IMG/VR virus record: IMGVR_UViG_2690316210_000010
Coordinates: 1-23,122 of that record
Origin: a virus
Taxonomy: Duplodnaviria > Heunggongvirae > Uroviricota > Caudoviricetes
Length of the DNA stretch: 23,122 bases
Reading direction: 5' to 3' (one strand)
In this document: in pieces, positions 1 to 23,122 of the stretch
Numbering within the stretch: the first letter of the stretch is position 1
Layout of the letters: every line of letters begins with the position of its first letter
Position numbers and translations under genes: made by a program
The notes under the pieces: model-generated
The model's database searches: none
The model's input: the letters and a program-made list of their open reading frames with translations, nothing else
Told to the model about the DNA's origin: nothing

Positions 1-235
1 ATTCAGCATCCCAGGAATCGAGGGCAGGGCGGGGTATACCAGGTTTATCCTCGCAGACAATAAATTTATAAGCGCAGTCCTGAGCAGCCGGATAATGTTC
101 CAGGAATTGCCAGTGAAATTTTGCGCGGGCGCGGCGTTCGTCGCCGGCTTCAATGGCAGTGGCTACAGGTTTAGCGCCTTCTTCTTTTGTTGCCTTTTCG
201 TCCGGAATGGCGGCGCAAATAAAGACTTTACTCAT
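1..235 (-). CDS. Prophage early-left-operon hypothetical protein, 5' portion only (gene runs off the window start); paralog of 8697..9095, possibly YdfE-like by position
   Basis: Minus-strand ATG at 233-235; about 88% nucleotide identity to 8866-9095; encodes the N-terminus MSKVFICAAIPDEQ... by paralogy. Family not recognised. Confidence 0.5.
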   Translation of the reverse strand, partial: MSKVFICAAIPDEKATKEEGAKPVATAIEAGDERRARAKFHWQFLEHYPAAQDCAYKFIVCEDKPGIPRPALDSWDAE

Positions 236-328
236 TTTGTTTTAACCTCATTACAGATTTAAGGGTGAACAAATCCCTGCCATTGCTGGCATATAAAAAT
301 GAAACCGGATATTTATTACGTGGCTGCT

Positions 329-520
329 TTAAAGACCTGCCGGGACTTCTTTATTATCCTGGTGAATGATTTTATCAACCGGATAACAGTTACCGGGAAT
401 TTTCTGTTCAGCTGCAGCAGCCACGCATTCTTTCATGGAGTTGTATACTCCGGTAACCAGTTCAGCTGGTTCGCCCGTATTAAGAATAACGGTCAGAACG
501 AGTGCAAATGCTGTATTCAT
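329..520 (-). CDS. Small membrane/secreted protein immediately downstream of dicB (YdfD-like by position and length, 63 aa)
   Basis: Start chosen at MNTAFALV (ATG 518-520) overlapping the dicB stop in an ATGA motif, AAGGA Shine-Dalgarno upstream; hydrophobic N-terminus; paralog of 9191..9379. Confidence 0.5.
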   Translation of the reverse strand: MNTAFALVLTVILNTGEPAELVTGVYNSMKECVAAAAEQKIPGNCYPVDKIIHQDNKEVPAGL

Positions 521-705
521 CGCCAGCATCCTTTTTGCATCAGACGCAAACGAGCCAGCATTGAAACAATGCATATTTTATTTAATGACTCCCGTTCGTG
601 TTTTCTCTTGTTAATGGCATCTTCAGTAAATACAGGGTTACTGATAGTGACACCAATTTCAAAACAACCTTCAGACGTATTAACGTTTGGTAATAACGTT
701 TCCAT
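517..705 (-). CDS. dicB: Cell division inhibitor DicB (62 aa)
   Basis: Translation METLLPNVNTSEGCFEIGVTISNPVFTEDAINKRK... matches my recollection of E. coli Qin DicB; GAGGA Shine-Dalgarno upstream; sits downstream of a DicF-like sRNA as in the K-12 dicB operon. Confidence 0.8.
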   Translation of the reverse strand: METLLPNVNTSEGCFEIGVTISNPVFTEDAINKRKHERESLNKICIVSMLARLRLMQKGCWR

Positions 706-715
706 TATCGCGTCC

Positions 716-1273
716 TCAACAATGAATTTTGAGTAATTGCTCTACAGTCATATTTTTAATTGCGCCCCGGTTAACAAGAGTCCATCCCTGTTCTTCCAGA
801 TAAAACCGGAAAGTCTCCATGGTACAGACCCGTGCGCCATCAGGAACGGTTTCGGTGAATCTGATGTTGCCGCGTTCGTCGAAGTGAACAACCAGGGTGC
901 GGCCATCGCCTGGAATTATTTTGTCAGTGGGTGGGGTGTTATTCTGGCGCAGTTCGGCCTCCATGCGATCGAACTCAGCAATGTAGGCTTCTTTAAATGC
1001 AGCGGCTTTTTTGCCAGTGAATCCCATCACCAGGAAAACGAAGCCGTTTTTGGTGATTTGGTACATCGGGCGTTTTTCGCCTTTGGCGTCAGTGTAGGTG
1101 ACGTCCTCAAAATTGAGGGCGTTAAATTCAGGTGAGCATTCAGTATTTGCGATGGCACGTAACACATTGTCGTGACGCTTGCCAAAGAACTCTGCGATCG
1201 CAATAGACGTAGTGACAGCGCGACCATTTTCGATGGTTACGTCAGGGTGAGAAAGGGCAGGGATAGTAGCCAT
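716..1273 (-). CDS. Rha-family phage regulatory protein (antirepressor-like)
   Basis: Start set at MATIPALSHPDVTIENGRAVTTSIAIAEFFGKRHDNVLRAI with GAGGA Shine-Dalgarno; this N-terminal motif is typical of Rha/ORF6N proteins. The ORF track extends to 1570 but that extension overlaps the conserved DicF-flanking repeat. Gene is absent at the equivalent position of P2. Confidence 0.65.
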   Translation of the reverse strand: MATIPALSHPDVTIENGRAVTTSIAIAEFFGKRHDNVLRAIANTECSPEFNALNFEDVTYTDAKGEKRPMYQITKNGFVFLVMGFTGKKAAAFKEAYIAEFDRMEAELRQNNTPPTDKIIPGDGRTLVVHFDERGNIRFTETVPDGARVCTMETFRFYLEEQGWTLVNRGAIKNMTVEQLLKIHC

Positions 1274-1512
1274 GATGGCATCCTCGAGTGATAAGTTAAT
1301 TAACTCACCACCGAGGTTTTCCACGACCATAAGGGTGGTGAGACGTACAGGGGTGGAAATACCGGTCACTCGAGAACCCGGCCAGTCTTGCGACTGCCCT
1401 GCACATCCCACCATAATTTGAATGGAGCTGTGCATTACGCATAAAAAAACCGCTTCAGCGCGGCTATGCGCTCGAGTAACGTTCGGGTTTCCACGCCCGG
1501 CACCCGTTTTAT

Positions 1513-1810
1513 AAGGTGCAGGTGCACTATAATTCCACCCGTTCTGGTTTTCAATAGCTACATTCAACATTTTCTCTTTCCTTTCATCACCGAAGTGAAC
1601 TTTGTTGATGCGGTGCCTGGTGCCTCCAGGTGACGTTAACCAGTTAACAATTAACGCCGGATACAGGGAAACCCATAACCACCCGATACGGGGGAACTAA
1701 TCGCTTTTTAACTGTGCCGCGTGCGCTGAGCCGCATTCACCGCATCACAAAATTCACTTTAAAAAGGGCGGACATCAGCCAGCAATTAAACCGATGCCGC
1801 CAACTGGTAC
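1513..1810. repeat. Direct repeat copy 1 (~300 bp: dicF-dicB intergenic region plus DicF-like gene); near-identical to 3599..3895
   Basis: Visible alignment of 1513-1806 with 3599-3890 with only a few mismatches, diverging at the DicF 5' end; a third, more diverged copy lies at 9590-9800. Confidence 0.8.
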
Positions 1811-1816
1811 TTCACA
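1761..1816 (-). ncRNA. DicF-family sRNA variant (P0)
   Basis: Minus-strand sequence ends ...GGCGGCAUCGGUUUAAUUGCUGGCUGAUGUCCGCCCUUUUU, keeping the DicF GGCGG..CCGCC terminator and U-tail, but the 5' and internal sequence differ from canonical DicF. Ends are approximate. Confidence 0.4.
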
Positions 1817-1879
1817 CAGCAATGTCGTTATTTACAACCGGAGGCGCACTCCCACCATTTAAATTTAACAGACAAGACC

Positions 1880-2517
1880 GGTGATGCTGCCAACTTACTG
1901 ATTTAGTGTATGATGGTGTTTTTGAGGTGCTCCAGTGGCTTCTGTTTCTATCAGCTGTCCCTCCTGTTCAGCTACTGACGGGGTGGTGCGTAACGGCAAA
2001 AGCACTGCCGGACATCAGCGCTATCTCTGCTCTCACTGCCGTAAAACATGGCAACTGCAGTTCACTTACACCGCTTCTCAACCCGGTACGCACCAGAAAA
2101 TCATTGATATGGCCATGAATGGCGTTGGATGCCGGGCAACTGCACGCATTATGGGCGTTGGCCTCAACACGATTTTACGTCACTTAAAAAACTCAGGCCG
2201 CAGTCGGTAACCTCGCGCATACAGCCGGGCAGTGACGTCATCGTCTGCGCGGAAATGGACGAACAGTGGGGCTATGTCGGGGCTAAATCGCGCCAGCGCT
2301 GGCTGTTTTACGCGTATGACAGTCTCCGGAAGACGGTTGTTGCGCACGTATTCGGTGAACGCACTATGGCGACGCTGGGGCGTCTTATGAGCCTGCTGTC
2401 ACCCTTTGACGTGGTGATATGGATGACGGATGGCTGGCCGCTGTATGAATCCCGCCTGAAGGGAAAGCTGCACGTAATCAGCAAGCGATATACGCAGCGA
2501 ATTGAGCGGCATAACCT
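1880..2517 (+). mobile_element. IS1, 3'-truncated (left inverted repeat through mid-insB)
   Basis: Begins with the IS1 terminal repeat GGTGATGCTGCCAACTTACTGATTTAGTGTATGATGG; insA and insB recognisable; IS1 sequence stops after ...GAGCGGCATAACCT, where IS3-family sequence takes over. Confidence 0.85.
1935..2210 (+). CDS. insA: IS1 InsA
   Basis: 91-aa translation [42 protein letters not shown]... matches IS1 InsA. Confidence 0.9.
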
Positions 2518-2701
2518 TTTAGGACAATGGGTTACCGCCGCCAGAAAAGGGCTCGGTACTCCTGGTTCCCGCACGGTGGCTGAACTGGAATCTGAAATTC
2601 TGCAACTGCGTAAGGCGTTAAATGAAGCTCGCCTTGAGCGAGATATATTAAAAAAAGCAACAGCGTATTTTGCACAGGAGTCGCTGAAAAATACGCGTTA
2701 A
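2129..2701 (+). pseudogene. insB: Chimeric ORF: IS1 InsB (first ~129 aa) fused in frame to the C-terminal ~60 aa of an IS3-family OrfA
   Basis: Translation follows InsB up to ...[14 protein letters not shown], then continues [60 protein letters not shown], a typical IS3-family OrfA C-terminus. Confidence 0.75.
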
Positions 2702-3598
2702 TCGAACAATGGCGACAACAATTTCCCATTGAAGCGATGTGTCAGGTATTTGGTGTATCCAGGAGCGGTTATTACAACTGGGTACAGCATGAACCCTCAG
2801 ACAGAAAACAAAGTGATGAGCGGCTAAAACTGGAGATTAAGGTGGCACATATCCGCACTCGCGAAACATATGGAACCCGGCGGCTCCAGACGGAGCTGGC
2901 AGAGAATGGCATCATCGTTGGTCGTGACCGACTGGCACGTCTTCGTAAGGAGCTAAGGCTACGCTGTAAGCAGAAACGCAAGTTCAGAGCGACTACGAAC
3001 TCGAACCACAATCTGCCAGTTGCGCCAAATCTGCTGAACCAGACGTTCGCTCCTACAGCACCAAATCAGGTCTGGGTGGCGGACCTGACGTATGTTGCCA
3101 CACAGGAGGGATGGTTGTACCTCGCTGGCATCAAAGATGTTTATACGTGCGAAATTGTCGGCTACGCCATGGGAGAGCGCATGACAAAAGAGCTGACAGG
3201 TAAAGCCCTGTTTATGGCGCTCAGGAGCCAGCGCCCACCTGCCGGGCTAATCCACCACTCTGATCGAGGTTCACAGTACTGCGCATACGATTACCGGGTC
3301 ATACAGGAGCAGTCTGGTCTGAAAACATCAATGTCGCGTAAAGGTAACTGTTACGACAACGCTCCGATGGAAAGCTTCTGGGGAACGCTGAAAAATGAGA
3401 GCCTGAGCCACTATCGTTTTAATAACCGGGATGAAGCCATCTCAGTAATACGGGAATACATTGAGATTTTCTACAATCGTCAGCGTCGTCACTCTCGTCT
3501 GGGGAATATCTCCCCGGCAGCCTTCAGGGAAAAATATCATCAGATGGCTGCTTAAAAAAAGAACAAATGGTAGTGTCCGCTATTGCCAGTACACCTCA
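2518..3598 (+). mobile_element. IS3-family element (IS600/IS911-like), 5'-truncated, right end intact
   Basis: OrfA C-terminus, A-run slippery motif near 2647-2656, OrfB in the -1 frame, and a right end ...GTACACCTCA consistent with an IS3-family terminal CA. Exact IS name not verified. Confidence 0.7.
2737..3555 (+). CDS. IS3-family transposase OrfB (DDE catalytic domain); coordinates are the first in-frame ATG, natively expressed by -1 frameshift from OrfA
   Basis: 272-aa translation with DDE-transposase hallmarks (...WVADLTYV..., ...HHSDRGSQYCA..., ...CYDNAPMESFWGTLK...). Confidence 0.8.
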   Translation: MCQVFGVSRSGYYNWVQHEPSDRKQSDERLKLEIKVAHIRTRETYGTRRLQTELAENGIIVGRDRLARLRKELRLRCKQKRKFRATTNSNHNLPVAPNLLNQTFAPTAPNQVWVADLTYVATQEGWLYLAGIKDVYTCEIVGYAMGERMTKELTGKALFMALRSQRPPAGLIHHSDRGSQYCAYDYRVIQEQSGLKTSMSRKGNCYDNAPMESFWGTLKNESLSHYRFNNRDEAISVIREYIEIFYNRQRRHSRLGNISPAAFREKYHQMAA

Positions 3599-3895
3599 AA
3601 GGTGCAGGTGCACTATAATTCCACCCGTTCTGGTTTTCAATAGCTACATTCAACATTTTCTCTTTCCTTTCATCACCGAAGTGAACTTTGTTGATGCGGT
3701 GCCTGGTGCCTCCAGGTGACGTTAACCAGTTAACAATTAACGCCGGATACAGGGAAACCCATAACCACCCGATACGGGGGAACTAATCGCTTTTTAACTG
3801 TGCCGCGTGCGCTGAGCCGCATTCACCGCATCACAAAATTCACTTTAAAAAGGGCGGACATCAGCCAGCAATGAAACTGATGCCGCCAAAGGTAC
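3599..3895. repeat. Direct repeat copy 2 (dicF-dicB intergenic region plus DicF-like gene), abutting the IS3-family right end
   Basis: Aligns with 1513-1810; starts immediately after the IS3-family terminus. Confidence 0.8.
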
Positions 3896-3902
3896 CAATC
3901 AA
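3847..3902 (-). ncRNA. DicF-family sRNA variant (P1)
   Basis: Minus strand reads UUGGUACCUUUGGCGGCAUCAGUUUCAUUGCUGGCUGAUGUCCGCCCUUUUU: DicF-like terminator and U-tail with a divergent 5' region. Ends approximate. Confidence 0.4.
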
Positions 3903-4087
3903 CATGGAGTGTTGTGGCGTGGTTGTCACTTAAGCGTATGGTCAACCTGACAACCCGGTGTCCTCAACGGGGAAGGAATAACTCCGCCATACTTACCGCC
4001 GCGTCATTTCGCGTTGTGTGCCTGCTTTTAACCACGTCAGGCGAGGTGGTATCCTTCTTATCCCGAATAACCAAGAAGGAAATCTAT

Positions 4088-4288
4088 ATGACTAAAGAAG
4101 AATTTGTCTCTTATATTTTTGATAAAACGGTTGAAATGTATGCCGCTACTTACGGGTCCTGTAATCCTCTGAATAAACCAGAGGGAAAAGATGATTTCGA
4201 CAAAATTTACCGCTTCTTGGAGGACCGCTATATCAAAAGCTTAGAGGACGCAGGGATCAAATCCCCAGTGAAGTCACCATTGTCCTGA
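4088..4288 (+). CDS. Hypothetical small protein (66 aa) in the variable cassette, antisense to the dicB operon
   Basis: ATG at 4088 with AAGGA Shine-Dalgarno; 3' end overlaps the convergent gene 4257..4634 by 32 nt; no homolog recognised; P2 has an unrelated gene at the same position. Confidence 0.4.
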   Translation: MTKEEFVSYIFDKTVEMYAATYGSCNPLNKPEGKDDFDKIYRFLEDRYIKSLEDAGIKSPVKSPLS

Positions 4289-4634
4289 GAACTTGCAGAA
4301 CGTCATGATCATAACTTCCATCCAAACCGCGACGGCGAATTGCTTCTCGTATTACCGGAAGCAGTTCGCTGGAAATCTCGGTGCATATTTCACCTGATAA
4401 TACGCTTGGCTCAAGTGAGAATATTGGTGAACTTACGGTCTTGGTCTCGACAGTTTCAGAGTCAGTGCCAACATTATAAAGCTCAACGAAAGCGGTCTTG
4501 ATTTTCCGGGCCAGATCTTTTGCTGGCTCGCTTGCAATATCTTTCCCGATTTCTCGCAGCACAGAATGCAATGTATGAGCTGCTGTTTTCTGTACATCAG
4601 ACGGTAAATCTTTAAATTCCATCGTCAGCCTCAT
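4257..4634 (-). CDS. Hypothetical protein (125 aa), variable-cassette gene translationally coupled to the ydfA-like gene
   Basis: Start ATG overlaps the upstream stop (TGATG); first 11 aa MRLTMEFKDLP are identical to the P2 gene 10374..10787, after which the proteins are unrelated. Confidence 0.5.
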   Translation of the reverse strand: MRLTMEFKDLPSDVQKTAAHTLHSVLREIGKDIASEPAKDLARKIKTAFVELYNVGTDSETVETKTVSSPIFSLEPSVLSGEICTEISSELLPVIREAIRRRGLDGSYDHDVLQVLRTMVTSLGI

Positions 4635-4786
4635 CAGTCAGTGTTTCTGGCTAACCAGCAACGCGCGCCAGATTCGGTTTTAAACGTTTTGCTTTTGGTA
4701 TACGTCATGGCGGTAAACGTTCCATCCTGGTTAGGGAACACGCCGCACACCAGAGATTCGTTGTTGCCAAGATCGATAGTATCCAT
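4634..4786 (-). CDS. YdfA/YdaF-like small protein (~50 aa)
   Basis: MDTIDLGNNESLVCGVFPNQDGTFTAMTYTKSKTFKTE... with GAGG Shine-Dalgarno; first gene after the repressor-side promoter, as ydfA/ydaF in Qin/Rac; near-identical paralog at 10787..10939. Confidence 0.6.
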   Translation of the reverse strand: MDTIDLGNNESLVCGVFPNQDGTFTAMTYTKSKTFKTESGARCWLARNTD

Positions 4787-4966
4787 GCTGACCTCATTTC
4801 CCCTTAACGCCGGGGTGGCGGAACAAAAAACCTGCTGCATAGTTAAAGATTGAACCCTGCCGTCATGTTCTTACGCCTCGGGCTGGCTACTTAACCCCTG
4901 ACCACTGTCTGGTAACTCGAAGTATTGCCCTGCATTCTGTGGGGCGGGGTGGGTTGACGCCTGAAA

Positions 4967-5008
4967 CAATAGCATCATTATTTTTTGATGTAAATAGCAT
5001 CGCTATTG
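4967..5008. promoter_or_regulatory. Operator-like inverted repeats (OL-like) of the P1 immunity region
   Basis: AATAGCATCGCTATT (perfect inverted repeat) and a degenerate copy AATAGCATCATTATT; same motif recurs beside the repressor start at 6103-6143. Confidence 0.45.
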
Positions 5009-5024
5009 TTTTTGTTGGGGCAAG

Positions 5025-5050
5025 AAAAAACCACCCTAAGGTGGTTCTGT
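5025..5050 (-). terminator. Rho-independent terminator after the repressor-antitoxin-toxin operon
   Basis: Minus strand reads AACCACC-TTAG-GGTGGTT followed by TTTTTT, just downstream of the ParE-like gene. Confidence 0.6.
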
Positions 5051-5062
5051 CGGCGGGAATAA

Positions 5063-5353
5063 TTAACTGTTTTTGCCTGGATACTGTCTTCGAGAATGCA
5101 CAATATTTACTACTTCTATGCTTGATGCTGTTACTCGGTAAAGGATGATGTAGTTAGGATGAGTTACAATTTCACGAAGACCAAGAACTCGCTCGCTTGG
5201 AGGATACAGGTAAGGATGCTCTGTGAGCGGCAAAACGGATGTTTCAATTCGAATTTTCATTCTGCGTGCTGCCGCGGGATTTTCTTTAGCTATGTAGGCT
5301 ACGATCTGGCGCAAATCATCACGAGCAGATGGTAGCCATAAAACGGGTAACAT
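5063..5353 (-). CDS. ParE/RelE-superfamily type II toxin
   Basis: 96-aa translation MLPVLWLPSARDDLRQIVAYIAKENPAAARRMKIRIE...YIILYRVTASSIEVVNIVHSRRQYP fits the ParE pattern; start overlaps the upstream antitoxin stop (TAATG). Confidence 0.7.
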   Translation of the reverse strand: MLPVLWLPSARDDLRQIVAYIAKENPAAARRMKIRIETSVLPLTEHPYLYPPSERVLGLREIVTHPNYIILYRVTASSIEVVNIVHSRRQYPGKNS

Positions 5354-5547
5354 TATTCACCTCTGTGAGTTGCAGCAGCAATTTGGGCAATAATTTGTTC
5401 CATTTCCGCCATTACCTCATCATGCGGAATCGCCGGGCGGGGATCCGCGAGGCTTGCTGCTACTTTGGCCCGCAGCCATTCGTTGTAACTATTTTCTTGC
5501 TCAACTGTCTCAAATTCTGAAACCATTGGGGAAAGGACTGTACTCAT
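5353..5547 (-). CDS. Type II antitoxin (ParD/CC2985-like) paired with the ParE-like toxin
   Basis: 64-aa acidic protein ...YNEWLRAKVAASLADPRPAIPHDEVMAEMEQII...; AGGAG Shine-Dalgarno; translationally coupled upstream of the toxin. Confidence 0.55.
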   Translation of the reverse strand: MSTVLSPMVSEFETVEQENSYNEWLRAKVAASLADPRPAIPHDEVMAEMEQIIAQIAAATHRGE

Positions 5548-5566
5548 TTTACATATCTCCTCTGAT

Positions 5567-6067
5567 TTAGGCGCGACGGCCTTTTTGTGCAGCTAACCAC
5601 CGCGCAACCGTACGATCCATTGATTCTTTTTTATCTTTCATCTCCTGAAGCATGTGTTCTTGATCTTCTTTCGGAAAAGCTCTGAACGTATGGATTAAAT
5701 CTCGTTCCATCGGCTCTACGGCAAACGGTAGTTCATCCTCTGTTTGTTCTGTGTCTGCTGGTAATGCGACTATGTTATCTTGCTGTGGTTCTCGACAATA
5801 CATCCTTGCAATTTGCAGCAAATCTACCATGTCTGGCCTGATTGACTCAGGGGGAACTTTCAGTAAGCCAGCAAACTTTAGTACAGCCTCAAGGTTTAGT
5901 GGGGTTTGACCATTTAGGTAGTGACTTACCGCCCCTTGTGTTGAAAACCCCATAATTTCCGCCGCACGTTCCTGAGTCAATCCCAACTGAGATTTCTTTG
6001 CCATCCAGATTTCTTTCAGTCTTCTGGCGGCGTTGAGGTCGGTGTCTGACAATGATTTTCTTTTCAT
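5567..6067 (-). CDS. CI-like HTH repressor without a recognisable S24 peptidase domain
   Basis: Start chosen at MKRKSLSDTDLNAARRLKEIWMAKKSQLGLTQERAAEIMGF..., which resembles the lambda CI N-terminal domain; the C-terminus shows no Ser/Lys peptidase motif; divergent from the Cro-like gene. Confidence 0.7.
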   Translation of the reverse strand: MKRKSLSDTDLNAARRLKEIWMAKKSQLGLTQERAAEIMGFSTQGAVSHYLNGQTPLNLEAVLKFAGLLKVPPESIRPDMVDLLQIARMYCREPQQDNIVALPADTEQTEDELPFAVEPMERDLIHTFRAFPKEDQEHMLQEMKDKKESMDRTVARWLAAQKGRRA

Positions 6068-6080
6068 ACATCCAATTCTA

Positions 6081-6146
6081 ATAAGATTGCTAATCACTTT
6101 GAAATAGCATCACTATTTACTTTTAAAAATAACAGTGCTATTAATT
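6081..6146. promoter_or_regulatory. OR-like operator/promoter region between the divergent repressor and Cro-like genes (P1)
   Basis: Operator repeats AATAGCATCACTATT (6103-6117) and AATAACAGTGCTATT (6129-6143); candidate rightward promoter -35 TTTACT (6116-6121), 17-bp spacer, -10 TATTAA (6139-6144). Confidence 0.45.
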
Positions 6147-6178
6147 ATGCATTGGTAACACATCACATAGGGCGGATT

Positions 6179-6442
6179 ATGAATCTTGGAGAATATTTGC
6201 ATCATTTTCATATAACCCAGAGTTCATTTGCTGAGATTGTTGGCGCATCCCAAGGGATGGTCAGCCACGTTATAACGGGGCGTGCAAAACTTACAGGAGA
6301 AAAAATATTACGTTGGTGTGAAGCAACGGGATGGGTGGTGACCCCACATGAGATTGACAGTAAAACCTACCCCAACCCAACTGACGGCTTGCCTGCTGAG
6401 TTTCAGGCTAACACACAACCATCGGCGGGGGTTGATTCATGA
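6179..6442 (+). CDS. Cro/YdaS-like HTH regulator
   Basis: MNLGEYLHHFHITQSSFAEIVGASQGMVSHVITGRAKLTGEKILRWCEATGW...; divergent from the repressor; stop overlaps the next gene start. Confidence 0.6.
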   Translation: MNLGEYLHHFHITQSSFAEIVGASQGMVSHVITGRAKLTGEKILRWCEATGWVVTPHEIDSKTYPNPTDGLPAEFQANTQPSAGVDS

Positions 6443-6864
6443 AAATCAAGCATGAACACATCCGCATGGCGATGAAAGCCTGGGCGCATCCGGACGGTGA
6501 AAAAGTTCCGGCAGCTGAAATAACCAGGGTTTATTTCGAACTGGGAATGACGTTTCCGGTTCTGCATAACGACAGCAAGCACAACACGCTTTATCTCAAC
6601 ACCCAAAAGATTTTCCGTTGGCTGGATAAAGACACCCCTGACGCTGTTGAAAAAATTCAGGCGTTGTTACCTGCGATCGAAAGGGCAATGCCACCTCCGC
6701 TGGTGGCTCGAATGCGCAGCCACAGTTCAGCTTATTTTCGGGAACTGGTGGAGACGCATGAACGACTGGTGAGAGACGCTGATGATTTTGTCGCAGTGGC
6801 AATCGCCGGTTTCAATCAGATGAACCGTGGTGGCCCGGCAGGAAATGCTGTGGCAGTACATTGA
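6439..6864 (+). CDS. YdaT-like protein (141 aa)
   Basis: MKIKHEHIRMAMKAWAHPDGEK...; position after the Cro/YdaS-like gene and length match Rac YdaT; paralog at 11990..12415. Confidence 0.6.
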   Translation: MKIKHEHIRMAMKAWAHPDGEKVPAAEITRVYFELGMTFPVLHNDSKHNTLYLNTQKIFRWLDKDTPDAVEKIQALLPAIERAMPPPLVARMRSHSSAYFRELVETHERLVRDADDFVAVAIAGFNQMNRGGPAGNAVAVH

Positions 6865-6935
6865 CTGACAATAGCCATATCGAATCGCTCCCGGCAACTC
6901 GTGAGTAAAAAGATTCGGTATCAGAAGAGGTGAGT

Positions 6936-7976
6936 ATGGCTAACGCCTGGCTCAGATTATGGCATGACATGCCAAATGACCCTAAGTGGCGAACAATTGC
7001 CAGGGTGTCAGGGCAGCCAATTGCAACAGTGATGGCAGTGTATATCCACCTCCTGGTGAGCGCGTCACGAAATGTCACGCGAGGTCACATTGATGTCACG
7101 ACAGAAGATTTGGCAAGTGCGCTCGACGTGACAGAAGAGGTAATTGATTCAATTTTGCAGACGATGCAGGGGCGGGTACTTGATGGTGATTTAATCACTG
7201 GATGGGAAAAACGCCAGGTGCTTAAAGAGGACAACGGCAATATTTCGCAAACCGCAAAATCTCCTGCAGAGCGCAAGAGGGCGCAGCGAGAGAGGGAAAG
7301 AAAGCGGGAACAAAATGGCGATTGTCACGGCGCGTCACGAAATGTCACGCACATGTCACGACGAGTCACGACAGATACAGATAAAGATACAGATAAAGAA
7401 GATCAAAACACTATGGTCCATGGCGTAAAAAACGCCACGAACCAGGCAGGGGATGTTCAGACCGTCAATCCTGGTCAGCCAGCAGGCTCGACACCGGAAG
7501 CCGATTCGGGCGCTGTGCAGCAGGTGATGACCGCAAGGCCGGAGCAATCACTCCAACTGCAGCAGCCTGAAGCCGATTCCGCCATTCAGCGGGAAGCCGA
7601 TCGGGTAGCCCCGGAAAACACCGGGCAGCCTGTGGGACGAGTGGATTATCCGGATGTGTTCGAACAGGTCTGGCGGGAATACCCGTTGCGTGCCGGGGCA
7701 AACCCGAAGAAATCCGCATTCAGTGCCTGGAAGGCCAGATTGCGCGAGGGGGTGCCACCAGAGACCATGCTGGATGGTGTGAGGCGTTACGCGAGATACC
7801 TGGCGGCGACCGGGAAAGCGGGAACGGAATTTGTTCAGCGAGCGACGACGTTTTTTGGGCCGGACCGGAATTTTGAAAACCCCTGGTTGCTCCCGGTAAG
7901 CGGCACGAACAACCAGCGTTGTGTGAATCATATTTCTGAACCGGATACCGAAATTCCGCCGGGATTCAGGGGGTGA
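6936..7976 (+). CDS. Replication initiator (lambda O / YdaU-like) with embedded origin iterons
   Basis: ATG 6936 with GAGG Shine-Dalgarno; precedes the DnaC-like gene; contains GTCACG iteron arrays; C-terminal 20 aa identical to the otherwise unrelated P2 initiator. Confidence 0.6.
   Translation: MANAWLRLWHDMPNDPKWRTIARVSGQPIATVMAVYIHLLVSASRNVTRGHIDVTTEDLASALDVTEEVIDSILQTMQGRVLDGDLITGWEKRQVLKEDNGNISQTAKSPAERKRAQRERERKREQNGDCHGASRNVTHMSRRVTTDTDKDTDKEDQNTMVHGVKNATNQAGDVQTVNPGQPAGSTPEADSGAVQQVMTARPEQSLQLQQPEADSAIQREADRVAPENTGQPVGRVDYPDVFEQVWREYPLRAGANPKKSAFSAWKARLREGVPPETMLDGVRRYARYLAATGKAGTEFVQRATTFFGPDRNFENPWLLPVSGTNNQRCVNHISEPDTEIPPGFRG
7061..7099. repeat. Iteron set 1: four GTCAC(G) repeats at 10-11-bp phasing inside the O-like gene
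   Basis: GTCAC at 7064, 7074, 7084 and 7095. Confidence 0.6.
7324..7410. repeat. Iteron set 2: five GTCACG repeats at 10-11-bp phasing followed by an AT-rich tract; putative replication origin
   Basis: GTCACG at 7324, 7334, 7344, 7355 and 7365, then ATACAGATAAAGATACAGATAAAGAAGATCAAAACA. Confidence 0.6.
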
Positions 7977-7982
7977 TGTGGC

Positions 7983-8729
7983 ATGAAAAACATTGCGGCA
8001 GCCGGGGTTCTTGAACGTATTCACAGACTTGCACCACAGGGGGCGGTTCCACCGTACCGGACGGTGGAGGAGTGGCGGGAATGGCAACTTGCTGAAGGAC
8101 GAAAACGCAGCGAGGAGATTAACCGCCAGAATCGCCAGTTGCGGGTGGAAAAAATCCTGAATCGTTCGGGCATCCAGCCTCTGCACAGCAAATGCTCGTT
8201 TGCGAATTATCAGGTGCAGAACGACGGGCAAAAATACGCGCTGAGCCAGGCCAAATCCATAGCTGACGAACTGATGACCGGGTGCACGAATTTTGTGTTC
8301 AGCGGTAAAACCGGCACCGGGAAAAATCACCTTGCAGCGGCGATGGGTAACTGGCTGATGGCGAAGGGGCGCAGCGTGATTATCGTCACCGTGTCTGATG
8401 TCATGAGCGTGTTGCATGACAGCTACGACAACGGCAAATCCGGTGAAAAATTTTTACAGGAGCTTTGCGGGGTTGATTTGCTGGTCCTGGATGAAATAGG
8501 CATTCAGCGGGAGACGAAAAACGAGCAGGTGGTATTGCACCAGATAATTGATCGCCGGACAGCATCACTGTGCAGTGTCGGGATGTTAACAAACCTGAAT
8601 CATGCCGCAATGAGTACGCTTCTTGGTGAGAGGATTATGGACCGCATGACCATGAACGGTGGTCGATGGGTGACGTTTAACTGGGATAGCTGGCGTTCAA
8701 ATGTCAGCTTTCCGGGAGTTGTGAAGTAA
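7983..8729 (+). CDS. DnaC-like AAA+ helicase loader (YdaV-like, 248 aa)
   Basis: Walker A FSGKTGTGKNHLAAAMG and Walker B DLLVLDEIG; about 97% identical at protein level to 13407..14153. Confidence 0.8.
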   Translation: MKNIAAAGVLERIHRLAPQGAVPPYRTVEEWREWQLAEGRKRSEEINRQNRQLRVEKILNRSGIQPLHSKCSFANYQVQNDGQKYALSQAKSIADELMTGCTNFVFSGKTGTGKNHLAAAMGNWLMAKGRSVIIVTVSDVMSVLHDSYDNGKSGEKFLQELCGVDLLVLDEIGIQRETKNEQVVLHQIIDRRTASLCSVGMLTNLNHAAMSTLLGERIMDRMTMNGGRWVTFNWDSWRSNVSFPGVVK

Positions 8730-9095
8730 TTTTTGTTGAACCATGACAGCGTTCTGTACTTCAGGGGCCAGCTTGTCAAAAGTGACGTTCATCGGATCTG
8801 ATTCAGTCTCAACCGGGACAAAGGAAGCAGACTCCTCATCCCAGCGGTTTTCCTGCATATATTCAGCATCCCAGGAATCGAGGGCAGGGCGGGGTATACC
8901 GGGTTTATCCTCGCAAACAAGAAATTTATAAGCGCAGTCCTGAGCTGCAGGGAATTGCTCCAGAAATTGCCAATGAAATTTTGCGCGTGCGCGACGCTCA
9001 TCACCGGCTTCAATGGCAGTGGCCACCGCAACAGCGCTATCTTCTTTTATGGCCTGTTCATCAGGAATAGCAGCGCAAATAAAGACCTTACTCAT
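8697..9095 (-). CDS. Prophage early-left-operon hypothetical protein (132 aa), possibly YdfE-like by position; 3' end overlaps the P1 DnaC-like gene
   Basis: Minus-strand ORF MSKVFICAAIPDEQAIKEDSAVAVATAIEAGDERRARAKFHWQFLEQFPAAQD...; last ~11 codons lie antisense inside the DnaC-like 3' end, so the C-terminus may be junction-derived. Confidence 0.5.
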   Translation of the reverse strand: MSKVFICAAIPDEQAIKEDSAVAVATAIEAGDERRARAKFHWQFLEQFPAAQDCAYKFLVCEDKPGIPRPALDSWDAEYMQENRWDEESASFVPVETESDPMNVTFDKLAPEVQNAVMVQQKLLHNSRKADI

Positions 9096-9190
9096 TTTGT
9101 TTTAACCTCATTACAGATTTCAGGGTGAACGAATCCCTGCCATTGCTGGCATTTTTAATCCGTTGGTATGGTGTTAATATGGCTGGAAGG

Positions 9191-9379
9191 TTATCCAGCC
9201 GGTGTTTCGTTATTCAGGTACAGCGATACTTTTTTTAGCGGGAGGCATTCACCAGAAATTTTTTGCTCGTCTCTTGCCTGGAGGCAGGATTCTTTACTTG
9301 CATAAATTCCGGTAATCACATTCTGTGATTCACCCGTTATAAGAAAAACCGTCATCATCAGTGCAAATGCTGAAGTCAT
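9191..9379 (-). CDS. Small membrane protein downstream of dicB (YdfD-like)
   Basis: MTSAFALMMTVFLITGESQNVITGIYASKESCLQARDEQKISGECLP...; start overlaps the dicB-like stop (ATGA); paralog of 329..520. Confidence 0.5.
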   Translation of the reverse strand: MTSAFALMMTVFLITGESQNVITGIYASKESCLQARDEQKISGECLPLKKVSLYLNNETPAG

Positions 9380-9564
9380 TGACGTTCTCCGAAAATACCA
9401 AGTTCAAGAAGAGCAATTCGGGAAAGTATGGAATTATCATTGAGCAGATAAGGCTCATATTTCCTCATATTAATGGCATCTTCAGTAAACTCCCGGTTAC
9501 TGAGCAGAACACCAATATCAAAACAACCTTCAGACGTATTAACGTTTGGTAATAACGTTTCCAT
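9376..9564 (-). CDS. dicB: DicB-like cell division inhibitor with a divergent C-terminal half
   Basis: N-terminal 35 aa METLLPNVNTSEGCFDIGVLLSNREFTEDAINMRK resemble DicB; the C-terminal half differs from the P0 copy. Confidence 0.65.
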   Translation of the reverse strand: METLLPNVNTSEGCFDIGVLLSNREFTEDAINMRKYEPYLLNDNSILSRIALLELGIFGERQ

Positions 9565-9742
9565 TATCGCGTCCTCAACAATGAATTTTGTGATGCAGTG
9601 CCTGGTGCCTCCAGGTGACGTTAACCAGTTAACAATTAACGCCGGGTTAGTTGATGCTCGTTACGCCCGTAAAATACCGCCTTACTGCTTTAACTGTTCC
9701 GCGTGCGCATAGCCGCATTCACCGCATCACAAAATTCACTTT

Positions 9743-9800
9743 AAAAAGGGCGGCAGAGCAGTCACGGAGTAAAACTGATACCGCCAAATGTCACCAGAAA
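9743..9800 (-). ncRNA. dicF: DicF sRNA (canonical-type)
   Basis: Minus strand reads UUUCUGGUGACAUUUGGCGGUAUCAGUUUUACUCCGUGACUGCUCUGCCGCCCUUUUU, matching my recollection of E. coli DicF apart from about one base; located between the ydfA-like/variable genes and dicB as in Qin. Confidence 0.8.
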
Positions 9801-10135
9801 ATTGATAACAGAGGGCGTTGTAGCGGGGTTGTCACTTAAGCGTATGGTCAACCTGACAACCCGGTGCATTTTCTGGAGCAATGGAGGAAACCCCAGCCAT
9901 ACTTACCGCCGCGCCATTTCGCGGAGTGCCACAACCGGAAGCGCACGGTCGAACTAAATTTAACGACACCGTACAGAGAGACCAATTTCGCCGTGCGCTT
10001 TCGCGTTATGCCCTGACTTTTCAGGGACATATCCTTTCAGTAAGCTGTCAGTGCCGGATGCTCACCCGTGTCCGGCGCACGCACTCCACCTGACCCGTGG
10101 AGAACTCCTTAATTACCAACCCTCAGGAGGGTGAA

Positions 10136-10414
10136 ATGGATAAAAAGCAAATTGAGGCCCTGCAATCTATTATTGAAGAACAAGATGAAGCTATCAGGAT
10201 TCTTTCATATCGCACTGATATGATACTAAATATGCTTTCTGCATTAACGGCTGCGCTTGGTGGTACAAAAACAAACGTATACCGCGAAGTTGTTATTCAA
10301 CAGATAGATAAATTTGAAAAAACCATACCAGGTATTAATGCTCATCTTGCAGAACAAGAGAAAGACCATGCTCTTATGGCAATTTCTTCAGTAGCTCTCC
10401 CGAAAGTTGAGTAG
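10136..10414 (+). CDS. Hypothetical protein (92 aa) in the P2 variable cassette, antisense to the dicB operon
   Basis: ATG 10136 with AGGAGG Shine-Dalgarno; MDKKQIEALQSIIEEQDEAIRILSYRTD...; unrelated to the P1 gene at 4088..4288; 3' end overlaps the convergent gene by 41 nt. Confidence 0.4.
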   Translation: MDKKQIEALQSIIEEQDEAIRILSYRTDMILNMLSALTAALGGTKTNVYREVVIQQIDKFEKTIPGINAHLAEQEKDHALMAISSVALPKVE

Positions 10415-10787
10415 TTTTAATTGTTGTTTTGAAATAATCACTGCTTTCACATTTGAGTGATTTCATGGCAATCCAAATGCGGGCCTCTGTGCCTGCATTT
10501 GGTTCCAGTTGCTGTAGACGTTTTGCGTCTTCCAAAAGTAAGGCGATAATGTGTTTCAGCTTCTCATCATTTGCTTGATTCTTGTTTTCAGGCGAATTCT
10601 GTCCGCCGAATAGGCGCTTCTCTTCATACAGACCTATAAAGGCACGACGCACGTTACCGGATATAGTATCGATGGTTTCCTTTTCTACGGTACTCAGGTC
10701 AAGAGTCGCCAGTTGAGAGCGAACCACATTCGATGCCATTTCCTGGAATGGTACTGGTAAATCTTTAAATTCCATCGTCAACCTCAT
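10374..10787 (-). CDS. Hypothetical protein (137 aa), P2 variable-cassette gene coupled to the ydfA-like gene
   Basis: Shares only MRLTMEFKDLP with the P1 gene 4257..4634, then diverges completely; start overlaps the upstream stop. Confidence 0.5.
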   Translation of the reverse strand: MRLTMEFKDLPVPFQEMASNVVRSQLATLDLSTVEKETIDTISGNVRRAFIGLYEEKRLFGGQNSPENKNQANDEKLKHIIALLLEDAKRLQQLEPNAGTEARIWIAMKSLKCESSDYFKTTIKTTQLSGELLKKLP

Positions 10788-10939
10788 CAGTCAGTGTTTC
10801 TGGTTAACCAGCGACGCGCGCCAGCTTCAGTTTTAAACGTTTTGCTTCTGGTATACGTCATCGCGGTGAACGTACCGTCCTGGTTGGGGAACACGCCACA
10901 TACCAGAGATTCGCTGTTGCCAAGATCGATAGTATCCAT
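10787..10939 (-). CDS. YdfA/YdaF-like small protein
   Basis: MDTIDLGNSESLVCGVFPNQDGTFTAMTYTRSKTFKTEAGARRWLTRNTD; near-identical to 4634..4786. Confidence 0.6.
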   Translation of the reverse strand: MDTIDLGNSESLVCGVFPNQDGTFTAMTYTRSKTFKTEAGARRWLTRNTD

Positions 10940-11124
10940 GCTGACCTCATTTCCCCTTAACGCCGGGGTAGCGGAACAAAAACCTGCTGCATAGTTATTA
11001 AAGTTGAACCCTGCCGTCATGTTCTTACGCCTCGGGCTGGCTACTTAACCCCTGACCACTGCCTGGTAACTCGAAGTATTGCCCTGCATTCTGTGGGGCG
11101 GGGTGGGTTGGTATGAAAAGAAGG

Positions 11125-11167
11125 ATACCCATAGGTATTTAAAAAGTAAATACCCATGGGTAAATTT
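11125..11167. promoter_or_regulatory. OL-like operators with candidate leftward early promoter (P2)
   Basis: Palindromes ATACCCATAGGTAT (11125-11138) and TACCCATGGGTA (11151-11162); on the minus strand a TTTACC / 16-17 bp / TTAAAT promoter-like arrangement overlaps them. Confidence 0.45.
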
Positions 11168-11204
11168 TTGCGGTGTCTTAACTGGTGACTAGTTGTTTGG
11201 TGAG

Positions 11205-11624
11205 CTATGATGCGTTTTGTGCTTTCTTTTTACGGATTTCTTCGTAGATCATATTGTAATACTGTTTTTTCTCTTCAAGAGTTTTTAATAATTTATCCGC
11301 TTCACTTTCTGGCAGTTCGTCTAAGAGATCTAAAAAAATACGTTGTCGTGGCGTTAGAACCCTTGTTTCATAACTGGAGGCTGTGTTCGTTGATGATGAA
11401 ACGATACCATCCATCCATCCCCGGGGTAACCCAAAGGACTCTTCGATAATCTCCACCATATCATCAGCGATCCGTTTTTTTCCCTTTTTCCCCTCTGGGT
11501 ACAACATTCTTGATACATAAGAAGGCTCGCGCCCGATCTTTCTGGCCACGTTAACCGCTTTACCATCGCATTTCTCATCACGAATTTTGATGAGTTGCTG
11601 TCGTCTAAATTCATATTTGTCCAT
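11205..11624 (-). CDS. HTH repressor of the P2 immunity region (RacR/DicA-like position)
   Basis: Start chosen at MDKYEFRRQQLIKIRDEKCDGKAVNVARKIGREPSYVSRML... (HTH); divergent from the Cro-like gene; flanked by operator-like repeats. Confidence 0.6.
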   Translation of the reverse strand: MDKYEFRRQQLIKIRDEKCDGKAVNVARKIGREPSYVSRMLYPEGKKGKKRIADDMVEIIEESFGLPRGWMDGIVSSSTNTASSYETRVLTPRQRIFLDLLDELPESEADKLLKTLEEKKQYYNMIYEEIRKKKAQNAS

Positions 11625-11701
11625 AGGTAAATAATAGATGCGATTACCGCAAGGTAAACAACCTGTGGGTATTGACATTTGTTTACCTGTGGGTATTCTT
11701 T
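11623..11701. promoter_or_regulatory. OR-like operators and candidate rightward promoter for the P2 Cro-like gene
   Basis: Repeated TGGGTA-containing half-sites (ACCTGTGGGTAT twice, CATAGGTAAAT); -35 TTGACA (11673-11678), 16-bp spacer, -10 TATTCT (11695-11700). Confidence 0.45.
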
Positions 11702-11724
11702 GCTGTGTTTACTAAGGAGTAGCT

Positions 11725-12006
11725 ATGGAAGAATTAAGAATATTTCTCAATTCTCTTTCGTCAGATGAACAGCGTATGTTTGCATGCGAGTGTGGTACCA
11801 GCATCGGTTATCTAAGAAAGGCATTGAGTAAAGGTCAAGTGTTAGGGGCATCGTTATGTGTCCTTATTGAGCGAGCCAGTAATGGTGAAGTTACACGTCA
11901 GCAACTAAGGCCTTTTGATTGGATGAATATTTGGCCCGAGCTGGAAGATACCAAAACGTTAACACAACCACTTTCTAGGAGCTTGATTCATGAAAATCAA
12001 GCATGA
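11725..12006 (+). CDS. Cro/YdaS-like HTH regulator (P2)
   Basis: AAGGAG Shine-Dalgarno; ...ECGTSIGYLRKALSKGQ...TRQQLRPFDW...; 3' end overlaps the YdaT-like start. Confidence 0.6.
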   Translation: MEELRIFLNSLSSDEQRMFACECGTSIGYLRKALSKGQVLGASLCVLIERASNGEVTRQQLRPFDWMNIWPELEDTKTLTQPLSRSLIHENQA

Positions 12007-12415
12007 ACACATCCGCATGGCGATGAATGCCTGGGCGCGTCCTGATGGCGAAAAAGTTCCAGCAGCTGGAATAACCCAGGCTTATTTTGAGTTGGGTATG
12101 ACGTTCCCAGAACTGTATGACGACAGCCATCCGGAAGCCCTGGCTCGCAATACCCAGAAAATTTTCCGCTGGGTAGAGAAAGACACCCCTGATGCTGTTG
12201 AAAAAATGCAGGCTCTGTTACCGGCGATCGAAAAGGCGATGCCGCCTTTGCTGGTGGCCCGTATGCGCAGCCACAGTTCTGAATATTACCGTGAGATCGT
12301 CGAACGGAGGGATCGGCTGGTGAAGGATGTCGATGATTTTGTTGCGTCAGCGGTTGTTTTGTATGACCAGATGAATCGCGGCGGCCCGGCAGGGAATGCT
12401 GTGGTGATGCACTAA
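11990..12415 (+). CDS. YdaT-like protein (141 aa, P2)
   Basis: MKIKHEHIRMAMNAWARPDGEK...; paralog of 6439..6864. Confidence 0.6.
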   Translation: MKIKHEHIRMAMNAWARPDGEKVPAAGITQAYFELGMTFPELYDDSHPEALARNTQKIFRWVEKDTPDAVEKMQALLPAIEKAMPPLLVARMRSHSSEYYREIVERRDRLVKDVDDFVASAVVLYDQMNRGGPAGNAVVMH

Positions 12416-12437
12416 AAGCACGGTGTTCGGGGGTTTT

Positions 12438-13400
12438 ATGAGCAGCAAGCTTCATGGTCTTGTCTGGGAAGGGTGCGCCTTCACCGGCATGATCTTATCC
12501 AGGGTGGCGGTTATGGCCCGTCTTGCAGACTACAGCAATGACGAGGGCGTGTCATGGCCTGCCATTGAAACTATCCGGCGTCAGATCGGTGCAAGAAGTG
12601 AATCCACAGTGAAATCGGCTATTGCAGAACTGGCGAAAGAGGGCTGGCTGACGAAGGAAGAGCGTAAGGTCGGTGGGCGTAATGTAAGCAATATCTATCG
12701 GCTTAATGTGGAAAAACTCGAAGCAGCTGCGGCGGCGGCGCGTGAGTCATATAAACCGAAAAGAAAAATTAGCCCGGCAAAAAATGACCCGTTAACAGTT
12801 GACCCGTCAAATATTGACCCCTCAACGGTTGACCCGTCAAATTTTGATGGATCAACTGTTGATAAAAAACTGCCGATTAGGGGGGCGATGATTGACCCCG
12901 ATCCGTCAGTATTAAAACCTGATCCGTCAGATAAAAGATCTTCTTGTCCGGACGCTTCGCAACCGGACCCGCAGACGGCTGAACAGGATTTTTTAACCCG
13001 ACACCCTGACGCGGTTGTGTTCAGTGCGAAAAAACGCCAGTGGGGAAGTCAGGAAGATTTGGTGTGCGCACAGTGGATCTGGGGACGAATCGTGAGTCTT
13101 TACGAGCAGGCGGCCAGCTATGATGGCGAGATCACTAGACCGAAAGAACCCAACTGGACAGCATGGGCCAATGACGTTCGCACAATGCGGATGCTGGATG
13201 GCAGAACTCACAGACAAATTTGTGAAATGTTTGGGCGTCTCCAGCGGGATTCGTTCTGGGTAAAAAACATCATGAGTCCGGCAAAACTCCGGGAAAAATG
13301 GGATGAACTGGTTATCCGCCTGGGGCGTTCGCCTGCGCAGCGTTGCGTGAATCACATTTCTGAACCGGACACTGAAATACCGCCGGGATTCAGGGGGTGA
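12438..13400 (+). CDS. Replication initiator (lambda O-like) with an N-terminal winged-helix domain and embedded iterons
   Basis: ATG 12438; N-terminal HTH-like region (...VSWPAIETIRRQIGARSESTVKSAIAELAKEGWL...); TTGACCCGTCAA iterons in a linker; last 20 aa identical to the P1 initiator. Confidence 0.6.
   Translation: MSSKLHGLVWEGCAFTGMILSRVAVMARLADYSNDEGVSWPAIETIRRQIGARSESTVKSAIAELAKEGWLTKEERKVGGRNVSNIYRLNVEKLEAAAAAARESYKPKRKISPAKNDPLTVDPSNIDPSTVDPSNFDGSTVDKKLPIRGAMIDPDPSVLKPDPSDKRSSCPDASQPDPQTAEQDFLTRHPDAVVFSAKKRQWGSQEDLVCAQWIWGRIVSLYEQAASYDGEITRPKEPNWTAWANDVRTMRMLDGRTHRQICEMFGRLQRDSFWVKNIMSPAKLREKWDELVIRLGRSPAQRCVNHISEPDTEIPPGFRG
12783..12860. repeat. Origin iterons: four to five TTGACCCGTCAA-like repeats at 15-bp spacing inside the P2 O-like gene
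   Basis: TGACCCGTTAAC (12783), TTGACCCGTCAA (12798), TTGACCCCTCAA (12813), TTGACCCGTCAA (12828), then a degenerate TTGATGGATCAA. Confidence 0.6.
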
Positions 13401-13406
13401 CGTGTC

Positions 13407-14153
13407 ATGAAAAACATTGCGGCAGTTGGGGTTCTTGAACGTATTCGCAGACTTGCACCACAGGGGTCGGTTCCACCGTACCGGACGGTGGAGGAGTGGC
13501 GGGAATGGCAACTTGCTGAAGGACGAAAACGCAGCGAGGAGATTAACCGCCAGAATCGCCAGTTGCGGGTGGAAAAAATCCTGAATCGTTCGGGCATCCA
13601 GCCTCTGCACAGCAAATGCTCGTTTGCAAATTATCAGGTGCAGAACGACGGGCAAAAATACGCGCTGAGCCAGGCCAAATCCATAGCTGACGAACTGATG
13701 ACCGGGTGCACGAATTTTGTGTTCAGCGGTAAAACCGGCACCGGGAAAAATCACCTTGCAGCGGCGATGGGCAACCGGCTGATGGTGAAGGGGCGCAGCG
13801 TGATTATCGTCACCGTGTCTGACGTCATGAGCGTGTTGCATGACAGCTACGACAACGGCAAATCCGGTGAAAAATTTTTACAGGAGCTTTGCGGGGTTGA
13901 TTTGCTGGTCCTGGATGAAATAGGCGTTCAGCGGGAGACGAAAAACGAGCAGGTGGTATTGCACCAGATAATTGATCGCCGGACAGCATCACTGTGCAGT
14001 GTCGGGATGTTAACAAACCTGAATCATGCCGCAATGAGTACGCTTCTTGGTGAGAGGATTATGGACCGCATGACCATGAACGGTGGTCGATGGGTGACGT
14101 TTAACTGGGATAGCTGGCGTCCAAATGTCAGCAATATGAGGGTTGTGAAGTAA
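13407..14153 (+). CDS. DnaC-like AAA+ helicase loader (YdaV-like, P2)
   Basis: Walker A and B motifs; near-identical to 7983..8729. Confidence 0.8.
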   Translation: MKNIAAVGVLERIRRLAPQGSVPPYRTVEEWREWQLAEGRKRSEEINRQNRQLRVEKILNRSGIQPLHSKCSFANYQVQNDGQKYALSQAKSIADELMTGCTNFVFSGKTGTGKNHLAAAMGNRLMVKGRSVIIVTVSDVMSVLHDSYDNGKSGEKFLQELCGVDLLVLDEIGVQRETKNEQVVLHQIIDRRTASLCSVGMLTNLNHAAMSTLLGERIMDRMTMNGGRWVTFNWDSWRPNVSNMRVVK

Positions 14154-14174
14154 TTTTGTCCGGAGGAAATTTTA

Positions 14175-14945
14175 ATGGAAACCGTATCTGACGCACTGAA
14201 AGCACTGAAAAAAGCCTCTTCACATGTGGTGGCAGCTCGCCTTGGAATCAGTCGTGAAGAGGCTGTCAACGAGCTGTGGGAACTCAAAAGAAAAGGCGTC
14301 GTTGATAAAACTGGTCACACCTGGTTTCTGGCTGGCGAAGGTGAATCCCGGGTAACCGAAGAGCGGCCAGTAAAATCTGAAGCACAGGATATGCTGACCG
14401 GGGAGGTCGAACAAAAAGTTACCGCAGACATGATGATTGAGTTTATCGGTCAGGATGGGGCTAAAACGTGTGAGGAACTGGCGGGTAAGTTCGGTGTCAG
14501 TACTCGCAAGGTTGCTTCCACGCTGGCGGTGGTAACCGCAACGGGGCGGCTGGCACGCGTTAATCAGAACGGTAAATTTCGTTACTGCATGCCGGGCGAT
14601 AATTTACCAGCAGAGCCGAAAGCCGCGCTGGTAACGGAAAGTGATGGTAAGGCCTTTCCTCAGCCAGCAGGTGCTGCGTTACCAGTCCGGGAAGCCGCAA
14701 CACAGGAAGAAATTAAAACAGAAACTGTGGCGGACATTGTGCAGCCGTTGCCATCGTTTACCGAAACGCAAGCAGATGAGCTGATTTTTCCGTCCCTTCG
14801 CAGGGCAAACCTGGCGCTGCGCAGGGCGAAAAGTGATGTTCAGAAGTGGGAGCGAGTCTGCGCCGCGCTGCGGGAGCTGAACAAGCACCGGGATATTGTT
14901 CGACAGATTACTGATTCTTCCCGCCGTGTTGTATCGGAAAAGTGA
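14175..14945 (+). CDS. Hypothetical protein with two winged-helix-like segments (possibly DUF1627-type)
   Basis: GGAGG Shine-Dalgarno; two repeats of an HTH-like segment (...AARLGISREEAVNELWELKRKG... and ...AGKFGVSTRKVASTLAVVTATG...). Family assignment is from memory and uncertain. Confidence 0.4.
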   Translation: METVSDALKALKKASSHVVAARLGISREEAVNELWELKRKGVVDKTGHTWFLAGEGESRVTEERPVKSEAQDMLTGEVEQKVTADMMIEFIGQDGAKTCEELAGKFGVSTRKVASTLAVVTATGRLARVNQNGKFRYCMPGDNLPAEPKAALVTESDGKAFPQPAGAALPVREAATQEEIKTETVADIVQPLPSFTETQADELIFPSLRRANLALRRAKSDVQKWERVCAALRELNKHRDIVRQITDSSRRVVSEK

Positions 14946-14960
14946 TTGCCGGAGGCGCTT

Positions 14961-15386
14961 ATGGCAAAAGTATTTACACAAGAAGAGCGGGAAAAAATTA
15001 AAGGGCAGGTTGTTGAACTTGTACGTCTGAGCGGTCGCGAGACGTTGCGGCAACTGGAAGCCAAGACAGGTGCGACAAGATATCTGATGAGTGTTCTCGC
15101 CAGAGAGCTGGTTGCCAGTGGCGATGTATACAACTCTGGTTACGGGTTATTCCCGTCTGAACAGGCGCGTAAGGACTGGCAAAATGCTCGCAAAAAACTC
15201 TCAAGGGCAAAGGTGAAGAAACCTGCAGTGGTTGATCCGGACCTTATCTGGTCGTTACCAGACGGCGAAATACGCCGCTACGACAGGCGCCTGAATATAA
15301 TCTGTCGCGAGTGCCGGAAGAGCGAAGCTATGCAGCGTGTACTGGCATTTTATCAAGGAAATGTTAGGTATTTTAGACGTTACTAG
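14961..15386 (+). CDS. Hypothetical protein (142 aa)
   Basis: ATG 14961 with GGAGG Shine-Dalgarno 5 nt upstream; no recognised family. Confidence 0.4.
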   Translation: MAKVFTQEEREKIKGQVVELVRLSGRETLRQLEAKTGATRYLMSVLARELVASGDVYNSGYGLFPSEQARKDWQNARKKLSRAKVKKPAVVDPDLIWSLPDGEIRRYDRRLNIICRECRKSEAMQRVLAFYQGNVRYFRRY

Positions 15387-15539
15387 ATTAAAGAGCATTA
15401 GTTCAGATGTGAATTGACATTTTCATGGCGCAGGGTAGAGCCAGCGTGGTTGTCCGCTTTGCGTCAAAACCAGATATTACCAGATTTAGACATATATTCC
15501 CGATAGCCCTGCTCTGATGCTACACTCTGTGCTATTTTC

Positions 15540-16226
15540 ATGACCCCAATAAAAATATTTATGACTATTGCTGATTTCAAACGGCCTAAATTGGAGCTCC
15601 CAAACGGGGCAAACAAACTACTACTGCACTCTTGCTGTGCTCCATGTTCCGGTGAAGTGATGGAGGCGCTTCAGGCCTCGGGAATCGACTACACCATCTT
15701 TTTCTACAACCCGAACATTCATCCTCAGAAAGAGTATTTAATTCGTAAGGATGAAAATATTCGCTTTGCTGAACAACACGGCGTGCCGTTTATCGATGCT
15801 GATTACGACACCGACAACTGGTTTGAACGTGCCAAAGGAATGGAATGGGAGCCTGAGAGGGGGATCCGTTGTACCATGTGTTTTGACATGCGTTTTGAGC
15901 GGACAGCGTTGTACGCTGCTGAAAATGGTTTCAGTGTGATCAGCAGTTCACTGGGCATTTCACGCTGGAAAAATATGCAGCAGGTTAACGACTGTGGGCG
16001 GCGAGCCGTCGCGCATTATCCGGGCATGGTGTACTGGGATTATAACTGGCGCAAGCAGGGCGGCTCGTCCCGTATGATTGAAATCAGCAAGCGCGAAAAA
16101 TTCTATCAGCAGGAATATTGTGGCTGTGTGTATTCTCTGCGCGATACCAATCTACACCGCAAATCTCAGGGACGCCCTCTTATCAAAATTGGTCAACTCC
16201 ACTACGGTAAAGAAGAGAAGGAGTGA
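15540..16226 (+). CDS. QueH-like protein (DUF208, epoxyqueuosine reductase family)
   Basis: N-terminal [11 protein letters not shown] motif plus further conserved Cys/His/Asp residues resemble DUF208/QueH; no obvious Shine-Dalgarno, so start is uncertain. Confidence 0.55.
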
Positions 16227-16453
16227 TTTTATGGGGCACCTTTCTGATTGATTTCATATTGGCGAGGTAAGTAGAATGACTGCGGGTGCTTGAGGCTATC
16301 TGCTTCAGGCATGAACACCAAAAGGCAGATAGAGAAAAGCCCCAGTTAACATTACGCGTCCGGCAAGACGCTTAACATTAATCTGAGGCCAATTTCATGC
16401 TTTGCACATGTAGGTTAGCCTCTTACATGCCGAAAGGCAAGGAGAAGCAGGCT

Positions 16454-16609
16454 ATGAAGCAGCAAAAGGCGATGTTAATCGCCCTGATCGTCATCTGTTT
16501 AACCGTCATAGTGACGGCACTGGTAACGAGGAAAGACCTCTGTGAGGTACGAATCCGAACCGGCCAGACGGAGGTCGCTGTCTTCGTAGACTACGAATCC
16601 AGGAAGTAA
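16454..16609 (+). CDS. hokD: Hok-family type I toxin (HokD/RelF-like); overlapping upstream Mok-like frame begins at 16397
   Basis: MKQQKAMLIALIVICLTVIVTALVTRKDLCEVRIRTGQTEVAVF... matches Hok/RelF; GGAG Shine-Dalgarno. Confidence 0.75.
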   Translation: MKQQKAMLIALIVICLTVIVTALVTRKDLCEVRIRTGQTEVAVFVDYESRK

Positions 16610-16617
16610 GAGTGACC

Positions 16618-16730
16618 GGGCGGGGAGCTGATCCCATCCCCGCCCACCTCTGATGTGTCAGGCATCCTCAACGCACCCGCACTTAACCCGCCCATCGCTG
16701 TGATCTCTCAGCGTTTCGGCGGGTTTTTTG
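16618..16730 (+). terminator. hok mRNA 3' structured region ending in a rho-independent terminator
   Basis: 9-bp stem GGGCGGGGA/TCCCCGCCC (16618-16645), then CCCGCC...GGCGGG followed by TTTTTTG (16688-16730). Confidence 0.5.
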
Positions 16731-16858
16731 TTGTTTATTTCCGGTGAATTTGATTCGCGCACCTTCGCAGATAGAATCGACTCACTTAAGTAGCGCGCAG
16801 GGAGAAGAGGGATGGACCCCGAACAGGGGAGAGCTATTTATCTGGAAGGATTCTGAAG

Positions 16859-17146
16859 ATGAAAATCGAAGAATTGCGTGAAATTTTTAGTGAAAATGGC
16901 CTCTATGCTGTGCGCGTTGAGAATGGAGCGATTGTCAGCCATTGCCGCATTAGATGTTTGCAATCTCAACAAAGGAAGAGCGGTGCTGTGTTATTTTATT
17001 TTTGTAATGGACTTCTGACGGACGGTTTTATTTTGCGTGAGGACGAATTTGTCACATCATTACGGGTTTTGAAAGAGATTGGTTTTAAGGCTGGTTTTCT
17101 GCTTTTGCTGAAGAATAAACTCATCTACAATCTTGAGCAGGATTGA
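16859..17146 (+). CDS. Hypothetical protein (95 aa) at the Rem-equivalent position
   Basis: ATG 16859 with GGAAGGA Shine-Dalgarno; sits between hok and the DUF1367 gene as rem does in Qin; no sequence recognition. Confidence 0.4.
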   Translation: MKIEELREIFSENGLYAVRVENGAIVSHCRIRCLQSQQRKSGAVLFYFCNGLLTDGFILREDEFVTSLRVLKEIGFKAGFLLLLKNKLIYNLEQD

Positions 17147-17184
17147 ACTCCTGCTGTGTAACACCGTGCCACCGGAGAAAGCCG

Positions 17185-17784
17185 ATGGCACATATACAAC
17201 TGGTCAAACAAACCTCTTCCGGATTACTTCTCCCGGCGACGCCGGAGAGTTGCGATTTTCTGCATCAAATCAAAATAGGTGAGTGGATACACGCAGACTT
17301 TAAGCGTGTGTGTAACTACGCATTCCACAAGCGTTTTTTCAAACTCCTGCAACTGGGTTTCGATTACTGGACTCCGGTCGGTGGGGCGATCACGCCTCGC
17401 GAACGAAAACTGGTGTCCGGTTTCGTTGATTACCTGTGTGAATCAGTAGGCCGGGAACATACGCCAGCTCTGAGCGAAGCCGCAGAGCAATATCTGAATA
17501 CAGTTGCGACACGCAGAACCAGTGATACGGCATTGCTAAAGTCGTTTGAGGCTTTCCGCGAGTGGGTAGCCATTCAGGCCGGATTTTACACCGAGCATTT
17601 TTATCCGGACGGTAGCCGTGGGTGTCGGGCGAAATCTATCGCGTTTGCGAATATGGACGAAACCGAGTTTCAGCAGGTTTATAAATCTGTTCTGAATGTG
17701 CTGTGGAACTGGATTCTGTTCCGTAAATTTTCCTCTCCGGAACAAGTCGAAAATGTGGCCGCGCAGCTGCTGGAGTTTGCGTAA
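17185..17784 (+). CDS. DUF1367-like prophage protein, tandem copy A
   Basis: GGAG Shine-Dalgarno; MAHIQLVKQTSSGLLLPATPESCDFLHQIK...; stop overlaps the next gene start (TAATG). Family assignment from memory. Confidence 0.55.
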   Translation: MAHIQLVKQTSSGLLLPATPESCDFLHQIKIGEWIHADFKRVCNYAFHKRFFKLLQLGFDYWTPVGGAITPRERKLVSGFVDYLCESVGREHTPALSEAAEQYLNTVATRRTSDTALLKSFEAFREWVAIQAGFYTEHFYPDGSRGCRAKSIAFANMDETEFQQVYKSVLNVLWNWILFRKFSSPEQVENVAAQLLEFA

Positions 17785-18074
17785 TGGTGGATTTACGTAA
17801 AGCGGCGCGGGGGCAGATGTGCACCGTCAGAATTCCTGGCTACTGCAATCACGATCCGGAAACGTCTGTGCTGGCGCATTACCGACTGGCGGGAACGTGC
17901 GGAACAGCGATAAAGCCACACGATATGCAGGCAGCGATTGCCTGTAGCTCGTGCCACGATTTAATCGACGGGCGGGTAAAAACCAGCGATTACACCAAAG
18001 AAGAATTACGCCTGATGCATGCAGAAGGTGTTTTTCGCACACAAGAAATCTGGAGAAAGGAGGGATATTTATGA
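17784..18074 (+). CDS. YbcO-like (DUF1364) zinc-binding protein, copy A
   Basis: 96 aa with four paired Cys (C..C...C..C) and position before Q as in DLP12 ybcO; identical in copies B and C. Confidence 0.55.
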
Positions 18075-18448
18075 TTTACCCAACGAATACAGGAAAAAGC
18101 GGAGAACACCTTCGTCTCACCACGCTGGAAAGTGTCTGGATTCAGGGAAAACTACGTATGTGGGGGCGCTGGTCGTATATTGGTGGCGGTAAGACGGGGA
18201 ATATGTTTAACCTGATGTTGACCTCTAAAAAGCTGACAAAAACGGCAATTAACGAGGCGCTCCGGAGGATGAAAAAAGCAGGTCTGAACAAGTCTGAACT
18301 TGCTGCCGCCATGAAGCAGATTAAAGAACTCCAGCGCCTGCTCGGCAAGAAAACGATGGAAAATGAACTCCTCAAAGAAGCCGTTGAATATGGACGGGCA
18401 AAAAAGTGGATAGCGCACGCGCCCTTATTGCCCGGGGATGGGGAGTAA
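18071..18448 (+). pseudogene. Truncated Q-like antiterminator (first ~74 aa) fused in frame to the C-terminal part of IS2 InsC
   Basis: [16 protein letters not shown]...NKSEL, then [48 protein letters not shown] (IS2 InsC C-terminus); junction at the shared 10-mer TCTGAACTTG (18293-18302). Confidence 0.75.
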
Positions 18449-19322
18449 GCTTAGTCAGCCGTTGTCTCCGGGTGTCGCGTGCGCAGTTGCACGTCATTCT
18501 CAGACGAACCGATGACTGGATGGATGGCCGCCGCAGTCGTCACACTGATGATACGGATGTGCTTCTCCGTATACACCATGTTATCGGAGAGCTGCCCACG
18601 TATGGTTATCGTCGGGTATGGGCGCTGCTTCGCAGACAGGCAGAACTTGATGGTATGCCTGCGATCAATGCCAAACGTGTTTACCGGATCATGCGCCAGA
18701 ATGCGCTGTTGCTTGAGCGAAAACCTGCTGTACCGCCATCGAAACGGGCACATACAGGCAGAGTGGCCGTGAAAGAAAGCAATCAGCGATGGTGCTCTGA
18801 CGGGTTCGAGTTCTGCTGTGATAACGGAGAGAGACTGCGTGTCACGTTCGCGCTGGACTGCTGTGATCGTGAGGCACTGCACTGGGCGGTGACTACCGGC
18901 GGCTTCAACAGTGAAACAGTACAGGACGTCATGCTGGGAGCGGTGGAACGCCGCTTCGGCAACGATCTTCCGTCGTCTCCAGTGGAGTGGCTGACGGATA
19001 ATGGTTCATGCTACCGGGCTAATGAAACACGCCAGTTCGCCCGGATGTTGGGACTTGAACCGAAGAACACGGCGGTGCGGAGTCCGGAGAGTAACGGAAT
19101 AGCAGAGAGCTTCGTGAAAACGATAAAGCGTGACTACATCAGTATCATGCCCAAACCAGACGGGTTAACGGCAGCAAAGAACCTTGCAGAGGCGTTCGAG
19201 CATTATAACGAATGGCATCCGCATAGTGCGCTGGGTTATCGCTCGCCACGGGAATATCTGCGGCAGCGGGCTTGTAATGGGTTAAGTGATAACAGATGTC
19301 TGGAAATATAGGGGCAAATCCA
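18293..19322 (+). mobile_element. IS2, 5'-truncated (mid-insC to right end ...GGGGCAAATCCA)
   Basis: insC 3' part, insD and the right terminus are recognisable; the left ~300 bp of IS2 is absent. Confidence 0.85.
18406..19311 (+). CDS. insD: IS2 transposase InsD (natively expressed as an InsCD frameshift product)
   Basis: 301-aa translation ...[32 protein letters not shown]... with DDE motifs. Confidence 0.85.
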
Positions 19323-19364
19323 ACGGGCTGAACACCCATTCTACTGCGCCAGCGGAGAACTACG

Positions 19365-19964
19365 ATGGCGCATATACAACTGATCAAACAAACCTCTTCC
19401 GGATTACTTCTCCCGGCGACGCCGGAGAGTTGCGATTTTCTGCATCAAATCAAAATAGGTGAGTGGATACACGCAGACTTTAAGCGTGTGTGTAACTACG
19501 CATTCCACAAGCGTTTTTTCAAACTCCTGCAACTGGGATTCGATTACTGGACTCCGGTCGGTGGGGCGATCACGCCTCGCGAACGAGAACTGCTGTCTGG
19601 TTTCGTTGATTACCTGTGCGAATCAGTAGGTCGGGAACATACGCCAGCTCTGAGCGAAGCCGCAGAGCAATATCTGAATACAGTTGCGACACGCAGAACC
19701 AGTGATACGGCATTGCTAAAGTCGTTTGAGGCTTTCCGCGAGTGGGTAGCCATTCAGGCCGGATTTTACACCGAGCATTTTTATCCGGACGGTAGCCGTG
19801 GGTGTCGGGCGAAATCTATCGCGTTTGCGAATATGGACGAAACCGAGTTTCAGCAGGTTTATAAATCTGTTCTGAATGTGCTGTGGAACTGGATTCTGTT
19901 CCGTAAATTTTCCTCTCCGGAACAAGTCGAAAATGTGGCCGCGCAGCTGCTGGAGTTTGCGTAA
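19365..19964 (+). CDS. DUF1367-like prophage protein, copy B (mosaic of A-type and C-type sequence)
   Basis: About 99% identical to copy A, but carries C-type substitutions at the 5' end (LIKQ, RERELLSGF). Confidence 0.55.
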   Translation: MAHIQLIKQTSSGLLLPATPESCDFLHQIKIGEWIHADFKRVCNYAFHKRFFKLLQLGFDYWTPVGGAITPRERELLSGFVDYLCESVGREHTPALSEAAEQYLNTVATRRTSDTALLKSFEAFREWVAIQAGFYTEHFYPDGSRGCRAKSIAFANMDETEFQQVYKSVLNVLWNWILFRKFSSPEQVENVAAQLLEFA

Positions 19965-20254
19965 TGGTGGATTTACGTAAAGCGGCGCGGGGGCAGATGT
20001 GCACCGTCAGAATTCCTGGCTACTGCAATCACGATCCGGAAACGTCTGTGCTGGCGCATTACCGACTGGCGGGAACGTGCGGAACAGCGATAAAGCCACA
20101 CGATATGCAGGCAGCGATTGCCTGTAGCTCGTGCCACGATTTAATCGACGGGCGGGTAAAAACCAGCGATTACACCAAAGAAGAATTACGCCTGATGCAT
20201 GCAGAAGGTGTTTTTCGCACACAAGAAATCTGGAGAAAGGAGGGATATTTATGA
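19964..20254 (+). CDS. YbcO-like (DUF1364) protein, copy B
   Basis: Identical translation to copies A and C. Confidence 0.55.
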
Positions 20255-21492
20255 TTTACCCAACGAATACAGGAAAAAGCGGAGAACACCTTCGTCTCAC
20301 CACGCTGGAAAGTGTCTGGATTCAGGGAAAACTACGTATGTGGGGGCGCTGGTCGTATATTGGTGGCGGTAAGACGGGGAATATGTTTAACCTGATGTTG
20401 ACCTCTAAAAAGCTGACAAAAACGGCAATTAACGAGGCGCTCCGGAGGATGAAAAAAGCAGGTCTGAACAAGTCTGAACTTGCTGCCGCCATGAAGCAGA
20501 TTAAAGAACTCCAGCGCCTGCTCGGCAAGAAAACGATGGAAAATGAACTCCTCAAAGAAGCCGTTGAATATGGACGGGCAAAAAAGTGGATAAACGCACG
20601 CGCCCTTATTGCCCGGGGATGGGGAGTAAGCTTAGTCAGCCGTTGTCTCCGGGTGTCGCGTGCGCAGTTGCACGTCATTCTCAGACGAACCGATGACTGG
20701 ATGGATGGCCGCCGCAGTCGTCACACTGATGATACGGATGTGCTTCTCCGTATACACCATGTTATCGGAGAGCTGCCCACGTATGGTTATCGTCGGGTAT
20801 GGGCGCTGCTTCGCAGACAGGCAGAACTTGATGGTATGCCTGCGATCAATGCCAAACGTGTTTACCGGATCATGCGCCAGAATGCGCTGTTGCTTGAGCG
20901 AAAACCTGCTGTACCGCCATCGAAACGGGCACATACAGGCAGAGTGGCCGTGAAAGAAAGCAATCAGCGATGGTGCTCTGACGGGTTCGAGTTCTGCTGT
21001 GATAACGGAGAGAGACTGCGTGTCACGTTCGCGCTGGACTGCTGTGATCGTGAGGCACTGCACTGGGCGGTGACTACCGGCGGCTTCAACAGTGAAACAG
21101 TACAGGACGTCATGCTGGGAGCGGTGGAACGCCGCTTCGGCAACGATCTTCCGTCGTCTCCAGTGGAGTGGCTGACGGATAATGGTTCATGCTACCGGGC
21201 TAATGAAACACGCCAGTTCGCCCGGATGTTGGGACTTGAACCGAAGAACACGGCGGTGCGGAGTCCGGAGAGTAACGGAATAGCAGAGAGCTTCGTGAAA
21301 ACGATAAAGCGTGACTACATCAGTATCATGCCCAAACCAGACGGGTTAACGGCAGCAAAGAACCTTGCAGAGGCGTTCGAGCATTATAACGAATGGCATC
21401 CGCATAGTGCGCTGGGTTATCGCTCGCCACGGGAATATCTGCGGCAGCGGGCTTGTAATGGGTTAAGTGATAACAGATGTCTGGAAATATAG
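20251..21492 (+). pseudogene. Q N-terminal fragment fused in frame to IS2 InsC C-terminus and InsD (single 413-aa chimeric ORF)
   Basis: Same Q::IS2 junction as copy A (20473-20482), plus one extra nucleotide near 20593 (TGGATAAACGCACG versus TGGATAGCGCACG in copy A) that merges the InsC and InsD frames. Confidence 0.7.
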
Positions 21493-21503
21493 GGGCAAAT
21501 CCA
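20473..21503 (+). mobile_element. IS2, 5'-truncated, second copy
   Basis: Same structure and right end as 18293..19322. Confidence 0.85.
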
Positions 21504-21545
21504 ACGGGCTGAACACCCATTCTACTGCGCCAGCGGAGAACTACG

Positions 21546-22145
21546 ATGGCGCATATACAACTGATCAAACAAACCTCTTCCGGATTACTTCTCCCGGCGA
21601 CGCCGGAGAGTTGCGATTTTCTGCATCAAATCAAAACAGGTGAGTGGATACACGCAGACTTTAAGCGTGTGCGTAACTACGCATTCCACAAGCGTTTTTT
21701 CAAACTCCTGCAACTGGGATTCGATTACTGGACTCCGGTCGGTGGGGCGATCACGCCTCGCGAACGAGAACTGCTGTCTGGTTTCGTTGATTACCTGTGC
21801 GAATCAGTAGGTCGGGAACATACGCCAGCTCTGAGCGAAGCCGCAGAGCAATATCTGAATACAGTTGCGACACGCAGAACCCGGGATACGGCATTGCTAA
21901 AGTCGTTTGAGGCTTTTCGCGAGTGGGTAACCATTCAGGCTGGATTTTACACCGAACATTTTTATCCGGACGGTAGCCGCGGGCGTCGGGCAAAATCCAT
22001 CGCTTTTGCGAATATGGACGAAACCGAGTTTCAGCAGGTTTATAAATCTGTTCTGAATGTGCTGTGGAACTGGATTCTGTTCCGTAAATTTTCCTCTCCG
22101 GAACAAGTCGAAAATGTGGCCGCGCAGCTGCTGGAGTTTGCGTAA
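21546..22145 (+). CDS. DUF1367-like prophage protein, copy C (most diverged)
   Basis: Several substitutions relative to A and B (KTGEW, RVRNY, TRDTALL, WVTIQ, RGRRAKS). Confidence 0.55.
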   Translation: MAHIQLIKQTSSGLLLPATPESCDFLHQIKTGEWIHADFKRVRNYAFHKRFFKLLQLGFDYWTPVGGAITPRERELLSGFVDYLCESVGREHTPALSEAAEQYLNTVATRRTRDTALLKSFEAFREWVTIQAGFYTEHFYPDGSRGRRAKSIAFANMDETEFQQVYKSVLNVLWNWILFRKFSSPEQVENVAAQLLEFA

Positions 22146-22435
22146 TGGTGGATTTACGTAAAGCGGCGCGGGGGCAGATGTGCACCGTCAGAATTCCTGG
22201 CTACTGCAATCACGATCCGGAAACGTCTGTGCTGGCGCATTACCGACTGGCGGGAACGTGCGGAACAGCGATAAAGCCACACGATATGCAGGCAGCGATT
22301 GCCTGTAGCTCGTGCCACGATTTAATCGACGGGCGGGTAAAAACCAGCGATTACACCAAAGAAGAATTACGCCTGATGCATGCAGAAGGTGTTTTTCGCA
22401 CACAAGAAATCTGGAGAAAGGAGGGATATTTATGA
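22145..22435 (+). CDS. YbcO-like (DUF1364) protein, copy C
   Basis: Identical translation to copies A and B. Confidence 0.55.
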   Translation: MVDLRKAARGQMCTVRIPGYCNHDPETSVLAHYRLAGTCGTAIKPHDMQAAIACSSCHDLIDGRVKTSDYTKEELRLMHAEGVFRTQEIWRKEGYL

Positions 22436-22986
22436 TTTACCCAACGAATACAGGAAAAAGCGGAGAACACCTTCGTCTCACCACGCTGGAAAGTGTCTGG
22501 ATTCAGGGAAAACTACGTATGTGGGGGCGCTGGTCGTATATTGGTGGCGGTAAGACGGGGAATATGTTTAACCTGATGTTGACCTCTAAAAAGCTGACAA
22601 AAACGGCAATTAACGAGGCGCTCCGGAGGATGAAAAAAGCAGGTCTGAACAAGTCTGAACTTGAGGCTTTTTTGCGGGATATGATTAACGGTAAGCAAAA
22701 GAGCTGGCTGGCGCATTGTACTGATGCAGAGGCGTTATGTATTGATCGGGTCATAAGTGAGGTGCTGGCAGAGCATCCAGGATTGATTAGCGTCCTTCGG
22801 CAACGGTATGAGGGGCGGGGGATGACCAAACGCAAAATGGCTGAACTGCTGAATGATGCACACCCGAAATGGAGTTTAAGAACCTGTGAAAGACGCATTG
22901 AGCATTGGCTAAAGGTGGCAGAATTTATTTTGTACAAACCAATGGTTATGGCTTTTGGTATAGAGAAAAAAGTTATTGCTTTTTGA
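22432..22986 (+). CDS. Putative late-gene antiterminator Q-like protein, intact copy (184 aa)
   Basis: ATG 22432 with AGGAGG Shine-Dalgarno; position after the YbcO-like gene and before a terminator-containing intergenic region; assignment is by synteny, not by recognised sequence. Confidence 0.5.
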   Translation: MIYPTNTGKSGEHLRLTTLESVWIQGKLRMWGRWSYIGGGKTGNMFNLMLTSKKLTKTAINEALRRMKKAGLNKSELEAFLRDMINGKQKSWLAHCTDAEALCIDRVISEVLAEHPGLISVLRQRYEGRGMTKRKMAELLNDAHPKWSLRTCERRIEHWLKVAEFILYKPMVMAFGIEKKVIAF

Positions 22987-23062
22987 CGTAAAAACTGCTT
23001 CAATTCTTGTACGCTTCGCAAAGCTGTACCGCGAGGCGAATAGCAGACATGGACATTTGAAA

Positions 23063-23088
23063 GAGCCCGCTTTATGCGGGTTTTTTTA
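23063..23088 (+). terminator. Rho-independent terminator downstream of Q (candidate tR'-like terminator of the late leader transcript)
   Basis: Hairpin CCCGC-TTTAT-GCGGG followed by TTTTTTT. Confidence 0.6.
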
Positions 23089-23122
23089 TACCTGAAAAAC
23101 GGCACAGGACGTTAAACGTGCT

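Follow-up and report, generated by a model that had tools for sequence, protein, structure and literature searches.

A likely RNA-gated antirepressor cassette between a DicF-like RNA and dicB in a Qin-like prophage

The window analysed here is a stretch of DNA of 23,122 nucleotides (IMG/VR record IMGVR_UViG_2690316210_000010, Caudoviricetes, positions 1 to 23,122), in which prophage segments are referred to as P0, P1 and P2; the virus of the same name is called phage P1 throughout. The window contains a number of IS copies as well as a tandem triplication that includes an IS. P0 lies at its beginning and reads, on the minus strand, from a DicF-like RNA through a conserved spacer, an IsrK-type RNA, a C4-type RNA and rha to dicB, a ydfD-like gene and the fragment of an exonuclease gene (Table 1). 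The presence of DicB and a DUF1482 gene downstream of a DicF-type RNA and its spacer places the region among the dicBF-type (Qin-like) operons. The ATG of dicB is found 10 nt past the rha stop codon, which overlaps the dicB Shine-Dalgarno GAGGA, and a scan of 705-1273 found no minus-strand terminator between the two genes. A preliminary description of this DNA had identified a Rha-family protein at 716-1273, and a domain search bears this out, with matches to Pfam Phage_pRha (PF09669, E 2e-32, 112 bits vs a cutoff of 29.9) and to NCBIfam TIGR02681 (123 bits vs a cutoff of 45.95). The same description had rha situated between dicB and dicF. The position is right but the name dicF is not supported for P0, the P0 copy reaching 28.6 bits in Rfam RF00039 where the gathering threshold is 48. 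The P1 copy (3852-3900) scores 38.8 bits and similarly combines a retained terminator hairpin with an altered 5' part, and the only canonical DicF within the window is that of P2 (9748-9799, 77 bits).

Table 1. Features of the rha-dicB region of P0 and the cassette remnant of P1, in window coordinates.
Feature	Position	Strand	Basis
Exonuclease gene fragment	1-235	-	
ydfD-like gene (DUF1482)	329-574	-	Pfam
dicB, 62 aa	517-705	-	Pfam DicB PF05358, 7e-38
rha CDS, 185 aa; pRha domain aa 21-105, C-terminal domain ~aa 122-185	716-1273	-	Pfam, NCBIfam, PHROGs, hhalign
11-nt copy CAAAATTCATT of the end of the 3' arm of the dicB-type spacer helix	721-731	-	motif search, junction comparison, spacer folds
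Whole cassette (promoter, IsrK-like RNA, C4-like RNA, rha)	732-1597	-	blastn, P0 vs P2
b2, downstream C4 target UCACUCGAG	1283-1291	-	exact 9-nt complement of b'
a2, downstream C4 target GUGGAAA	1318-1324	-	exact complement of a'
C4-type antisense RNA; a' UUUCCAC in 3' single strand, b' CUCGAGUGA in hairpin 2 loop	1331-1418	-	Rfam RF01695
IsrK-type RNA with a1 (1494-1488), b1 (1477-1471) and intrinsic terminator (1465-1443)	1443-1519	-	Rfam RF01394
Sigma-70 promoter TTGAAA, 17 nt, TATAGT	1526-1554	-	consensus scan, 10/12 matches
Conserved spacer, weak STnc100 match, closing helix ~21 bp	1593-1765	-	Rfam RF02076, 31.6 bits, below gathering score
DicF-like RNA variant, terminator hairpin retained, 5' part differs	1766-1816	-	Rfam DicF, 28.6 bits; terminator 1798-1761
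P1 cassette remnant: left end, promoter, IsrK nt 1-7, IS3-family truncation	3599-3683	-	sequence read directly

Comparison of P0 1-1900 with the rest of the window by blastn aligns P0 601-731 with P2 9460-9590 and P0 1596-1803 with P2 9582-9787. About 866 bp (732-1597) are thus present in P0 and missing from P2, close to the ~900 bp estimated at first, and the P2 spacer begins again 18-26 bp ahead of the ATG of dicB, where a gap of ~30 bp had been noted. This extra segment is an autonomous promoter-IsrK-C4-rha cassette rather than a lone gene, and to call rha one more cistron of the division-inhibition operon is therefore too simple. The original view of an antirepressor-type gene placed inside that operon is accordingly kept as to the type of gene and revised as to the plain cistron.

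The start site predicted for the cassette promoter (~1519) is the first base of the IsrK-like RNA, the promoter itself ending seven bases before the IsrK 5' end, and its -35 and -10 hexamers are kept in an alignment of six divergent relatives. Neither a LexA box nor an obvious operator was found near it. Rfam families exist for both RNAs (PMC2864571), and at gathering thresholds both are found directly upstream of rha. The IsrK-type RNA scores 61.2 bits against a gathering threshold of 50 and has what is expected of the family, i.e. an intrinsic terminator (1465-1443) and a promoter of its own (1554-1526). A weak match to RF03163 (c4-a1b1, 1480-1532) overlaps its 5' half. The C4-type RNA scores 76.7 bits against a threshold of 45 and is predicted to adopt the three-helix fold.

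The three parts of the leader are linked by complementarity. The a' element of the C4-type RNA is exactly complementary to two sites, one in the hairpin 2 loop of IsrK (1494-1488) and one in the rha leader (1324-1318). The b' element likewise has two partners, 7 nt of the IsrK linker (1477-1471) and an exact 9-nt complement at 1291-1283. Two single-stranded elements with an upstream and a downstream pair of targets, the latter over a ribosome binding site, define a C4 RNA; here b2 runs into the rha Shine-Dalgarno GAGGA, 7 nt before ATG 1273. In a six-way alignment of the window, Gifsy-1, a Stx2a phage, mEp460, ST64B and one E. coli chromosome, the C4 elements change jointly with their partners while the promoter hexamers, the Shine-Dalgarno and the ATG are invariant. 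The a1/a'/a2 sets observed are GUGGAAA/UUUCCAC/GUGGAAA, UUGGCGU/ACGCCAA/UUGGCGU, UUCUCAC/GUGAGAA/UUCUCAC and UUGCUAC/GUAGCAA/UUGCUAC.

A further 120 loci were collected from IMG/VR by pattern scan, giving 57 distinct leaders for alignment. Whole-RNA comparison by RNAduplex was uninformative because the C4 stem sequences pair with the leader too, and complement searches element by element, together with counts of covariation, took its place; a2 and b2 were scored by script, the a2 columns of the MAFFT alignment of the 57 leaders being inconsistent. Among these cassettes, six of the seven a1-a' pairs (99.2% paired) and eight of the nine b1-b' pairs have changed on both sides. The structure as a whole is 95.3% paired, compared with ~40% when partners are slid, and none of 500 shuffles matched the observed pairing values. 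All three C4 helices are 99.6-100% paired and carry compensatory changes. Downstream, 55 of 57 relatives retain full 7/7 complementarity of a2 over 13 variants of a', and 43 of 44 retain full 9/9 complementarity of b2 over 24 variants of b', b2 ending 9-14 nt before the start codon. Cognate complementarity exceeds non-cognate, and the window cassette fully obeys the specificity principle of the c4 immunity RNAs of phages P1 and P7.

These RNA genes bear on the gene model, since the rha frame is open from ATG 1570 to 716 and could in principle encode a 284-aa "Ash-Rha" protein, with the RNA matches lying inside a coding region. The longer form is annotated by PGAP in a relative, and phage records extend even further. 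Its N-terminal extension matches Pfam PF10554 (2.5e-16, 60.5 bits), about half of 54 leader variants stay open for >250 nt, and a plausible Shine-Dalgarno can be read before ATG 1570. Yet the column entropy of 26 Rha-type relatives is flat over IsrK, C4 and the post-C4 leader (0.43-0.63 at all three codon positions), and the periodicity typical of coding sequence begins only at ATG 1273 (0.44/0.37/0.96 for the first 110 rha codons). Where the leader varies, the changes compensate each other at the RNA level, GAGG followed by 7 nt and the ATG at 1273 is present in all six aligned relatives, and ATG 1570 lies upstream of the start of cassette transcription. A 284-aa product is therefore very improbable. 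The absence of codon periodicity from the leader, the position of ATG 1570 and the conserved GAGG-7 nt-ATG together establish ATG 1273 as the true start of rha, in accordance with the coordinates 716-1273 given initially and as an improvement on public annotations, in which the cassette rha is already present, with a wrong start, in hundreds of genomes.

The match to PF10554 has a parallel in phage P4, which further argues against the longer protein. There, the family matches the old 137-aa "cI ORF", which overlaps the CI (C4-type) RNA and adjoins the seqA (IsrK-type) RNA, and the immunity factor of P4 is an RNA (PMC4825925). The derepression protein epsilon of P4 belongs to PF25738 and not to PF10554. 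Pfam PF10554 ("Ash") hence appears to be the translation of an IsrK plus C4 RNA locus. This reading affects publications in which "Ash" is taken for a protein domain or for epsilon (PMC8951638; PMC8628076) and the use of the family as a marker of P4 epsilon. A widespread annotation error is thereby corrected, the long "Rha/Ash" ORFs being translations of IsrK and C4 RNA genes.

The 185-aa product is assigned by PHROGs to families labelled "transcriptional regulator" and "anti-repressor", the matches comprising PHROG 995 and antirepressor PHROGs, and a sequence search revealed no relative in the PDB. Its 60-residue C-terminal domain matches that of the Gifsy-1 protein AnrP in a profile comparison (hhalign probability 95.7%, E 1e-8). 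This domain is all the two proteins have in common: full-length BLASTP between them is not significant (E 0.018), and their N-terminal modules differ in Pfam family, pRha in Rha and ORF6N in AnrP. More generally, the N-terminal module downstream of C4 leaders is swappable, being pRha in the window and Stx2a phages, ORF6N in Gifsy-1 AnrP and AntA in others, and several C-terminal modules are shuffled among the proteins encoded behind such leaders. The rhaC-type C-terminus occurs with diverse repressors and no clear linkage to one repressor family was seen.

Judged indirectly, from its context, the domain shared with AnrP and the PHROG labels, Rha most likely binds and inactivates a prophage repressor. 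We know of no Rha-family protein with this C-terminus that has been demonstrated to bind one. Alternatively, Rha could be a DNA-binding regulator of transcription or replication, in which case the RNA gate would be the same and its output would be direct promoter control. Family descriptions give pRha as a predicted winged-helix DNA-binding domain, the best-matching PHROGs carry the label "transcriptional regulator", and mEp460, ST64B and the Stx "Eru" phages place Rha genes in the rightward operon beside replication genes. We nevertheless regard this as unlikely, as the same leader drives AntA-type and ORF6N-type proteins, including the prophage inducer AnrP, whose C-terminal domain is shared with Rha. 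In addition, control of the C4 type is classically attached to antirepressors, e.g. in immI of phage P1.

The cassette belongs to a class of elements already known, the RNA-gated antirepressor cassettes represented by immI of phage P1, CI of P4 and isrK-anrP of Gifsy-1. We consider it likely that 732-1597 works as an autonomous cassette of this kind within a Qin-like prophage, in its early-left (dicB) operon, and its mode of action may be pictured by analogy with these systems. Transcription from the cassette promoter would produce the IsrK-type RNA, with most transcripts stopping at the IsrK terminator and those that read through carrying the C4-type RNA and then rha. C4 would be released by processing of the read-through transcripts; in phage P1, RNase P cuts it out of a precursor transcript. 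Pairing of a' and b' with their targets in the rha leader, a2 and b2, would then mask the Shine-Dalgarno and prevent translation of rha, and transcription of the untranslated message would probably be stopped by Rho. The short IsrK RNA, carrying a1 and b1, may serve as a decoy that on accumulation titrates C4 or re-folds the leader, such that Rha is made and could inactivate a non-cleavable HTH repressor.

Since dicB begins 10 nt after the rha stop with no terminator in between, it is probably co-expressed with rha. One tentative extension is that the cassette places dicB itself under the C4/IsrK gate: polarity exerted by Rho on untranslated rha would keep dicB off, and translation of rha triggered by IsrK would turn it on. 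If this were so, the presence of DicB, KilR or Kil after the same leader in three unrelated contexts, along with icd within the immI of phage P1, could reflect a selected and recurrent coupling of antirepression to a transient block of cell division.

The closest precedents differ from the window in informative ways. The immI operon of phages P1 and P7, c4-icd-ant, was reportedly described by Citron and Schuster in 1990 and by Riedel et al. in 1993. It shares with the window an RNA of the C4 family (RF01695) flanked by a1b1 upstream and by a2b2 downstream over a ribosome binding site, a regulated gene that is (or, in the window, is proposed to be) an antirepressor gene, and a cell-division inhibitor in the same unit. 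In phage P1 C4 masks the ribosome binding site of icd, an ORF located upstream of ant and overlapping with it, whereas in the window the target site belongs to rha itself: no icd-type ORF stands between the C4 end at 1331 and the rha start at 1273, and the target covers the rha Shine-Dalgarno. The division inhibitor of the window, dicB, lies downstream of rha, and there is no sign of the C1-type operator control of phage P1 at the window promoter. P4 has RNAs of the isrK type (seqA) and C4 type (CI) in the same order as the window, with a spurious ORF over the RNAs that is matched by PF10554 in both. The CI RNA, however, causes premature termination of a replication operon and does not gate an adjacent antirepressor gene, and the derepression protein epsilon is in another family.

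In experiments on Gifsy-1, IsrK acts in trans to switch on translation of anrP, and expression of AnrP raises transcription of the antQ operon and induces the Gifsy-1 prophage (Hershko-Shalev et al. 2016, PMC4825925). The isrK-orf45-anrP locus resembles the window in its promoter, its IsrK with a terminator, its C4-like RNA (STnc1160) and its gene for an antirepressor of ~185 aa. Three-way covariation of the a and b sites is likewise shared, and the proteins have homologous C-terminal domains. Against these similarities stand the N-terminal module (ORF6N in AnrP, pRha in the window protein), different a/b specificities, the lack of an isrJ following the window cassette, and the location, downstream of Q in Gifsy-1 and within the early-left operon in the window, with a DicF-like RNA on one side and dicB on the other. 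Gifsy-1 also works through a separate orf45. In the window, the homologous AUG (1414, in the 5' stem of C4) is in frame with rha and no stop precedes ATG 1273; the homologous frame thus runs into rha, and details of the mechanism may differ. A different ORF of 45 aa (1442-1305) exists in another frame, within a leader that has no coding signature.

Stx2a phages such as Stx2a_F765 and PA2 are further relatives, with a Rha N-terminal domain 84-86% identical to that of the window, an isrK plus C4 leader, and a leftward-operon cassette immediately upstream of the gene for a small FtsZ inhibitor. They differ in the C-terminal domain and the a/b specificities, have kil rather than dicB downstream, and have no DicF upstream. 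As for the operon into which the cassette is set, Qin of E. coli K-12 has the same series of repressor, ydfA-like gene, DicF-type RNA, spacer, dicB and ydfD-like gene, but no gene between dicF and dicB. A non-cleavable HTH repressor relieved by a prophage antirepressor would also be common to both, this being Rem in Qin and, as proposed here, Rha in the window. Rem is a small protein unrelated to Rha that is encoded 3.6 kb away and is without RNA control of the C4 type (Ragunathan et al. 2023, PMC10448788).

Antirepressor genes preceded by an isrK and C4 pair are found in Gifsy-1, Stx2a phages, mEp460, ST64B and P4, in a variety of genomic settings. Stx2a phages carry the cassette in the leftward operon, directly ahead of kil; Rac-like elements have it before the gene for a KilR-type FtsZ inhibitor (NF008465, 161.8 bits), mEp460 and ST64B in the rightward operon, and Gifsy-1 after Q. 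The arrangement of the window recurs in chromosomes. Of 5426 complete E. coli genomes, at least 244 contain no less than 80% of window positions 1-1900, with Rha, DicB, DUF1482 and exonuclease annotated, and at least 4073 have the contiguous cassette-free DicF-spacer-dicB order of P2. In strain RMDEC465 the left arm is complete and comprises an HTH repressor, RelBE, ydfA, ydfB, ydfC, the cassette and dicB, the repressor being 99.4% identical to that of P1 in the window. Three IMG/VR loci (L010, L101 and L114) combine a canonical DicF (61-76 bits) with IsrK, C4, Rha and dicB. The arrangement had been taken as confined to P0. This is correct for an rha gene within the window, but the cassette itself is also represented by the IS-truncated remnant in P1 and by the same arrangement in the E. 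coli genomes just mentioned. A literature search found no paper that joins Rha, an antirepressor and dicB or that describes the dicF-dicB position. In some prophages of E. coli and Shigella, a minority found in ~4-5% of complete E. coli genomes, the toxic dicB sits behind a likely RNA-gated antirepressor module, a layer of control that is absent from the K-12 model operon. Beyond this layer and the correction of annotation, the element is routine lambdoid mosaicism.

How the cassette came to lie before dicB can be judged from its junctions. The spacer downstream of DicF is a multi-branch fold (z-scores -4.55 in P0 and -4.46 in P2), and the 3' arm of its closing helix is followed at once by the cassette. 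At the other end, CAAAATTCATT (731-721) encodes the final rha codons (KIHC*) and sits just before the dicB Shine-Dalgarno. Both junctions recur without change in every one of the six loci in which the cassette separates a DicF-type RNA from dicB. In KilR contexts the same Rha ends in ...EQLLSIK* and the same spacer precedes the cassette. Because the last four rha codons of P0 copy the end of the dicB-type spacer, the junction anatomy favours insertion in P0, as had been supposed, over deletion in P2, with moderate rather than high confidence and short of demonstration. The simplest history would be recombination between a phage with spacer, cassette and kilR and one with spacer and dicB, which would make the P2 form the older one for the dicB operon.

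The opposite polarity, an ancestral P0 arrangement from which the P2/K-12 form arose by deletion, is possible but somewhat doubtful. Copies of an imperfect direct repeat of 11-12 nt, CAAARTTCAYT, stand on either side of the cassette (1594-1604 and 721-731), and recombination between them would give exactly the P2 junction. The cassette-bearing form must also be old, as it spans dicB alleles that are only 61-65% identical. On the other hand, the repeat is the 3' arm of the spacer closing helix, so the copy that ends rha is spacer and not native rha sequence, and the different Rha ending in the KilR context, behind the same block of spacer plus cassette, means that one recombination explains P0. 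Furthermore, the cassette-free form is ~17 times commoner (at least 4073 vs 244 genomes) and the Rfam STnc100 model spans the cassette-free junction.

The state of preservation differs between the segments of the window. P1 3599-3895 is 98.7% identical to P0 1513-1810 by blastn, and the repressor beside the P1 remnant, at 5567-6097, has an HTH_3 domain and no peptidase domain, a class of repressors known to depend on antirepressors (PMC10448788). The repressor of P2 lies at 11205-11678. The P0 prophage is cut by IS1 at 1880; its immunity region is therefore missing, and the cognate repressor may not be nearby. With this cut, the destruction of the P1 copy by an IS3-family element and the IS load of the window at large, the cassette might be thought an inert relic of a cryptic prophage, devoid of present function. 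This is quite improbable for P0, in which all elements are intact, including the promoter, the terminator, the C4 fold, the perfect a/b complementarity, the rha ORF and dicB. An exact-match search for the junction of IS1 with P0 gave no genome carrying it. The C4 variant of the window is also found in Shigella flexneri SFBU1023 and in E. coli ECMA0423, where the locus is only ~90% identical to the window.

The conceptual translation of the IsrK-type and C4-type antisense RNA genes (window 1274-1570, minus strand) matches Pfam PF10554, the "Ash protein family". In phage P4, the match to this family (8168-8584) is the obsolete "cI ORF" lying over the CI RNA and not epsilon, which is PF25738. Therefore, with matches on translated IsrK and C4 RNA genes as well as on the P4 frame, the family looks like translated RNA, and the same appears to hold for the "Rha/Ash" domain annotations and for the long PGAP and phage ORFs.

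The specificity elements of the C4 RNA, a' and b', which are complementary to target sites in the IsrK-type RNA and the rha leader, occur in combinatorial variety in the IMG/VR loci, with 13 variants of a' and 24 of b'. A small cell-division inhibitor gene is found recurrently in IMG/VR directly after the C4-gated antirepressor cassette (e.g., viral loci L049, L059, L019, L002, and L078), and the inhibitor in this position is DicB, a KilR-type FtsZ inhibitor, or Kil of Stx phages.

The immunity repressor of P1 is a 176-aa HTH_3 protein that lacks an S24 peptidase domain and is followed by a PaaA2/ParE toxin-antitoxin pair. It shares 99.4% identity with the repressor of E. coli RMDEC465, the left arm of which carries an intact cassette. 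A truncated IS1 copy that starts at 1880 is fused to an IS3-family element ending at 3598, and this second element interrupts P1's IsrK-like RNA gene, of which the first 7 nt are left. In an IMG/VR locus (L038), the same IS end is located within rha.

Table. Coordinates of additional features in the window.
Feature	Position	Strand	Score or remark
DicF-dicB spacer	1593-1765 and 9575-9750	minus	fold z about -4.5
DicF-like RNA	1766-1816	minus	28.6 bits, below Rfam threshold
Truncated IS1 joined to IS3-family element	1880-3598		
DicF-like RNA	3852-3900	minus	38.8 bits, below Rfam threshold
P1 immunity region	5063-6097	minus	
hok/sok-type toxin-antitoxin locus	16284-16609		Rfam sok, 117 bits
Tandem repeat, three copies	17163-23100		unit ~2181 bp, 95-100% identity

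Both sub-threshold DicF-like RNAs retain the terminator hairpin and have 5' ends that differ from canonical DicF and from one another; one possibility is that their target specificity has changed. The predicted fold of the DicF-dicB spacer is closed by a long helix of ~21 bp, and the spacer is plausibly an RNase III substrate in the processing of DicF; Rfam STnc100 matches it weakly. Each unit of the tandem repeat contains DUF1367, a YbcO nuclease, a DUF1133 fragment, and an IS3-family transposase.

Follow-up and report, generated by a model that had tools for sequence, protein, structure and literature searches.

DicF/KilS-type sRNA modules with divergent predicted pairing regions in three juxtaposed, IS-truncated prophage regions

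Introduction

Among prophage sRNAs, DicF is a textbook case. Sequences related to dicF are widespread in E. coli and Shigella prophage regions, as Faubladier and Bouche reportedly established in 1994. The window analyzed here, a stretch of 23,122 nucleotides of viral DNA, raises the question of why three DicF-like elements (P0, P1 and P2) lie within 8 kb, and whether all three would act on the same targets. The original prediction, made from the letters alone, described three DicF-family sRNA genes: a near-canonical one (P2) and two (P0 and P1) which keep the terminator stem and U-tail, diverge in their 5' and internal sequence and may have altered or new targets.

Results

Three modules share a scaffold and a position

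We recovered the three sRNA-like elements within a few bases of their predicted positions, and all of them proved to be on the minus strand (Table 1). The GGCGG...CCGCC hairpin and U5 tail were present in P0, P1 and P2 with the sequences originally quoted, and fold prediction returned a hairpin for each element. P2 was indeed DicF with one base changed: the Rfam model RF00039 matched at 9748-9799(-) over 52/52 model positions, and 58/59 columns aligned with K-12 dicF (Qin dicBF operon) were identical, the sole difference being G12A. The DicF family assignment of P0 and P1 held for the homology of scaffold and position but not for Rfam membership, since both matched the model under relaxed thresholds (P1 at 3852-3900(-), E=1.2e-5; P0 at 1766-1816(-), E=0.007) with scores below the gathering score (GA) of 48 bits; we therefore call them DicF-like. 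A covariance model derived from the allele series presented below (R1) found exactly three copies across the window, and an independent scan also flagged P0 and P1 as terminator-like.

As P0 and P1 are both under the Rfam gathering threshold, their likeness to DicF could be a chance similarity of GC-rich terminators. However, the 65 nt directly downstream are 95-100% identical among P0, P1 and P2 (repeat family D10), the upstream flanks are conserved (90.4% over the 115 nt upstream of P1 compared to K-12 dicF), the operon position is the same, and intermediate and recombinant alleles connect the types. Because of this flank homology, a chance resemblance is effectively refuted and we consider it extremely improbable. 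The conserved downstream leader was also found after K-12 KilS and K-12 DicF. Sub-threshold Rfam STnc100 matches overlie this leader.

Table 1. Position of the sRNA modules, their neighbors and the insertion sequences in the window.
Feature	Coordinates	Strand	Evidence
P0, KilS-type sRNA gene, ~95 nt by homology	1761-1855	-	Rfam DicF 28.6 bits; R1 71.2 bits; MFE -21.9 kcal/mol
Promoter-proximal 24 nt of P0, TGnTAAATT extended -10-like motif	1856-1879	-	24/24 identical to K-12 upstream of KilS
Leader copy, P0	1707-1771	-	repeat family D10
Genes downstream of P0	517-1519	-	Rfam, Pfam
isrK, downstream of P0	1443-1519	-	Rfam
C4 RNA, downstream of P0	1331-1418	-	Rfam
Ash/Rha regulator within ORF, downstream of P0	716-1570	-	Pfam
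dicB, downstream of P0	517-705	-	Pfam
IS block parting P0 from P1	1880-3598		matches to annotated IS1/IS600 transposase regions
Partial IS1	1880-2517
Partial IS600, joined to IS1	2518-3598
291-nt duplicate of 1513-1803 (99%): P1 hairpin, leader, isrK start	3599-3889	-	repeat D5
Leader copy, P1	3793-3857	-	repeat family D10
P1, variant allele at DicF position	about 3847-3907	-	Rfam DicF 38.8 bits; R1 74.1 bits; MFE -21.0 kcal/mol
Upstream part of P1 operon	4257-6097	-	Pfam, promoter scan; 99.5% identical to L131
125-aa ORF, P1 operon	4257-4634	-
DUF1391/YdfA-like gene, P1 operon	4634-4840	-	Pfam
Promoter-like site, P1 operon	4994-4966	-	promoter scan
ParE, P1 operon	5063-5353	-	Pfam
PaaA2, P1 operon	5353-5547	-	Pfam
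HTH repressor, P1 operon	5567-6097	-	Pfam
dicB, downstream of P2	9376-9564	-	Pfam DicB 125.5 bits
Conserved downstream leader, P2 copy	9689-9753	-	repeat family D10, 95-100%
P2, canonical DicF sRNA (53 nt, 9748-9800) + U5 tail	9743-9800	-	Rfam RF00039 77 bits; MFE -15.9 kcal/mol

P1 is a variant at the DicF position

P2 occupies the dicBF-type early-left operon position (after the ydfA/B/C-like genes and before dicB), with DUF1391/137-aa ORFs on one side and dicB on the other. P1 has the same position on its upstream side, its downstream side being cut by IS600; intact relatives carry isrK-C4-ash/rha-dicB, or dicB directly, downstream. P1 is composed of a 5' module GUUGAUUGGUACCUUU with an approximate 5' end, the hairpin GGCGGCAUCAG-UUUCAUUGCUGG-CUGAUGUCCGCC and the U5 tail. 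In comparison with K-12 Qin, its identity was 90.4% upstream, 59.3% in the sRNA body and 95.0% downstream, as against 82.4%, 98.3% and 93.3% for P2, so the sRNA body has diverged independently of its flanks. DicF, P0 and P1 have the stem base, the U5 tail and the leader downstream in common, but both variants lack two DicF elements, the seed UUCUGGUGAC at the 5' end and the loop ACUCCGUG. The predicted 5' divergence was observed; it was not mainly 5', the inner stem and the hairpin loop, including the ftsZ-pairing ACUCCGUG loop, being replaced too. A new loop by itself is no proof of a new seed, terminator loops being free to vary. An allele identical to P1 was found in L121, L125, L127, L129 and L131, and E. 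coli P393-F10 and 53638 also carry the P1 allele; it was absent among the 50,697 deposited phage genomes searched.

P0 resembles KilS of the Rac prophage

KilS (b4833) lies in the kilR 5' UTR of the Rac prophage in E. coli K-12; Hfq RIL-seq data led to its prediction as an sRNA, a northern blot verified it, its partner is yncL, and published start-site data make transcription from its own promoter possible (PMC8175672; Bar et al. 2021). It might correspond to ECS007 of Shinhara et al. 2011. DicF is not mentioned in the KilS paper (PMC8175672), and when we scored the KilS 3' half with the Rfam DicF model it reached 39.1 bits, about equal to P1.

P0 matches K-12 KilS without a difference in its 5' half (43/43 nt) and in the stretch preceding the start site (24/24 nt), and both are lacking in P1 and P2. 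Because of this match, the P0 transcript likely spans 1761-1855; of the two ends first proposed, 1761 was retained and 1816 moved to ~1855 by KilS homology, 1766-1816 being the DicF-like portion. P0 is composed of the KilS 5' 43 nt, AAGUACCAGUU, the hairpin GGCGGCAUCGG-UUUAAUUGCUGG-CUGAUGUCCGCC and the U5 tail, and is better described as an allele of KilS, with which it also shares the terminator scaffold and downstream leader. In contrast, the last ~50 nt were 71.7% identical, with differences in the pre-stem segment (seed AAGUACCAGUU in P0, UAGUCCU in KilS) and in the loop (UUUAAUUGCUGG in P0, UUUUUUUCUUGAAGUUCG in KilS). P0 also differs from DicF by its longer, KilS-type 5' half, DicF itself being described as a product of operon transcript processing in which RNase E and RNase III take part (Faubladier et al. 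1990).

The context of P0 is KilS-type upstream, with dicB 1 kb downstream: isrK-C4-ash/rha-dicB follows P0, whereas kilR follows KilS, and kilR was not found within the window using Rfam and Pfam, so that P0 is not in a kilR 5' UTR. The promoter-proximal 24 nt may be a putative promoter region of P0, but the -35 region is swapped for the end of IS1, whose terminal repeat starts at 1880. We found the exact P0 allele in S. flexneri SFBU1023, E. coli ECMA0423 and FDAARGOS_943.

Predicted ftsZ pairing is lost in P0 and P1

The published DicF pairing regions on ftsZ, xylR and manX, with the loop/3' region acting on the ftsZ ribosome-binding site, were taken from PMC5069750. When full-length sequences were scored against ftsZ with RNAduplex, DicF did not stand apart from shuffled sequences (z -0.94), and this scoring was replaced by a home-made, crude score combining accessibility and cofold, with 31 K-12 translation-initiation regions as the background. 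The calculation reproduced the published DicF sites (ftsZ ribosome-binding site, xylR +13..+21 and manX +34..+53), and P2 reached z -3.6 for ftsZ, -2.8 for manX and -2.3 for xylR against this background. Its ACUCCGU loop was predicted to pair with ftsZ -13..-7 in the ribosome-binding site (ddG -14.0), and CUGGUGACA, at its 5' end, with xylR +13..+21. For P1 (ddG -8.0) and P0 (-7.7), computed ftsZ pairing was at the background level (both z -1.4), as was the pairing of both with xylR and manX; for pykA, the score did not discriminate among the alleles. The sequences that DicF uses for ftsZ pairing are lost in P0 and P1, and the altered targets originally proposed for them are plausible given their different pairing regions.

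Concerning other partners, our calculation gave only weak, uninformative duplexes (-3 kcal/mol) for both KilS-yncL and P0-yncL, so that the published pair was not convincingly recovered either. A complement of the P1 5' module was not found within the window. For the P1 loop, the 10-nt complement GCCAGCAATG occurs at 277-290(-) and 9137-9150(-), ~45 nt upstream of an exonuclease gene; it was rejected as an allele-specific target because canonical DicF (P2) is followed by this site as well, the two occurrences being paralogous.

Reassortment of 5' and loop modules between prophages

We compared 116 IMG/VR loci using per-allele segment identities, a majority-identity profile being dominated by the canonical alleles. 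The commonest combinations were the DicF 5' module with the DicF loop (n=80) and the KilS 5' module with the KilS loop (n=21), followed by the P1 5' module with a GUUUUCCC loop (n=4), the KilS 5' module with the P0/P1 loop (n=4), the P1 5' module with the P0/P1 loop (n=2), the DicF 5' module with other loops (n=2), and others. These combinations indicate that the modules reassort, and P0 and P1 are recurrent natural alleles whose 5' and loop modules are exchanged among Escherichia/Shigella prophages. Across 5426 complete E. coli genomes, the DicF type was found in 3971, a KilS-type 5' region in 1509 and the P1 type in 92; among the matches listed, those of the P1 and P0 types lacked an ncRNA annotation.

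P0 and P1 could have no role in trans and simply serve the early-left operon as intrinsic terminators or attenuators which control read-through to dicB, kilR or isrK-C4-ash/rha, their loop and 5' variation being free of constraint and shuffled by phage mosaicism. The constancy of the stem base and U tail in all alleles next to freely varying loops is consistent with this, as are the recognition of both elements as terminator-like and the lack of convincing predicted targets. Stem covariation was not significant either (88.9% of cells pair, shuffles were equally good, with a single compensatory pair), so that the hairpin is backed by sequence conservation and thermodynamics, and no seed is conserved across alleles. 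However, the same scaffold carries two experimentally supported sRNAs, DicF and KilS (PMC5069750, PMC8175672), and the loop of P0/P1, UUUNAUUGCUGG, is seen again almost unaltered after differing 5' modules. Uniform neutral drift would also not readily produce the P1 body, at 59% identity between flanks of 90-95%. KilS is a precedent for scaffold-sharing variants as real sRNAs. We consider a purely terminator role fairly unlikely.

The explanation we lean towards, by a modest preference, is that three early-left regions of lambdoid (Qin/Rac-type) prophages, truncated by IS elements, lie next to one another in the window, each with one terminator-ended sRNA module of a DicF/KilS superfamily upstream of division-inhibitor genes. 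The GGCGG/CCGCC stem base, the U5 tail and the 65-nt downstream leader are the shared parts; pairing would fall to replaceable modules, namely the unpaired 5' segment and the loop of the hairpin together with the inner stem. P2 should repress ftsZ, xylR, pykA and manX via base pairing with Hfq. P0 combines the KilS 5' half, and P1 the DicF-locus flanks, with a different seed or 5' module and a different loop, the DicF pairing sequences being lost in both. P0 and P1 would most likely be Hfq-type sRNAs, transcribed and active in trans on targets other than those of DicF, and would in addition provide intrinsic termination in cis before dicB or isrK-C4-ash/rha. A more far-reaching and tentative possibility is that the DicF/KilS position is a recombining seed-cassette locus, where short 5' and loop modules are exchanged on a fixed Hfq-type terminator scaffold within conserved flanks. 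Prophages would thereby direct one chassis against various mRNAs of host or phage, and P0 and P1 would be functional with non-ftsZ targets. Strains with several alleles, as here, would then combine several specificities.

This locus reveals one chassis common to DicF and the separately described KilS. Further natural alleles, their pairing regions replaced, are in circulation among E. coli and Shigella below the Rfam threshold, with no ncRNA annotation in the genomes examined. If the variants are active, they would offer a natural allelic series for the evolution of sRNA target specificity and for the benefit of prophage sRNAs to their hosts, and counts of "DicF copies" in pathogens would miss functionally different relatives; studies of DicF have restricted their counts to nearly identical copies, the comparison in PMC5069750 taking sequences >99% identical. 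If they are terminators only, the annotation is still corrected and KilS still linked to DicF. The sibling sRNAs OmrA and OmrB, tandem core-genome paralogues with overlapping targets, have conserved ends and a divergent internal segment, which by analogy resembles P0, P1 and P2. Here, in contrast, each copy belongs to a separate prophage, and it is the seed module itself that is exchanged.

Insertion sequences separate the modules

The layout of three elements in 8 kb reads as juxtaposed, IS-truncated prophage remnants and not as a local gene family expansion. In the uninterrupted relatives L131 and L127, the hairpin-leader-isrK module is present once only, and neither the complete E. coli genomes nor the deposited phages searched contained the arrangement of the window. 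The load of IS1 and IS600 is suggestive of a Shigella-like host. The IS1/IS600 block takes away the -35 region of P0 and the genes downstream of P1, and IS600 cuts the 3599-3889 duplicate at 3599, 250 nt downstream of P1. P0 or P1 may be silent here because of these losses. We consider it unlikely that both are dead remnants silenced by IS1/IS600 in this genome, with P2 alone functional, regardless of how the alleles behave in intact prophages. The position of IS1, which begins 24 nt before the KilS-type start site, the IS600 cut and the fragmentary state of the neighboring prophages point in that direction. By contrast, P0 would retain its start site and an extended -10-like motif, and P1 retains a repressor, a promoter-like site and upstream genes which are 99.5% identical to those of uninterrupted relatives. 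In addition, both sRNA sequences match alleles in other genomes exactly, which argues against decay.

Three DicF-like copies share one scaffold

As presented in the table, Rfam matches were obtained for all three minus-strand DicF-like elements of the original prediction (P0, P1 and P2), whose quoted sequences were correct, and the score of P2 agrees with its description as a near-canonical DicF. By fold prediction, a GGCGG/CCGCC-closed hairpin followed by UUUUU was recovered in P2, P1 and P0 alike (MFE of -15.9, -21.0 and -21.9 kcal/mol, respectively), so that stem and U-tail are kept in both variants as had been claimed. Stem covariation was not significant (88.9% of cells pair, shuffles are equal, and a two-sided change was seen in one pair only); support for the hairpin consists of conservation and energy.

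Features of the window
Feature	Position	Strand	Content or match
Segment A	1-1879	-	DUF1482/YdfD-like gene, DicB, Ash/Rha regulator, C4 RNA, isrK, then P0
Ash/Rha-domain ORF	716-1570	-
C4 antisense RNA, isrK	1331-1519	-	76.7 bits, 61.2 bits; directly upstream of Ash/Rha-domain ORF
c4-a1b1 (C4 target family)	1480-1532		sub-threshold; overlaps isrK
STnc100, leader downstream of each copy	1601-1754; 3687-3840; 9532-9750	-	Rfam, sub-threshold, about 31 bits (gathering score 47)
P0	1766-1816	-	RF00039 with E-value threshold, 28.6 bits, E=0.007, below gathering score
IS block	1880-3598		638 bp IS1 joined to 1081 bp IS600
Segment B, minus-strand part	3599-8738 (both parts)	-	P1, 125-aa ORF, DUF1391/YdfA-like gene, ParE, PaaA2, HTH repressor
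P1	3852-3900	-	RF00039 with E-value threshold, 38.8 bits, E=1.2e-5, below gathering score
Segment B, promoter-like site	4994-4966	-
PaaA2-ParE toxin-antitoxin pair	5063-5547	-	between prophage repressor and pL-like promoter
Segment B, plus-strand part		+	cro-like, YdaT, O-like, DnaC-like genes
Segment C, minus-strand part	from 8739 (both parts)	-	DUF1482, DicB, P2, 137-aa ORF, DUF1391, 157-aa ORF
P2 (DicF)	9748-9799	-	RF00039, 77 bits (gathering score 48)
Segment C, plus-strand part		+	YdaS/YdaT and replication genes
QueH (epoxyqueuosine reductase) homologue	15540-16226	+	between replication genes and hok/sok
hok/sok type I toxin-antitoxin locus	16284-16609	+	sok RF01794, 117 bits; Hok/Gef ORF 16397-16609
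Tandem unit, three copies	17163-23122		DUF1367, YbcO, DUF1133 (Q-like) gene interrupted by IS3-family element

P1 takes the place of dicF in a Qin-type operon. Compared to K-12 Qin, P1 is 90.4% identical over 115 nt upstream, 59.3% over the sRNA body and 95.0% downstream, and the corresponding values for P2 are 82.4%, 98.3% and 93.3%; divergence of the sRNA body is thus uncoupled from that of its flanks. Immediately downstream, a stretch of 65 nt (repeat family D10) is 95-100% identical among the three copies. Together with the conserved position, these downstream and upstream identities rule out a chance resemblance of P0 and P1 to DicF. A covariance model from the allele series (R1) found exactly three copies in the window. 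The first 65 nt of the leader covered by STnc100 are more conserved than the sRNAs, and this leader is possibly a processing or Rho-related element.

Pairing modules reassort among prophage alleles

Scanning IMG/VR with the conserved downstream anchor gave 116 usable loci. The DicF 5' module was joined to the DicF loop at 80 loci and to other loops at 2; the KilS 5' module to the K-12 KilS loop at 21, to the UUUNAUUGCUGG loop (P0 type) at 4 and to the GUUUUCCC loop at 1; the P1 5' module to the GUUUUCCC loop at 4 and to the UUUNAUUGCUGG loop (P1 type) at 2; the remaining 2 carried other combinations. These counts indicate that 5' and loop modules reassort on a constant scaffold. Among species-representative genomes, the exact anchor occurred only in Escherichia and Shigella, except for two MAG records of other taxa (one Candidatus Nanosynbacter), which we take to be contamination. 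P1-type sequences were present in 92 of 5426 complete E. coli genomes (20 of them at ≥ 95% identity), with no ncRNA annotation at these sites among the matches listed, and in none of 50,697 deposited phage genomes.

Overall, the best-supported reading is that P0, P1 and P2 represent three allelic versions of a single prophage sRNA chassis. P2 is DicF proper, whereas P0 would be a KilS-type variant and P1 an unnamed variant that occupies the DicF position, with pairing modules presumably exchanged in both variants; in cis, all three may additionally terminate transcription before dicB or ash/rha. That DicF, KilS and prophage sequences related to dicF exist is already known; the KilS-DicF link, the modular allele series and the specific P0 and P1 alleles appear to be undescribed in the literature searched.

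P0 is related to the K-12 sRNA KilS

A query of P0 with its upstream flank matched 1509 of 5426 complete E. coli genomes at 90-95% identity, including K-12 MG1655, where the matched site, flanked by sieB and kilR in the Rac prophage, is the annotated sRNA KilS (b4833, 1,418,405-1,418,502). Hfq RIL-seq data led to the prediction of KilS, which a northern blot then verified; its own promoter can drive it according to published start-site data, and yncL is its RIL-seq partner (PMC8175672); DicF is nowhere mentioned in that paper. A DicF-like hairpin makes up the 3' half of KilS, and the downstream leader of the window copies follows it here too. This 3' half scored 39.1 bits on the Rfam DicF model, close to P1; no KilS match was obtained in Rfam 15. 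The main rival explanation gives P0 and P1 a terminator role only, and a generic scan did call both terminator-like; KilS shows that a variant sharing this scaffold can be a real sRNA, seen in Hfq RIL-seq data with a different partner.

As regards P0 as a KilS-type allele, it matches the KilS locus at every base over its first 43 nt and over the 24 nt that precede the KilS 5' end, whereas the remaining sequence is 71.7% identical. The P0 transcript therefore likely covers 1761-1855, and not about 1761-1816 as originally proposed. The exact P0 allele was also found in S. flexneri SFBU1023, E. coli ECMA0423, E. coli FDAARGOS_943 and several IMG/VR prophage contigs. Between P0 and dicB, the C4/isrK/Ash-Rha set forms a phage P1/P7-type c4-ant-like immunity module in a lambdoid early-left operon.

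Predicted loss of DicF pairings from both variants

As shown by Balasubramanian et al. (2016; PMC5069750), DicF uses its 3' region to pair with the ribosome-binding site of ftsZ and its 5' end to pair with xylR. Using an accessibility-aware duplex search, we recovered both published sites for P2 (ACUCCGU with ftsZ -13..-7; CUGGUGACA with xylR +13..+21), as well as duplexes of nt 26-43 with pykA -19..+1 and of nt 36-54 with manX +34..+53. Cofold binding energies were converted to z-scores, with 31 K-12 initiation regions serving as background. For ftsZ, manX, xylR and pykA, respectively, these were -3.6, -2.8, -2.3 and -1.3 for P2, -1.4, -0.8, -0.6 and -1.95 for P1, and -1.4, 0.0, -0.8 and -1.0 for P0, suggesting that specific DicF pairings are lost in both variants; in this target prediction, proposed earlier as a check, ftsZ pairing was not unchanged. 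Speculatively, an anti-Shine-Dalgarno-like match might let the P1 5' sequence AUUGGUACCUUU bind the ribosome-binding site of manX.

Compared to K-12 DicF, P2 carries G12A in the xylR seed (window 9789, minus strand), and A is present at this position in about 8 of the 80 canonical IMG/VR alleles. The predicted xylR duplex is weaker with G12A (-11.2 kcal/mol) than with the G12 5' module of the L007 allele (-15.9 kcal/mol). GCCAGCAATG, a perfect 10-nt complement of the P1 loop, occurs on the minus strand at 277-290 and 9137-9150, about 45 nt ahead of the start of the exonuclease gene and in the orientation of the operon; since it follows variant and canonical copies alike, it is probably not an allele-specific P1 target.

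IS elements interrupt a mosaic window

The window combines at least three lambdoid early regions in a mosaic. In the uninterrupted related loci L131 and L127 (the latter in AAKB02000001.1), a single P1-type copy is directly followed by isrK-C4-ash/rha-dicB-DUF1482-exonuclease-xis-int. Because window positions 8738-3599 and 1810-1 both align to this single arrangement (about 99.5% identity), the 291-nt repeat 1513-1803/3599-3889 (99% identical) represents the same downstream module flanking the IS block. The arrangement of the window was found in no complete E. coli genome and no deposited phage, and its IS1/IS600 load suggests a Shigella-like host.

A second rival explanation is that both P0 and P1 are silenced here by IS insertions. 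IS1 starts 24 nt upstream of the inferred P0 start, where the -35 region would have been replaced and an extended -10-like motif (TGnTAAATT) appears to survive. In two related IS-rich genomes (L129 and L125), IS1 lies in the same prophage at the equivalent of 4125-4133, where an overlap of 9 bp fits a target duplication, which indicates independent IS1 insertions near the P1 locus. At 3599-3640 (minus strand), a second isrK promoter-like site (TTGAAA-17-TATAGT) and the first isrK bases, cut by IS600 at 3599, form a shortened twin of 1513-1554.

The tandem copies at the right end (95-100% identical, spaced by 2180-2181 bp) may be an IS-associated tandem amplification, or an assembly artefact, within the late-regulatory region. 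The PaaA2-ParE pair occupies the position of rexAB in lambda.

Follow-up and report, generated by a model that had tools for sequence, protein, structure and literature searches.

A convergent pair of small genes at a recombinational cargo site of lambdoid prophages, with a leader homologous to DNA upstream of the sieB promoter

Lambdoid prophages of the Qin/Rac/CP-933P kind have a recombinational cargo site in their early-left (dicBF-type) operon, and the stretch between the DUF1391 gene and the dicF precursor described here represents one allele of it. This allele carries two genuine protein-coding genes, one encoding a 66-aa protein on the strand opposite to the operon and one encoding a 125-aa operon-sense protein. 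The 66-aa gene, its leader of ~70 nt and the opposite-strand sequence for the C-terminal domain (C-domain) of the 125-aa protein form one co-inherited unit of ~400 bp. Judged by sequence homology as well as by position, the plus-strand slot is the locus that holds sieB in P22, lambda and Rac.

The window (the whole 23,122-nt stretch of viral DNA that was analysed) contains two adjoining early regions of Qin/Rac/CP-933P-type lambdoid prophages, here called P1 and P2, and its immunity layout agrees with that of CP-933P (PMC8630535). The P1 site comprises the following features:

3852-3900, minus strand: P1 variant DicF-like small RNA with altered 5' seed (GAUUGGU-ACCUUUGGCGG), below the Rfam DicF gathering score
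3921-3955: inverted repeat GGTTGTCA (3921-3928)...TGACAACC (3948-3955), the left anchor, upstream of dicF; 91% identity to P2 9825-9869
3957-4012: remnant of the conserved untranslated leader between cargo and inverted repeat; junction of an 82-bp deletion at 4012/4013
4014-4049, plus strand: sieB-type upstream control block (TTGTGTGCCTGCTTTTAACCACGTCAGGCGAGGTGG), homologous to P22 and lambda
4047-4080, plus strand: candidate extended -10 TGGTATCCT (4047-4055, a putative promoter element) and 8-bp hairpin
4088-4288, plus strand: 66-aa ORF, Shine-Dalgarno AAGAAGGA
4257-4634, minus strand: 125-aa operon-sense ORF; RefSeq relatives begin at MEFKDLP, 4622
4257-4400, minus strand: C-terminal helical-hairpin domain of the sense protein (residues ~79-125); last 11 codons dual-coded
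4401-4466, minus strand: linker of the sense protein, predicted to be disordered, weakly constrained (dN/dS 0.86)
4467-4634, minus strand: N-terminal MEFKDLP module of the sense protein, right-hand recombination anchor, with PHROG matches
4634-4840, minus strand: DUF1391 (YdfA/YdaF-like) gene, the right anchor; Pfam PF07151, E 3e-28; 94% DNA identity to P2

From the left, P1 thus runs through IS elements, a truncated gene at the dicB position, the dicF-like allele, the inverted repeat, the short leader and the 66-aa ORF, and continues rightward with the 125-aa ORF, the DUF1391 gene (the first conserved operon gene), parE2/paaA2/paaR2 (5063-6097, minus strand) and ydaS-/ydaT-like genes. The convergent pair that the first-pass annotation had placed at 4088-4288 and 4257-4634, with overlapping 3' ends, is borne out; the 3' overlap amounts to 32 nt, and the 125-aa ORF in turn overlaps the stop codon of the DUF1391 (ydfA-like) gene by one base (TGATG). 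The P2 counterpart has the same geometry with a 3' overlap of 41 nt, and its frame also includes ydfD and dicB before dicF:

9748-9799: P2 dicF
9828-11020: whole P2 site, with the inverted repeat at 9828-9862 followed by the conserved leader
10136-10414, plus strand: P2 plus gene (92 aa)
10374-10787, minus strand: P2 minus gene (137 aa)
10787-11020, minus strand: P2 DUF1391 gene

The flanks of the two copies, which had been described as conserved, are so on both sides (84-94% identity): the DNA identity between P1 and P2 is 94% over 4642-4900, 84% over 4597-4641 and 91% over 3919-3963, whereas over 4028-4596 it falls to 40-51%, the forced-alignment level for unrelated DNA. The left anchor is, however, longer than the inverted repeat to which it had been confined, as homology to P2 and to E. 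coli relatives runs through 3957-4012 and then meets an 82-bp deletion between TTTCGYG repeats, which is confined to S. sonnei-type copies. This dicF-side leader is conserved in all cassette types, including that of K-12 with ydfBC and no antisense gene, and its indels are not multiples of three. An ORF of PHROG 8854 within it (P2 9848-10030), considered as a third gene, is probably spurious, the region being conserved as DNA with out-of-frame indels.

The dicF assigned to the P1 side is indeed DicF-like, but it is a divergent allele that scores 38.8 bits (E 1e-6) against a gathering score of 48 for Rfam RF00039, whereas the P2 dicF reaches 77 bits. Its structure is kept, its seed is altered, and a terminator-like hairpin with a T-run follows (3884-3857); the same allele is found in 7 other loci. 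The small RNA svsR, a prophage RNA limiting phage infection, was ruled out as the identity of this variant because its place is the 3' end of cI. The window almost certainly derives from Shigella sonnei: database entries identical to the 66-aa and 125-aa proteins come from S. sonnei (for the 125-aa protein, from hundreds of contigs). The best complete E. coli genomes are ~95% identical to the window copy across the P1 stretch, and the P2 cassette has 100% identical copies in E. coli.

The site as a whole was surveyed in 80 IMG/VR loci encoding a close DUF1391 relative, of which 68 have the dicF inverted repeat downstream. In these 68 loci the anchors enclose at least 16 kinds of cassette that are unrelated to one another and measure 200-2063 bp, the P1 type being the commonest (19 loci), and the cassette diversity that the first-pass annotation had expected of a cargo-exchange hotspot in the early-left operon is thereby found. 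Among 5426 complete E. coli genomes, the anchors are present in ~4450 (~80-82%), usually more than once (~11,800 places altogether), with the P1 cassette in 385 genomes and the P2 cassette in 124. Most cassette types, P2 included, open with a protein that combines the MEFKDLP module with a variable C-terminal part, and many have a gene on the opposite strand. The opposite-strand cargo proteins are:

66-aa protein
92/91-aa family
68-aa protein, PHROG 4987
148-aa protein with two hydrophobic segments, PHROG 6315
~165-aa coiled-coil and zinc-ribbon protein, PHROG 1244

The 148-aa protein with its two transmembrane segments was considered as a relative of SieB and gave no alignment. Every cargo protein found at the site is unannotated: scans of all four P1 and P2 proteins and of six other cargo proteins against Pfam, PHROGs, NCBIfam and PADLOC returned only PHROG families without a function, the other cargo proteins giving either no match or marginal, sub-threshold matches (E 0.01-0.03) in PADLOC.

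The exchanged unit is not the simple two-gene cassette that had been proposed. The sense and antisense modules recombine partly independently (a 124-aa sense protein occurs either alone or together with the 148-aa gene), and the P1 sense protein is itself a two-module fusion. The ydfB-ydfC genes of K-12 represent one allele of the site, without an antisense gene, and two further clusters (11 and 13) combine ydfBC with both a MEFKDLP gene and an antisense gene. The K-12 Qin order ydfA-ydfB-ydfC-dicF-dicB-ydfD resembles that of the window in having a DUF1391 gene, variable small genes, a long untranslated leader with the inverted repeat, dicF, and dicB/ydfD, within a dicBF operon that is repressor-controlled (PMC10448788). 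It differs in that ydfB and ydfC both lie on the operon strand with no antisense gene, and YdfB and YdfC are unrelated to the P1 proteins. Variation of the genes upstream of dicF was noted earlier, in the legend to Fig. 9 of PMC5069750. In the literature searched, no paper ties the ydfA-dicF cassettes to the sieB locus and none describes the P1 pair; sieB itself is a classic gene, and what appears to be new is that the leader of the P1 66-aa gene is homologous, in its DNA sequence, to what directly precedes the sieB promoter of P22 and lambda.

The 66-aa protein is a member of PHROG 34441, a family without an assigned function, and has homologues at 88%, 71%, 57% and 54% identity, its frame being kept at 54-71% identity across genera. 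Measured against the homologues of 57-88% identity, its gene has a dN/dS of 0.05-0.23 with synonymous change saturated. Codons 1-16 differ almost only synonymously, which argues that translation starts at the annotated ATG. The only internal methionine (codon 17) is replaced by T, I, V or L in homologues, and no conserved internal in-frame start of the kind that would give an Esc-like product is found among them. The protein is acidic and soluble (maximum KD19 0.31, pI 5.0), and its AF2 model is a two-helix hairpin (pLDDT 82). For the sense gene, the dN/dS is ~0.5 overall, with 0.36 for the N-module, 0.86 for the linker and 0.47 for the C-domain; between the C-domains of P1 and of a Cedecea copy, pS is 0.84 and pN 0.24.

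The 66-aa family is tiny. Word-indexed searches, with the single sequence and with a profile, find relatives only in prophage copies of Enterobacteriaceae, and an exhaustive HMM search of 1.84 billion proteins adds a single 73-aa relative; scanning viral and metagenome collections gave no match for the latter, which was located by exact look-up (locus L153). Among species-representative genomes, only four near-identical loci are present. That neither P1 protein could be recognised, as the first-pass annotation had stated, holds after profile and structure searches, which put no name on either, and RefSeq calls both 'hypothetical protein'. The 66-aa protein has no match in Pfam, NCBIfam, PADLOC or PDB sequence profiles, and a Foldseek search of its model against PDB and BFVD gave nothing below E ~1; PDB sequence profiles likewise gave nothing for the P1 proteins, neither of which matches PADLOC-DB 2.0 at E <= 1 or contains a Pfam or NCBIfam toxin or antitoxin domain. 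BLASTP comparisons of the P1 proteins with YdfB, YdfC, DicB, YdfD, YdaG and KilR (for YdfB and YdfC, no alignment at E <= 10) and with SieB of lambda and Rac, N, Ral, Ea10, CIII and Kil were empty, and a literature search by RefSeq accession found nothing. The proposal of a defence or exclusion function thus receives no support from PADLOC, Pfam, NCBIfam, PDB or fold searches.

The 125-aa sense protein joins two parts of different distribution. Residues 5-59 match PHROGs 9419, 1363, 2151 and 6937 (E 5e-15 to 3e-7), and the first ~54 residues of the P1 and P2 minus-strand proteins are homologous (37% identity, E 8e-9) and share the same four PHROGs. The earlier description of the P1 and P2 pairs as completely unrelated therefore needs to be restricted to the plus-strand proteins and to the C-terminal halves of the minus-strand proteins, for which it is correct. 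For the 125-aa protein AF2 gave a poor model (pLDDT 53), with two hairpins and a disordered linker at low confidence (residues 56-84 below pLDDT 50), and this model was of too low a quality to be used.

Unlike the N-module, which is shared among cassettes, the C-domain goes with the 66-aa gene. In every one of the 61 loci that have a full 66-aa gene, it is encoded antisense and downstream of that gene and overlaps it to the same extent, and the two are present together in at least four different prophage backbones, some of which have neither the DUF1391 gene nor the inverted repeat. In locus L004 the C-domain homologue (36% identity, E 1e-7) is attached to a different N-terminal part, and in L004 and L152 the pair is the nearest feature on the left side of an S24 repressor. 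The L007 group provides a further independent backbone. In the Cedecea copy (L005) the C-domain (61% identity, E 2e-22) stands alone, and the unit lies between cro and a cII-like gene. In L153 the distant 73-aa homologue converges with the first small gene of a pL-like operon, with a 35-nt overlap; the 63-aa product of that gene was considered as a relative of the C-domain, and the similarity is not significant (E 0.22). The ~400-bp unit is always antisense to an early operon beside the immunity switch. As the C-domain is kept with the 66-aa gene across backbones, the P1 sense protein is best described as a generic N-module fused to a domain that is linked to the antisense gene, although the co-inheritance could in part reflect tight physical linkage.

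The 66-aa gene has the position of sieB. In lambda, sieB (34482-35036, plus strand) abuts N (35037-35438, minus strand); in Rac, sieB has 4 nt in common with ydaF, a DUF1391 gene; and in P22, where P_sieB and esc are annotated, sieB converges on gene 24. Like these genes, the 66-aa gene runs antisense to the early-left operon and converges on the gene or genes that open it (N in lambda, ydaF in Rac, gene 24 in P22), and the first-pass reading of the site as one where lambdoid phages carry exclusion functions is supported. The reading is extended by the leader, in which ~35 nt of upstream control DNA are homologous to P22 and lambda. An exact 18-mer, CTTTTAACCACGTCAGGC (4025-4042), is common to P22 (L156 1587-1604), where it lies just upstream of the annotated P_sieB; no chance match of 18 nt is expected in the window. 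Over the block at 4014-4049, local matches of 27-37 nt have 89-96% identity to P22 and lambda, with Rac looser. Owing to a 1-nt indel, the 33-nt sieB block escaped a pattern search that allowed no gaps, and the 18-mer search succeeded. In P22 the counterpart of the block makes up the 3' part of sas, an RNA antisense to sieB (PMC13397905). The homology of the leader to DNA upstream of P_sieB places the plus-strand gene in the sieB locus, where it has taken the place of sieB.

Several other cargo genes keep the sieB-type block, followed by a consensus extended -10, TGTATAAT, at the position of the P22 P_sieB -10. In P1, unlike P22, the equivalent sequence, AAATCTATATGACT, contains the start codon of the 66-aa gene, and the spacer has a 5-nt insertion. 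With the ATG on the -10 position, the sieB promoter itself cannot drive the 66-aa gene, and transcription would have to come from further upstream. No site upstream of the 66-aa gene passes a scan for consensus sigma-70 promoters; TGGTATCCT is the only candidate -10, and it too is rejected by the consensus scan. In the same stretch, UCCUUCUU (4052-4059) can pair with the Shine-Dalgarno AAGAAGGA (4073-4080) in the 8-bp hairpin (RNA fold z = -2.25). Three diverged copies (L004, L007 and L001) retain this hairpin, and in one position a C-G pair has become U-A by compensatory change. The P2 leader is of a different type. As far as the leader hairpin is concerned, the arrangement is analogous to the 'fold-back inhibition' of IS10 and IS50, in which the ribosome-binding site is paired, within a hairpin, with a segment upstream of it. 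If transcription started inside the 5' arm of the hairpin, only transcripts entering from outside would be silenced.

Taken together, these features suggest a model that we consider quite possible, if short of probable: the 66-aa gene would be cargo that has replaced sieB and that has a cognate partner domain encoded by the early-left operon, most likely with a role in phage-phage or phage-host conflict (exclusion or abortive infection). The dicBF-type operon is repressor-controlled and bistable (PMC10448788, PMC8630535). While it is repressed, the 66-aa protein, like the product of sieB, would be made from a start site of its own. Upon derepression, convergent transcription across the 66-aa gene, together with the 32-nt overlap of the mRNAs, would shut the 66-aa gene down, and the operon would at the same time yield the partner domain, which may bind or neutralise the 66-aa protein in a manner analogous to the action of Esc and sas on SieB. 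In this way the prophage would be spared the effect of the protein that it encodes. The model draws on the substitution patterns that mark both genes as real, the 61/61 co-inheritance, the independent backbones, the hotspot, the sieB position, the homology of the control region, the repressor control of the operon and the presence of the P1 cassette in a functional phage. Against it stand the lack of similarity to SieB or to any defence family, a soluble and acidic protein in place of a basic membrane protein, the lack of a consensus sigma-70 promoter with the ATG on the P_sieB -10 position, the poor AF2 model of the 125-aa protein, the possible effect of linkage on co-inheritance, the L153 partner, which is not detectably homologous to the C-domain, and the IS1 insertions in the 66-aa gene of some Shigella-type copies.

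A stronger form of the model, which we regard as unlikely, would make the 66-aa protein and the opposite-strand C-terminal hairpin a two-component, strand-switched exclusion system. The effector would be produced in the lysogen from the sieB-derived control region and the antidote only when the early-left operon fires, with convergent transcription enforcing the either/or.

Comparison with sieB itself brings out both the likeness and the limits of the model. SieB is expressed from the prophage (PMC10883804, PMC13397905). The phage escapes its own SieB by means of a cognate factor, Esc, and an antisense RNA from the operon strand, a mechanism reportedly worked out by Ranade and Poteete in 1993. 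SieB proteins are basic membrane proteins of 162-192 aa with a maximum KD19 of 1.73-2.19 and a pI of 9.3-9.9, whereas the 66-aa protein is a predicted soluble helical hairpin at 0.31 and 5.0; it matches only PHROG 34441, whereas Rac SieB belongs to PHROG 6399, and BLASTP against lambda and Rac SieB gives no alignment. The antidote proposed for P1 differs from Esc in being encoded by the opposite strand, where it forms one domain of a protein from the operon. A broader likeness is to the moron and self-immunity genes of prophages, such as lambda rexAB and BstA/aba of Salmonella BTP1, which are accessory genes beside the repressor with a linked element that spares the resident phage. The P1 gene is likewise an accessory gene beside the immunity region, and its expression would be independent of the lytic operons; no homology to such genes was found (PADLOC empty).

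Several other explanations account for parts of the same evidence. The one that comes closest, possible though on the unlikely side, is that the two proteins are accessory factors of the usual early-lytic kind, which inhibit host proteins or host defences and happen to be encoded at a mosaic junction, the orientation having no regulatory meaning and no logic of exclusion or self-immunity being involved. Inhibitors encoded by phages are typically small, acidic, soluble and helical, the region is mosaic in general, no consensus promoter of the gene's own was found, and the neighbouring DicB and DicF act on host targets (PMC6832061, PMC5069750). The orientation antisense to the early operon is, however, kept in five different contexts and the sieB-type control block is retained, and a gene antisense to a strong early operon would be poorly expressed in lytic growth. 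At the other extreme, the suggestion that the ORFs are chance open frames in a non-coding spacer would fit their short length, the lack of a family annotation and the RefSeq name of both, but it is effectively refuted by the substitution analyses, with dN/dS well below 1 and frames kept across genera at 54-71% identity, as well as by the good Shine-Dalgarno and the pLDDT of 82.

We consider it improbable that the genes form a toxin-antidote (addiction-like) pair that stabilises the prophage and does not exclude phages. The strict co-inheritance of two small partners would suit such a pair, as would the predicted overlap of convergent transcripts, known from some antisense-controlled toxin systems, and the predicted sequestration of the ribosome-binding site by the leader hairpin; such prophages also have further toxin-antitoxin modules nearby, here paaA2-parE2 (5063-5547) and hok/sok (16284-16609). 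Neither protein matches any toxin or antitoxin family, however, and the genes are convergent, unlike the co-directional bicistron of type II systems. The 66-aa protein has no hydrophobic segment of the kind found in type I toxins, although overlapping transcripts are plausible from the gene arrangement. Moreover, IS1 disrupts the 66-aa gene alone in some strains with the partner region kept, which argues against an essential antidote. Equally doubtful is a function at the level of RNA, in which plus-strand transcription would act as a roadblock or antisense brake on read-through into the toxic dicF/dicB, the peptide being secondary. What the operon encodes is toxic and controlled at several levels (PMC10448788), a plus-strand transcript would be complementary to the operon mRNA along its full length, and cassettes that lack an antisense gene still have the conserved leader; yet purifying selection on the 66-aa amino-acid sequence is strong, with synonymous change saturated, and the 66-aa protein is kept in backbones that have neither dicF nor the inverted repeat.

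Returning to the model of sieB replacement, the first-pass observations are partly confirmed, holding largely and with the corrections given above, and the interpretation is partly supported. The link to the sieB locus by sequence gives a concrete reason to screen the small cargo genes for superinfection exclusion or abortive infection, and the DUF1391 gene, the MEFKDLP module, the sieB-type block and the dicF inverted repeat offer anchors for mining. If the strand-switched arrangement were true, the ydfA-dicF site would be a catalogue of at least six further uncharacterised replacements of sieB, among them the 92/91-aa family, the 68-aa protein, the 148-aa protein with two transmembrane segments and the ~165-aa coiled-coil protein with a zinc ribbon. 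The pairing of the two domains, if true, would represent a protein-antidote version of the SieB/Esc logic of self-immunity; if false, the site would still show clearly how the shuffling of modules can join small phage proteins in ORFs with two domains.

We note that the copy in the window belongs to an IS-eroded, decaying prophage of S. sonnei with a deletion in its leader, and it may no longer function. In some Shigella-type copies the 66-aa gene is interrupted by IS1, so that the gene is dispensable there, and the IS erosion, the leader deletion and the IS1 insertion in sister contigs make function in the window genome doubtful. The P1 cassette is also carried by a functional sequenced phage, mEp460_ev081.

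The sieB-type block (window 4014-4049, plus strand), which is homologous to DNA upstream of P_sieB in P22 and lambda, also precedes other antisense cargo genes at the variable site between the DUF1391/ydfA-like gene and the dicF inverted repeat. In four viral loci (L044, L074, L082 and L045), the cargo behind the block comprises a 148-aa two-TM protein, with a short ORF of 48-52 aa ahead of its gene, and zinc-ribbon proteins of ~165 aa. The leaders of L044, L074 and L082 additionally contain a consensus extended -10 (TGTATAAT), whereas L045 carries TGT-TAAT in its place. In Rac of E. coli K-12, the annotated sRNA KilS (locus L008, 1906-2003, minus strand) is encoded on the strand of the operon, in the interval from kilR to the sieB start, a position near that of sas in P22.

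The start of the sieB-type block is the exact end of an 82-bp deletion (junction at window 4012/4013) in the leader, a conserved, untranslated stretch ahead of dicF, as judged against the second of the two juxtaposed early regions, P2 (window 9925-10006), and against the E. coli locus L001. The deletion is bounded by short TTTCGYG repeats, and was observed only in S. sonnei-type copies, i.e., the window, L094, L150 and L151. The P2 leader, which separates the cargo from the dicF inverted repeat, contains two mutually overlapping ORFs:

Window 9848-10030, minus strand: 60-aa ORF, PHROG 8854.
Window 9881-10093, plus strand: 70-aa ORF.

As genes, both are disfavoured, because the DNA of this leader is conserved across every cassette type and its indel lengths are not divisible by three; the region is probably part of a dicF precursor or control region. 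The dicF copy of the first early region, P1, is a distinct allele:

Window 3852-3900, minus strand: P1 dicF (Rfam 38.8 bits, below the gathering score).

In its single-stranded 5' seed, GAUUGGU-ACCUUUGG takes the place of UUCUGGUGACAUUUGG, and its loop also differs from that of canonical DicF. Its mRNA targets may be unlike those of the canonical RNA. Among the fetched loci, the P1-type allele recurs in seven others, with different cargo.

In three related Shigella-like contigs (L149, L150 and L151), IS1 is found within the 66-aa gene, the plus-strand cargo ORF of P1 (window 4088-4288), 3' of codon 15-17 (locus positions ~3045-3060 and 2001-2010). Those hosts can therefore do without the 66-aa gene.

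The replication genes of P1 continue directly into ydfD/dicB of P2 (window 8697-9564), with no integrase or exonuclease arm in between; this makes the two early regions a fused or nested arrangement, not two complete, separate prophages. No family match was obtained for the 132-aa ORF at window 8697-9095 (minus strand). The window's left edge carries an immI-like control region of the phage P1/P7 type (716-1570 and 1331-1519, both minus strand), in which matches to C4 antisense RNA and isrK fall across the 5' part of an antirepressor-like ORF of the Rha/Ash family; IS1 and IS3-family elements come next, at 1900-3600. Two modules separate the DUF1391 gene from the replication genes:

Window 5063-6097, minus strand: paaR2-paaA2-parE2 three-component toxin-antitoxin module.
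Window 6152-6864, plus strand: ydaS/ydaT switch.

Prophage CP-933P of E. coli O157:H7 has both, like the window. E. coli relatives carrying the same P1 cassette (e.g., L001) are without the toxin-antitoxin pair. Three further features are as follows:

Window 15540-16226: QueH-like gene, immediately upstream of the hok/sok-type module.
Window 16284-16609, plus strand: hok/sok-type module inside the P2 prophage, with sok RNA scoring 117 bits.
Window 16397-16609, plus strand: Hok/Gef-family ORF of that module.

The right end of the window (17163-23100) is occupied by three tandem copies, 95-100% identical, of a ~2181-bp unit that contains a DUF1367 gene, a YbcO-like nuclease gene and a DUF1133 gene, the last of which is broken by an IS3-family transposase.

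What the first reader, a model, noticed from the sequence alone, without database searches (positions are those of the whole stretch)
4967..6146. P1 and P2 immunity regions are heteroimmune: different repressors and different operator motifs in an otherwise homologous backbone
P1 repressor operators are AATAGC-N3-GCTATT-type; P2 operators are TACCCATGGGTA-type (11125-11167, 11623-11701). The repressors share no obvious similarity, and neither has a recognisable S24 autocleavage domain, implying antirepressor-type rather than RecA-cleavage induction. The ydfA-like gene, its ~170-bp leader, the YdaT-like and DnaC-like genes are homologous between the two.
Basis: partly seen in the sequence, partly recalled or inferred. 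Interest (0 to 1): 0.5.

Follow-up and report, generated by a model that had tools for sequence, protein, structure and literature searches.

The report
Two heteroimmune prophage repressor switches
The window carries two lambda-like prophage on/off switches side by side, each with its own repressor and binding sites in an otherwise shared gene backbone; this is an ordinary, well-understood kind of phage mosaicism, with the small twist that the two repressors share a short tail domain instead of the usual self-cleaving one.

Summary
Self-comparison shows two immunity cassettes with no detectable DNA similarity, P1 at 4957-6431 and P2 at 11111-11982. Both sit in a backbone that is 78-97% identical: a ydfA-like gene with its leader, ydaT, and the end of the O-like gene plus a dnaC-like gene.

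Each cassette has a leftward repressor gene and a rightward cro-like gene. Each has its own palindromic sites in an OR cluster and an OL cluster. P1 uses AATAGC-N3-GCTATT and P2 uses TACC-N4-GGTA. In 11 related loci from other bacteria and phages, including phage mEp043, each motif accompanies its repressor's N-terminal domain and never the other's. Heteroimmunity is therefore well supported, though inferred.

Neither repressor has a peptidase S24 domain. They are not wholly unrelated: both end in a homologous DicA-like helical tail of about 50 aa (hhalign 96.8%). Close relatives of the P2 N-terminal domain do carry S24, so this is domain swapping.

P1 is a paaR-paaA-parE-type three-gene module like that of CP-933P. 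Induction by an antirepressor is plausible but unproven. A 67.5%-identical homolog of Rem, the DicA antirepressor, lies at 16859-17146.

This is a new member of a known kind and of modest interest.

The parts
4957..6431 (.). P1 immunity cassette, the segment with no detectable similarity to P2
   Evidence: Self-BLAST homology to P2 stops at 4956 and resumes at 6432. The alignment shows a sharp break after ...GGGGTGGGTTG. The same cassette is 99.3% identical in a different prophage backbone in E. coli FDAARGOS_944.
4968..5007 (.). P1 OL: two operators, AATAGCATCATTATT (4968-4982) and AATAGCATCGCTATT (4993-5007), 25 bp apart
   Evidence: Motif scan. Half-sites are conserved and the central 3 bp vary in the 79%-identical O145:H28 locus and in distant loci L013 and L015.
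4966..4994 (-). P1 PL-like promoter, TTTACA-17-TATTGT with a TG extension, reading left into the ydfA-like operon. Each hexamer overlaps an operator.
   Evidence: Promoter scan. It occupies the position of dicBp in Qin (PMC10448788).
5021..5048 (-). Hairpin plus T-run that likely terminates the repressor-paaA-parE operon
   Evidence: RNA fold -15.1 kcal/mol, z -2.6. The stem GAACCACCU/GGGUGGUUU is followed by UUUCUU. The hairpin is also present in the O145 locus.
5063..5353 (-). parE-like toxin gene (96 aa)
   Evidence: Pfam ParE_toxin 1.8e-17. PDB 5cw7_B, ParE2, E 3.4e-36.
5353..5547 (-). paaA-like antitoxin gene (64 aa)
   Evidence: Pfam PaaA2 3e-23. PDB 3zbe, PaaA2, E 1.6e-23.
5567..6067 (-). 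P1 repressor, 166 aa: lambda-CI-like N-terminal HTH domain, disordered linker, DicA-like helical C-terminal module; no S24
   Evidence: Pfam HTH_3 8e-9 and no S24. Lambda CI N-terminal domain in the PDB, E 2.9e-9. AF2 model is all-helical with a linker at 93-118. The start at ATG 6067 follows the homologs and RefSeq annotation.
6080..6142 (.). P1 OR: AATAGCATCACTATT (6103-6117), AATAACAGTGCTATT (6128-6142), and a weak third site AATAAGATTGCTAAT (6080-6094, 3 mismatches, read by eye)
   Evidence: The same two-site arrangement with 25-bp spacing occurs upstream of every P1-type N-terminal-domain repressor examined.
6075..6103 (-). P1 PRM-like promoter TTCAAA-17-TAGAAT. The -10 ends 7 nt before the ATG, so the repressor mRNA is probably leaderless.
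   Evidence: Promoter scan. Leaderless cI and paaR2 are documented in PMC8630535. Leaderless status here is an inference.
6179..6442 (+). P1 cro-like gene (87 aa, HTH_3 type)
   Evidence: Pfam HTH_3 4e-4. phrog_35 8e-17. No BLASTP hit to the P2 cro-like protein.
6432..6449 (.). YdaT operator OM, TTGATTCATGAAAATCAA, at the cro/ydaT junction; also the right edge of the P1 cassette
   Evidence: Exact match to the footprinted TTGATT-N6-AATCAA of CP-933P YdaT (PMC9986795). P1/P2 homology resumes at 6432.
6439..6864 (+). P1 ydaT (CII analog)
   Evidence: Pfam YdaT_toxin. PDB 8bt1, YdaT, E 3e-70. 75% identical to P2 YdaT.
11111..11982 (.). P2 immunity cassette
   Evidence: Bounded by the homology blocks. 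100% identical in E. coli BR1220 and present in 824 of 5426 complete E. coli genomes.
11126..11162 (.). P2 OL: TACCCATAGGTA (11126-11137) and TACCCATGGGTA (11151-11162), 25 bp apart. A weak PL-like TTTACT-17-TATCCT overlaps them on the minus strand (read by eye, below the tool's threshold).
   Evidence: The same pair with the same spacing lies downstream of P2-type N-terminal-domain repressors in Salmonella, Pantoea, Yersinia and phage mEp043. The terminator-like call at this position is just the two palindromes.
11205..11624 (-). P2 repressor, 139 aa: Xre-fold HTH N-terminal domain of the mEp043-cI type, short linker, DicA-like C-terminal module; no S24
   Evidence: No Pfam hit. phrog_5736, annotated 'transcriptional regulator', 6e-70. 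AF2 pLDDT 81.7, all-helical. Best Foldseek match is Rep of the Rep-Ant complex 5D50, followed by Xre-type HTH proteins. N-terminal domain 65% identical to mEp043 cI. All homologs start at MDKYE.
11645..11695 (.). P2 OR: TACCGCAAGGTA (11645), AACCTGTGGGTA (11660), TACCTGTGGGTA (11684)
   Evidence: The same three-site geometry, about 15-16 and 24 bp apart, is seen in L005, L007, L009 and L022.
11631..11699 (.). Divergent promoters: PRM-like TTTACC-16-TATTAT (minus strand, 11658..11631; -10 ends 7 nt before the ATG) and PR-like TTGACA-16-TATTCT (plus strand, 11672-11699, 10 of 12)
   Evidence: Promoter scan.
11725..12006 (+). P2 cro-like gene (93 aa, YdaS type)
   Evidence: Pfam YdaS_toxin 9e-6, below the cut-off. 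phrog_35 5e-23. Rac YdaS E 3e-5.
11983..12000 (.). YdaT operator OM, identical to the P1 copy; right edge of the P2 cassette
16859..17146 (+). rem-like gene (95 aa), candidate antirepressor, in the right arm of the P2 prophage after hok/sok
   Evidence: tblastn with K-12 Rem: 67.5% identity over 80 aa, E 2e-29. Rem derepresses DicA-controlled dicBp 165-fold (PMC10448788). rem homologs in PPompW prophages and phage mEp460 sit with 135-aa repressor genes of DicA length, annotated dicA and 'repressor protein C2'.

Best explanation
The window holds two lambdoid (Rac/Qin/CP-933P-type) immunity regions of different specificity set in a shared early-gene backbone.

Architecture. In each region a leftward repressor gene and a rightward cro-like gene diverge from an OR cluster of palindromic operators that overlaps PR and PRM. 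A second pair of the same operators (OL) overlaps the leftward PL promoter. PL drives the ydfA-like/DicF/dicB operon.

Specificity. The P1 repressor has a lambda-CI-like HTH and reads AATAGC-N3-GCTATT. The P2 repressor has an mEp043-cI-type HTH and reads TACC-N4-GGTA. Each repressor should therefore silence only its own prophage (heteroimmunity).

Repressor tails. Both repressors have a DicA-like helix-turn-long-helix tail of about 50 aa where lambda CI has its S24 autoprotease domain. They therefore cannot be inactivated by RecA-stimulated self-cleavage. The tail most likely mediates oligomerisation and OL-OR cooperation.

P1 operon. The P1 repressor heads a paaR-paaA-parE-type three-gene operon. 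This probably makes loss of the immunity region toxic.

Switching. Switching is expected to occur through a Rem/Gifsy-type antirepressor, or through spontaneous bistable flipping, or both.

Shared elements. The cassette edges are the left side of OL and the YdaT (CII-analog) operator at the cro/ydaT junction. That operator is identical in both copies, so the CII-like step is probably shared.

Shown here: anatomy, motif statistics, domain content, homologies and motif/domain co-occurrence. Inferred: actual binding, immunity, leaderless translation, the role of the tail and the induction route.
For: - Cassette limits and backbone identity.
- Operator motifs enriched and confined to OL/OR.
- Promoters overlapping the operators.
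- TACC-N4-GGTA accompanies the P2-type N-terminal domain in 6 distinct contexts (L001, L005, L007, L009, L010, L022), whether the C-terminus is S24 or DicA-like. AATAGC-type sites accompany the P1-type N-terminal domain in L002, L003, L013, L015 and L020. There are no cross-occurrences and none in Rac; Qin (L017) has one isolated 1-mismatch AATAGC-type match away from its immunity region.
- P1 N-terminal domain is homologous to the lambda CI N-terminal domain. P2 N-terminal domain is 65% identical to mEp043 cI and has an Xre fold.
- No S24 domain and all-helical models.
- Shared C-terminal module.
- PaaA2, ParE2 and YdaT homologs, with an exact YdaT operator.
- Rem homolog.
- Literature: PaaR2 lacks the peptidase motif, does not respond to mitomycin C and octamerises (PMC8630535). 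DicA/Rem (PMC10448788). Gifsy antirepressors (PMC3121763).
Against: - No binding or immunity experiment exists for either repressor type.
- P1 PR and P2 PL fall below the promoter tool's threshold and were read by eye.
- The third P1 OR site has 3 mismatches.
- The DicA NCBIfam hits are partial and far below the family cut-off (32 and 24 bits against 101). They show only a shared module, not DicA orthology.
- No LexA box lies near the rem-like gene. [quoted passage not shown] An SOS-linked antirepressor circuit is therefore not established.
- The two halves of the window may not be naturally adjacent. Their coexistence in one cell is not guaranteed.
Confidence: 0.8

Rival explanations
1. Induction works specifically through an antirepressor. 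The Rem-like protein (16859-17146), or the Ash/pRha protein at 716-1570, binds the non-cleavable repressors and removes them from OL/OR, as Rem does for DicA and GfoA/GfhA do for the Gifsy repressors.
For: - Both repressors lack S24 and carry the DicA-like tail.
- The Rem homolog is 67.5% identical to Rem.
- Rem derepresses DicA-controlled dicBp 165-fold.
- rem travels with DicA-length short repressors in PPompW prophages and phage mEp460.
- The best structural neighbour of the P2 repressor is the Rep of a solved Rep-Ant complex.
Against: - The target specificity of Rem is unknown, and neither repressor shares DicA's DNA-binding domain.
- No LexA box lies upstream of rem.
- In Qin, switching is independent of rem and recA.
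- The Foldseek hit is weak (E 1.2e-3, TM 0.47).
- The P1 prophage has no rem gene of its own in the window.
Confidence: 0.4
2. There is no dedicated induction pathway. These are defective prophage remnants whose CI/Cro-like switches are simply bistable. They flip spontaneously or under stress, and the paaA-parE module only stabilises the P1 region.
For: - The CP-933P PaaR2/YdaS switch is bistable, does not respond to mitomycin C and is addictive (PMC8630535).
- DicA/DicC flips spontaneously, independent of RecA and Rem.
- The P1 element is a truncated, IS-ridden remnant in Shigella sonnei genomes.
Against: - An intact rem homolog is retained.
- Functional phages (Tritos, mEp460) use the same class of short repressor, so an induction route must exist at least in intact relatives.
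Confidence: 0.35
3. The repeated palindromes are not repressor operators. They could be chance repeats, terminators, or sites for Cro-like or host proteins only.
For: - The pair at 11126-11162 is scored as terminator-like.
- Cro-like proteins probably do share these sites, as in lambda and CP-933P.
Against: - Enrichment over shuffles.
- The sites overlap the promoter hexamers.
- Half-sites are conserved while spacers and flanks vary.
- The motifs strictly co-occur with the matching repressor N-terminal domain across genera and C-terminal domain types.
Confidence: 0.04
4. One or both repressors are RecA-cleavable LexA/CI-type proteins whose S24 domain was missed or lies in another frame.
For: Close N-terminal-domain homologs of the P2 repressor are S24 proteins.
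Against: - No S24 hit at E up to 0.1.
- The proteins are 139 and 166 aa, with helical tails of about 50 aa.
- Only about 43 bp separate the P2 stop codon from OL, and paaA follows the P1 repressor 20 bp later. There is no room for a hidden domain.
Confidence: 0.02

Closest known systems
CP-933P/Sp12 immunity region of E. coli O157:H7 (paaR2-paaA2-parE2 / ydaS-ydaT; Jurenas et al. 2021, PMC8630535)
   Same: - Same gene order: PL/OL, then parE-paaA-repressor, OR, cro-like gene, ydaT.
- PaaA2 and ParE2 homologs (E 1.6e-23 and 3.4e-36).
- YdaT homolog with the exact footprinted operator.
- The repressor lacks S24.
- The promoter geometry suggests a leaderless repressor mRNA.
   Different: - The P1 repressor is 166 aa with a lambda-CI-like N-terminal domain, whereas PaaR2 is about 14 kDa and starts MQKKE.
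- The operators are AATAGC-N3-GCTATT rather than the GTTTAGTAA half-site.
- Direct sequence comparison with PaaR2 could not be made.
Qin DicA/DicC switch with the Rem antirepressor (Ragunathan et al. 2023, PMC10448788)
   Same: - A short, non-cleavable repressor controls a ydfA-DicF-dicB operon from a PL-like promoter.
- Both window repressors share DicA's C-terminal module.
- A rem homolog sits after hok/sok, as in Qin.
   Different: - The DNA-binding domains and operators are unrelated to DicA's.
- The cro-like proteins differ from DicC.
- Action of Rem on these repressors is untested.
Phage mEp043 cI and related S24 repressors of Salmonella, Pantoea and Edwardsiella
   Same: - The P2 N-terminal domain is 64-82% identical to theirs.
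- The TACC-N4-GGTA operators have the same OR (three sites) and OL (two sites, 25-26 bp apart) geometry.
   Different: Those proteins are 221-242 aa with a Peptidase_S24 C-terminal domain. P2 has the 50-aa DicA-like tail instead.
Gifsy-1/2/3 repressors and LexA-controlled antirepressors (Lemire et al. 2011, PMC3121763)
   Same: - Small (about 136 aa) CI-like repressors without a cleavage motif.
- Induction by trans-acting antirepressors, including cross-talk between prophages.
   Different: - No LexA box or GfoA-like gene was identified here.
- Homology to the Gifsy repressors was not tested.
Classical lambdoid imm regions (lambda, 434, 21)
   Same: - A swappable module running from OL to the cro/cII junction in a mosaic backbone.
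- The P1 N-terminal domain is homologous to the lambda CI N-terminal domain (E 2.9e-9).
- Operators are spaced about 23-25 bp apart.
   Different: - No S24 domain.
- rexAB is replaced by a toxin-antitoxin pair in P1 and by nothing in P2.
- CII is replaced by YdaT.
- There is no N gene.

Membership tests
Lambdoid CI/Cro immunity region | Divergent repressor and cro-like genes separated by a short region with repeated palindromic operators that overlap two back-to-back promoters | tested here: met
   This holds for both cassettes. P1 PR was read by eye only.
Lambdoid CI/Cro immunity region | A second cluster of the same operators (OL) at a leftward promoter beyond the repressor operon | tested here: met
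   P1 sites at 4968 and 4993 with TTTACA-17-TATTGT. P2 sites at 11126 and 11151, where the promoter is weak and was read by eye.
Lambdoid CI/Cro immunity region | The repressor binds its own operators and confers immunity | not testable with these tools
   Only indirect evidence: motif and N-terminal domain co-occur in 11 loci.
LexA/CI S24 autocleaving repressors | C-terminal Peptidase_S24 domain with a Ser/Lys dyad and an Ala-Gly cleavage site | tested here: not met
   No PF00717 hit at E up to 0.1. The C-termini are 50-aa helical hairpins in the AF2 models.
paaR-paaA-parE three-component toxin-antitoxin module | PaaA2-family antitoxin and ParE2-family toxin | tested here: met
   Pfam PaaA2 3e-23 and ParE_toxin 1.8e-17. 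PDB 3zbe and 5cw7.
paaR-paaA-parE three-component toxin-antitoxin module | A regulator gene immediately upstream on the same strand, acting as the prophage repressor | tested here: met
   Repressor 5567-6067, paaA 5353-5547 and parE 5063-5353 all lie on the minus strand, with a terminator only after parE. Co-transcription is inferred.
paaR-paaA-parE three-component toxin-antitoxin module | The regulator is homologous to PaaR2 | not tested
   The PaaR2 sequence was not recovered. The P1 tail is 56% identical (E 1e-21) to the 133-aa regulator next to a paaA-parE pair in O157:H7 FRIK2069.
DicA (NCBIfam NF007257) | Full-length match above the curated cut-off | tested here: not met
   Only the C-terminal 50-57 residues match. 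Scores are 32.4 and 24.5 bits against a cut-off of 101.
Non-cleavable repressors controlled by antirepressors (DicA/Gifsy class) | Short repressor without a cleavage domain, plus an antirepressor gene elsewhere in the prophage | tested here: met
   Repressors of 139 and 166 aa without S24. Rem homolog at 16859-17146 in the P2 prophage only.
Non-cleavable repressors controlled by antirepressors (DicA/Gifsy class) | The antirepressor physically inactivates the repressor, with antirepressor expression under LexA or another signal | tested here: inconclusive
   Binding cannot be tested here. No LexA box with up to 1 mismatch lies near rem.
YdaT (CII analog) | YdaT fold family and a TTGATT-N6-AATCAA operator at the cro/ydaT junction | tested here: met
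   Pfam PF06254. PDB 8bt1 E 3e-70. Exact sites at 6432 and 11983.

The most novel reading that the evidence does not exclude
The shared DicA-like C-terminal module may be a common handle on otherwise heteroimmune repressors. It could let one Rem-type antirepressor, encoded only by the P2 prophage, derepress both prophages at once. It could also let the two repressors form mixed oligomers. Either way, switches with separate DNA specificity would be coupled. The same module appears to have repeatedly replaced the S24 domain on several DNA-binding domains (P1-type, P2-type, PaaR-type, double-HTH fusions). That would make the induction mode a swappable part independent of immunity specificity.
Probability: 0.2. 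Interest if true: 0.5.

Novelty: new member of a known kind. Interest (0 to 1): 0.3.

Why it matters
The result assigns a function and cognate operators to two uncharacterised repressor types.

- The P2 repressor is annotated 'hypothetical protein', yet its immunity cassette is present in about 15% of complete E. coli genomes.
- The P1 type (exact protein sequence) is indexed in about 6000 blocks of the assembly collection; the named records read are Shigella sonnei. It heads a toxin-antitoxin operon.

Both repressors keep cell-division inhibitors (DicB/DicF-type) and replication genes of cryptic prophages silent. This is relevant to prophage cross-talk and to stress-induced filamentation.

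Conceptually it is a clean textbook case of immunity-cassette swapping. Beyond that, it shows that the DNA-reading half and the tail of these repressors (presumed here to govern oligomerisation and induction) recombine independently.

Tried and rejected
- A profile search with the C-terminal module alone in the large protein database returned only short fragments and gave no picture of domain partners.
- The PaaR2 sequence, needed for direct comparison, was not recovered. None of the fetched homologs starts MQKKE, and the O157:H7 locus I retrieved carries a different 133-aa regulator.
- A LexA-box scan found nothing convincing near rem or the operators.
- The roughly 170-nt leader between PL and the ydfA-like gene has no unusual RNA structure (z +1.28), and no Rfam family lies inside either cassette.
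- The terminator-like call at 11126-11162 is simply the two OL palindromes pairing with each other.
- RacR and DicA were considered as orthologs of the P2 repressor. RacR gives no BLAST hit, and DicA matches only in the tail.
- The 157-aa and 176-aa upstream-extended ORFs were rejected as the real repressor starts. All homologs begin at MDKYE and MKRKS, and the extensions overlap the operators.
Full report
**What is in the window.** ORF listing, database matches and annotated relatives show two early regions of Rac/Qin/CP-933P-type lambdoid prophages, one after the other.

- The left element (P1) matches Shigella sonnei genomes at 99.3-100%. Its repressor sequence is indexed in about 6000 blocks of the assembly collection, and the named hits are S. 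sonnei.
- The right element (P2, 8739-16690) is 99.25% identical to a prophage inserted next to ompW in E. coli BR1220.

**Checking the observation.** Self-BLAST finds three blocks of P1/P2 homology around the finding:

- 4603-4956 with 10756-11110, 94%. This is the DUF1391/ydfA-like gene plus its upstream leader. The leader is about 170 bp if the gene starts at the YdfA-equivalent methionine at 4786.
- 6432-6853 with 11983-12404, 78% (ydaT).
- 7914-8733 with 13338-14157, 97% (the last 20 codons of the replication-initiator gene plus the dnaC-like gene).

No alignment was found between 4957-6431 and 11111-11982. The break on the left is sharp, directly after ...GGGGTGGGTTG.

At the protein level the two repressors give no BLASTP hit to each other, and neither do the two cro-like proteins. 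YdaT is 75% identical, the DnaC-like protein 96% and DUF1391 92%.

**Operators.**

- AATAGC-N3-GCTATT with up to 2 mismatches occurs 6 times against 0.81 expected; no shuffle of 100 reaches 6. Four of these sites form two pairs, at 4968/4993 and 6103/6128, each 25 bp apart.
- A third, weak site at 6080 (3 mismatches) is visible by eye and lies 23 bp from the next.
- The P2 motif is better written TACC-N4-GGTA. All four exact matches in the window, and one site with a single mismatch, lie at 11126/11151 and 11645/11660/11684.
- Neither motif occurs in the other cassette.

**Promoters.** The promoter scan places hexamers on top of these sites.

- P1 PL-like TTTACA-17-TATTGT (4994..4966, minus strand) and P1 PRM-like TTCAAA-17-TAGAAT (6103..6075, minus strand).
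- P2 PR-like TTGACA-16-TATTCT (11672-11699) and P2 PRM-like TTTACC-16-TATTAT (11658..11631, minus strand).
- P1 PR (TTTACT-17-TATTAA, 6116-6144) and P2 PL (TTTACT-17-TATCCT) fall below the tool's threshold and are my own reading.
- In both cassettes the PRM -10 ends 7 nt before the repressor ATG and there is no clear Shine-Dalgarno sequence. This suggests leaderless mRNAs, as shown for lambda cI and paaR2. It is an inference.

**Are the motifs really the cognate operators?** I fetched loci that encode distant relatives of each DNA-binding domain.

Relatives of the P2 N-terminal domain were checked in Salmonella, Pantoea, two Yersinia contigs, phage mEp043 and E. coli BR1220.
- Exact TACC-N4-GGTA sites sit just upstream of the repressor gene in all six: two strong sites 39-40 bp apart, with a weaker one between them.
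- In all but one Yersinia contig, a further pair 25-26 bp apart lies downstream.
- This holds whether the protein ends in an S24 domain (Salmonella, Pantoea, mEp043) or in the short tail (Yersinia, E. coli).

Relatives of the P1 N-terminal domain were checked in O145:H28, FDAARGOS_944, S. sonnei 53G and two metagenomic lineages.
- AATA(G/A)C-N3-G(C/T)TATT sites appear in the same two places with 24-26 bp spacing.
- The half-sites are conserved while the central triplet and the flanks vary.
- A sixth locus, from Salmonella diarizonae (N-terminal domain 47% identical), has only degenerate 2-mismatch versions of the motif.

There is no cross-occurrence, and Rac has neither motif. Qin has one isolated 1-mismatch AATAGC-type match far from its immunity region. 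This is strong comparative evidence for two separate recognition specificities. Heteroimmunity is therefore well supported, but it remains a prediction.

**The repressors.**

- P1 (5567-6067, 166 aa) has an HTH_3 domain and is homologous to the N-terminal domain of lambda CI (E 2.9e-9).
- P2 (11205-11624, 139 aa) has no Pfam hit and is annotated 'hypothetical protein' in RefSeq. It matches phrog_5736, annotated 'transcriptional regulator', at 6e-70.
- The P2 AF2 model (pLDDT 81.7) has a four-helix N-terminal domain. Its best structural neighbours are the Rep of the Salmonella phage Rep-Ant complex 5D50 and Xre-type HTH proteins.
- Neither protein has Peptidase_S24. Both models are all-helical, with a disordered linker followed by a short helix and a long helix of about 31-33 residues. 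There is no coding room downstream for a hidden domain.

First, the repressors are not wholly dissimilar. Both C-termini hit the C-terminal part of the DicA model (NF007257, 7e-8 and 1.9e-5) and phrog_5736. DicA's tail aligns to both by BLASTP (3.6e-6 and 3.2e-5). A profile-profile comparison of the two tail families gives 96.8% probability, E 2.5e-10 over 45 columns.

Second, the domains recombine freely.
- The P2 N-terminal domain is 64-82% identical to the N-terminal domains of 221-242-aa S24 repressors.
- The P1 N-terminal domain occurs with a P2/DicA-like tail in Salmonella diarizonae.
- The P1 tail occurs on 132-133-aa regulators with a third type of HTH and third and fourth operator types in the same backbone.
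- Proteins of 244-255 aa carry both HTH domains in tandem.

**The P1 operon and the shared CII-like step.**

- Downstream of the P1 repressor lie a PaaA2-family antitoxin (Pfam 3e-23; PDB 3zbe 1.6e-23) and a ParE2-family toxin (PDB 5cw7 3.4e-36). A hairpin plus T-run follows them, just before OL.
- This is the three-gene arrangement described for paaR2-paaA2-parE2 in CP-933P. There the regulator is the CI analog, YdaS the Cro analog and YdaT the CII analog. That switch is bistable, does not respond to mitomycin C and is addictive (PMC8630535).
- YdaT of P1 matches the crystallised CP-933P YdaT (E 3e-70).
- The footprinted YdaT operator TTGATT-N6-AATCAA (PMC9986795) is present without mismatch at 6432-6449 and 11983-12000. 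That is exactly where P1/P2 homology resumes.
- The swappable cassette therefore runs from the left edge of OL to the YdaT site. The CII-like function probably acts on both elements.

**How are the switches flipped?** RecA-stimulated autocleavage is excluded by domain content.

The antirepressor idea has precedent for this class.
- Gifsy repressors are inactivated by LexA-controlled antirepressors, including across prophages (PMC3121763).
- DicA is antagonised by Rem (PMC10448788).
- The window encodes a Rem homolog at 16859-17146 (67.5% identity, E 2e-29), after hok/sok as in Qin.
- In PPompW prophages and phage mEp460, rem also travels with 135-aa repressor genes of DicA length (annotated dicA and 'repressor protein C2').
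- A second candidate is the Ash/pRha protein at 716-1570, which overlaps Rfam C4 and IsrK matches.

Against a simple SOS-antirepressor circuit:
- No LexA box lies near rem.
- In Qin, derepression also occurs without rem or recA, and mitomycin C has no effect.
- Rem's specificity for these two repressors is unknown.

I put the antirepressor route at about 0.4. Purely spontaneous or stress-driven bistability is at about 0.35. The two are not mutually exclusive.

**Verdict.**
- The repressors share a C-terminal module.
- The absence of S24 reflects domain swapping rather than a separate lineage.

The system is a new member of a well-known kind: lambdoid immunity cassettes, specifically the CP-933P/Qin class of non-cleavable repressors. 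Its interest is modest. It assigns function and operators to two common but unstudied repressor types, and it gives a tidy example of independent shuffling of the DNA-binding and tail domains.

Noticed in passing
window 8738/8739: The window changes source abruptly. Bases 1-8738 match Shigella sonnei 53G at 99.3-100%. Bases 8739-16690 match the ompW-site prophage of E. coli BR1220 at 99.25%. The join lies 9 bp after the dnaC-like stop and falls inside the 5' part of a truncated recE-like exonuclease gene (ORF 8697-9095, minus strand). There is no homology at the junction, so it is either an illegitimate deletion or fusion, or an assembly or construction artefact.
   Followed up: partly
window 17168-22663: A tandem repeat with a 2180-bp period, about 2.5 copies at 98-99% identity. 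Each unit holds a DUF968-like gene split into two ORFs plus an IS2-type transposase ORF (301 aa).
   Followed up: partly
window 1513-1803 and 3599-3889: A 291-bp direct repeat (99.3%) flanks an IS1 fragment (1880-2517) and an IS3-family element (2518-3599). It probably interrupts the DicF region of the P1 left operon, since no Rfam DicF hit is found there.
   Followed up: partly
window 716-1570 (-), 1331-1418 (-), 1443-1519 (-): Rfam C4 antisense RNA (76.7 bits) and IsrK (61.2 bits) lie inside the 5' part of an Ash/pRha-domain ORF in the P1 left arm. The layout resembles the phage P1 c4-ant and Gifsy-1 IsrK-anrP antirepressor control modules.
   Followed up: partly
window 6930-7976 and 12423-13400: The two replication-initiator-like proteins are unrelated except for their identical last 20 residues (…RCVNHISEPDTEIPPGFRG). 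These abut the 96%-identical DnaC-like loader genes. The tail may be the loader-docking segment, preserved across a module swap.
   Followed up: no
L013-L016 (metagenomic loci), proteins P0133-P0143: Repressors of 244-255 aa carry two different HTH domains in tandem (P1-type then PaaR-type) before the shared tail. Only the P1-type operator motif was scanned for and found in their OR/OL regions. Operators for the second HTH domain were not looked for.
   Followed up: partly
window 9748-9799 (-), 16284-16459 (+), 15540-16226 (+): DicF sRNA (77 bits) lies in the P2 left operon. A hok/sok module (sok 117 bits) lies in the P2 right arm. A 228-aa ORF at 15540-16226 corresponds to the gene annotated 'epoxyqueuosine reductase QueH' in the BR1220 prophage.
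   Followed up: no
L024 (E. coli PS2Canimalfeces12) and L027 (O157:H7 FRIK2069): The same backbone, with the same left break point after GGGGCGGGGTGG, carries further immunity types. These have 132-133-aa regulators with the P1-type tail, paaA-parE, and different operator palindromes. The OL-proximal junction therefore looks like a recurrent recombination point.
   Followed up: partly

Follow-up and report, generated by a model that had tools for sequence, protein, structure and literature searches.

A PaaR-PaaA-ParE-type toxin-antitoxin operon, probably an addiction module, in the lambdoid immunity region of a defective Shigella/E. coli prophage

Directly 3′ of a CI-type repressor gene, within the whole 23,122-nt stretch of DNA that we analyzed (the window), lies a gene pair encoding a PaaA-family antitoxin and a ParE toxin, with all three genes on the minus strand. 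The pair belongs to a lambda-like prophage, now defective, in the chromosome of a Shigella/E. coli strain. We consider it probable, at roughly 80%, that these genes form a type II toxin-antitoxin (TA) operon of the PaaR-PaaA-ParE type in a Qin/CP-933P-like lambdoid immunity region and act as a stabilizing addiction module. This three-gene layout has already been described in E. coli O157:H7, and the idea is not new. The labels "P1" and "P2" of the original prediction denote two prophage early regions within the window; a reading of them as phages P1 and P2 was rejected, since the window carries two lambdoid early regions. The genes of the first region are as follows.

6439..6864, plus strand: YdaT, a CII analogue (Pfam YdaT_toxin, E = 5e-9)
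6179..6442, plus strand: Cro-like YdaS-type HTH regulator, divergent from the repressor (Pfam HTH_3, E = 5e-4)
6067..5567, minus strand: immunity repressor, 166 aa (Pfam HTH_3; annotated product from the ATG at 6067)
5548..5566, minus strand: repressor-antitoxin spacer, 19 nt, with a GAGGAG ribosome-binding site 8 nt upstream of the antitoxin ATG
5547..5353, minus strand: PaaA-family antitoxin, 64 aa (Pfam PaaA2, PDB 3zbe/5cw7, NCBIfam)
5353..5063, minus strand: ParE-family toxin, 96 aa (Pfam ParE_toxin, PDB 5cw7_B)
4634..4786, minus strand: ydfA (DUF1391; Pfam DUF1391, E = 3e-28), first gene of the leftward PL-type operon

The pair had been described from the DNA as ParE/ParD-like. Our domain searches bore out a ParE-family toxin with a cognate antitoxin but placed the antitoxin in the PaaA2 family and not in ParD. 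The antitoxin aligned with all 33 positions of the Pfam PaaA2 profile (PF21217, E = 3e-23), its sole Pfam match at E ≤ 0.01, and also matched NCBIfam TA_RelB_antitoxin (E = 3e-27), NCBIfam NF050103 (94 bits, cut-off 50) and the PaaA2 structure 3zbe in the PDB (E = 1.4e-23); it is 75% identical to O157 PaaA2 over 56 aa. Because no ParD or ribbon-helix-helix family in Pfam or NCBIfam matched at E ≤ 0.01, a canonical ParD antitoxin was rejected and the ParD-like label is unsupported. No DNA-binding domain was detected in the 64 residues, and the upstream repressor would therefore be the third, regulatory component.

The toxin aligned over its full length with Pfam ParE_toxin (PF05016, E = 1.8e-17; residues 4-91 on profile positions 1-89 of 89) and with the ParE2 chain 5cw7_B in the PDB (E = 7e-37, 67% identity over 92 aa), and it keeps the family-invariant ParE residues. 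Profile and structure similarity thus assign it to the ParE2 subgroup of the ParE/RelE superfamily. It also matched NCBIfam RelE_StbE at a borderline 29.3 bits (cut-off 27.9), and for this reason sequence alone does not settle whether its activity is DNA damage with SOS induction or mRNA cleavage. O157 ParE2 induces SOS, gyrase is not established as its target, and in CP-933P its activity was undetectable in either transcriptional state (PMC8630535). At just 67% identity, specific ParE2 properties may not transfer to the toxin described here, whose exact protein sequence is listed in 6211 index blocks.

In the C-terminal tail of the antitoxin and the N-terminal hairpin of the toxin, the pair belongs to an allele group other than that of PaaA2/ParE2, and its closest relative is the pair at locus L008 (85% and 80% identity, respectively). 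Cross-neutralization with PaaA2/ParE2 is consequently not expected; paralogous O157 systems do not cross-neutralize (PMC4803016). Identification of the L008 allele (P0015) as O157 ParE1 was unsupported, as it matched just 117 of the complete E. coli genomes, with no O157:H7 strain among the 25 that were listed. The true ParE1 was not retrieved among the alleles that we compared. Against the L008 allele, both TA genes gave pN of 0.09-0.12 and pS of 0.58-0.71 (0.115 and 0.713 for the toxin), and the antitoxin dN/dS was about 0.08-0.10 relative to paralogous cassettes. Both genes are therefore under strong purifying selection.

The repressor open reading frame itself opens at a GTG (6097..5567). 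Its N-terminal HTH matched Pfam HTH_3 (E = 9e-9) and the N-terminal domain of lambda CI (E = 2.5e-9). PaaR homology is confined to the C-terminal ∼45 aa, which are 52% identical to O157 PaaR2 (E = 6e-14), and the N-terminal HTH is lambda-CI-like, not PaaR2-like. The PaaR2 sequence used in this comparison has the MQKKE N terminus of the published protein. The C-terminal domain is weakly similar to DicA (29% identity), and overall the repressor is 38% identical to the L008 regulator. We found no S24 peptidase domain in it, and a sequence search of the PDB for a counterpart of the C-terminal domain returned no solved PaaR2 structure. The exact 166-aa protein occurs on at least 1000 contigs, mostly of Shigella sonnei.

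As had been predicted, the TA genes lie on the repressor's strand directly after it, and the span 5025-5547 takes in antitoxin, toxin and terminator. The antitoxin stop and toxin start overlap as TAATG (5353), which suggests translational coupling of the toxin to the antitoxin. In consensus scans, the spacer held no hairpin or terminator-like site on the minus strand, and the stretch from repressor to toxin held no intervening terminator and no convincing promoter. A PaaR-PaaA-ParE three-component system is defined by a gene for an HTH regulator that directly precedes paaA-parE on its strand in an operon-like layout, and such a gene is what we found here. This architecture points to co-transcription of repressor, antitoxin and toxin, which has been demonstrated solely for the O157:H7 homologue (Hallez 2010, as summarized in PMC4803016 and PMC8630535). 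All enteric loci that we retrieved share the order of YdaT, cro-like gene, then the divergent HTH repressor, PaaA and ParE. In most of them a DUF1391/ydfA gene and DicB come next, the exceptions being the CP-933P locus (L094), which has no DUF1391 gene, and locus L012, which stops at the toxin; the phage Evi locus has Kil in place of DicB. The YdaS-type gene is annotated in E. coli as a 264-nt HTH gene and its product is 45% identical to that of the L008 cro-like gene, and YdaT is 77% identical to YdaT of CP-933P.

Candidate regulatory sites surround the operon on both sides.

6432-6449, ydaS/ydaT junction: YdaT operator TTGATTCATGAAAATCAA, 0 mismatches to TTGATTN6AATCAA
6103..6142, no strand: OR, operator 15-mers at 6103-6117 AATAGCATCACTATT and 6128-6142 AATAACAGTGCTATT, 25 bp start-to-start
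6075..6103, minus strand: predicted PRM-like promoter, TTCAAA-17-TAGAAT (consensus scan)
5049..5021, minus strand: predicted intrinsic terminator after the toxin (RNA fold of 5070..5010)
4968-4982 and 4993-5007: OL operators, 25 bp start-to-start, just past the terminator
4994..4966, minus strand: predicted PL-like promoter, TTTACA-17-TATTGT with an extended-10 TG, overlapping OL and pointing into ydfA

The operator motif, of the AATAGC-N3-GCTATT type, is present in four copies, with strong sites only at OR and OL, bracketing the operon. Over both strands we counted eight matches where 1.0 would be expected by chance, and all 100 shuffles gave fewer. The start codons of the repressor and cro-like genes are 111 bp apart, with OR in this gap, and a 47-nt module at OR shares 72% identity with its counterpart at OL. 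A repressor and a cro gene that diverge across operators, with the operators recurring at the leftward promoter, are the arrangement of a lambdoid immunity region. Regulation by the repressor at these candidate operators is something we infer by architecture, because its DNA-binding domain is unrelated in sequence to that of PaaR2 and CP-933P has other operators. The promoters count as predictions, as the consensus scan of the region found four against 3.5 expected, a total at chance level. Since the −10 of the PRM-like promoter ends 7 nt before the ATG at 6067, a leaderless repressor mRNA is predicted; leaderless paaR2 and cI transcripts have been found experimentally, and the equivalent PL/OL beyond the TA pair has been demonstrated in CP-933P (PMC8630535). 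The YdaT operator follows a published consensus (PMC9986795), and the ydaS/ydaT junction is the expected site of a PRE-like promoter, which would read back into the repressor-TA operon.

The terminator proposed 3′ of the toxin was recovered by RNA folding, which we used instead of a simple consensus terminator scanner that did not list the site. It has a 9-bp stem (AGAACCACC/GGUGGUUUU) with the core AACCACC-UUAG-GGUGGUU and UUUUCUU after it, a configuration seen on the minus strand alone. The fold has a ΔG of −15.1 kcal/mol (z = −2.7), and one of 200 shuffles was as stable. By position, it would be the analogue of lambda timm. Operators and terminator together place the pair between the repressor gene and the terminator/OL/PL, in agreement with the claim that it takes the position of rexAB in lambda.

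The second early region of the window contains a paralogous immunity region.

11624..11205: repressor of the second immunity region
11125-11138 and 11150-11163: OL operators, 42 nt past the repressor stop

No TA genes lie between the repressor stop and these operators. The original prediction that this region lacks the insertion, with operators directly after the repressor, is thus correct, and the second immunity region is an "empty site" paralogue of the first. Positions 4603-4956 are 94% identical in DNA to 10756-11110, and homology between the two regions resumes at 4956 and at 6432; ydfA marks the end of the immunity cassette. Direct repeats of 94-97% identity border the tandem immunity regions, and the TA-bearing copy would be deleted if the two members of one repeat pair recombined. 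The prophage around the locus has decayed: insertions of the IS1 and IS3 families lie at about 1900-3560, and the early regions have been duplicated and rearranged. Across 4125-8738, other Shigella sonnei genomes match the window at 99.2-99.3% identity. To the P2-side segments, however, their identity is just 95% and 87%, and a description of them as simple deletion derivatives of the tandem layout is unsupported.

The most likely role of the TA pair, by analogy with its homologue, is addiction that stabilizes the immunity region. In the repressed ("lysogenic") state, CI-type repressor on OR and OL would silence the cro/ydaT and leftward ydfA operons, and the PRM-like promoter would yield a single, probably leaderless transcript for repressor, PaaA and ParE that ends at the terminator before OL/PL. 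PaaA would merely neutralize ParE by wrapping around the toxin. Because PaaA has no DNA-binding domain, transcriptional control would be delegated to the repressor, the Cro-like YdaS and the CII-like YdaT, the last through the PRE-like promoter. If PaaA is labile and ParE stable, losing or replacing the immunity segment, be it through excision, through a deletion mediated by the flanking repeats or through recombinational exchange with a heteroimmune phage, would halt the antitoxin supply and lead to ParE poisoning with DNA damage and SOS induction. For this locus we infer co-transcription, PaaA lability, ParE toxicity and post-segregational killing from the O157:H7 homologue. There, PaaA2 is degraded by ClpAP/ClpXP and post-segregational killing stabilizes a plasmid (PMC8630535, PMC4803016); the operon promoter lies upstream of paaR, and a PRE is activated by YdaT (PMC8630535, PMC4803016, PMC9986795).

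A different role, which we regard as unlikely, would be that of a RexAB-like module for abortive infection or superinfection exclusion, in which infection depletes labile PaaA through host transcription shut-off or protease activation and ParE stops the growth of the cell or kills it ahead of replication of the invading phage. The TA pair occupies the rexAB position between cI and timm/OL (PMC9986795), the paralogous immunity region has no such repressor-linked "moron", and parts of the literature describe type II TA systems as increasingly found in anti-phage defense. However, repressor, antitoxin and toxin matched no model in PADLOC-DB v2, so that a recognized anti-phage defense system was rejected, and Pfam gave ParE_toxin and PaaA2 only, with no sequence relationship to RexA or RexB. 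The papers on the homologue (PMC8630535, PMC9986795 and PMC4803016) describe addiction without any phage phenotype, and our literature search, which included phage defense, yielded no report of exclusion by PaaA-ParE. Exclusion could also run alongside addiction. We hold it similarly doubtful that PaaA-ParE is a functional replacement of RexAB that fires when a superinfecting phage shuts down host transcription and that the cassette spreads as a unit with the repressor C-terminal domain. For the latter part, a block of homology that begins inside that domain (5692) and runs through the TA genes suggests that cassette and domain move together between heteroimmune prophages.

We give very little credence to an autonomous, self-regulated parDE-type module that would be driven by a separate promoter within the 3′-terminal part of the repressor gene and autoregulated by the antitoxin-toxin complex. 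Outside Enterobacteriaceae, PaaA and ParE form a free-standing two-gene cassette behind isocitrate dehydrogenase, MutS or AdoHcyase, so that the pair is able to operate in the absence of a PaaR-type regulator; the repressor gene contains a weak promoter-like site (5980..5952), and partial repression by the PaaA-ParE complex is mentioned in the summary of Hallez 2010 in PMC4803016. Yet the antitoxin carries no domain with which to bind DNA, and just 19 nt, with a ribosome-binding site alone, separate it from the repressor stop. DNA homology between alleles, moreover, runs as one continuous block from the repressor C-terminal domain through the TA genes (5692..4643), the repressor-antitoxin-toxin order is kept in all enteric loci retrieved, and the account in PMC4803016 has the homologue co-transcribed from the paaR promoter. 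Least probable of all is that the pair is an inert relic. IS1/IS3-family insertions and duplicated, rearranged early regions surround the locus in this defective, IS-rich prophage, and the pair may for that reason no longer function; some E. coli genomes (hits H74-H78) keep repressor and antitoxin and lose similarity to the toxin. Against this, neither open reading frame is truncated, and both match the crystallized proteins from one end to the other, the invariant residues of the family are kept, pN is far below pS, and the exact protein sequences occur on at least 1000 contigs each.

The locus leaves current understanding unchanged, and it is properly annotated as a PaaR-type repressor/PaaA antitoxin/ParE toxin three-component system, not as "ParD/ParE" and not as "RelB". 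Its tandem immunity regions with and without the cassette are a natural comparison, which makes it convenient for the published hypothesis that TA modules protect immunity regions from recombinational loss. The cassette accompanies a lambda-CI-like DNA-binding domain here, PaaR2 in CP-933P and HTHs of other types at other loci, and is therefore common to heteroimmune prophages.

Among known systems, canonical ParD-ParE pairs (RK2 parDE and Vibrio cholerae parDE2) share the ParE/RelE fold (PF05016), the antitoxin-first order and translational coupling, and are addiction modules, the role that we assign here. They are autoregulated by the ParD ribbon-helix-helix, whereas here a separate regulator accompanies an antitoxin that lacks such a domain. 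ParE(SO)/CopA(SO) of prophage CP4So in Shewanella oneidensis is another prophage-borne ParE-family TA system that reportedly stabilizes its prophage; its antitoxin is said to be of another family and to lie outside any immunity-region repressor operon. We found the PaaR C-terminal domain only in enteric loci, and the Pfam matches of 47 open reading frames upstream of PaaA-ParE outside Enterobacteriaceae were to unrelated housekeeping families only, with no conserved regulator.

K-12 Qin, with dicC/dicA-ydfABC-dicF-dicB, is of the same prophage lineage (ydfA is 90% identical in DNA), and the repressor C-terminal domain here is DicA-like. In Qin, the ydfA operon directly follows dicA after a 166-bp gap with no TA pair, an "empty site" like that of our second region. 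Other Shigella sonnei genomes with the same toxin have ynfGH-dmsD-clcB genes as neighbors of the locus, and these genes presumably adjoin Qin in the K-12 map. The lambda PRM-cI-rexA-rexB-timm operon likewise has accessory genes between the repressor and the terminator preceding OL/PL. In lambda they are on the repressor transcript in the lysogen, and co-expression here is probable by architecture. The N-terminal domain of lambda CI is homologous to that of our repressor, but the C-terminal S24 autocleavage domain of CI is absent here; RexAB acts in exclusion, addiction is the sole effect demonstrated to date for PaaA-ParE, and with no RexA/RexB homology the likeness is positional.

The closest counterpart in architecture is paaR2-paaA2-parE2 of prophage CP-933P/Sp12 (structures 3ZBE and 5CW7; Hallez 2010; Jurėnas 2021, PMC8630535; PMC9986795), in which the TA pair has already been said to have replaced rexA and rexB (PMC8630535, PMC9986795). 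Both loci have the order regulator, PaaA, ParE, divergent from ydaS and ydaT, with OL/PL past the toxin gene, a YdaT operator at the ydaS/ydaT junction, an antitoxin without a DNA-binding domain and a repressor without a RecA-cleavable peptidase domain. Leaderless geometry is predicted for PRM here and was shown for the paaR2 transcript in CP-933P. PaaR2 has 123 aa as opposed to 166 aa, and the lambda-CI-like N-terminal domain here is unrelated to its own. Lastly, two AATAGC-N3-GCTATT 15-mers at each of OR and OL take the place of the GTTTAGTAA-type repeats of CP-933P, which points to a different immunity specificity.

Three consecutive minus-strand genes, encoding a repressor, an antitoxin and a toxin, take up 6067..5063 in the immunity region of the first early region. 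The repressor was delimited by ORF calling together with public annotation of its 166-aa product, and the two smaller genes by ORF calling; a longer repressor ORF with a GTG start at 6097 would extend into the promoter/operator region. The genes and promoters, the latter from a consensus scan, are as follows:

4994..4966, predicted PL-like promoter, within OL
5353..5063, minus strand, toxin ORF, 96 aa
5547..5353, minus strand, antitoxin ORF, 64 aa
6067..5567, minus strand, HTH repressor, 166 aa
6103..6075, predicted PRM-like promoter, TTCAAA-17-TAGAAT
6179-6442, right of the repressor, ydaS-type cro analogue
6439-6864, right of the ydaS-type gene, ydaT

The toxin ORF gave a full-length match to Pfam ParE_toxin (E 1.8e-17) and shares 67% identity with E. 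coli O157:H7 ParE2, a protein of solved structure (5cw7_B, E 7e-37). For the antitoxin ORF, the matches were Pfam PaaA2 (E 3e-23) and, among solved structures, the PaaA2 chains 3zbe/5cw7 (E 1.4e-23). Since a domain search detected no DNA-binding family in this antitoxin, it is not ParD. Thus, the original prediction of a ParE/ParD-like pair held for the toxin but not for its partner. Each of the three protein sequences is found unchanged on at least 1000 public contigs, most of which carry the name Shigella sonnei; the window most probably comes from this species or a very close relative.

Putative operators of the 15-mer type AATAGC-ATC-RCTATT form two pairs. One (OR, 6103-6117 and 6128-6142) lies in the gap from the repressor to the divergent cro-like gene, and the other (OL) is at 4968-4982 and 4993-5007. 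Within each pair the start-to-start spacing is 25 bp, and the 47-nt modules at OR and OL share 72% identity. With up to 3 mismatches allowed, there were 8 motif matches over both strands, where 1.0 would be expected; 0 of 100 shuffles reached 8, and the motif scan placed no strong sites anywhere else in the 23 kb. In the interval from the toxin stop (5063) to OL, the minus strand carries a hairpin, AACCACC-UUAG-GGUGGUU followed by UUUUCUU, with a folding dG of -15.1 kcal/mol (z -2.7); a simple terminator scanner did not report it. As 7 nt separate the end of the PRM-like promoter from the repressor ATG, the repressor mRNA is predicted to be leaderless. Because the PRM-like and PL-like promoters are consensus matches at chance density, we count both as predictions. 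The resulting layout (OL/PL and terminator, ParE, PaaA, repressor, PRM/OR/PR, cro, cII analogue) is the same arrangement as PL/OL, timm, rexB, rexA and cI in lambda.

As an internal control, the window holds a second, paralogous early region (8861-14157, against 1-8733 for the first), in tandem and in the same orientation. Its repressor lies at 11624..11205 and its operators are of a different type, ATACCCAYRGGTAT, at OR 11659-11696 and OL 11125-11163 (6 matches against 0.22 expected). This OL starts 42 nt past the repressor stop, and the interval holds no toxin-antitoxin genes. The pair is therefore confined to the first of the window's two early regions, as had been proposed from the sequence along with the direct succession of repressor and operators in the second. 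To the left, homology between the regions (94% identity over ydfA) breaks off at 4956, and to the right it picks up at 6432, with ydaT at 78%; the direct repeats are 1-731/8861-9590 (75%), 4603-4956/10756-11110 (94%), 6432-6853/11983-12404 (78%) and 7914-8733/13338-14157 (97%). E. coli K-12 Qin is also "empty", with dicA followed by 166 bp and then ydfA. In other Shigella sonnei genomes, 4125-8738 is matched at 99.2-99.3% before the sequences diverge from the window.

Both ydaS/ydaT junctions (6432-6449 and 11983-12000) carry identical, perfect copies (TTGATTCATGAAAATCAA) of the published YdaT operator TTGATTN6AATCAA (PMC9986795), despite the heteroimmune repressors and cro genes of the two regions. 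Hence, a CII-like activator may cross-activate both PRE-like promoters. The second-region YdaT is 96% identical to that of CP-933P, a cryptic prophage of E. coli O157:H7.

Several other features were observed. The left arm of the first region is truncated by IS elements, and a DicF sRNA (9748-9799, minus) lies downstream of the second immunity region only. IS genes occupy 1935-3555, where ORF 2129-2701 contains both IS1 DDE and HTH_Tnp_1 segments, implying nested or chimeric elements; a 291-bp direct repeat (1513-1803 and 3599-3889, 99.3% identity) surrounds this IS1/IS3-family cluster. A Rha/Ash-family antirepressor-like gene (716-1570, minus) overlaps Rfam matches to C4 antisense RNA (1331-1418, minus, 76.7 bits) and isrK (1443-1519, minus, 61 bits), and this left-end module resembles the P1/P7 immI type, with an antirepressor under antisense control. 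Further right are a gene for epoxyqueuosine reductase QueH (15540-16226, plus, Pfam E 2e-65), in the prophage late-early region, and a sok antisense RNA of the hok/sok type I toxin-antitoxin system (16284-16459, plus). Lastly, a unit of ~2181 bp occurs in three head-to-tail copies at 17168-22663 (98-99% identity), in each, a DUF1367 gene and a ybcO-type nuclease gene accompany a DUF1133 (Q-like) gene that is either fused to an IS3-family transposase or interrupted by it; the triplication may reflect genuine IS-associated amplification or be an artefact of assembly.

The C-terminal part of the window repressor is of the PaaR/DicA type and has no LexA-like peptidase, which predicts that the prophage is not SOS-inducible. 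The N-terminal domain of the repressor, unrelated to that of PaaR2, has its match in the N-terminal domain of lambda CI (E 2.5e-9). Homology to the alleles at two retrieved loci, L008 and L011, forms one block from 5692, inside the repressor C-terminal domain, through the toxin-antitoxin pair and OL to ydfA (4643), and is absent over 6368..5692, which spans the HTH domain, OR and the cro N-terminus. Thus, one and the same cassette accompanies several immunity specificities. Among the retrieved loci, the pair was found behind four different repressor N-terminal domains: those of the window, L008 (135 aa), L011 (153 aa, plus an extra 123-aa PaaR2-like gene) and CP-933P. By the C-terminal tail of its antitoxin and the N-terminal hairpin of its toxin, the window pair groups with L008 (85% and 80% identity) and not with PaaA2/ParE2. 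According to PMC4803016, there is no cross-neutralisation between PaaA1/ParE1 and PaaA2/ParE2, so the window pair would be expected to have a specificity separate from that of PaaA2/ParE2. In several E. coli genomes (H74-H78), the L008-type repressor and antitoxin are matched but the similarity does not extend over the toxin; such loci may hold orphan antitoxins (anti-addiction) or a swapped toxin allele.

We consider it probable (roughly 80%) that the repressor drives a translationally coupled PaaA-ParE operon acting as an addiction module for the immunity region. A 356-bp direct repeat of 94% identity (4603-4956 and 10756-11110) flanks this region and makes the addiction rationale concrete: recombination between its two copies would remove the pair, and under the addiction model we infer that the recombinant would be killed. 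A RexAB-like exclusion role would fit the position of the pair, but PADLOC gave no match and the homologue papers PMC4803016, PMC8630535 and PMC9986795 report no phage phenotype, leaving this role unlikely. The repressor stop and the antitoxin ATG are 19 nt apart, with only a GAGGAG ribosome-binding site in the spacer, and the antitoxin and toxin ORFs overlap in TAATG; we give an autonomous, self-regulated module very little credence. Compared with diverged alleles, both genes show pN (0.09-0.12) far below pS (0.58-0.71) and so are maintained as proteins, and an inert relic is the least credible reading.

At least 80% of 4600-6500 is carried by 72 of 5426 complete E. coli genomes. The best matches are 98% identical and annotated as HTH, RelB-family antitoxin, RelE-ParE toxin, DUF1391 and YdaT. 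The L011 allele, 88% identical to ParE2, was matched by 644 genomes, most of which, O157:H7 strains included, match its antitoxin-toxin part only. Among 50,697 phage records, one (Escherichia phage Evi, LR597642.1) holds a PaaR2-like regulator and PaaA, annotated as hypothetical, with an unannotated ParE ORF at 24917-25192 of the record that is 67% identical to the window toxin. With one genome scanned per species, the ParE clade proved widespread in Alpha-, Beta- and Gammaproteobacteria; 90 of 93 retrieved loci have a PaaA-like ORF, and a PaaR-type C-terminal domain occurs in 13 enteric loci only. The non-enteric proteobacterial pairs (L014-L093) are free-standing two-gene cassettes downstream of unrelated housekeeping genes, and no conserved regulator was found upstream of them. 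This wide distribution indicates an ancient, mobile two-gene cassette that became captured behind a phage repressor as an enteric lambdoid speciality, one already known from the literature.

The window operon has the arrangement of the three-component type II system paaR-paaA-parE, discovered in E. coli O157:H7 (Hallez 2010, according to the summary in PMC4803016). In the dissected CP-933P system, PaaR2 is the functional CI, YdaS and YdaT are the Cro and CII analogues, the paaR2 transcript is leaderless, PL/OL lies past the toxin-antitoxin genes, PaaA2 has no DNA-binding domain and is ClpAP/ClpXP-labile, and ParE2 induces SOS (PMC8630535). That locus stabilised an unstable plasmid, and its authors proposed that the pair entered the immunity region by insertion and guards it against rearrangement or replacement (PMC8630535); replacement of rexA and rexB by paaA2-parE2 is stated explicitly in PMC9986795. 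Our reading of the pair was essentially right, though preceded by these papers. The retrieved CP-933P locus encodes a regulator beginning MQKKE, matching the published protein. Toxin, antitoxin and YdaT are 67%, 75% and 77% identical between the window and CP-933P, whereas the repressor resembles PaaR2 in its last 44 residues only (52%, E 6e-14). The window system is a heteroimmune addition to this known arrangement.

Follow-up and report, generated by a model that had tools for sequence, protein, structure and literature searches.

Two Rac-type prophage replication modules with unrelated initiators and a shared DnaT-type C-terminal tail

Gene content of the two modules

The window, by which we mean the whole 23,122-nt stretch of viral DNA analysed here, carries two genes for phage replication initiators, P1 and P2, each directly followed by a DnaC-like gene (Table 1). 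We read it as two Rac-type lambdoid prophage replication modules, each running from a ydaS- or cro-like gene through a ydaT-like gene and the initiator to the loader, and we consider this reading, taken together with the mechanism proposed below, fairly probable. Each module is a lambda-style replication unit of the ordinary kind: origin repeats lie inside an initiator gene, and a DnaC-type helicase loader comes next. The shuffling of lambdoid modules seen here is an ordinary, tidy example. The first ydaT-like gene (6439-6864) is 78% identical in DNA to positions 11983-12404. The two modules are adjacent prophage remnants, defective and IS-ridden.

Table 1. Features of the two replication modules (positions are those of the window)
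Feature	Coordinates	Strand	Evidence or remark
Cro/YdaS-like HTH gene, module 1	6152..6442	+	weak Pfam HTH_3 match; position is that of ydaS or cro in related loci
YdaT-like gene (CII position), module 1	6439..6864	+	Pfam YdaT_toxin, 36.9 bits
P1 initiator, 346 aa, "phage replisome organizer" in NCBI records	6936..7976	+	full-length match to phrog_3729 "replication initiation protein", E = 6e-240
P1 iteron array 1, GTCACG/GTCACA x4, spacing 10-11 bp	7064..7100	+	repeat search
P1 iteron array 2, GTCACG x5, spacing 10-11 bp	7324..7370	+	repeat search
P1 A+T-rich tract with tandem GATACAGATAAA, putative unwinding region	7371..7429	+	GC 0.35; mosaic joint just 3'
P1 C-terminal helical domain (C1)	7635..7913	+	AF2 helices at residues 240-314
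P1 DnaT-type tail QRCVNHISEPDTEIPPGFRG	7914..7973	+	BLASTP, alignment; predicted disordered
DnaC-like helicase loader, copy 1, 248 aa	7983..8729	+	NF009043, 502 bits; IstB_IS21
YdaS-like gene, module 2	11725..12006	+	Pfam YdaS_toxin, 25.8 bits, below the cut-off of 30
YdaT-like gene, module 2	11990..12415	+	Pfam YdaT_toxin
P2 initiator, 320 aa: N-terminal winged helix (HTH_36), iteron linker, C2 domain, tail	12438..13400	+	
P2 iterons, five 12-base palindromic TTGACCCGTCAA-type units, spacing exactly 15 bp	12784..12855	+	repeat search
P2 2x GATCCGTCAG, A+T-rich spacer and three GATC sites, putative unwinding region	12891..12945	+	conserved; mosaic joint 3'
P2 DnaT-type tail, protein identical to P1 tail	13338..13397	+	BLASTP, alignment
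DnaC-like helicase loader, copy 2, 248 aa	13407..14153	+	IstB/DnaC-type ATPase; block 97% identical to that of copy 1

P1 is common in E. coli, the gene being present at ≥80% coverage in 1647 of 5426 genomes. It has no Pfam match (hence none to HTH_36 or Phage_rep_org_N), and its matches to the PHROG "replisome organizer" families are weak (E = 2e-5 and 4e-4). The full-length AF2 model was poor (pLDDT 53.5) and gave no PDB match at E < 1. The C1 domain recurs in POCJ13 gp16, where it is joined to a different N-terminus. In P2, the N-terminal domain scored 27.9 bits against HTH_36 (PF13730; cut-off 25), a winged-helix fold.

A shared tail that follows the type of loader

The first-pass annotation had held that the two initiators are unrelated except for their last 20 residues and that they abut near-identical DnaC-like genes, and both statements were borne out. 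BLASTP found the last 20 residues alone in common, identical at 20 of 20 positions, rather than proteins homologous throughout, and profile-profile comparison of C1 with C2 (hhalign, shallow alignments) gave no support for homology (E = 0.62). The pairwise alignment that the annotation had suggested for locating the recombination boundary puts the limit of DNA homology at the first tail codon (7914/13338), from which a block of 97% identity spans the tail and the DnaC-like gene (7914-8733 versus 13338-14157). Within the tail, the two copies differ by five synonymous and no non-synonymous changes. Intragenomic gene conversion was considered as a source of the 97% identity and is unneeded; both loader alleles are widespread with their respective initiators (the 99-100% and 96% groups). 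At least three mosaic joints are apparent: 3' of the iterons, 5' of the tail and at the stop codon. Partial E. coli matches have their limits at gene positions 458 and 470 in P1, and in P2 they begin at 463-496.

In both modules the loader starts 6 nt past the initiator stop codon. The P1 tail closes with the codons AGG GGG (7968-7973), which at the same time form the Shine-Dalgarno sequence for the loader gene. Aligned over the full length, the phage loader and E. coli DnaC share 48% identity. Its score exceeds the cut-off for NF009043 (502 against 389 bits) and falls short of that for the DnaC equivalog NF005931 (300 against 357), which makes it a paralogue of DnaC and not the host protein itself.

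By sequence, the shared tail is the motif with which E. coli DnaT, the host restart protein, terminates (…VSEPDSQIPPGFRG); dnaT lies 5' of dnaC. The match covers only the last 21-24 residues of DnaT (PDB 2ru8, 6aep, 9zbt; NCBIfam NF002770), and the scores of P1 and P2 against the DnaT model NF002770, 18.2 and 16.7 bits against a cut-off of 201, are confined to that segment. Neither P1 nor P2 matches PF17948, the three-helix ssDNA-binding domain of DnaT. Homology of C1 and C2 to the DnaT C-terminal domain was also considered and found no support in hhalign comparisons of shallow alignments (E = 0.012 and 0.53). The motif, ...VSEPDxxIPPGFRG, lies directly upstream of the dnaC-type gene and is predicted to be disordered over 17-20 residues. 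Across 37 distinct tail sequences, S, P, I, P, G, F and G are invariant; at five of the seven, 3-4 synonymous codons are in use. A literature search for "PPGFRG" returned no paper among those searchable.

We then asked which tails accompany which loaders in a survey of ~290 related phage and prophage loci, close relatives among enterobacterial prophages whose counts are not phylogenetically independent; a contig scan with the loader as query returned 9 loci. Upstream of a DnaC-like gene, 120 of 121 ORFs ended in IP[PDE]GF[RK]G, and these 120 comprise at least five unrelated N-domains and three C-domains. None of the 83 ORFs upstream of a lambda-P-like gene carried an IPxGF(R/K)G ending. Viewed from the other side, none of 170 tail-bearing initiators precedes a lambda-P-like gene, and in 46 cases the next gene is Ren-like and not a loader. 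When members of the same initiator families stand before lambda P, they end in tails other than GFRG (LDCxxW, HWNSxEAWENTL, IDGIEDDLVNAGVLP). O157-type initiators carry the PF17948 three-helix DnaT domain and have a lambda P partner, without the GFRG tail; it is thus the tail, and not the ssDNA-binding domain, that tracks DnaC. In this survey the tail tracks the type of loader, whatever domains make up the body of the initiator. A paper on the "Eru" replication types of Stx phages makes no mention of iterons or loaders of the P1 or P2 type.

The earlier suggestion that the origin-binding part was swapped while the tail was kept as a module matched to the loader agrees with this split (120/121 versus 0/83), from which we infer a physical interaction. 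The complete phage Tritos has the tail and no loader gene; together with the 46 loader-less loci it indicates that the phage DnaC-like protein is not an obligatory partner, and the partner is probably DnaB-DnaC in general, of host or phage. The type of loader in an enterobacterial prophage may simply be predictable from the tail of its initiator.

A further possibility, less likely than not, is that the disordered ...SxPDxxIPPGFRG tail is the element by which DnaT hands DnaB-DnaC to the loading site, and that many unrelated enterobacterial phage initiators captured or donated it and so connected their origins to DnaC-type loading. If so, a phage initiator-loader module that lost its origin-binding part would have left the dnaT-dnaC operon of the host as its remnant. 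Published accounts still describe the route by which DnaT recruits DnaB-DnaC at replication restart as unknown (PMC5778457, PMC13377028). [quoted passage not shown] A 17-residue motif found in DnaT as well as in five or more unrelated families of phage initiators makes this a specific and cheaply testable hypothesis.

The tail might instead contact neither helicase nor loader. Like the C-terminal region of DnaT, for which this has been reported, it would let the initiator oligomerise with itself and bind ssDNA cooperatively once the origin is open, or it would dock on PriA; its company with DnaC-type loading would then reflect that route's need for an ssDNA-bound filament. DnaT 84-153 does bind ssDNA more weakly and less cooperatively than DnaT 84-179 (PMC5778457, PMC4132743), filaments of the DnaT C-terminal domain form on ssDNA and a conserved hydrophobic interface joins this domain to PriA (PMC13377028), and the tail is kept where a phage loader is absent. 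We nonetheless think this unlikely, as it does not readily explain why initiators with the same C-domains switch tail exactly when the downstream loader is of the lambda P type, and PF17948 in O157-type initiators goes with lambda P and without the GFRG tail.

An improbable alternative makes the linkage an artefact of the operon, with the 3' end of the initiator gene holding the ribosome-binding and coupling signals of the loader, the conserved DNA acting as a recombination patch, and no protein interface involved. Since the last tail codons form the loader's ribosome-binding site, this accounts for part of the linkage: TTC AGG GGG is near-invariant (37/37 TTC, 33/37 AGG) 9 nt 5' of the loader ATG, mosaic joints flank the tail on either side, and recoding of E. 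coli dnaT AGA532 to CGU failed because the change weakens the dnaC ribosome-binding site (bioRxiv 10.1101/069385). It does not account for positions -13 to -4, whose residues are conserved although each is spelled with 3-4 synonymous codons, for the purely synonymous divergence of the two copies in the window, or for the intact tail in the 46 loci and in Tritos that lack a loader gene and across host and phage systems that are 48% identical.

Repeats inside the initiator genes

The first-pass annotation had described two helically phased GTCACG arrays and an A+T-rich tract in P1 and 15-bp-spaced iterons in P2, and all were recovered. In array 1 of P1, GTCACG begins at 7064, 7074 and 7095 and GTCACA at 7084 (spacing 10, 10, 11); a single inverted GTCACG copy lies at 7127-7132. 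Array 2, 260 bp away, has GTCACG at 7324, 7334, 7344, 7355 and 7365 (spacing 10, 10, 11, 10). Array 1 falls in a variable, low-confidence loop within the N-terminal domain of the AF2 model. Nine of the 16 exact GTCACG copies of the window are thus packed into 307 bp, against 0.14 expected (Poisson P ~4e-14). The hexamers are read in all three codon phases, and the gene has 8 copies, compared with 0.78 on average and never more than 5 across 5000 synonymous resamplings, which argues that they are DNA-level elements. The A+T-rich tract, measured at 7370-7429, holds GATACAGATAAA twice, and the number of these repeats differs among relatives.

In P2, the units start at 12784, 12799, 12814, 12829 and 12844, with a degenerate sixth at 12769. 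GC is 0.40 at 12760-12879, and the A+T-rich spacer occupies 12910-12945.

Nor are the repeats missing from related prophages, an outcome that the first-pass annotation had named as fatal to its reading. The iteron layout is identical in 47 of 47 distinct P1-type genes. More distant relatives at 46-49% identity, L084 and L086 among them, keep both arrays, with the core changed from GTCACG to GTAACG in both together; in these GTAACG-type relatives each array set is followed by an AGATAA-rich tract, and the arrays are 260-280 bp apart. Four P2 relatives (L180-L183) keep the 15-bp array while the unit sequence drifts, and all four have the GATCCGTCAG-type pair, exact in L180 and L183 and with one copy varied in L181 and L182. 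The A+T-rich tract beside the repeats is kept in every P1 and P2 relative examined. Every initiator type examined has repeats of its own, that of POCJ13 being the one exception, and those of the HannyBb, YdaU and Citrobacter types lie at the equivalent linker position. The N-domain and iterons are inherited as a single block, as seen in partial E. coli matches (1-458 and 470-1041 of P1, 496-961 of P2).

These patterns indicate that the P1 and P2 repeats act at the DNA level and, as the earlier reading had it, point to putative origins inside both initiator genes. As expected of a lambda-type origin, at least four iterons lie in the initiator gene 3' of the DNA-binding domain (4+1 and 5 in P1, 5-6 in P2), an A+T-rich region lies beside them and a loader gene follows directly. 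Co-inheritance and the concerted change of the iterons lend indirect support to iteron binding by the cognate initiator and to autonomous replication. That the repeats are peptide repeats or chance, with the true origin elsewhere or lost from these remnants, is very improbable: the P2 units are in frame and encode (T/N)(V/I)DPS repeats, and both modules sit in IS-ridden defective prophages, but the P1 hexamers occur in three phases far above what the protein sequence requires, a concerted core change in arrays 260-280 bp apart is hard to explain at the protein level, the A+T-rich tract is conserved and the N-domain co-inherited with the repeats, and the layout fits the lambda paradigm. The result mainly serves annotation, since the P1 and P2 genes are now called "hypothetical", "helix-turn-helix domain-containing" or "replisome organizer" despite each containing a putative origin.

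We propose that the initiators share the plan of lambda O: an N-terminal sequence-specific DNA-binding domain (a winged helix in P2), iterons and an A+T-rich tract, a helical C-domain and a disordered tail. Iterons and unwinding tract would be encoded just 3' of the N-domain, with the extra P1 array inside an N-domain loop. The initiator would oligomerise on its own iterons and open the A+T-rich tract; the tail would then deliver or accept a DnaB-DnaC-type complex of helicase and loader, the latter being the phage DnaC paralogue or host DnaC, and DnaB would be loaded. Recombination may shuffle four units independently (N-domain with iterons, C-domain, tail and loader gene) while the tail stays matched to the type of loader.

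Comparison with known replication systems

In lambda, the origin (iterons and an A+T-rich region) lies inside the initiator gene, between the N-terminal iteron-binding domain and the C-terminal part that couples to the loader, and among lambdoid phages (lambda, phi80 and P22 analogues) the domains are exchangeable. P1 and P2 resemble lambda O, ori-lambda and P in that the initiator stands directly before the helicase-loader gene and the origin repeats lie inside it (for lambda, PMC5509034 summarises the O/P order and ori-lambda). They differ in that the loader is a DnaC-type AAA+ ATPase and not lambda P, neither protein matched Phage_rep_O (PF04492) at E ≤ 0.01, P1 has two arrays 260 bp apart and P2 has 12-bp palindromes every 15 bp, and it is a short disordered tail, homologous to the DnaT C-terminus, that is matched to the loader.

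The Gram-positive replisome organisers (SPP1 G38P type, Phage_rep_org_N) come to mind through the name "phage replisome organizer" that NCBI gives to P1 relatives. The SPP1 origin lies within the organiser gene. The P1 PHROG matches are weak, a Pfam match of the PF09681 type is absent, and the loader family differs.

The E. coli dnaT-dnaC operon shares the gene order, the protein end (VNTVSEPDSQIPPGFRG in DnaT, VNHISEPDTEIPPGFRG in P1 and P2) and the use of the last Arg-Gly codons as the loader's ribosome-binding site. Unlike P1 and P2, DnaT is without a sequence-specific DNA-binding domain and without iterons, and works with PriA and PriB at abandoned forks.

The Rac prophage of E. coli K-12 has the same module order, ydaS-ydaT-ydaU-ydaV. 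A 285-aa YdaU-type initiator (L092) and the ydaU of a phage Rac record (H148) both end in VNTVSLPDSAIPPGFRG; the YdaU-type gene has its own repeats at 33-bp spacing, and the DnaC-like gene downstream of it shares 80% identity with that of the window. The N- and C-domains of the YdaU-type initiator fall into clusters of their own and show no relation to those of P1 and P2.

The lambdoid organisation of initiator, origin and loader is already known, and the link to the DnaT tail is a useful addition to it. DnaT-derived C-termini on O-like proteins have been recognised before (Brezellec et al. 2017, PMC5509034). That work describes the domesticated lambda O/P-like pair DopC/DopE, with DopC joining an HTH_36 N-terminus to a DnaT C-terminal motif as P2 does. 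DopC is chromosomal, has no iterons and has a lambda-P-like partner, whereas P2 combines iterons with a DnaC-like partner.

Tandem early regions and neighbouring elements

Self-comparison of the window showed two prophage early regions, partly homologous and lying back to back. Both are Rac-like and close with one common set of four genes, in the order Cro/YdaS-like HTH gene, YdaT-like gene, initiator gene (P1 in module 1, P2 in module 2) and loader gene, the last encoding a 248-aa IstB/DnaC-type ATPase. Both initiators are very widespread among E. coli prophages, being found at a coverage of at least 80% in 1647 (P1) and 1514 (P2) of 5426 complete E. coli genomes; the tandem arrangement of the two regions was found in 0/5426. 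The closest protein match to P1 was from Shigella boydii. Also present in the window are IS1 and IS3-type elements, a recE-like 3' fragment after module 1, and, within the prophage late-early region, an epoxyqueuosine reductase gene (QueH).

Positions of features in the two early regions and their surroundings
Feature	Position	Description
Early region 1	~1-8733	Ends 4 nt past its loader gene
Direct repeat	1513-1803 = 3599-3889	291 bp, 99.3%; brackets the next two ORFs
IS1-type ORF	2129-2701	
IS3-family integrase-core ORF	2737-3555	
P1 initiator	6936-7976	346 aa
P1 array 1	7064, 7074, 7095; 7084; 7127	GTCACG; GTCACA; inverted copy
P1 array 2	7324, 7334, 7344, 7355, 7365	GTCACG
GATACAGATAAA unit	7373-7396	Encodes DTDK
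First tail codon (P1/P2)	7914/13338	
Rare Arg codon and GGG	7965-7985	AGG/AGA, tail end
recE-like 3' fragment, exonuclease VIII match	8739-8798	Phage HannyBb
Early region 2	~8861-14157	Ends four bases beyond loader stop codon
P2 initiator	12438-13400	320 aa
P2 iterons (starts)	12784, 12799, 12814, 12829, 12844	Palindromic 12-mers, TTGACCCGTCAA type
GATCCGTCAG-type motifs	12900-12945	GATC-rich
QueH gene	15540-16226	
Three tandem units	17168-22663	~2.18 kb each, 97.8-99.2% identical; DUF1367 gene, DUF1133/antiterminator-Q-like ORF
Fused ORF (one unit)	20131-21492	DUF1133/antiterminator-Q-like, IS3-type transposase domains

Iterons within the initiator genes

The first-pass annotation had described two GTCACG arrays and an A+T-rich tract in P1, and iterons at 15-bp spacing in P2; we confirmed both. 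The P1 iterons are spaced at 10-11 bp and 260 bp separates the arrays; immediately 3' of array 2, GC drops to 0.35, with GATACAGATAAA in tandem. Nine of the 16 exact GTCACG copies in the 23-kb window lie inside 307 bp (0.14 expected, P ~4e-14). Every codon phase is represented among the hexamers (VT, SR, H), which are therefore not a peptide repeat. When the protein was kept and synonymous codons were resampled 5000 times, the mean was 0.78 hexamers and the maximum 5, against 8 observed.

This layout was kept in 47/47 distinct P1-type genes from IMG/VR, with only the number of GATACAGATAAA units differing. Because that copy number varies (P1-type genes of loci L004-L083), gene length ranges from 1041 to 1107 nt. 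Two loci encoding proteins 46-49% identical to P1, L084 and L086, have their two arrays placed as in P1 and likewise phased at 10-11 bp. The core has become GTAACG in both arrays, once more followed by an AGATAA-rich tract. This concerted core change in distant relatives is the strongest test of whether the repeats are DNA elements.

In P2, the iterons are followed by two GATCCGTCAG copies flanking an A+T-rich spacer. The 15-bp period, with drifting sequence, recurs in P2 homologues from Salmonella, Morganella, Klebsiella and Erwinia, as does the GATCCGTCAG-type pair (4/4 relatives; both copies are exact in L180 and L183, whereas L181 and L182 vary in one). The paired motifs lie 18-21 bp apart, 3' of the iterons; the window copy has three GATC sites, and this GATC-rich stretch resembles the oriC 13-mers. 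The P2 N-domain passes the HTH_36 score threshold, and a winged-helix fold is predicted for it.

Initiators of HannyBb, of Rac (YdaU) and of a Citrobacter type carry their own repeats at the same linker position; none were seen in POCJ13 gp16. Where E. coli genomes match only in part, the match breaks just past the iterons (gene positions 458/470 in P1, 463-496 in P2), and thus the N-terminal domain and its repeats travel as one unit.

A C-terminal tail shared with DnaT

P1 and P2 had been described as unrelated except for their last 20 residues, which abut near-identical DnaC-like genes. BLASTP recovered the tail alone (20/20 identical), and DNA homology, rather than extending throughout, starts exactly at the first tail codon and continues at 97% through the loader genes, ending four bases beyond their stop codons (8733/14157). 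The two tails show five synonymous and zero non-synonymous differences.

PDB sequence searches with either protein led to the DnaT C-terminus (2ru8, 6aep, 9zbt chain D), and the initiators matched the NCBIfam DnaT model solely over its last 21-24 positions, scoring 17-18 bits (cut-off 201). The last residues of E. coli DnaT are RDVNTVSEPDSQIPPGFRG, and its gene immediately precedes dnaC, whose product is 48% identical to the phage loader over its full length. [quoted passage not shown]

AlphaFold2 predicted both tails to be disordered. Among 37 distinct tail sequences, residues S, P, I, P, G, F and G were invariant, five of these seven positions using three or four synonymous codons each; therefore, selection acts on the tail peptide. 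The terminal codons TTC AGG GGG are nearly invariant at the DNA level too, and double as the loader gene's Shine-Dalgarno site. In host dnaT-dnaC as well, the tail ends in a rare Arg codon, AGG/AGA, with GGG, which serves dnaC in the same way (locus L179, 2479-2500). Recoding the corresponding AGA to CGU in E. coli dnaT failed because the change weakens the dnaC ribosome-binding site, which thus constrains this codon (bioRxiv 10.1101/069385).

The 45 phage records that contain the tail come exclusively from Escherichia, Shigella, Salmonella or Klebsiella. The annotated product is a replication, initiator or primosomal protein in all but three: two bacterial contigs in which the match was host DnaT, and one 'pyocin large subunit'. 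No paper containing the string 'PPGFRG' was found in the searchable literature.

Loader type and the probable partner of the tail

We sampled 126 loci whose products include a relative of the DnaC-like protein; 121 of these loci had an upstream ORF. That ORF ended IP[PDE]GF[RK]G in 120/121, across at least five unrelated N-terminal and three C-domain families, Rac YdaU included, whereas this ending occurred in 0/83 ORFs upstream of a lambda-P-like gene. The uncorrected Fisher P is 2e-57, which overstates the number of independent events, as the loci are related. More telling are the within-family contrasts. The N-domain of P1 precedes lambda P in Serratia (with a C-domain like that of P1) and in O157-type prophages (with a true DnaT-like PF17948 domain), in both with an LDCxxW tail; its relatives with IPDGFRG or IPEGFRG tails lie upstream of DnaC-like genes. 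Both P2 domains together, with WNTPEGWRDVL, HWNSPEAWENTL or IDGIEDDLVNAGVLP tails, are found upstream of lambda P. Thus the tail, not the C-terminal domain, tracks loader type. Lambda-P-paired initiators have conserved tails of their own, LDCxxW..DD, HWN(S/T)xEAWENTL, (F/L)NNTDWI.. or similar (loci L087, L088, L180, L181, L183, L184-L263), apparently a second, parallel series of peptides matched to the loader.

The gene following 170 tail-bearing initiators was DnaC-like in 120, Ren-like in 46 and lambda P in 0. Among P1-type initiators sampled with the P1 C-domain plus tail as query, 40 had no loader gene downstream and 13 did, a threefold excess. The complete phage Tritos encodes a tail-bearing P1-type initiator, and its genome has neither a DnaC-like nor a P-like gene; no loader gene lies downstream of the initiator in HannyBb or in a Klebsiella prophage (tail ..LPENSGFRS). 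The proposed interface to the loader therefore stands in that the tail follows loader type, but not as one specific to a phage-encoded loader. The partner has to be shared with the host; most simply it would be the DnaB-DnaC complex, host DnaC substituting if the phage brings none.

The main rival is that the tail is an assembly or ssDNA element, and the DnaT literature sustains it. Truncation studies link both oligomerisation and cooperative binding of ssDNA to the C-terminal region of DnaT (PMC4132743, PMC5778457), and a 2026 preprimosome structure docks the C-terminal domain on PriA and on ssDNA, with the N-terminal domain suggested as the DnaB/DnaC recruiter (PMC13377028). According to reviews, no DnaT-DnaC interaction is documented (PMC5778457), and nothing in this literature supports a tail-loader contact directly.

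Overall, the first-pass observation is confirmed, and its interpretation as a modular swap that keeps the loader interface is supported with refinements. Brezellec et al. 2017 (PMC5509034) had previously noted O-like proteins that combine an HTH_36 N-terminus with the C-terminal motif of DnaT. The main addition here is that the tail matches the end of DnaT and is strictly associated with DnaC-type, not lambda-P-type, loading, which offers a specific way into the question of how adaptors of the DnaT kind engage DnaB-DnaC.

The P1 and P2 repeats follow the lambda origin paradigm; that they act as origins is inferred. Although they differ from lambda O, ori-lambda and P in loader type, N-domains and iteron layouts, the two modules share the classical lambdoid architecture and its shuffling.

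What the first reader, a model, noticed from the sequence alone, without database searches (positions are those of the whole stretch)
8697..8740. Junction between P1 and P2: the P2 left-end gene overlaps the P1 DnaC-like 3' end convergently
The P1 replication module ends at 8729, and the next paralogous segment begins with a minus-strand gene whose last ~11 codons lie inside the DnaC-like coding sequence. After the P2 DnaC-like gene, different genes follow. The site is a novel joint between two prophage segments, and the hypothetical protein's C-terminus may be junction-derived.
Basis: inference. Interest (0 to 1): 0.45.

Follow-up and report, generated by a model that had tools for sequence, protein, structure and literature searches.

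The report
Probable assembly false join between prophages
The overlap is real in the deposited sequence, but it is most likely a false join in a short-read draft of Shigella sonnei that glues the end of one prophage's replication genes to the first 119 codons of another prophage's exonuclease gene, so it is probably not biology.

Summary
The DnaC-like gene (7983-8729, +) and a 132-codon minus-strand ORF (8697-9095) overlap by 33 nt. The breakpoint is blunt, at 8738|8739, 9 nt past the dnaC stop. The ORF is codons 1-119 of an 823-aa lambdoid exonuclease plus 13 junction-derived codons; the catalytic domain is missing.

The window is a whole contig (CXAQ01000120.1) of a draft Shigella sonnei assembly. 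The joint occurs nowhere else. In a closed relative, P1 (Qin-locus remnant) and P2 (ompW prophage) lie about 368 kb apart in opposite orientation.

The same assembly still holds both unbroken parental sequences: P1 dnaC running into DUF1627 (contig 175), and a full-length exonuclease gene.

Three further points fit an artefact:
- The P2 side starts within 1 nt of the edge of an exact repeat, where short-read contigs end.
- The P1 dnaC copy carries a patch of P2 alleles.
- The contig has other joints unique to it, one on a 10-nt chance overlap, which is GapFiller's default merge rule.

Best reading: a scaffolding or gap-closure false join (about 0.78). A genuine strain-specific illegitimate joint is not excluded (about 0.17). 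Low interest either way.

The parts
6936..7976 (+). P1 replisome-organizer (O-like) gene, 346 aa
   Evidence: the identical protein is on 11 contigs, including a second contig (CXAQ01000175.1) of the same assembly; its accessions are CSN76887.1 and CSN78863.1.
7983..8729 (+). P1 DnaC-like helicase-loader gene, 248 aa, full length
   Evidence: IstB_IS21 E = 6.8e-19; this exact protein is on 1 contig only, whereas the canonical S. sonnei P1 version is on 31 contigs.
8615..8666 (.). Patch of P2-type alleles (8615 T, 8661 G, 8666 A) inside P1 dnaC, flanked by P1 alleles at 8502 and 8697-8737
   Evidence: four relatives (L006, L008, L009, L014) and contig 175 of the same assembly have C, T, G here; the window's P2 copy has T, G, A.
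8730..8738 (.). Last 9 nt of P1 sequence (spacer after dnaC, TTTTTGTTG). The native continuation GAGGATG... into DUF1627 is absent
   Evidence: L006, L008, L009, L011 and L014 all continue GAGGATGTTTTAATGG.
8738..8739 (.). Blunt breakpoint between P1 and P2, with no microhomology, no IS end and no N
   Evidence: Junction 28-mer and 23-mer: 0 hits in the genome, metagenome and viral collections.
8697..9095 (-). Chimeric 132-codon ORF. 8739-9095 = codons 1-119 of the P2 exonuclease gene; 8700-8738 = 13 junction-derived codons (3 from the spacer, 10 antisense to the dnaC end); 8697-8699 = stop
   Evidence: residues 1-119 are identical to the 823-aa P0031; the catalytic Rv2179c-like domain (aa 642-813) is not included; the protein is on 1 contig only.
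8740..8900 (.). Near-exact repeat (identical runs of 56 and 101 nt) shared by the P2 exo gene and the IS600-truncated exo remnant of P1. Its left edge is 1 nt from the breakpoint
   Evidence: In CP180280.1 (L006) the IS600 right end abuts CCATGACAG at the homologous position.
9191..9564 (-). P2 DUF1482 and dicB genes, native neighbours of the exo gene
   Evidence: same gene order as in ompW prophages that have a full-length exo.

Best explanation
The joint at 8738|8739 is most likely a false join made when this short-read draft (Shigella sonnei, GCA_001261215.1, contig 120) was scaffolded and its gaps were closed. Two prophages that share near-identical stretches were strung together: a Qin-locus remnant (P1) and the ompW prophage (P2). 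The left arm is P1 dnaC, rebuilt from a mixture of P1 and P2 reads. The right arm is a contig that ends where P2's exo gene starts to share exact sequence with P1's IS600-truncated exo remnant. The 132-codon ORF and its 33-nt overlap with dnaC then follow automatically: a 5' gene fragment read on into foreign sequence until the first stop.

Shown: the anatomy, the uniqueness of the joint, both parental sequences in the same assembly, the allele mosaic, the repeat edge, and other false-closure-type joints in the same contig. Inferred: that software rather than the cell made the joint, and which software it was.
For: 1. The window is a complete 23,122-bp contig of a draft assembly. Contigs are numbered by size and carry single-N gaps. 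This matches the Sanger Velvet/SSPACE/GapFiller pipeline, whose authors say these greedy tools can make false joins and which was applied to 299 S. sonnei assemblies (PMC5320598).
2. The joint is unique. No place in 5,426 complete E. coli genomes or 50,697 phage records spans it. Exact-junction scans found nothing. The chimeric ORF product is on 1 contig among 153 billion gene positions.
3. Both parental sequences are in the same assembly. Contig 175 runs from P1 dnaC across 8738 into DUF1627 without an N at that point. The full-length 823-aa exo has accession CSN77150.1, which lies between CSN76887.1 (contig 120) and CSN78863.1 (contig 175).
4. In the closed relative CP180280.1, P1 (99.94% identical) and P2 (99.3%) are about 368 kb apart and inverted. 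There exo is intact, and dnaC is followed by DUF1627.
5. The two copies of P1 dnaC in this assembly differ at four sites. At each site one copy carries the P2 allele (window at 8615, 8661, 8666; contig 175 at 8204). Four relatives have the P1 allele at all four.
6. Contig 175's left part stops at 8347, one base before a P1/P2 SNP. GapFiller is described as stalling where alternatives are equally supported.
7. The right arm begins 1 nt from the edge of a 56+101-nt exact repeat; chance is about 3/2472. The contig's own left end lies exactly 40 nt before the first paralog-distinguishing base, as expected of a de Bruijn contig end with k = 41.
8. The same contig has other joints unique to it. IS1 nt 638 is fused to IS600 nt 184. 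A DUF1133|IS2-internal joint, present twice in a 3x tandem repeat, sits on an exactly 10-nt chance identity. That equals GapFiller's default merge overlap (PMC3446322).
Against: - No reads were available, so nothing is shown at read level.
- The joint has neither an N nor a 10-nt overlap, so it does not fit GapFiller's published closure rule. I cannot name the step that produced a blunt N-free joint; the same is true of the IS1|IS600 joint.
- Nothing in a de Bruijn graph links the dnaC end to exo, so some read-pair or chimeric-read evidence must have existed.
- I did not confirm that this assembly was made with the Sanger pipeline.
- Having 6432-8347 on two contigs could instead mean a real second copy of that module.
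- The same-assembly origin of the full-length exo rests on accession order, not on seeing the contig.
Confidence: 0.78

Rival explanations
1. A genuine, strain-specific illegitimate (non-homologous) recombination joint. A duplicated copy of the P1 ydaT-O-dnaC module became fused to a duplicated, 5'-truncated copy of the ompW prophage early region. This would give a tandem hybrid prophage and a dead exonuclease fragment that overlaps dnaC.
For: - The sequence is clean, with no N and no ambiguous bases at the joint.
- The blunt joint is not what GapFiller's 10-nt rule produces.
- The 6432-8347 segment is on two contigs of the assembly, which could reflect a real two-copy module.
- The P2-allele patch in dnaC could be a short gene-conversion tract.
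- Shigella genomes are rich in IS elements and rearrangements (own knowledge).
Against: - Both parental sequences persist in the same assembly. A simple deletion, inversion or translocation is therefore excluded, and two extra duplications are needed.
- P1 and P2 are about 368 kb apart and inverted in the closed relative.
- None of the 5 related contigs with P1-type dnaC that read past its end has the joint; a sixth (L010) switches to P2-type sequence inside dnaC instead.
- The breakpoint coincides with a repeat edge, which has no biological reason.
- Other joints unique to this contig lie within the same 23 kb.
Confidence: 0.17
2. A real IS-mediated rearrangement whose IS copy (for example IS600) sits between dnaC and the truncated exo in the genome but was dropped by the assembler.
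For: In relatives, P1's own exo remnant is cut by IS600 within 1-2 nt of the homologous position. The site could therefore be an IS600 hot spot. IS copies are routinely lost or collapsed in short-read drafts.
Against: - No IS end, target-site duplication or N is at the joint.
- Base 8739 (A) is exo-type, not the IS600 end (C).
- No relative has an IS after P1 dnaC.
- It still needs duplications to explain the parental sequences present in the same assembly.
Confidence: 0.04

Closest known systems
False joins from greedy scaffolding and gap closure (SSPACE/GapFiller) in short-read bacterial drafts (Page et al. 2016, PMC5320598; Boetzer & Pirovano 2012, PMC3446322)
   Same: The joint is unique to one draft. 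The arms end at repeat edges or paralog SNPs. Sequence is redundant between contigs of one assembly. Single-N gaps are present. A neighbouring joint was merged on exactly 10 nt, which is the default rule.
   Different: The joint at 8738|8739 is blunt, with no 10-nt overlap and no N. The exact software step is not identified, and use of this pipeline for this assembly is inferred.
Truncated lambdoid-prophage exonuclease fragments (YdfE_N-only), such as the IS600-cut exo remnant at the left end of P1 in CP180280.1. K-12 Qin ydfE is, from my own knowledge, a similar N-terminal fragment
   Same: An N-terminal part of the same exonuclease family without the C-terminal 3'-5' exonuclease domain, sitting next to DUF1482 and dicB.
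   Different: Those are bounded by an IS end. This one abuts the 3' flank of a dnaC-like gene with nothing in between.
Recombination between co-resident lambdoid prophages that gives hybrid prophages
   Same: Two lambdoid prophages with 96% identical dnaC and partly identical exo, dicB and ydaT segments. One other draft (L010, GCA_053881415.1) switches from P1 to P2 inside dnaC.
   Different: Such exchanges occur inside shared sequence and keep gene order. This joint is non-homologous and places a replication gene against the middle of an early-left gene.

Membership tests
Lambdoid prophage exonuclease (YdfE_N + YdfE_C + Rv2179c-like 3'-5' exonuclease, about 823 aa) | N-terminal YdfE_N region | tested here: met
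   Residues 1-119 are identical to the 823-aa P0031. Precomputed Pfam PF27430 YdfE_N is recorded on the 132-aa product. The local hmmscan gave no family.
Lambdoid prophage exonuclease (YdfE_N + YdfE_C + Rv2179c-like 3'-5' exonuclease, about 823 aa) | C-terminal catalytic Rv2179c-like / RNase_T exonuclease domain | tested here: not met
   The domain lies at aa 642-813 of the full-length protein. The ORF keeps only aa 1-119. It is a fragment, not a functional member.
DnaC/IstB-like AAA+ helicase loader of lambdoid prophages | IstB_IS21 / DnaA-type ATPase domain, full length, directly after the O-like gene | tested here: met
   PF01695 E = 6.8e-19, 248 aa, as in relatives. The junction leaves the CDS intact.
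Assembly false join | Joint absent from all independent assemblies of related genomes | tested here: met
Assembly false join | Both unbroken parental sequences present in the same assembly | tested here: met
   Contig 175 carries dnaC into DUF1627. The full-length exo CSN77150.1 lies between the accessions of contigs 120 and 175; that second part is by accession order, not by sequence.
Assembly false join | Arms end at repeat edges, with paralog-mixed consensus next to the joint | tested here: met
   The right arm starts 1 nt from a 56+101-nt exact repeat. A P2-allele patch lies at 8615-8666. A repeat edge on the left arm (8738) is not shown.
Assembly false join | No read pairs or split reads support the joint | not testable with these tools
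   Raw reads were not available.
Biological recombinant joint between adjacent (tandem) prophages | The two prophages are neighbours in the same orientation in related genomes | tested here: not met
   In CP180280.1 they are about 368 kb apart and inverted.
Biological recombinant joint between adjacent (tandem) prophages | Parental junctions lost in the rearranged genome | tested here: not met
   Both are present in the same assembly.
Biological recombinant joint between adjacent (tandem) prophages | Homology, microhomology or a mobile-element end at the breakpoint | tested here: not met
   Blunt: TTTTTGTTG|AACCATGAC, with no shared base and no IS end.

The most novel reading that the evidence does not exclude
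The joint is real. This S. sonnei isolate would then carry a tandem hybrid prophage in which a duplicated Qin-locus replication module was fused by non-homologous end joining to a duplicated ompW-prophage early region. The result would be a truncated exonuclease whose transcript runs antisense into the dnaC 3' end.
Probability: 0.17. Interest if true: 0.25.

Novelty: not a real feature. Interest (0 to 1): 0.08.

Why it matters
As biology it matters little. Even if real, it would be one strain-specific prophage scar that leaves a dead gene fragment.

Its value is as a warning. This contig is in GenBank and RefSeq, and two of its junction-made proteins have their own WP_ or UniRef entries: WP_052974337.1, the 132-aa 'exonuclease family protein', and WP_052974336.1, the mosaic DnaC. 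Prophage, IS and pan-genome surveys that take such drafts at face value will count spurious tandem prophages, gene fusions and singleton proteins.

Tried and rejected
- **Same joint elsewhere.** megablast of 8200-9300 against complete E. coli genomes and phage records found no place spanning the joint. Exact 28-mer and 23-mer scans of the genome, metagenome and viral collections gave 0 hits.
- **Unusual dnaC tail.** I suspected that the FPGVVK tail was junction damage. Rejected: it is native to S. sonnei P1, although absent from E. coli.
- **Homologous recombination.** Rejected: there is no shared sequence at the breakpoint.
- **Simple 368-kb inversion.** It would give the right orientation, but it is rejected because both parental sequences persist.
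- **IS-mediated joint.** No IS end or target duplication is present.
- **GapFiller 10-nt merge at this joint.** Not present here, although it is present at the DUF1133|IS2 joints.
- **Contig carrying the full-length exo.** I could not retrieve it, because the look-up reads only the longest contigs.
- **Literature.** A search for run ERR317003 found nothing.
- **Promoter and terminator scan.** Nothing at the joint.
- **Pfam scan of the 132-aa ORF.** No family in the local copy.

Full report
**Observation.** The window has a 248-codon DnaC-like gene at 7983-8729 (+) and a 132-codon ORF at 8697-9095 (-). They converge and overlap by 33 nt. The DnaC-like identity is confirmed by Pfam (IstB_IS21, E = 6.8e-19). 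A paralogous early and replication region follows at about 8739-14153. Its dnaC copy is 96% identical and is followed by DUF1627, DUF977 and QueH genes.

**Where the break is.** Homology of the left side to P1-type dnaC loci ends at 8738. Homology of the right side to a large exonuclease gene starts at 8739.
- The junction reads TAA TTTTTGTTG | AACCATGACAG.
- Native P1 continues GAGGATGTTTTAATGG into a DUF1627 gene.
- The native exonuclease gene has ...GTCGAACTT before AACCATG.
- No base is shared across the joint, and there is no IS end and no N.

The break is therefore 9 nt after the dnaC stop, not inside dnaC.

**What the minus-strand ORF is.** Its residues 1-119 are identical to residues 1-119 of an 823-aa lambdoid exonuclease (P0031). 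That protein's catalytic Rv2179c-like 3'-5' exonuclease domain lies at residues 642-813 and is absent here. The last 13 residues (QQKLLHNSRKADI) are read from the 9-nt spacer and the antisense of the last 10 dnaC codons. A frame staying open for 13 codons after a truncation is what chance gives (about 0.54). The overlap needs no special explanation once the joint exists.

**Provenance.** The window is the entire contig CXAQ01000120.1 (23,122 bp) of the draft assembly GCA_001261215.1. Its proteins are labelled Shigella sonnei.

**P1 and P2 in relatives.** P2 is the ompW-integrated lambdoid prophage. In relatives the order is ompW, int, xis, the 823-aa exo, DUF1482, dicB and onward. P1 is a prophage remnant at the Qin locus, between ydfI-like and ynfF/dmsA-like genes. 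Its own exo remnant is cut by IS600.

In the closed chromosome CP180280.1, P1 is 99.94% identical to the window and P2 is 99.3% identical. In that genome:
- They lie about 368 kb apart (about 2,240,980 and about 1,873,348) in opposite orientation.
- exo is full length.
- P1 dnaC runs into DUF1627.

**Uniqueness.** No place in 5,426 complete E. coli genomes or 50,697 phage records spans the joint. Exact junction words are absent from the genome, metagenome and viral collections. The 132-aa product occurs on one contig among 153 billion gene positions. None of the five related contigs with P1-type dnaC that read past its end (L006, L008, L009, L011, L014) has the joint; a sixth, L010, switches to P2-type sequence inside dnaC instead.

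**Both parental sequences are in the same assembly.**
- Contig CXAQ01000175.1 of the same assembly carries ydaT, O, dnaC, DUF1627(241 aa) and onward. It reads straight across position 8738 into GAGGATG, and its only N is about 300 nt upstream.
- The O protein has two accessions from this assembly: CSN76887.1 (contig 120) and CSN78863.1 (contig 175).
- The full-length exo protein carries CSN77150.1, which lies between them. An intact exo gene, identical in its first 119 codons, is therefore in the same assembly.

A simple deletion, inversion or translocation would have destroyed these sequences. A real joint would need extra duplications of both segments.

**Signs of consensus-walking through paralogs.**
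- The window's P1 dnaC carries P2 alleles at 8615, 8661 and 8666, between P1 alleles at 8502 and 8697-8737.
- Contig 175 has the canonical P1 alleles at those three sites but the P2 allele at 8204.
- Four relatives have P1 alleles at all four sites.
- The canonical P1 DnaC is on 31 contigs; the window's version is on one.
- Contig 175's left part stops at 8347, one base before a P1/P2 SNP. It is followed by a single N, with 94 nt missing.

GapFiller is described as stalling in repeats where alternatives are equally supported (PMC3446322).

**Repeat edges.** From 8740 onward, P2's exo gene and P1's IS600-cut exo remnant are identical for 56 nt and then for 101 nt. The right arm of the joint starts at 8739, 1 nt from that edge. 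By chance this is about 3 in 2,472. The contig's own left end lies exactly 40 nt before the first base that distinguishes it from P2, as expected of a de Bruijn contig end with k = 41. Short-read contigs end at such points.

**Other joints unique to the same contig.**
- At 2517|2518, IS1 nt 638 is fused bluntly to IS600 nt 184. Neither is an element end. The block is flanked by a 291-nt duplication that relatives lack, and the fusion protein is unique to this contig.
- At 17168-22663 there is a 3x tandem repeat of a DUF1367-YbcO-DUF1133' unit plus the right 1,045 nt of IS2.
- Both DUF1133|IS2 joints sit on an exactly 10-nt chance identity, TCTGAACTTG, between the phage gene and IS2 nt 302-311. 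Ten nucleotides is GapFiller's default minimum overlap for merging two extension arms.
- The truncated DUF1133 product is also unique to this contig.

The Sanger pipeline paper reports 120 GapFiller iterations and joins accepted on as few as five read pairs. It also reports contigs sorted by size, 299 S. sonnei assemblies, and a warning that these greedy tools can make false joins (PMC5320598). That this assembly came from that pipeline is my inference. It rests on the accession series, the size-ordered numbering and the single-N gaps.

**Verdict.** The most likely account is a scaffolding or gap-closure false join (0.78).

The weak points are:
- No reads were available.
- The joint is blunt, without the 10-nt overlap or an N that GapFiller's rule predicts.
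- I cannot say what evidence linked the two arms.

A genuine illegitimate joint with accompanying duplications remains possible (0.17). An IS-mediated joint with the IS dropped is unlikely (0.04), because base 8739 is exo-type rather than the IS600 end and there is no trace of an IS.

Either way the 132-codon ORF is a dead 5' fragment of an exonuclease gene, and the overlap with dnaC is incidental. Read mapping, PCR across the joint or a long-read assembly would settle it.

Noticed in passing
window 1811-3598, with repeats 1513-1803 and 3599-3889: A block made of 69 nt of another lambdoid variant, IS1 nt 1-638 and IS600 nt 184-1264. It is flanked by a 291-nt direct duplication of P1 sequence. 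Relatives have one copy and no IS here. The IS1|IS600 fusion protein (148 aa, CSN76861.1) exists only on this contig. This is probably another false closure.
   Followed up: partly
window 17168-22663: A three-fold tandem repeat (period 2180/2181) of DUF1367-YbcO-truncated DUF1133 plus the right 1,045 nt of IS2. Both DUF1133|IS2 joints lie on an exactly 10-nt chance identity (TCTGAACTTG), which equals GapFiller's default merge overlap. The third unit has the intact DUF1133 gene. The units differ by 12-25 mismatches, so they come from paralogous prophages.
   Followed up: partly
L011 (CXAQ01000175.1) 1-1916, equal to window 6432-8347: The same assembly holds this 1.9-kb ydaT-O-dnaC segment twice, with one mismatch at a P1/P2-variable site. 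In contig 175 it is followed by a single N, 94 nt are missing, and the dnaC ORF is shortened to 216 aa.
   Followed up: yes
window 1-1879: The left end of the contig is not the P1 copy seen in relatives. It differs at 634, 636 and 675, and from 1787 it diverges into a sequence known from E. coli prophages, then meets IS1. It may be a third paralogous prophage fragment in this isolate. No related contig shows this arrangement.
   Followed up: partly
L010 (GCA_053881415.1, ACBQIN010000154.1): Another draft switches from P1 to P2 sequence inside dnaC (all 14 mismatches lie between 8204 and 8717) and continues into P2's DUF1627 and QueH. This is either a real homologous hybrid prophage or a repeat-induced assembly switch.
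   Followed up: no
L006 5031 (CP180280.1), homologous to window 8740: P1's own exonuclease remnant is cut by the right end of IS600 within 1-2 nt of the position where the window's P2 copy is cut. This is explained here as the edge of the shared repeat, but an IS600 target hot spot is not excluded.
   Followed up: partly
window 9748-9799 (-), 16284-16459 (+), 1331-1418 (-), 1443-1519 (-): Known small RNAs at Rfam gathering score: DicF next to dicB in P2, sok next to hok, and C4 antisense RNA plus isrK upstream of the Rha/Ash-like gene.
   Followed up: no
window 5063-5547 (-) and 15540-16226 (+): P1 carries a PaaA2/ParE toxin-antitoxin pair next to its repressor. P2 carries a QueH (epoxyqueuosine reductase) gene after DUF977.
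   Followed up: no
L036 (GCA_001259615.1, CXDS01000125.1) about 9330: Another S. sonnei draft whose accession has the same CX-type prefix joins P1's exo remnant, through a single N, to a 90% paralog of dicB, DUF1482 and exo. This suggests the same locus is often mis-scaffolded.
   Followed up: no

Follow-up and report, generated by a model that had tools for sequence, protein, structure and literature searches.

In the Rac prophage, racR, ydaG and the DUF1391 gene ydaF are convergent on sieB, and kilS and kilR come next. SieB is a membrane protein and is named a superinfection-exclusion protein in the Rac record. In the e14 prophage, ymfK and ymfJ are convergent on ymfI, with a 63-nt overlap. 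Both ydaF/sieB and ymfJ/ymfI were recorded as convergent excludons in MG1655 RNA-seq data (PMC12288877, Table 1). Late in the SOS response ymfJ was strongly induced (log2 fold change 4.8), while ymfI changed far less (PMC11002266). Genes antisense to prophage lytic operons are typical lysogen-expressed accessory loci (PMC7067206).

The window analysed here is a 23,122-nt stretch of a Caudoviricetes virus record (IMG/VR IMGVR_UViG_2690316210_000010), an E. coli prophage. The slot between its ydfA-like gene and dicF at positions 9870-10787, termed P2, was compared with a counterpart with the same slot, termed P1 (Table 1). A three-way DNA alignment of P2, P1 and K-12 placed the start of variable DNA between P2 and K-12 at approximately position 10120. 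Among 57 ydfA-dicF loci the slot held at least 12 content types, bearing out the variability that the initial annotation had proposed. The slot flanks were found in 4602 genomes and the 92-aa gene of P2 in 127 of 5426 complete E. coli genomes; the dicBF/kil region was present in approximately 85% of complete E. coli genomes, often in multiple copies. Bounded by the DUF1391 (ydfA-like) gene and the DicF/KilS-type sRNA, the slot is an early-left swap site of DicA/RacR-type lambdoid prophages, and its position is equivalent to the sieB/ymfI position in other prophages. We know of no prior characterisation of the genes between ydfA and dicF, and a literature search by RefSeq protein accession returned no match. 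The dicBF literature mentions the region only as having non-conserved genes. The reading of the P2 slot that we favour, with moderate confidence, is an early-left fusion gene together with a moron-type, lysogen-expressed 92-aa gene on the opposite strand, carried by a conserved platform.

Table 1. Features of the P2 slot and its flanks (positions in the window).
Feature	Position	Strand	Basis or remark
DicF small RNA	9748..9799	-	Downstream (left) slot flank; Rfam RF00039, 77 bits, E=1e-15, full-length match
dicF leader	9800..10122	-	Conserved, common to K-12 Qin; upstream-region alignment
Candidate sigma-70 promoter	10018..10046	+	TTTTCA, 17 nt, TAAGCT; prediction only; antisense to dicF leader
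Hairpin H1 (GUGCCGGAUGC / GUGUCCGGCGC)	10051..10078	+	Presumed 5' UTR of plus gene; MFE fold
Hairpin H2 (CUCCAC ... GUGGAG)	10084..10102	+	Stem kept through sequence change
Shine-Dalgarno AGGAGG	10125..10130	+	Read from sequence
92-aa gene (WP_000358769.1; phrog_18692)	10136-10414	+	ORF list; PGAP; starts MDKKQIEALQ...
41-nt 3' overlap of convergent genes	10374..10414	.	ORF coordinates
Whole minus ORF (WP_001339605.1)	10374-10787	-	137 aa from first ATG; 133 aa from PGAP start at 10775
YmfJ-like domain, residues 73-112, KLKHIIALLLEDAKRLQQLEPNAGTEARIWIA	10452..10571	-	BLASTP to K-12 e14 YmfJ
Low-complexity linker of minus protein	10572-10616	-	After N-domain
MEFKDLP N-domain, residues 5-57	10617..10775	-	Homologous to P1 gene
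ydfA-like DUF1391 gene	10787..10939	-	Upstream (right) slot flank; Pfam PF07151, E=6.6e-27; PGAP 'DUF1391 family protein'

The 137-aa ORF described on the minus strand was confirmed, convergent with the plus gene and with its first ATG overlapping the stop of the ydfA-like gene. PGAP and the PHROG profiles place its start at the second ATG (MEFKDL, 133 aa, 10374-10775). The initial annotation had held that only the first 11 residues were common with the P1 gene. Near-identity between the P1 and P2 minus genes does end at approximately codon 11 at the DNA level; the proteins, however, align over 54 residues (37% identity, E=8e-9) and match the same PHROG N-terminal families, so that the claim was wrong at the protein level. 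PHROG families 1363, 6937, 2151 and 9419 matched residues 5-66 only, and the YmfJ-like domain matched PHROG families separate from those of the N-domain. In other prophages the N-domain was fused to many different C-termini.

The YmfJ-like domain was identical to the N-terminus of K-12 e14 YmfJ at 30 of 40 residues (75%, E=3e-20, BLASTP) and contained the YmfJ-family N-terminal motif LKH[VI]IALLLEDAKRLQQ.EPNAGTEARI. By tblastn it also matched its counterparts in phiES15, pAEv1818 and Stx phages. In Cronobacter phage phiES15, Aeromonas phage pAEv1818, Stx phage 75/02 and Salmonella prophages the domain forms an early-left gene by itself. Stand-alone YmfJ proteins open with the motif, whereas the P2 motif begins at residue 73, after the 57-residue MEFKDLP domain and the linker; the P2 minus protein is therefore a fusion containing a YmfJ-like domain. 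A position at the head of the early-left operon, as one of its first genes downstream of the repressor, was seen in the gene order of AR_0013, e14, phiES15, pAEv1818 and the Salmonella loci. The dN/dS of the minus-gene C-domain was 0.18-0.54 (vs. Salmonella). The 137-aa protein drew no informative family from Pfam, PHROGs, PADLOC or NCBIfam: the PHROG membership came without a function, and the single PADLOC match (HerA, E=0.022) was at chance level. Its AlphaFold2 model (pLDDT 57, helical with a disordered linker) was too poor for a fold search. An RNA element within the YmfJ motif was considered and rejected; in variants, the pairs of the inverted repeat that codes for EPNAGTEARIW are lost without compensation.

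The 92-aa plus-strand ORF was present as described, with the AGGAGG Shine-Dalgarno 5 nt before its ATG, and it is a real protein-coding gene. Its dN/dS was 0.08-0.28 against homologues in Salmonella and other prophages. Full-length homologues had 26-45% identity and 11 invariant residues in common, within a small family (19 matches among 1.84 billion representative proteins). No homologue was found by tblastn in 50,697 deposited phage genomes, and the family is so far known from prophages only. The term coiled-coil-like used in the initial annotation was roughly right: AlphaFold2 gave a soluble three-helix model (pLDDT 80), and the maximum 19-residue hydropathy was 0.93, with no membrane segment. 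There was no Pfam, PADLOC or NCBIfam assignment, and no PADLOC defence model was matched; the PHROG match, phrog_18692, has no function attached. The model had no significant fold match in PDB or BFVD, and neither sequence nor fold matched known defence, exclusion or toxin families. A faint RelB-like match (E=0.014, 15.6 bits) was below the 50-bit cut-off. The plus-strand proteins of P1 and P2 gave no BLASTP alignment and are unrelated, as had been stated. The initial annotation had also named what would overturn it: an untranslated plus ORF and a minus-strand gene already known as a conserved early gene. The latter was found in part, the minus C-domain belonging to a known conserved early-gene family (e14 YmfJ), whereas the plus ORF is under clear purifying selection at the protein level.

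Over its final 13 codons and its stop, the minus gene is the antisense of the 3' end of the plus gene. The 41-nt overlap is one of coding regions, and the transcripts may overlap at their 3' ends as in a convergent excludon. The 41-nt overlap recurred in Salmonella loci L086-L089 and in L090, the minus-strand genes being of three different kinds, and L093, in which another plus gene has taken over, retained a remnant of the overlap segment. The tail of the minus protein (LS.ELLKK..) was rejected as a shared functional motif; its recurrence with three unrelated minus genes is explained by the conserved plus-gene C-terminus, of which it is the antisense.

The two genes had been described as a two-gene cassette, which was not borne out, as the plus gene and the minus C-domain assort independently. 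The 92-aa family was found in five contexts: E. coli type A, type F (L036), Salmonella L086-L089, the Cox/Int element L090 and the cI/S24 lambdoid prophage L091. In all five it adjoined the immunity region and opposed early-left transcription. Its partners were YmfJ-like genes, a type-B C-terminus (L036), a 214-aa HTH gene (L090) or no overlapping partner (L091). In L091 the homologue looked like a complete unit by itself: inspection by eye showed an extended -10 as well as a stem-loop of terminator type, with a T-run after it. Conversely, L093 carried the same 137-aa gene opposite a different, 57-aa plus gene, with a 3' remnant of the 92-aa gene left, and Stx phage 75/02 carried a YmfJ-like gene without any convergent partner. 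In Salmonella the 92-aa and YmfJ-like genes travel together with the same 41-nt overlap. Because each has other partners or none elsewhere, the two genes are separate modules and not an obligate pair; their independent assortment and module structure were shown by these comparisons. The 92-aa gene also had the patchy presence in related prophages, and the occurrence in unrelated contexts, that are expected of a moron.

A single recombination boundary just inside the coding region had been proposed. Joints did lie inside the minus coding region, but there was more than one: at approximately codon 11 (P1 vs. P2), at approximately codon 32 (P0096) and at approximately codon 57, where the variable C-terminus takes over from the N-domain. 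One N-domain allele was common to slot types A, B, F and G. The 5' joint of the plus gene was exactly at the ATG. Its 3' joint was exactly at the stop codon in L090 and approximately 40-50 nt inside the plus gene, at the minus-gene stop, in L093.

The candidate promoter upstream of the plus gene was weak (7 of 12 consensus positions); it was the top PWM match, approximately 95 nt upstream of the ATG, and was not reported by a stricter consensus scan of P2. A promoter-like site 91-98 nt before the ATG position was also found in L036, K-12 and L086, and sites at the same distance were found in the non-homologous L089 (TTAATA-17-TAAAAT) and L090 (TATTAT with TG). The plus strand of 10046-10150 folded at -38.9 kcal/mol (z=-3.69), with 0 of 200 shuffles as stable, vs. 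z=-0.69 for the minus strand. Three G-U pairs in the H1 stem are A-C mismatches on the other strand, and H1 was conserved across 22 sequence variants. The H2 stem varied as CCCAAC/GUUGGG in L090 and CCACACG/CGUGUUGG in L089, L093 and L078. Because these variants pair in different registers, a column-wise covariation count for H2 was dropped and each variant was instead folded on both strands; the plus strand was more stable in 10 of 12 variants and the minus strand slightly better in two. No LexA box (CTGT-N8-ACAG) was seen by eye in the upstream region, and the idea of an SOS-controlled antirepressor was dropped for that reason.

The Shine-Dalgarno-to-ATG context was conserved before several unrelated ORFs. 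Counting the 92-aa family, no fewer than six unrelated small ORFs of 57-100 aa had their ATG 54-61 nt after H1. The cargo ORF of L078 and the partners in phiES15 and pAEv1818 belonged to the YmfI family. The platform antisense to the dicF leader is conserved in other prophages. H1, H2 and the promoter-like site were retained in K-12 Qin, which has no plus ORF, and the platform may for this reason serve the minus-strand dicF precursor instead.

According to the favoured reading, P2 combines two separate modules: an early-left (lytic) gene in which a family-specific MEFKDLP N-domain is fused to a YmfJ-like domain, and a moron-type 92-aa gene on a platform formed by a weak promoter-like site, two putative 5'-UTR hairpins and a Shine-Dalgarno. 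We infer promoter activity and lysogen expression of the plus gene, an interference mechanism and a biological function along the following lines. In the lysogen the early-left promoter would be repressed, and the plus gene would be driven by a promoter of its own. The transcription of sieB and ymfI in K-12 offers an analogy for transcription of the plus gene in a repressed prophage, and by that analogy lysogen expression of the 92-aa gene is probable. On induction, transcription of the plus gene would be met by a strong leftward transcription that collides with it, and the overlapping 3' ends may form double-stranded RNA, which would make expression mutually exclusive, as in a convergent excludon. 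The 92-aa cargo would most likely serve the lysogen through superinfection exclusion, anti-phage defence or host modulation; a role in the lysogen is favoured because the occupant known from this position in Rac, SieB, acts in exclusion. A bolder and tentative version, for which we see a limited chance, is that the two-hairpin platform is a dedicated ORF-exchange site for lysogen-expressed small proteins, with convergent transcription gating leaky dicF/dicB/kil expression. Each exchanged ORF would then be joined precisely at its start codon on the 5' side and at, or close to, its stop codon on the 3' side, and the cargo might act in exclusion, defence or host control.

Antisense transcription could instead be the conserved property, with a promoter in the leader blocking leaky dicF/dicB/kil transcripts and the ORFs interchangeable and largely incidental. 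Very different ORFs do sit on the same platform, which is kept without a plus ORF in K-12 Qin and partly in type B, and the K-12 equivalents were recorded as excludons. DicF and DicB, the downstream products, are moreover highly toxic when expressed (PMC5069750), which would suit such a block. The cargo ORF is, however, under strong purifying selection, so that the protein itself matters, and a role in the minus-strand dicF precursor explains the K-12 platform equally well; we regard this explanation as unlikely. A similarly low probability was given to a role of the plus gene in lytic growth or in the choice between lysis and lysogeny, such as that of an anti-defence or regulatory protein made soon after infection, instead of a lysogen-expressed accessory role. 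Many phage early host-takeover and anti-defence proteins are small and soluble, as the 92-aa protein is, and a variety of small proteins, such as the slot holds, is also seen at anti-defence loci. The gene lies within the early region, beside the immunity module. Against this, it opposes the only strong early promoter on that side, and because of this orientation it would meet head-on transcription in lytic growth; SieB, the occupant of the equivalent position, is named for superinfection exclusion, and the 92-aa family was found in no deposited phage genome.

A functional pair, in which the 92-aa protein binds and neutralises or regulates the YmfJ-like protein (as a toxin-antitoxin-like or safety system) and the overlap couples their expression, is slightly less probable again. 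The identical 41-nt overlap has been kept between E. coli and Salmonella though the proteins differ by 26-40%, YmfJ-family genes often oppose a small convergent gene (e14 ymfI, phiES15, pAEv1818), and the sub-threshold RelB-like match points the same way. The 92-aa family is nevertheless found opposite genes not of the YmfJ kind (L036, L090) or without any overlapping gene (L091), L093 pairs the same 137-aa gene with another plus gene, the YmfJ-like gene of Stx phage 75/02 lacks a partner, and the overlap tracks the plus gene regardless of the gene opposite. The arrangement also departs from that of type II toxin-antitoxin systems in the convergence of the genes, in the lack of any toxin or antitoxin family above threshold and in the independent assortment of the partners. 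That the plus ORF is a chance open frame could draw on its lack of Pfam and defence matches and on the tiny size of its family, but this was effectively refuted, and given a very low probability, by the dN/dS of 0.08-0.28, the conservation of full-length homologues with their invariant residues, the strong Shine-Dalgarno, the confident AlphaFold2 model and the retention of the gene in five genomic contexts.

The P2 slot is an ordinary but useful example of a prophage accessory-gene swap site. A platform carrying at least six unrelated small ORFs yields a definite set of candidate prophage accessory proteins that can be put to the test; if it is a dedicated exchange site, its cargo would be an unexplored set of lysogen-expressed small proteins. 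K-12 YmfJ gains a wider family context, and further natural candidates for convergent excludon pairs are added in prophage immunity regions.

Compared with the known systems, P2 was like Rac in having an opposite-strand gene after the DUF1391 gene and before the DicF/KilS-type sRNA, a 3' end of that gene overlapping the early-left gene, and an H1-like hairpin, which in Rac lies upstream of sieB. The Rac overlap is 4 nt vs. 41 nt in P2, Rac has no MEFKDLP/YmfJ fusion gene, and SieB (162 aa) has no similarity in sequence or fold to the soluble three-helix 92-aa protein, which lacks a membrane segment. In e14, as in P2, an early-left gene meets a small opposite-strand gene at overlapping 3' ends; in e14 it is ymfJ, the first early-left gene after the repressor. 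The 92-aa protein is unrelated to YmfI (113 aa), YmfJ stands alone without a fused N-domain, and e14 is without ydfA and dicF. The dicBF operon of K-12 Qin (ydfA-ydfB-ydfC-dicF-dicB) has flanks identical to those of P2, namely ydfA, the H1/H2 dicF leader and dicF. Its slot holds co-directional ydfB and ydfC, unrelated to the P2 genes, and no opposite-strand ORF. Morons and accessory loci such as ST64B STMMW_20121 and BTP1 bstA (PMC7067206) resemble P2 in carrying a small gene antisense to a lytic operon. Like these, the 92-aa gene lies next to the immunity region, is present in some related prophages only and is mobile as a unit, and the L091 homologue has promoter-like and terminator-like sites of its own. 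P2 differs in that its promoter is only predicted and no intrinsic terminator was predicted downstream of 10414. It departs from the classical moron description in that the same conserved 5' platform stands before unrelated ORFs, each joined to it precisely at its ATG.

Two convergent open reading frames were read from the sequence between the ydfA-like gene and dicF of the P2 immunity region, at the coordinates proposed by the initial annotation. On the left side a conserved leader of ~320 nt separates the slot from DicF; on the right, the next gene beyond the ydfA-like gene encodes a DicA/RacR-type repressor. Many E. coli chromosomes carry the 1.4-kb stretch of P2 at 100% identity. The AR_0013 copy belongs to a lambdoid prophage adjoining ompW; PGAP labels both ORFs there as hypothetical proteins and places the minus-gene start at the second ATG (133 aa). 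The slot flanks were present in 4602 of 5426 complete E. coli genomes and the 92-aa gene in only 127. The whole window was contiguous in none of the complete E. coli genomes (best match covering 45%).

Features of the P2 slot, its flanks and the region upstream of the plus gene
Feature	Position	Strand	Details
Plus ORF	10136-10414	+	92 aa, MDKKQIEALQ...; AGGAGG 5 nt ahead of ATG
Minus ORF	10374-10787	-	137 aa; 3' end overlaps plus ORF 3' end by 41 nt
DUF1391/ydfA-like gene, right flank	10787-10939		Pfam E=6.6e-27
DicF, left flank	9748-9799		Rfam 77 bits
Hairpin H1	10051-10078	+	conserved upstream stretch
Hairpin H2	10084-10102	+	conserved upstream stretch
Best promoter-like site in P2	10018-10046	+	TTTTCA-17-TAAGCT; weak candidate

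The plus ORF is a genuine gene, and that it is spurious is extremely improbable. Homologues of the 92-aa protein in Salmonella share 72-82% identity, a second E. coli subfamily shares 26-28% over the full length, and distant members measure 90-93 aa. Eleven residues are invariant across the family, and pairwise dN/dS was 0.08-0.28 in informative comparisons. The AlphaFold2 model was three-helix (pLDDT 80), with no membrane segment found in the protein and no significant match among PDB and BFVD structures. No Pfam, PADLOC or NCBIfam family scored above threshold. Searched exhaustively with a profile, 1.84 billion representative proteins yielded just 19 relatives, and tblastn against 50,697 deposited phage genomes returned no homologue.

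The minus protein had been described as sharing only 11 residues with its P1 equivalent. For the proteins this is incorrect: their alignment spans 54 residues (37% identity, E=8e-9), and both match the same PHROG families via residues 5-59. The observations of the initial annotation were for the most part correct; its interpretation was so in part. Residues 73-118 match another PHROG set than the N-domain (MEFKDLP); this segment (KLKHIIALLLEDAKRLQQLEPNAGTEARIWIA) and the N-terminus of K-12 e14 YmfJ share 75% identity (E=3e-20). This YmfJ-like segment is a stand-alone gene of the early-left (lytic) operon in Cronobacter phage phiES15, Aeromonas phage pAEv1818, Stx phage 75/02 and Salmonella prophages. 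The P2 minus protein is thus a fusion in which a low-complexity linker joins the MEFKDLP N-domain to a YmfJ-like domain. Among database relatives the N-domain is joined to many other C-termini, and one relative combines a different N-domain allele with the same C-terminus. The AlphaFold2 model was poor (pLDDT 57) and was left out of the fold search. A shared minus-protein tail, LS.ELLKK.., was set aside as simply the antisense of the plus gene's conserved C-terminus. An inverted repeat, CCAAATGC...GCATTTGG, encodes the most conserved YmfJ motif, EPNAGTEARIW (window 10473-10502 and homologues). It is near-identical in nucleotides across phages of E. coli, Salmonella, Cronobacter and Aeromonas, and where the repeat does vary, pairs are broken and not compensated.

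Ahead of the plus gene, ~100 nt were conserved across the compared loci. This platform, antisense to the dicF leader, includes the Shine-Dalgarno, and the H1-to-ATG distance is fixed at 54-61 nt. The H2 stem is kept via different sequences: CUCCAC/GUGGAG, CCCAAC/GUUGGG and CCACACG/CGUGUUGG. Platform RNA of the plus strand folded with z=-3.69 (0 of 200 shuffled controls as stable), the minus strand was not better than its controls (z=-0.69), and the plus strand gave the more stable fold in 10 of 12 variants. A promoter-like site lies ~95 nt upstream in six sequences, two of them non-homologous over that stretch; a stricter consensus promoter scan did not report the P2 site. At least six unrelated small ORFs start at the platform ATG: the 92-aa family and proteins of 64, 57, 73, 69 and 100 aa, the last a YmfI family member. 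It is chiefly this common platform, with the exchangeable small ORFs it carries, that gives the locus its value. The P1 platform is of a related e14/Rac/L091 type, with an H1-like hairpin followed by TGGTATCCT. On the strand antisense to its ydfC-dicF leader, K-12 Qin keeps a promoter-like TTTTCA-17-TAAACT and both hairpins with no plus-strand ORF after them; this predicts an antisense transcript entering ydfC.

Slot contents were surveyed in 57 loci with both ydfA and dicF, which yielded at least 12 content types. Most loci retain a MEFKDLP gene that is co-directional and varies in its C-terminus, and many add a convergent gene overlapping its 3' end; examples are 137/92 aa in P2, 125/66 aa in P1, 116/64 aa in L008, 216 aa with a 36-aa hydrophobic peptide in L042, 110 aa with a 91-aa homologue of the 92-aa protein in L036, and 128 aa with a 148-aa membrane protein in L027. 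Type B slots are without a convergent gene, and K-12 Qin carries ydfB and ydfC instead of P2-type content.

A true interacting pair of 92-aa and 137-aa proteins would fit the arrangement in Salmonella, where the 93-aa homologue opposes a stand-alone 71-aa YmfJ-like gene, again with an overlap of exactly 41 nt; neither ydfA nor an Rfam-recognised DicF was found near it. Such a pair is nevertheless quite unlikely, as partners are exchanged elsewhere. Members of the 92-aa family lie opposite a type-B C-terminus in L036 and, also with a 41-nt overlap, opposite a 214-aa HTH gene in the Cox/Int element L090, whose homology to P2 stops exactly at the plus-gene stop codon. In the cI/S24 lambdoid locus L091 the gene stands alone; an apparent extended -10 can be read there, as can a stem-loop plus T-run resembling a terminator. 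Conversely, the Stx phage 75/02 YmfJ-like gene lacks a convergent partner, and STEC2017-197 has the same 137-aa gene opposite a different 57-aa plus gene, retaining just the last ~50 nt of the former 92-aa gene because the minus-gene tail is encoded there. Judged by these arrangements, the plus and minus genes are two modules frequently carried together.

We infer expression, promoter activity and function for the plus gene as follows. The likeliest reading is that of a moron-like accessory gene: with the early-left promoter repressed, it would be transcribed from the platform, and on induction head-on transcription and dsRNA at the overlapping 3' ends would silence it. The 92-aa protein would then act for the lysogen; by default its role is guessed to be exclusion or defence, since SieB occupies the equivalent position in Rac. 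That antisense transcription is itself the conserved function is unlikely, and a role of the plus gene in the lytic cycle or the lysis-lysogeny decision is equally doubtful.

Elsewhere in the window, the immunity/replication regions P1 (~3800-8730) and P2 (~9700-14150) stand in tandem and therefore represent either two adjacent prophages or a single recombinant one. Downstream of the P1 slot, ~3830-3895 (-) holds a diverged DicF relative below the Rfam gathering score; a similar variant occurs in Salmonella L086 (~3715-3775), and the P1 small RNA (GGCGGCATCAGTTT...GGCTGATGTCCGCCCTTTTT) resembles K-12 Rac KilS. Immediately left of this region, ORFs of 190 and 272 aa (1900-3555) look by eye like an IS3-family transposase and presumably truncate the P1 early-left operon. 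Between the P1 ydfA-like gene and repressor, overlapping 96-aa and 64-aa ORFs (5063-5547, -) look like a candidate ParE/RelE-type toxin and antitoxin. Rfam identified C4 antisense RNA and isrK at 1331-1519 (-) and sok antitoxin RNA, adjoining a hok-like gene, at 16284-16459 (+). A ~2.18-kb unit carrying 96-aa and 199-aa ORFs is repeated three times in tandem at 17163-23122 (95-100% identity, spacing 2180-2181 nt).

Existing annotation already lists the P2 genes as hypothetical proteins, they fall in PHROG families, and their architecture has characterised K-12 counterparts. The dicBF literature mentions non-conserved genes around dicF without analysis (PMC5069750), and prophage genes antisense to lytic operons are recognised lysogen-expressed accessory loci (PMC7067206). 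In Cronobacter phage phiES15 (L084 3244-3531, -), an unannotated 95-aa YmfI-family ORF, homologous to annotated gp19 of Aeromonas phage pAEv1818, is convergent with the YmfJ-like gp10 (30-nt overlap). K-12 Rac shares the P2 layout, with ydaF (DUF1391) convergent with sieB, then the kilS small RNA and kilR; in e14, ymfJ is likewise convergent with ymfI, with an overlap of 63 nt. The set of 165 convergent excludons defined from MG1655 RNA-seq includes both pairs (PMC12288877).
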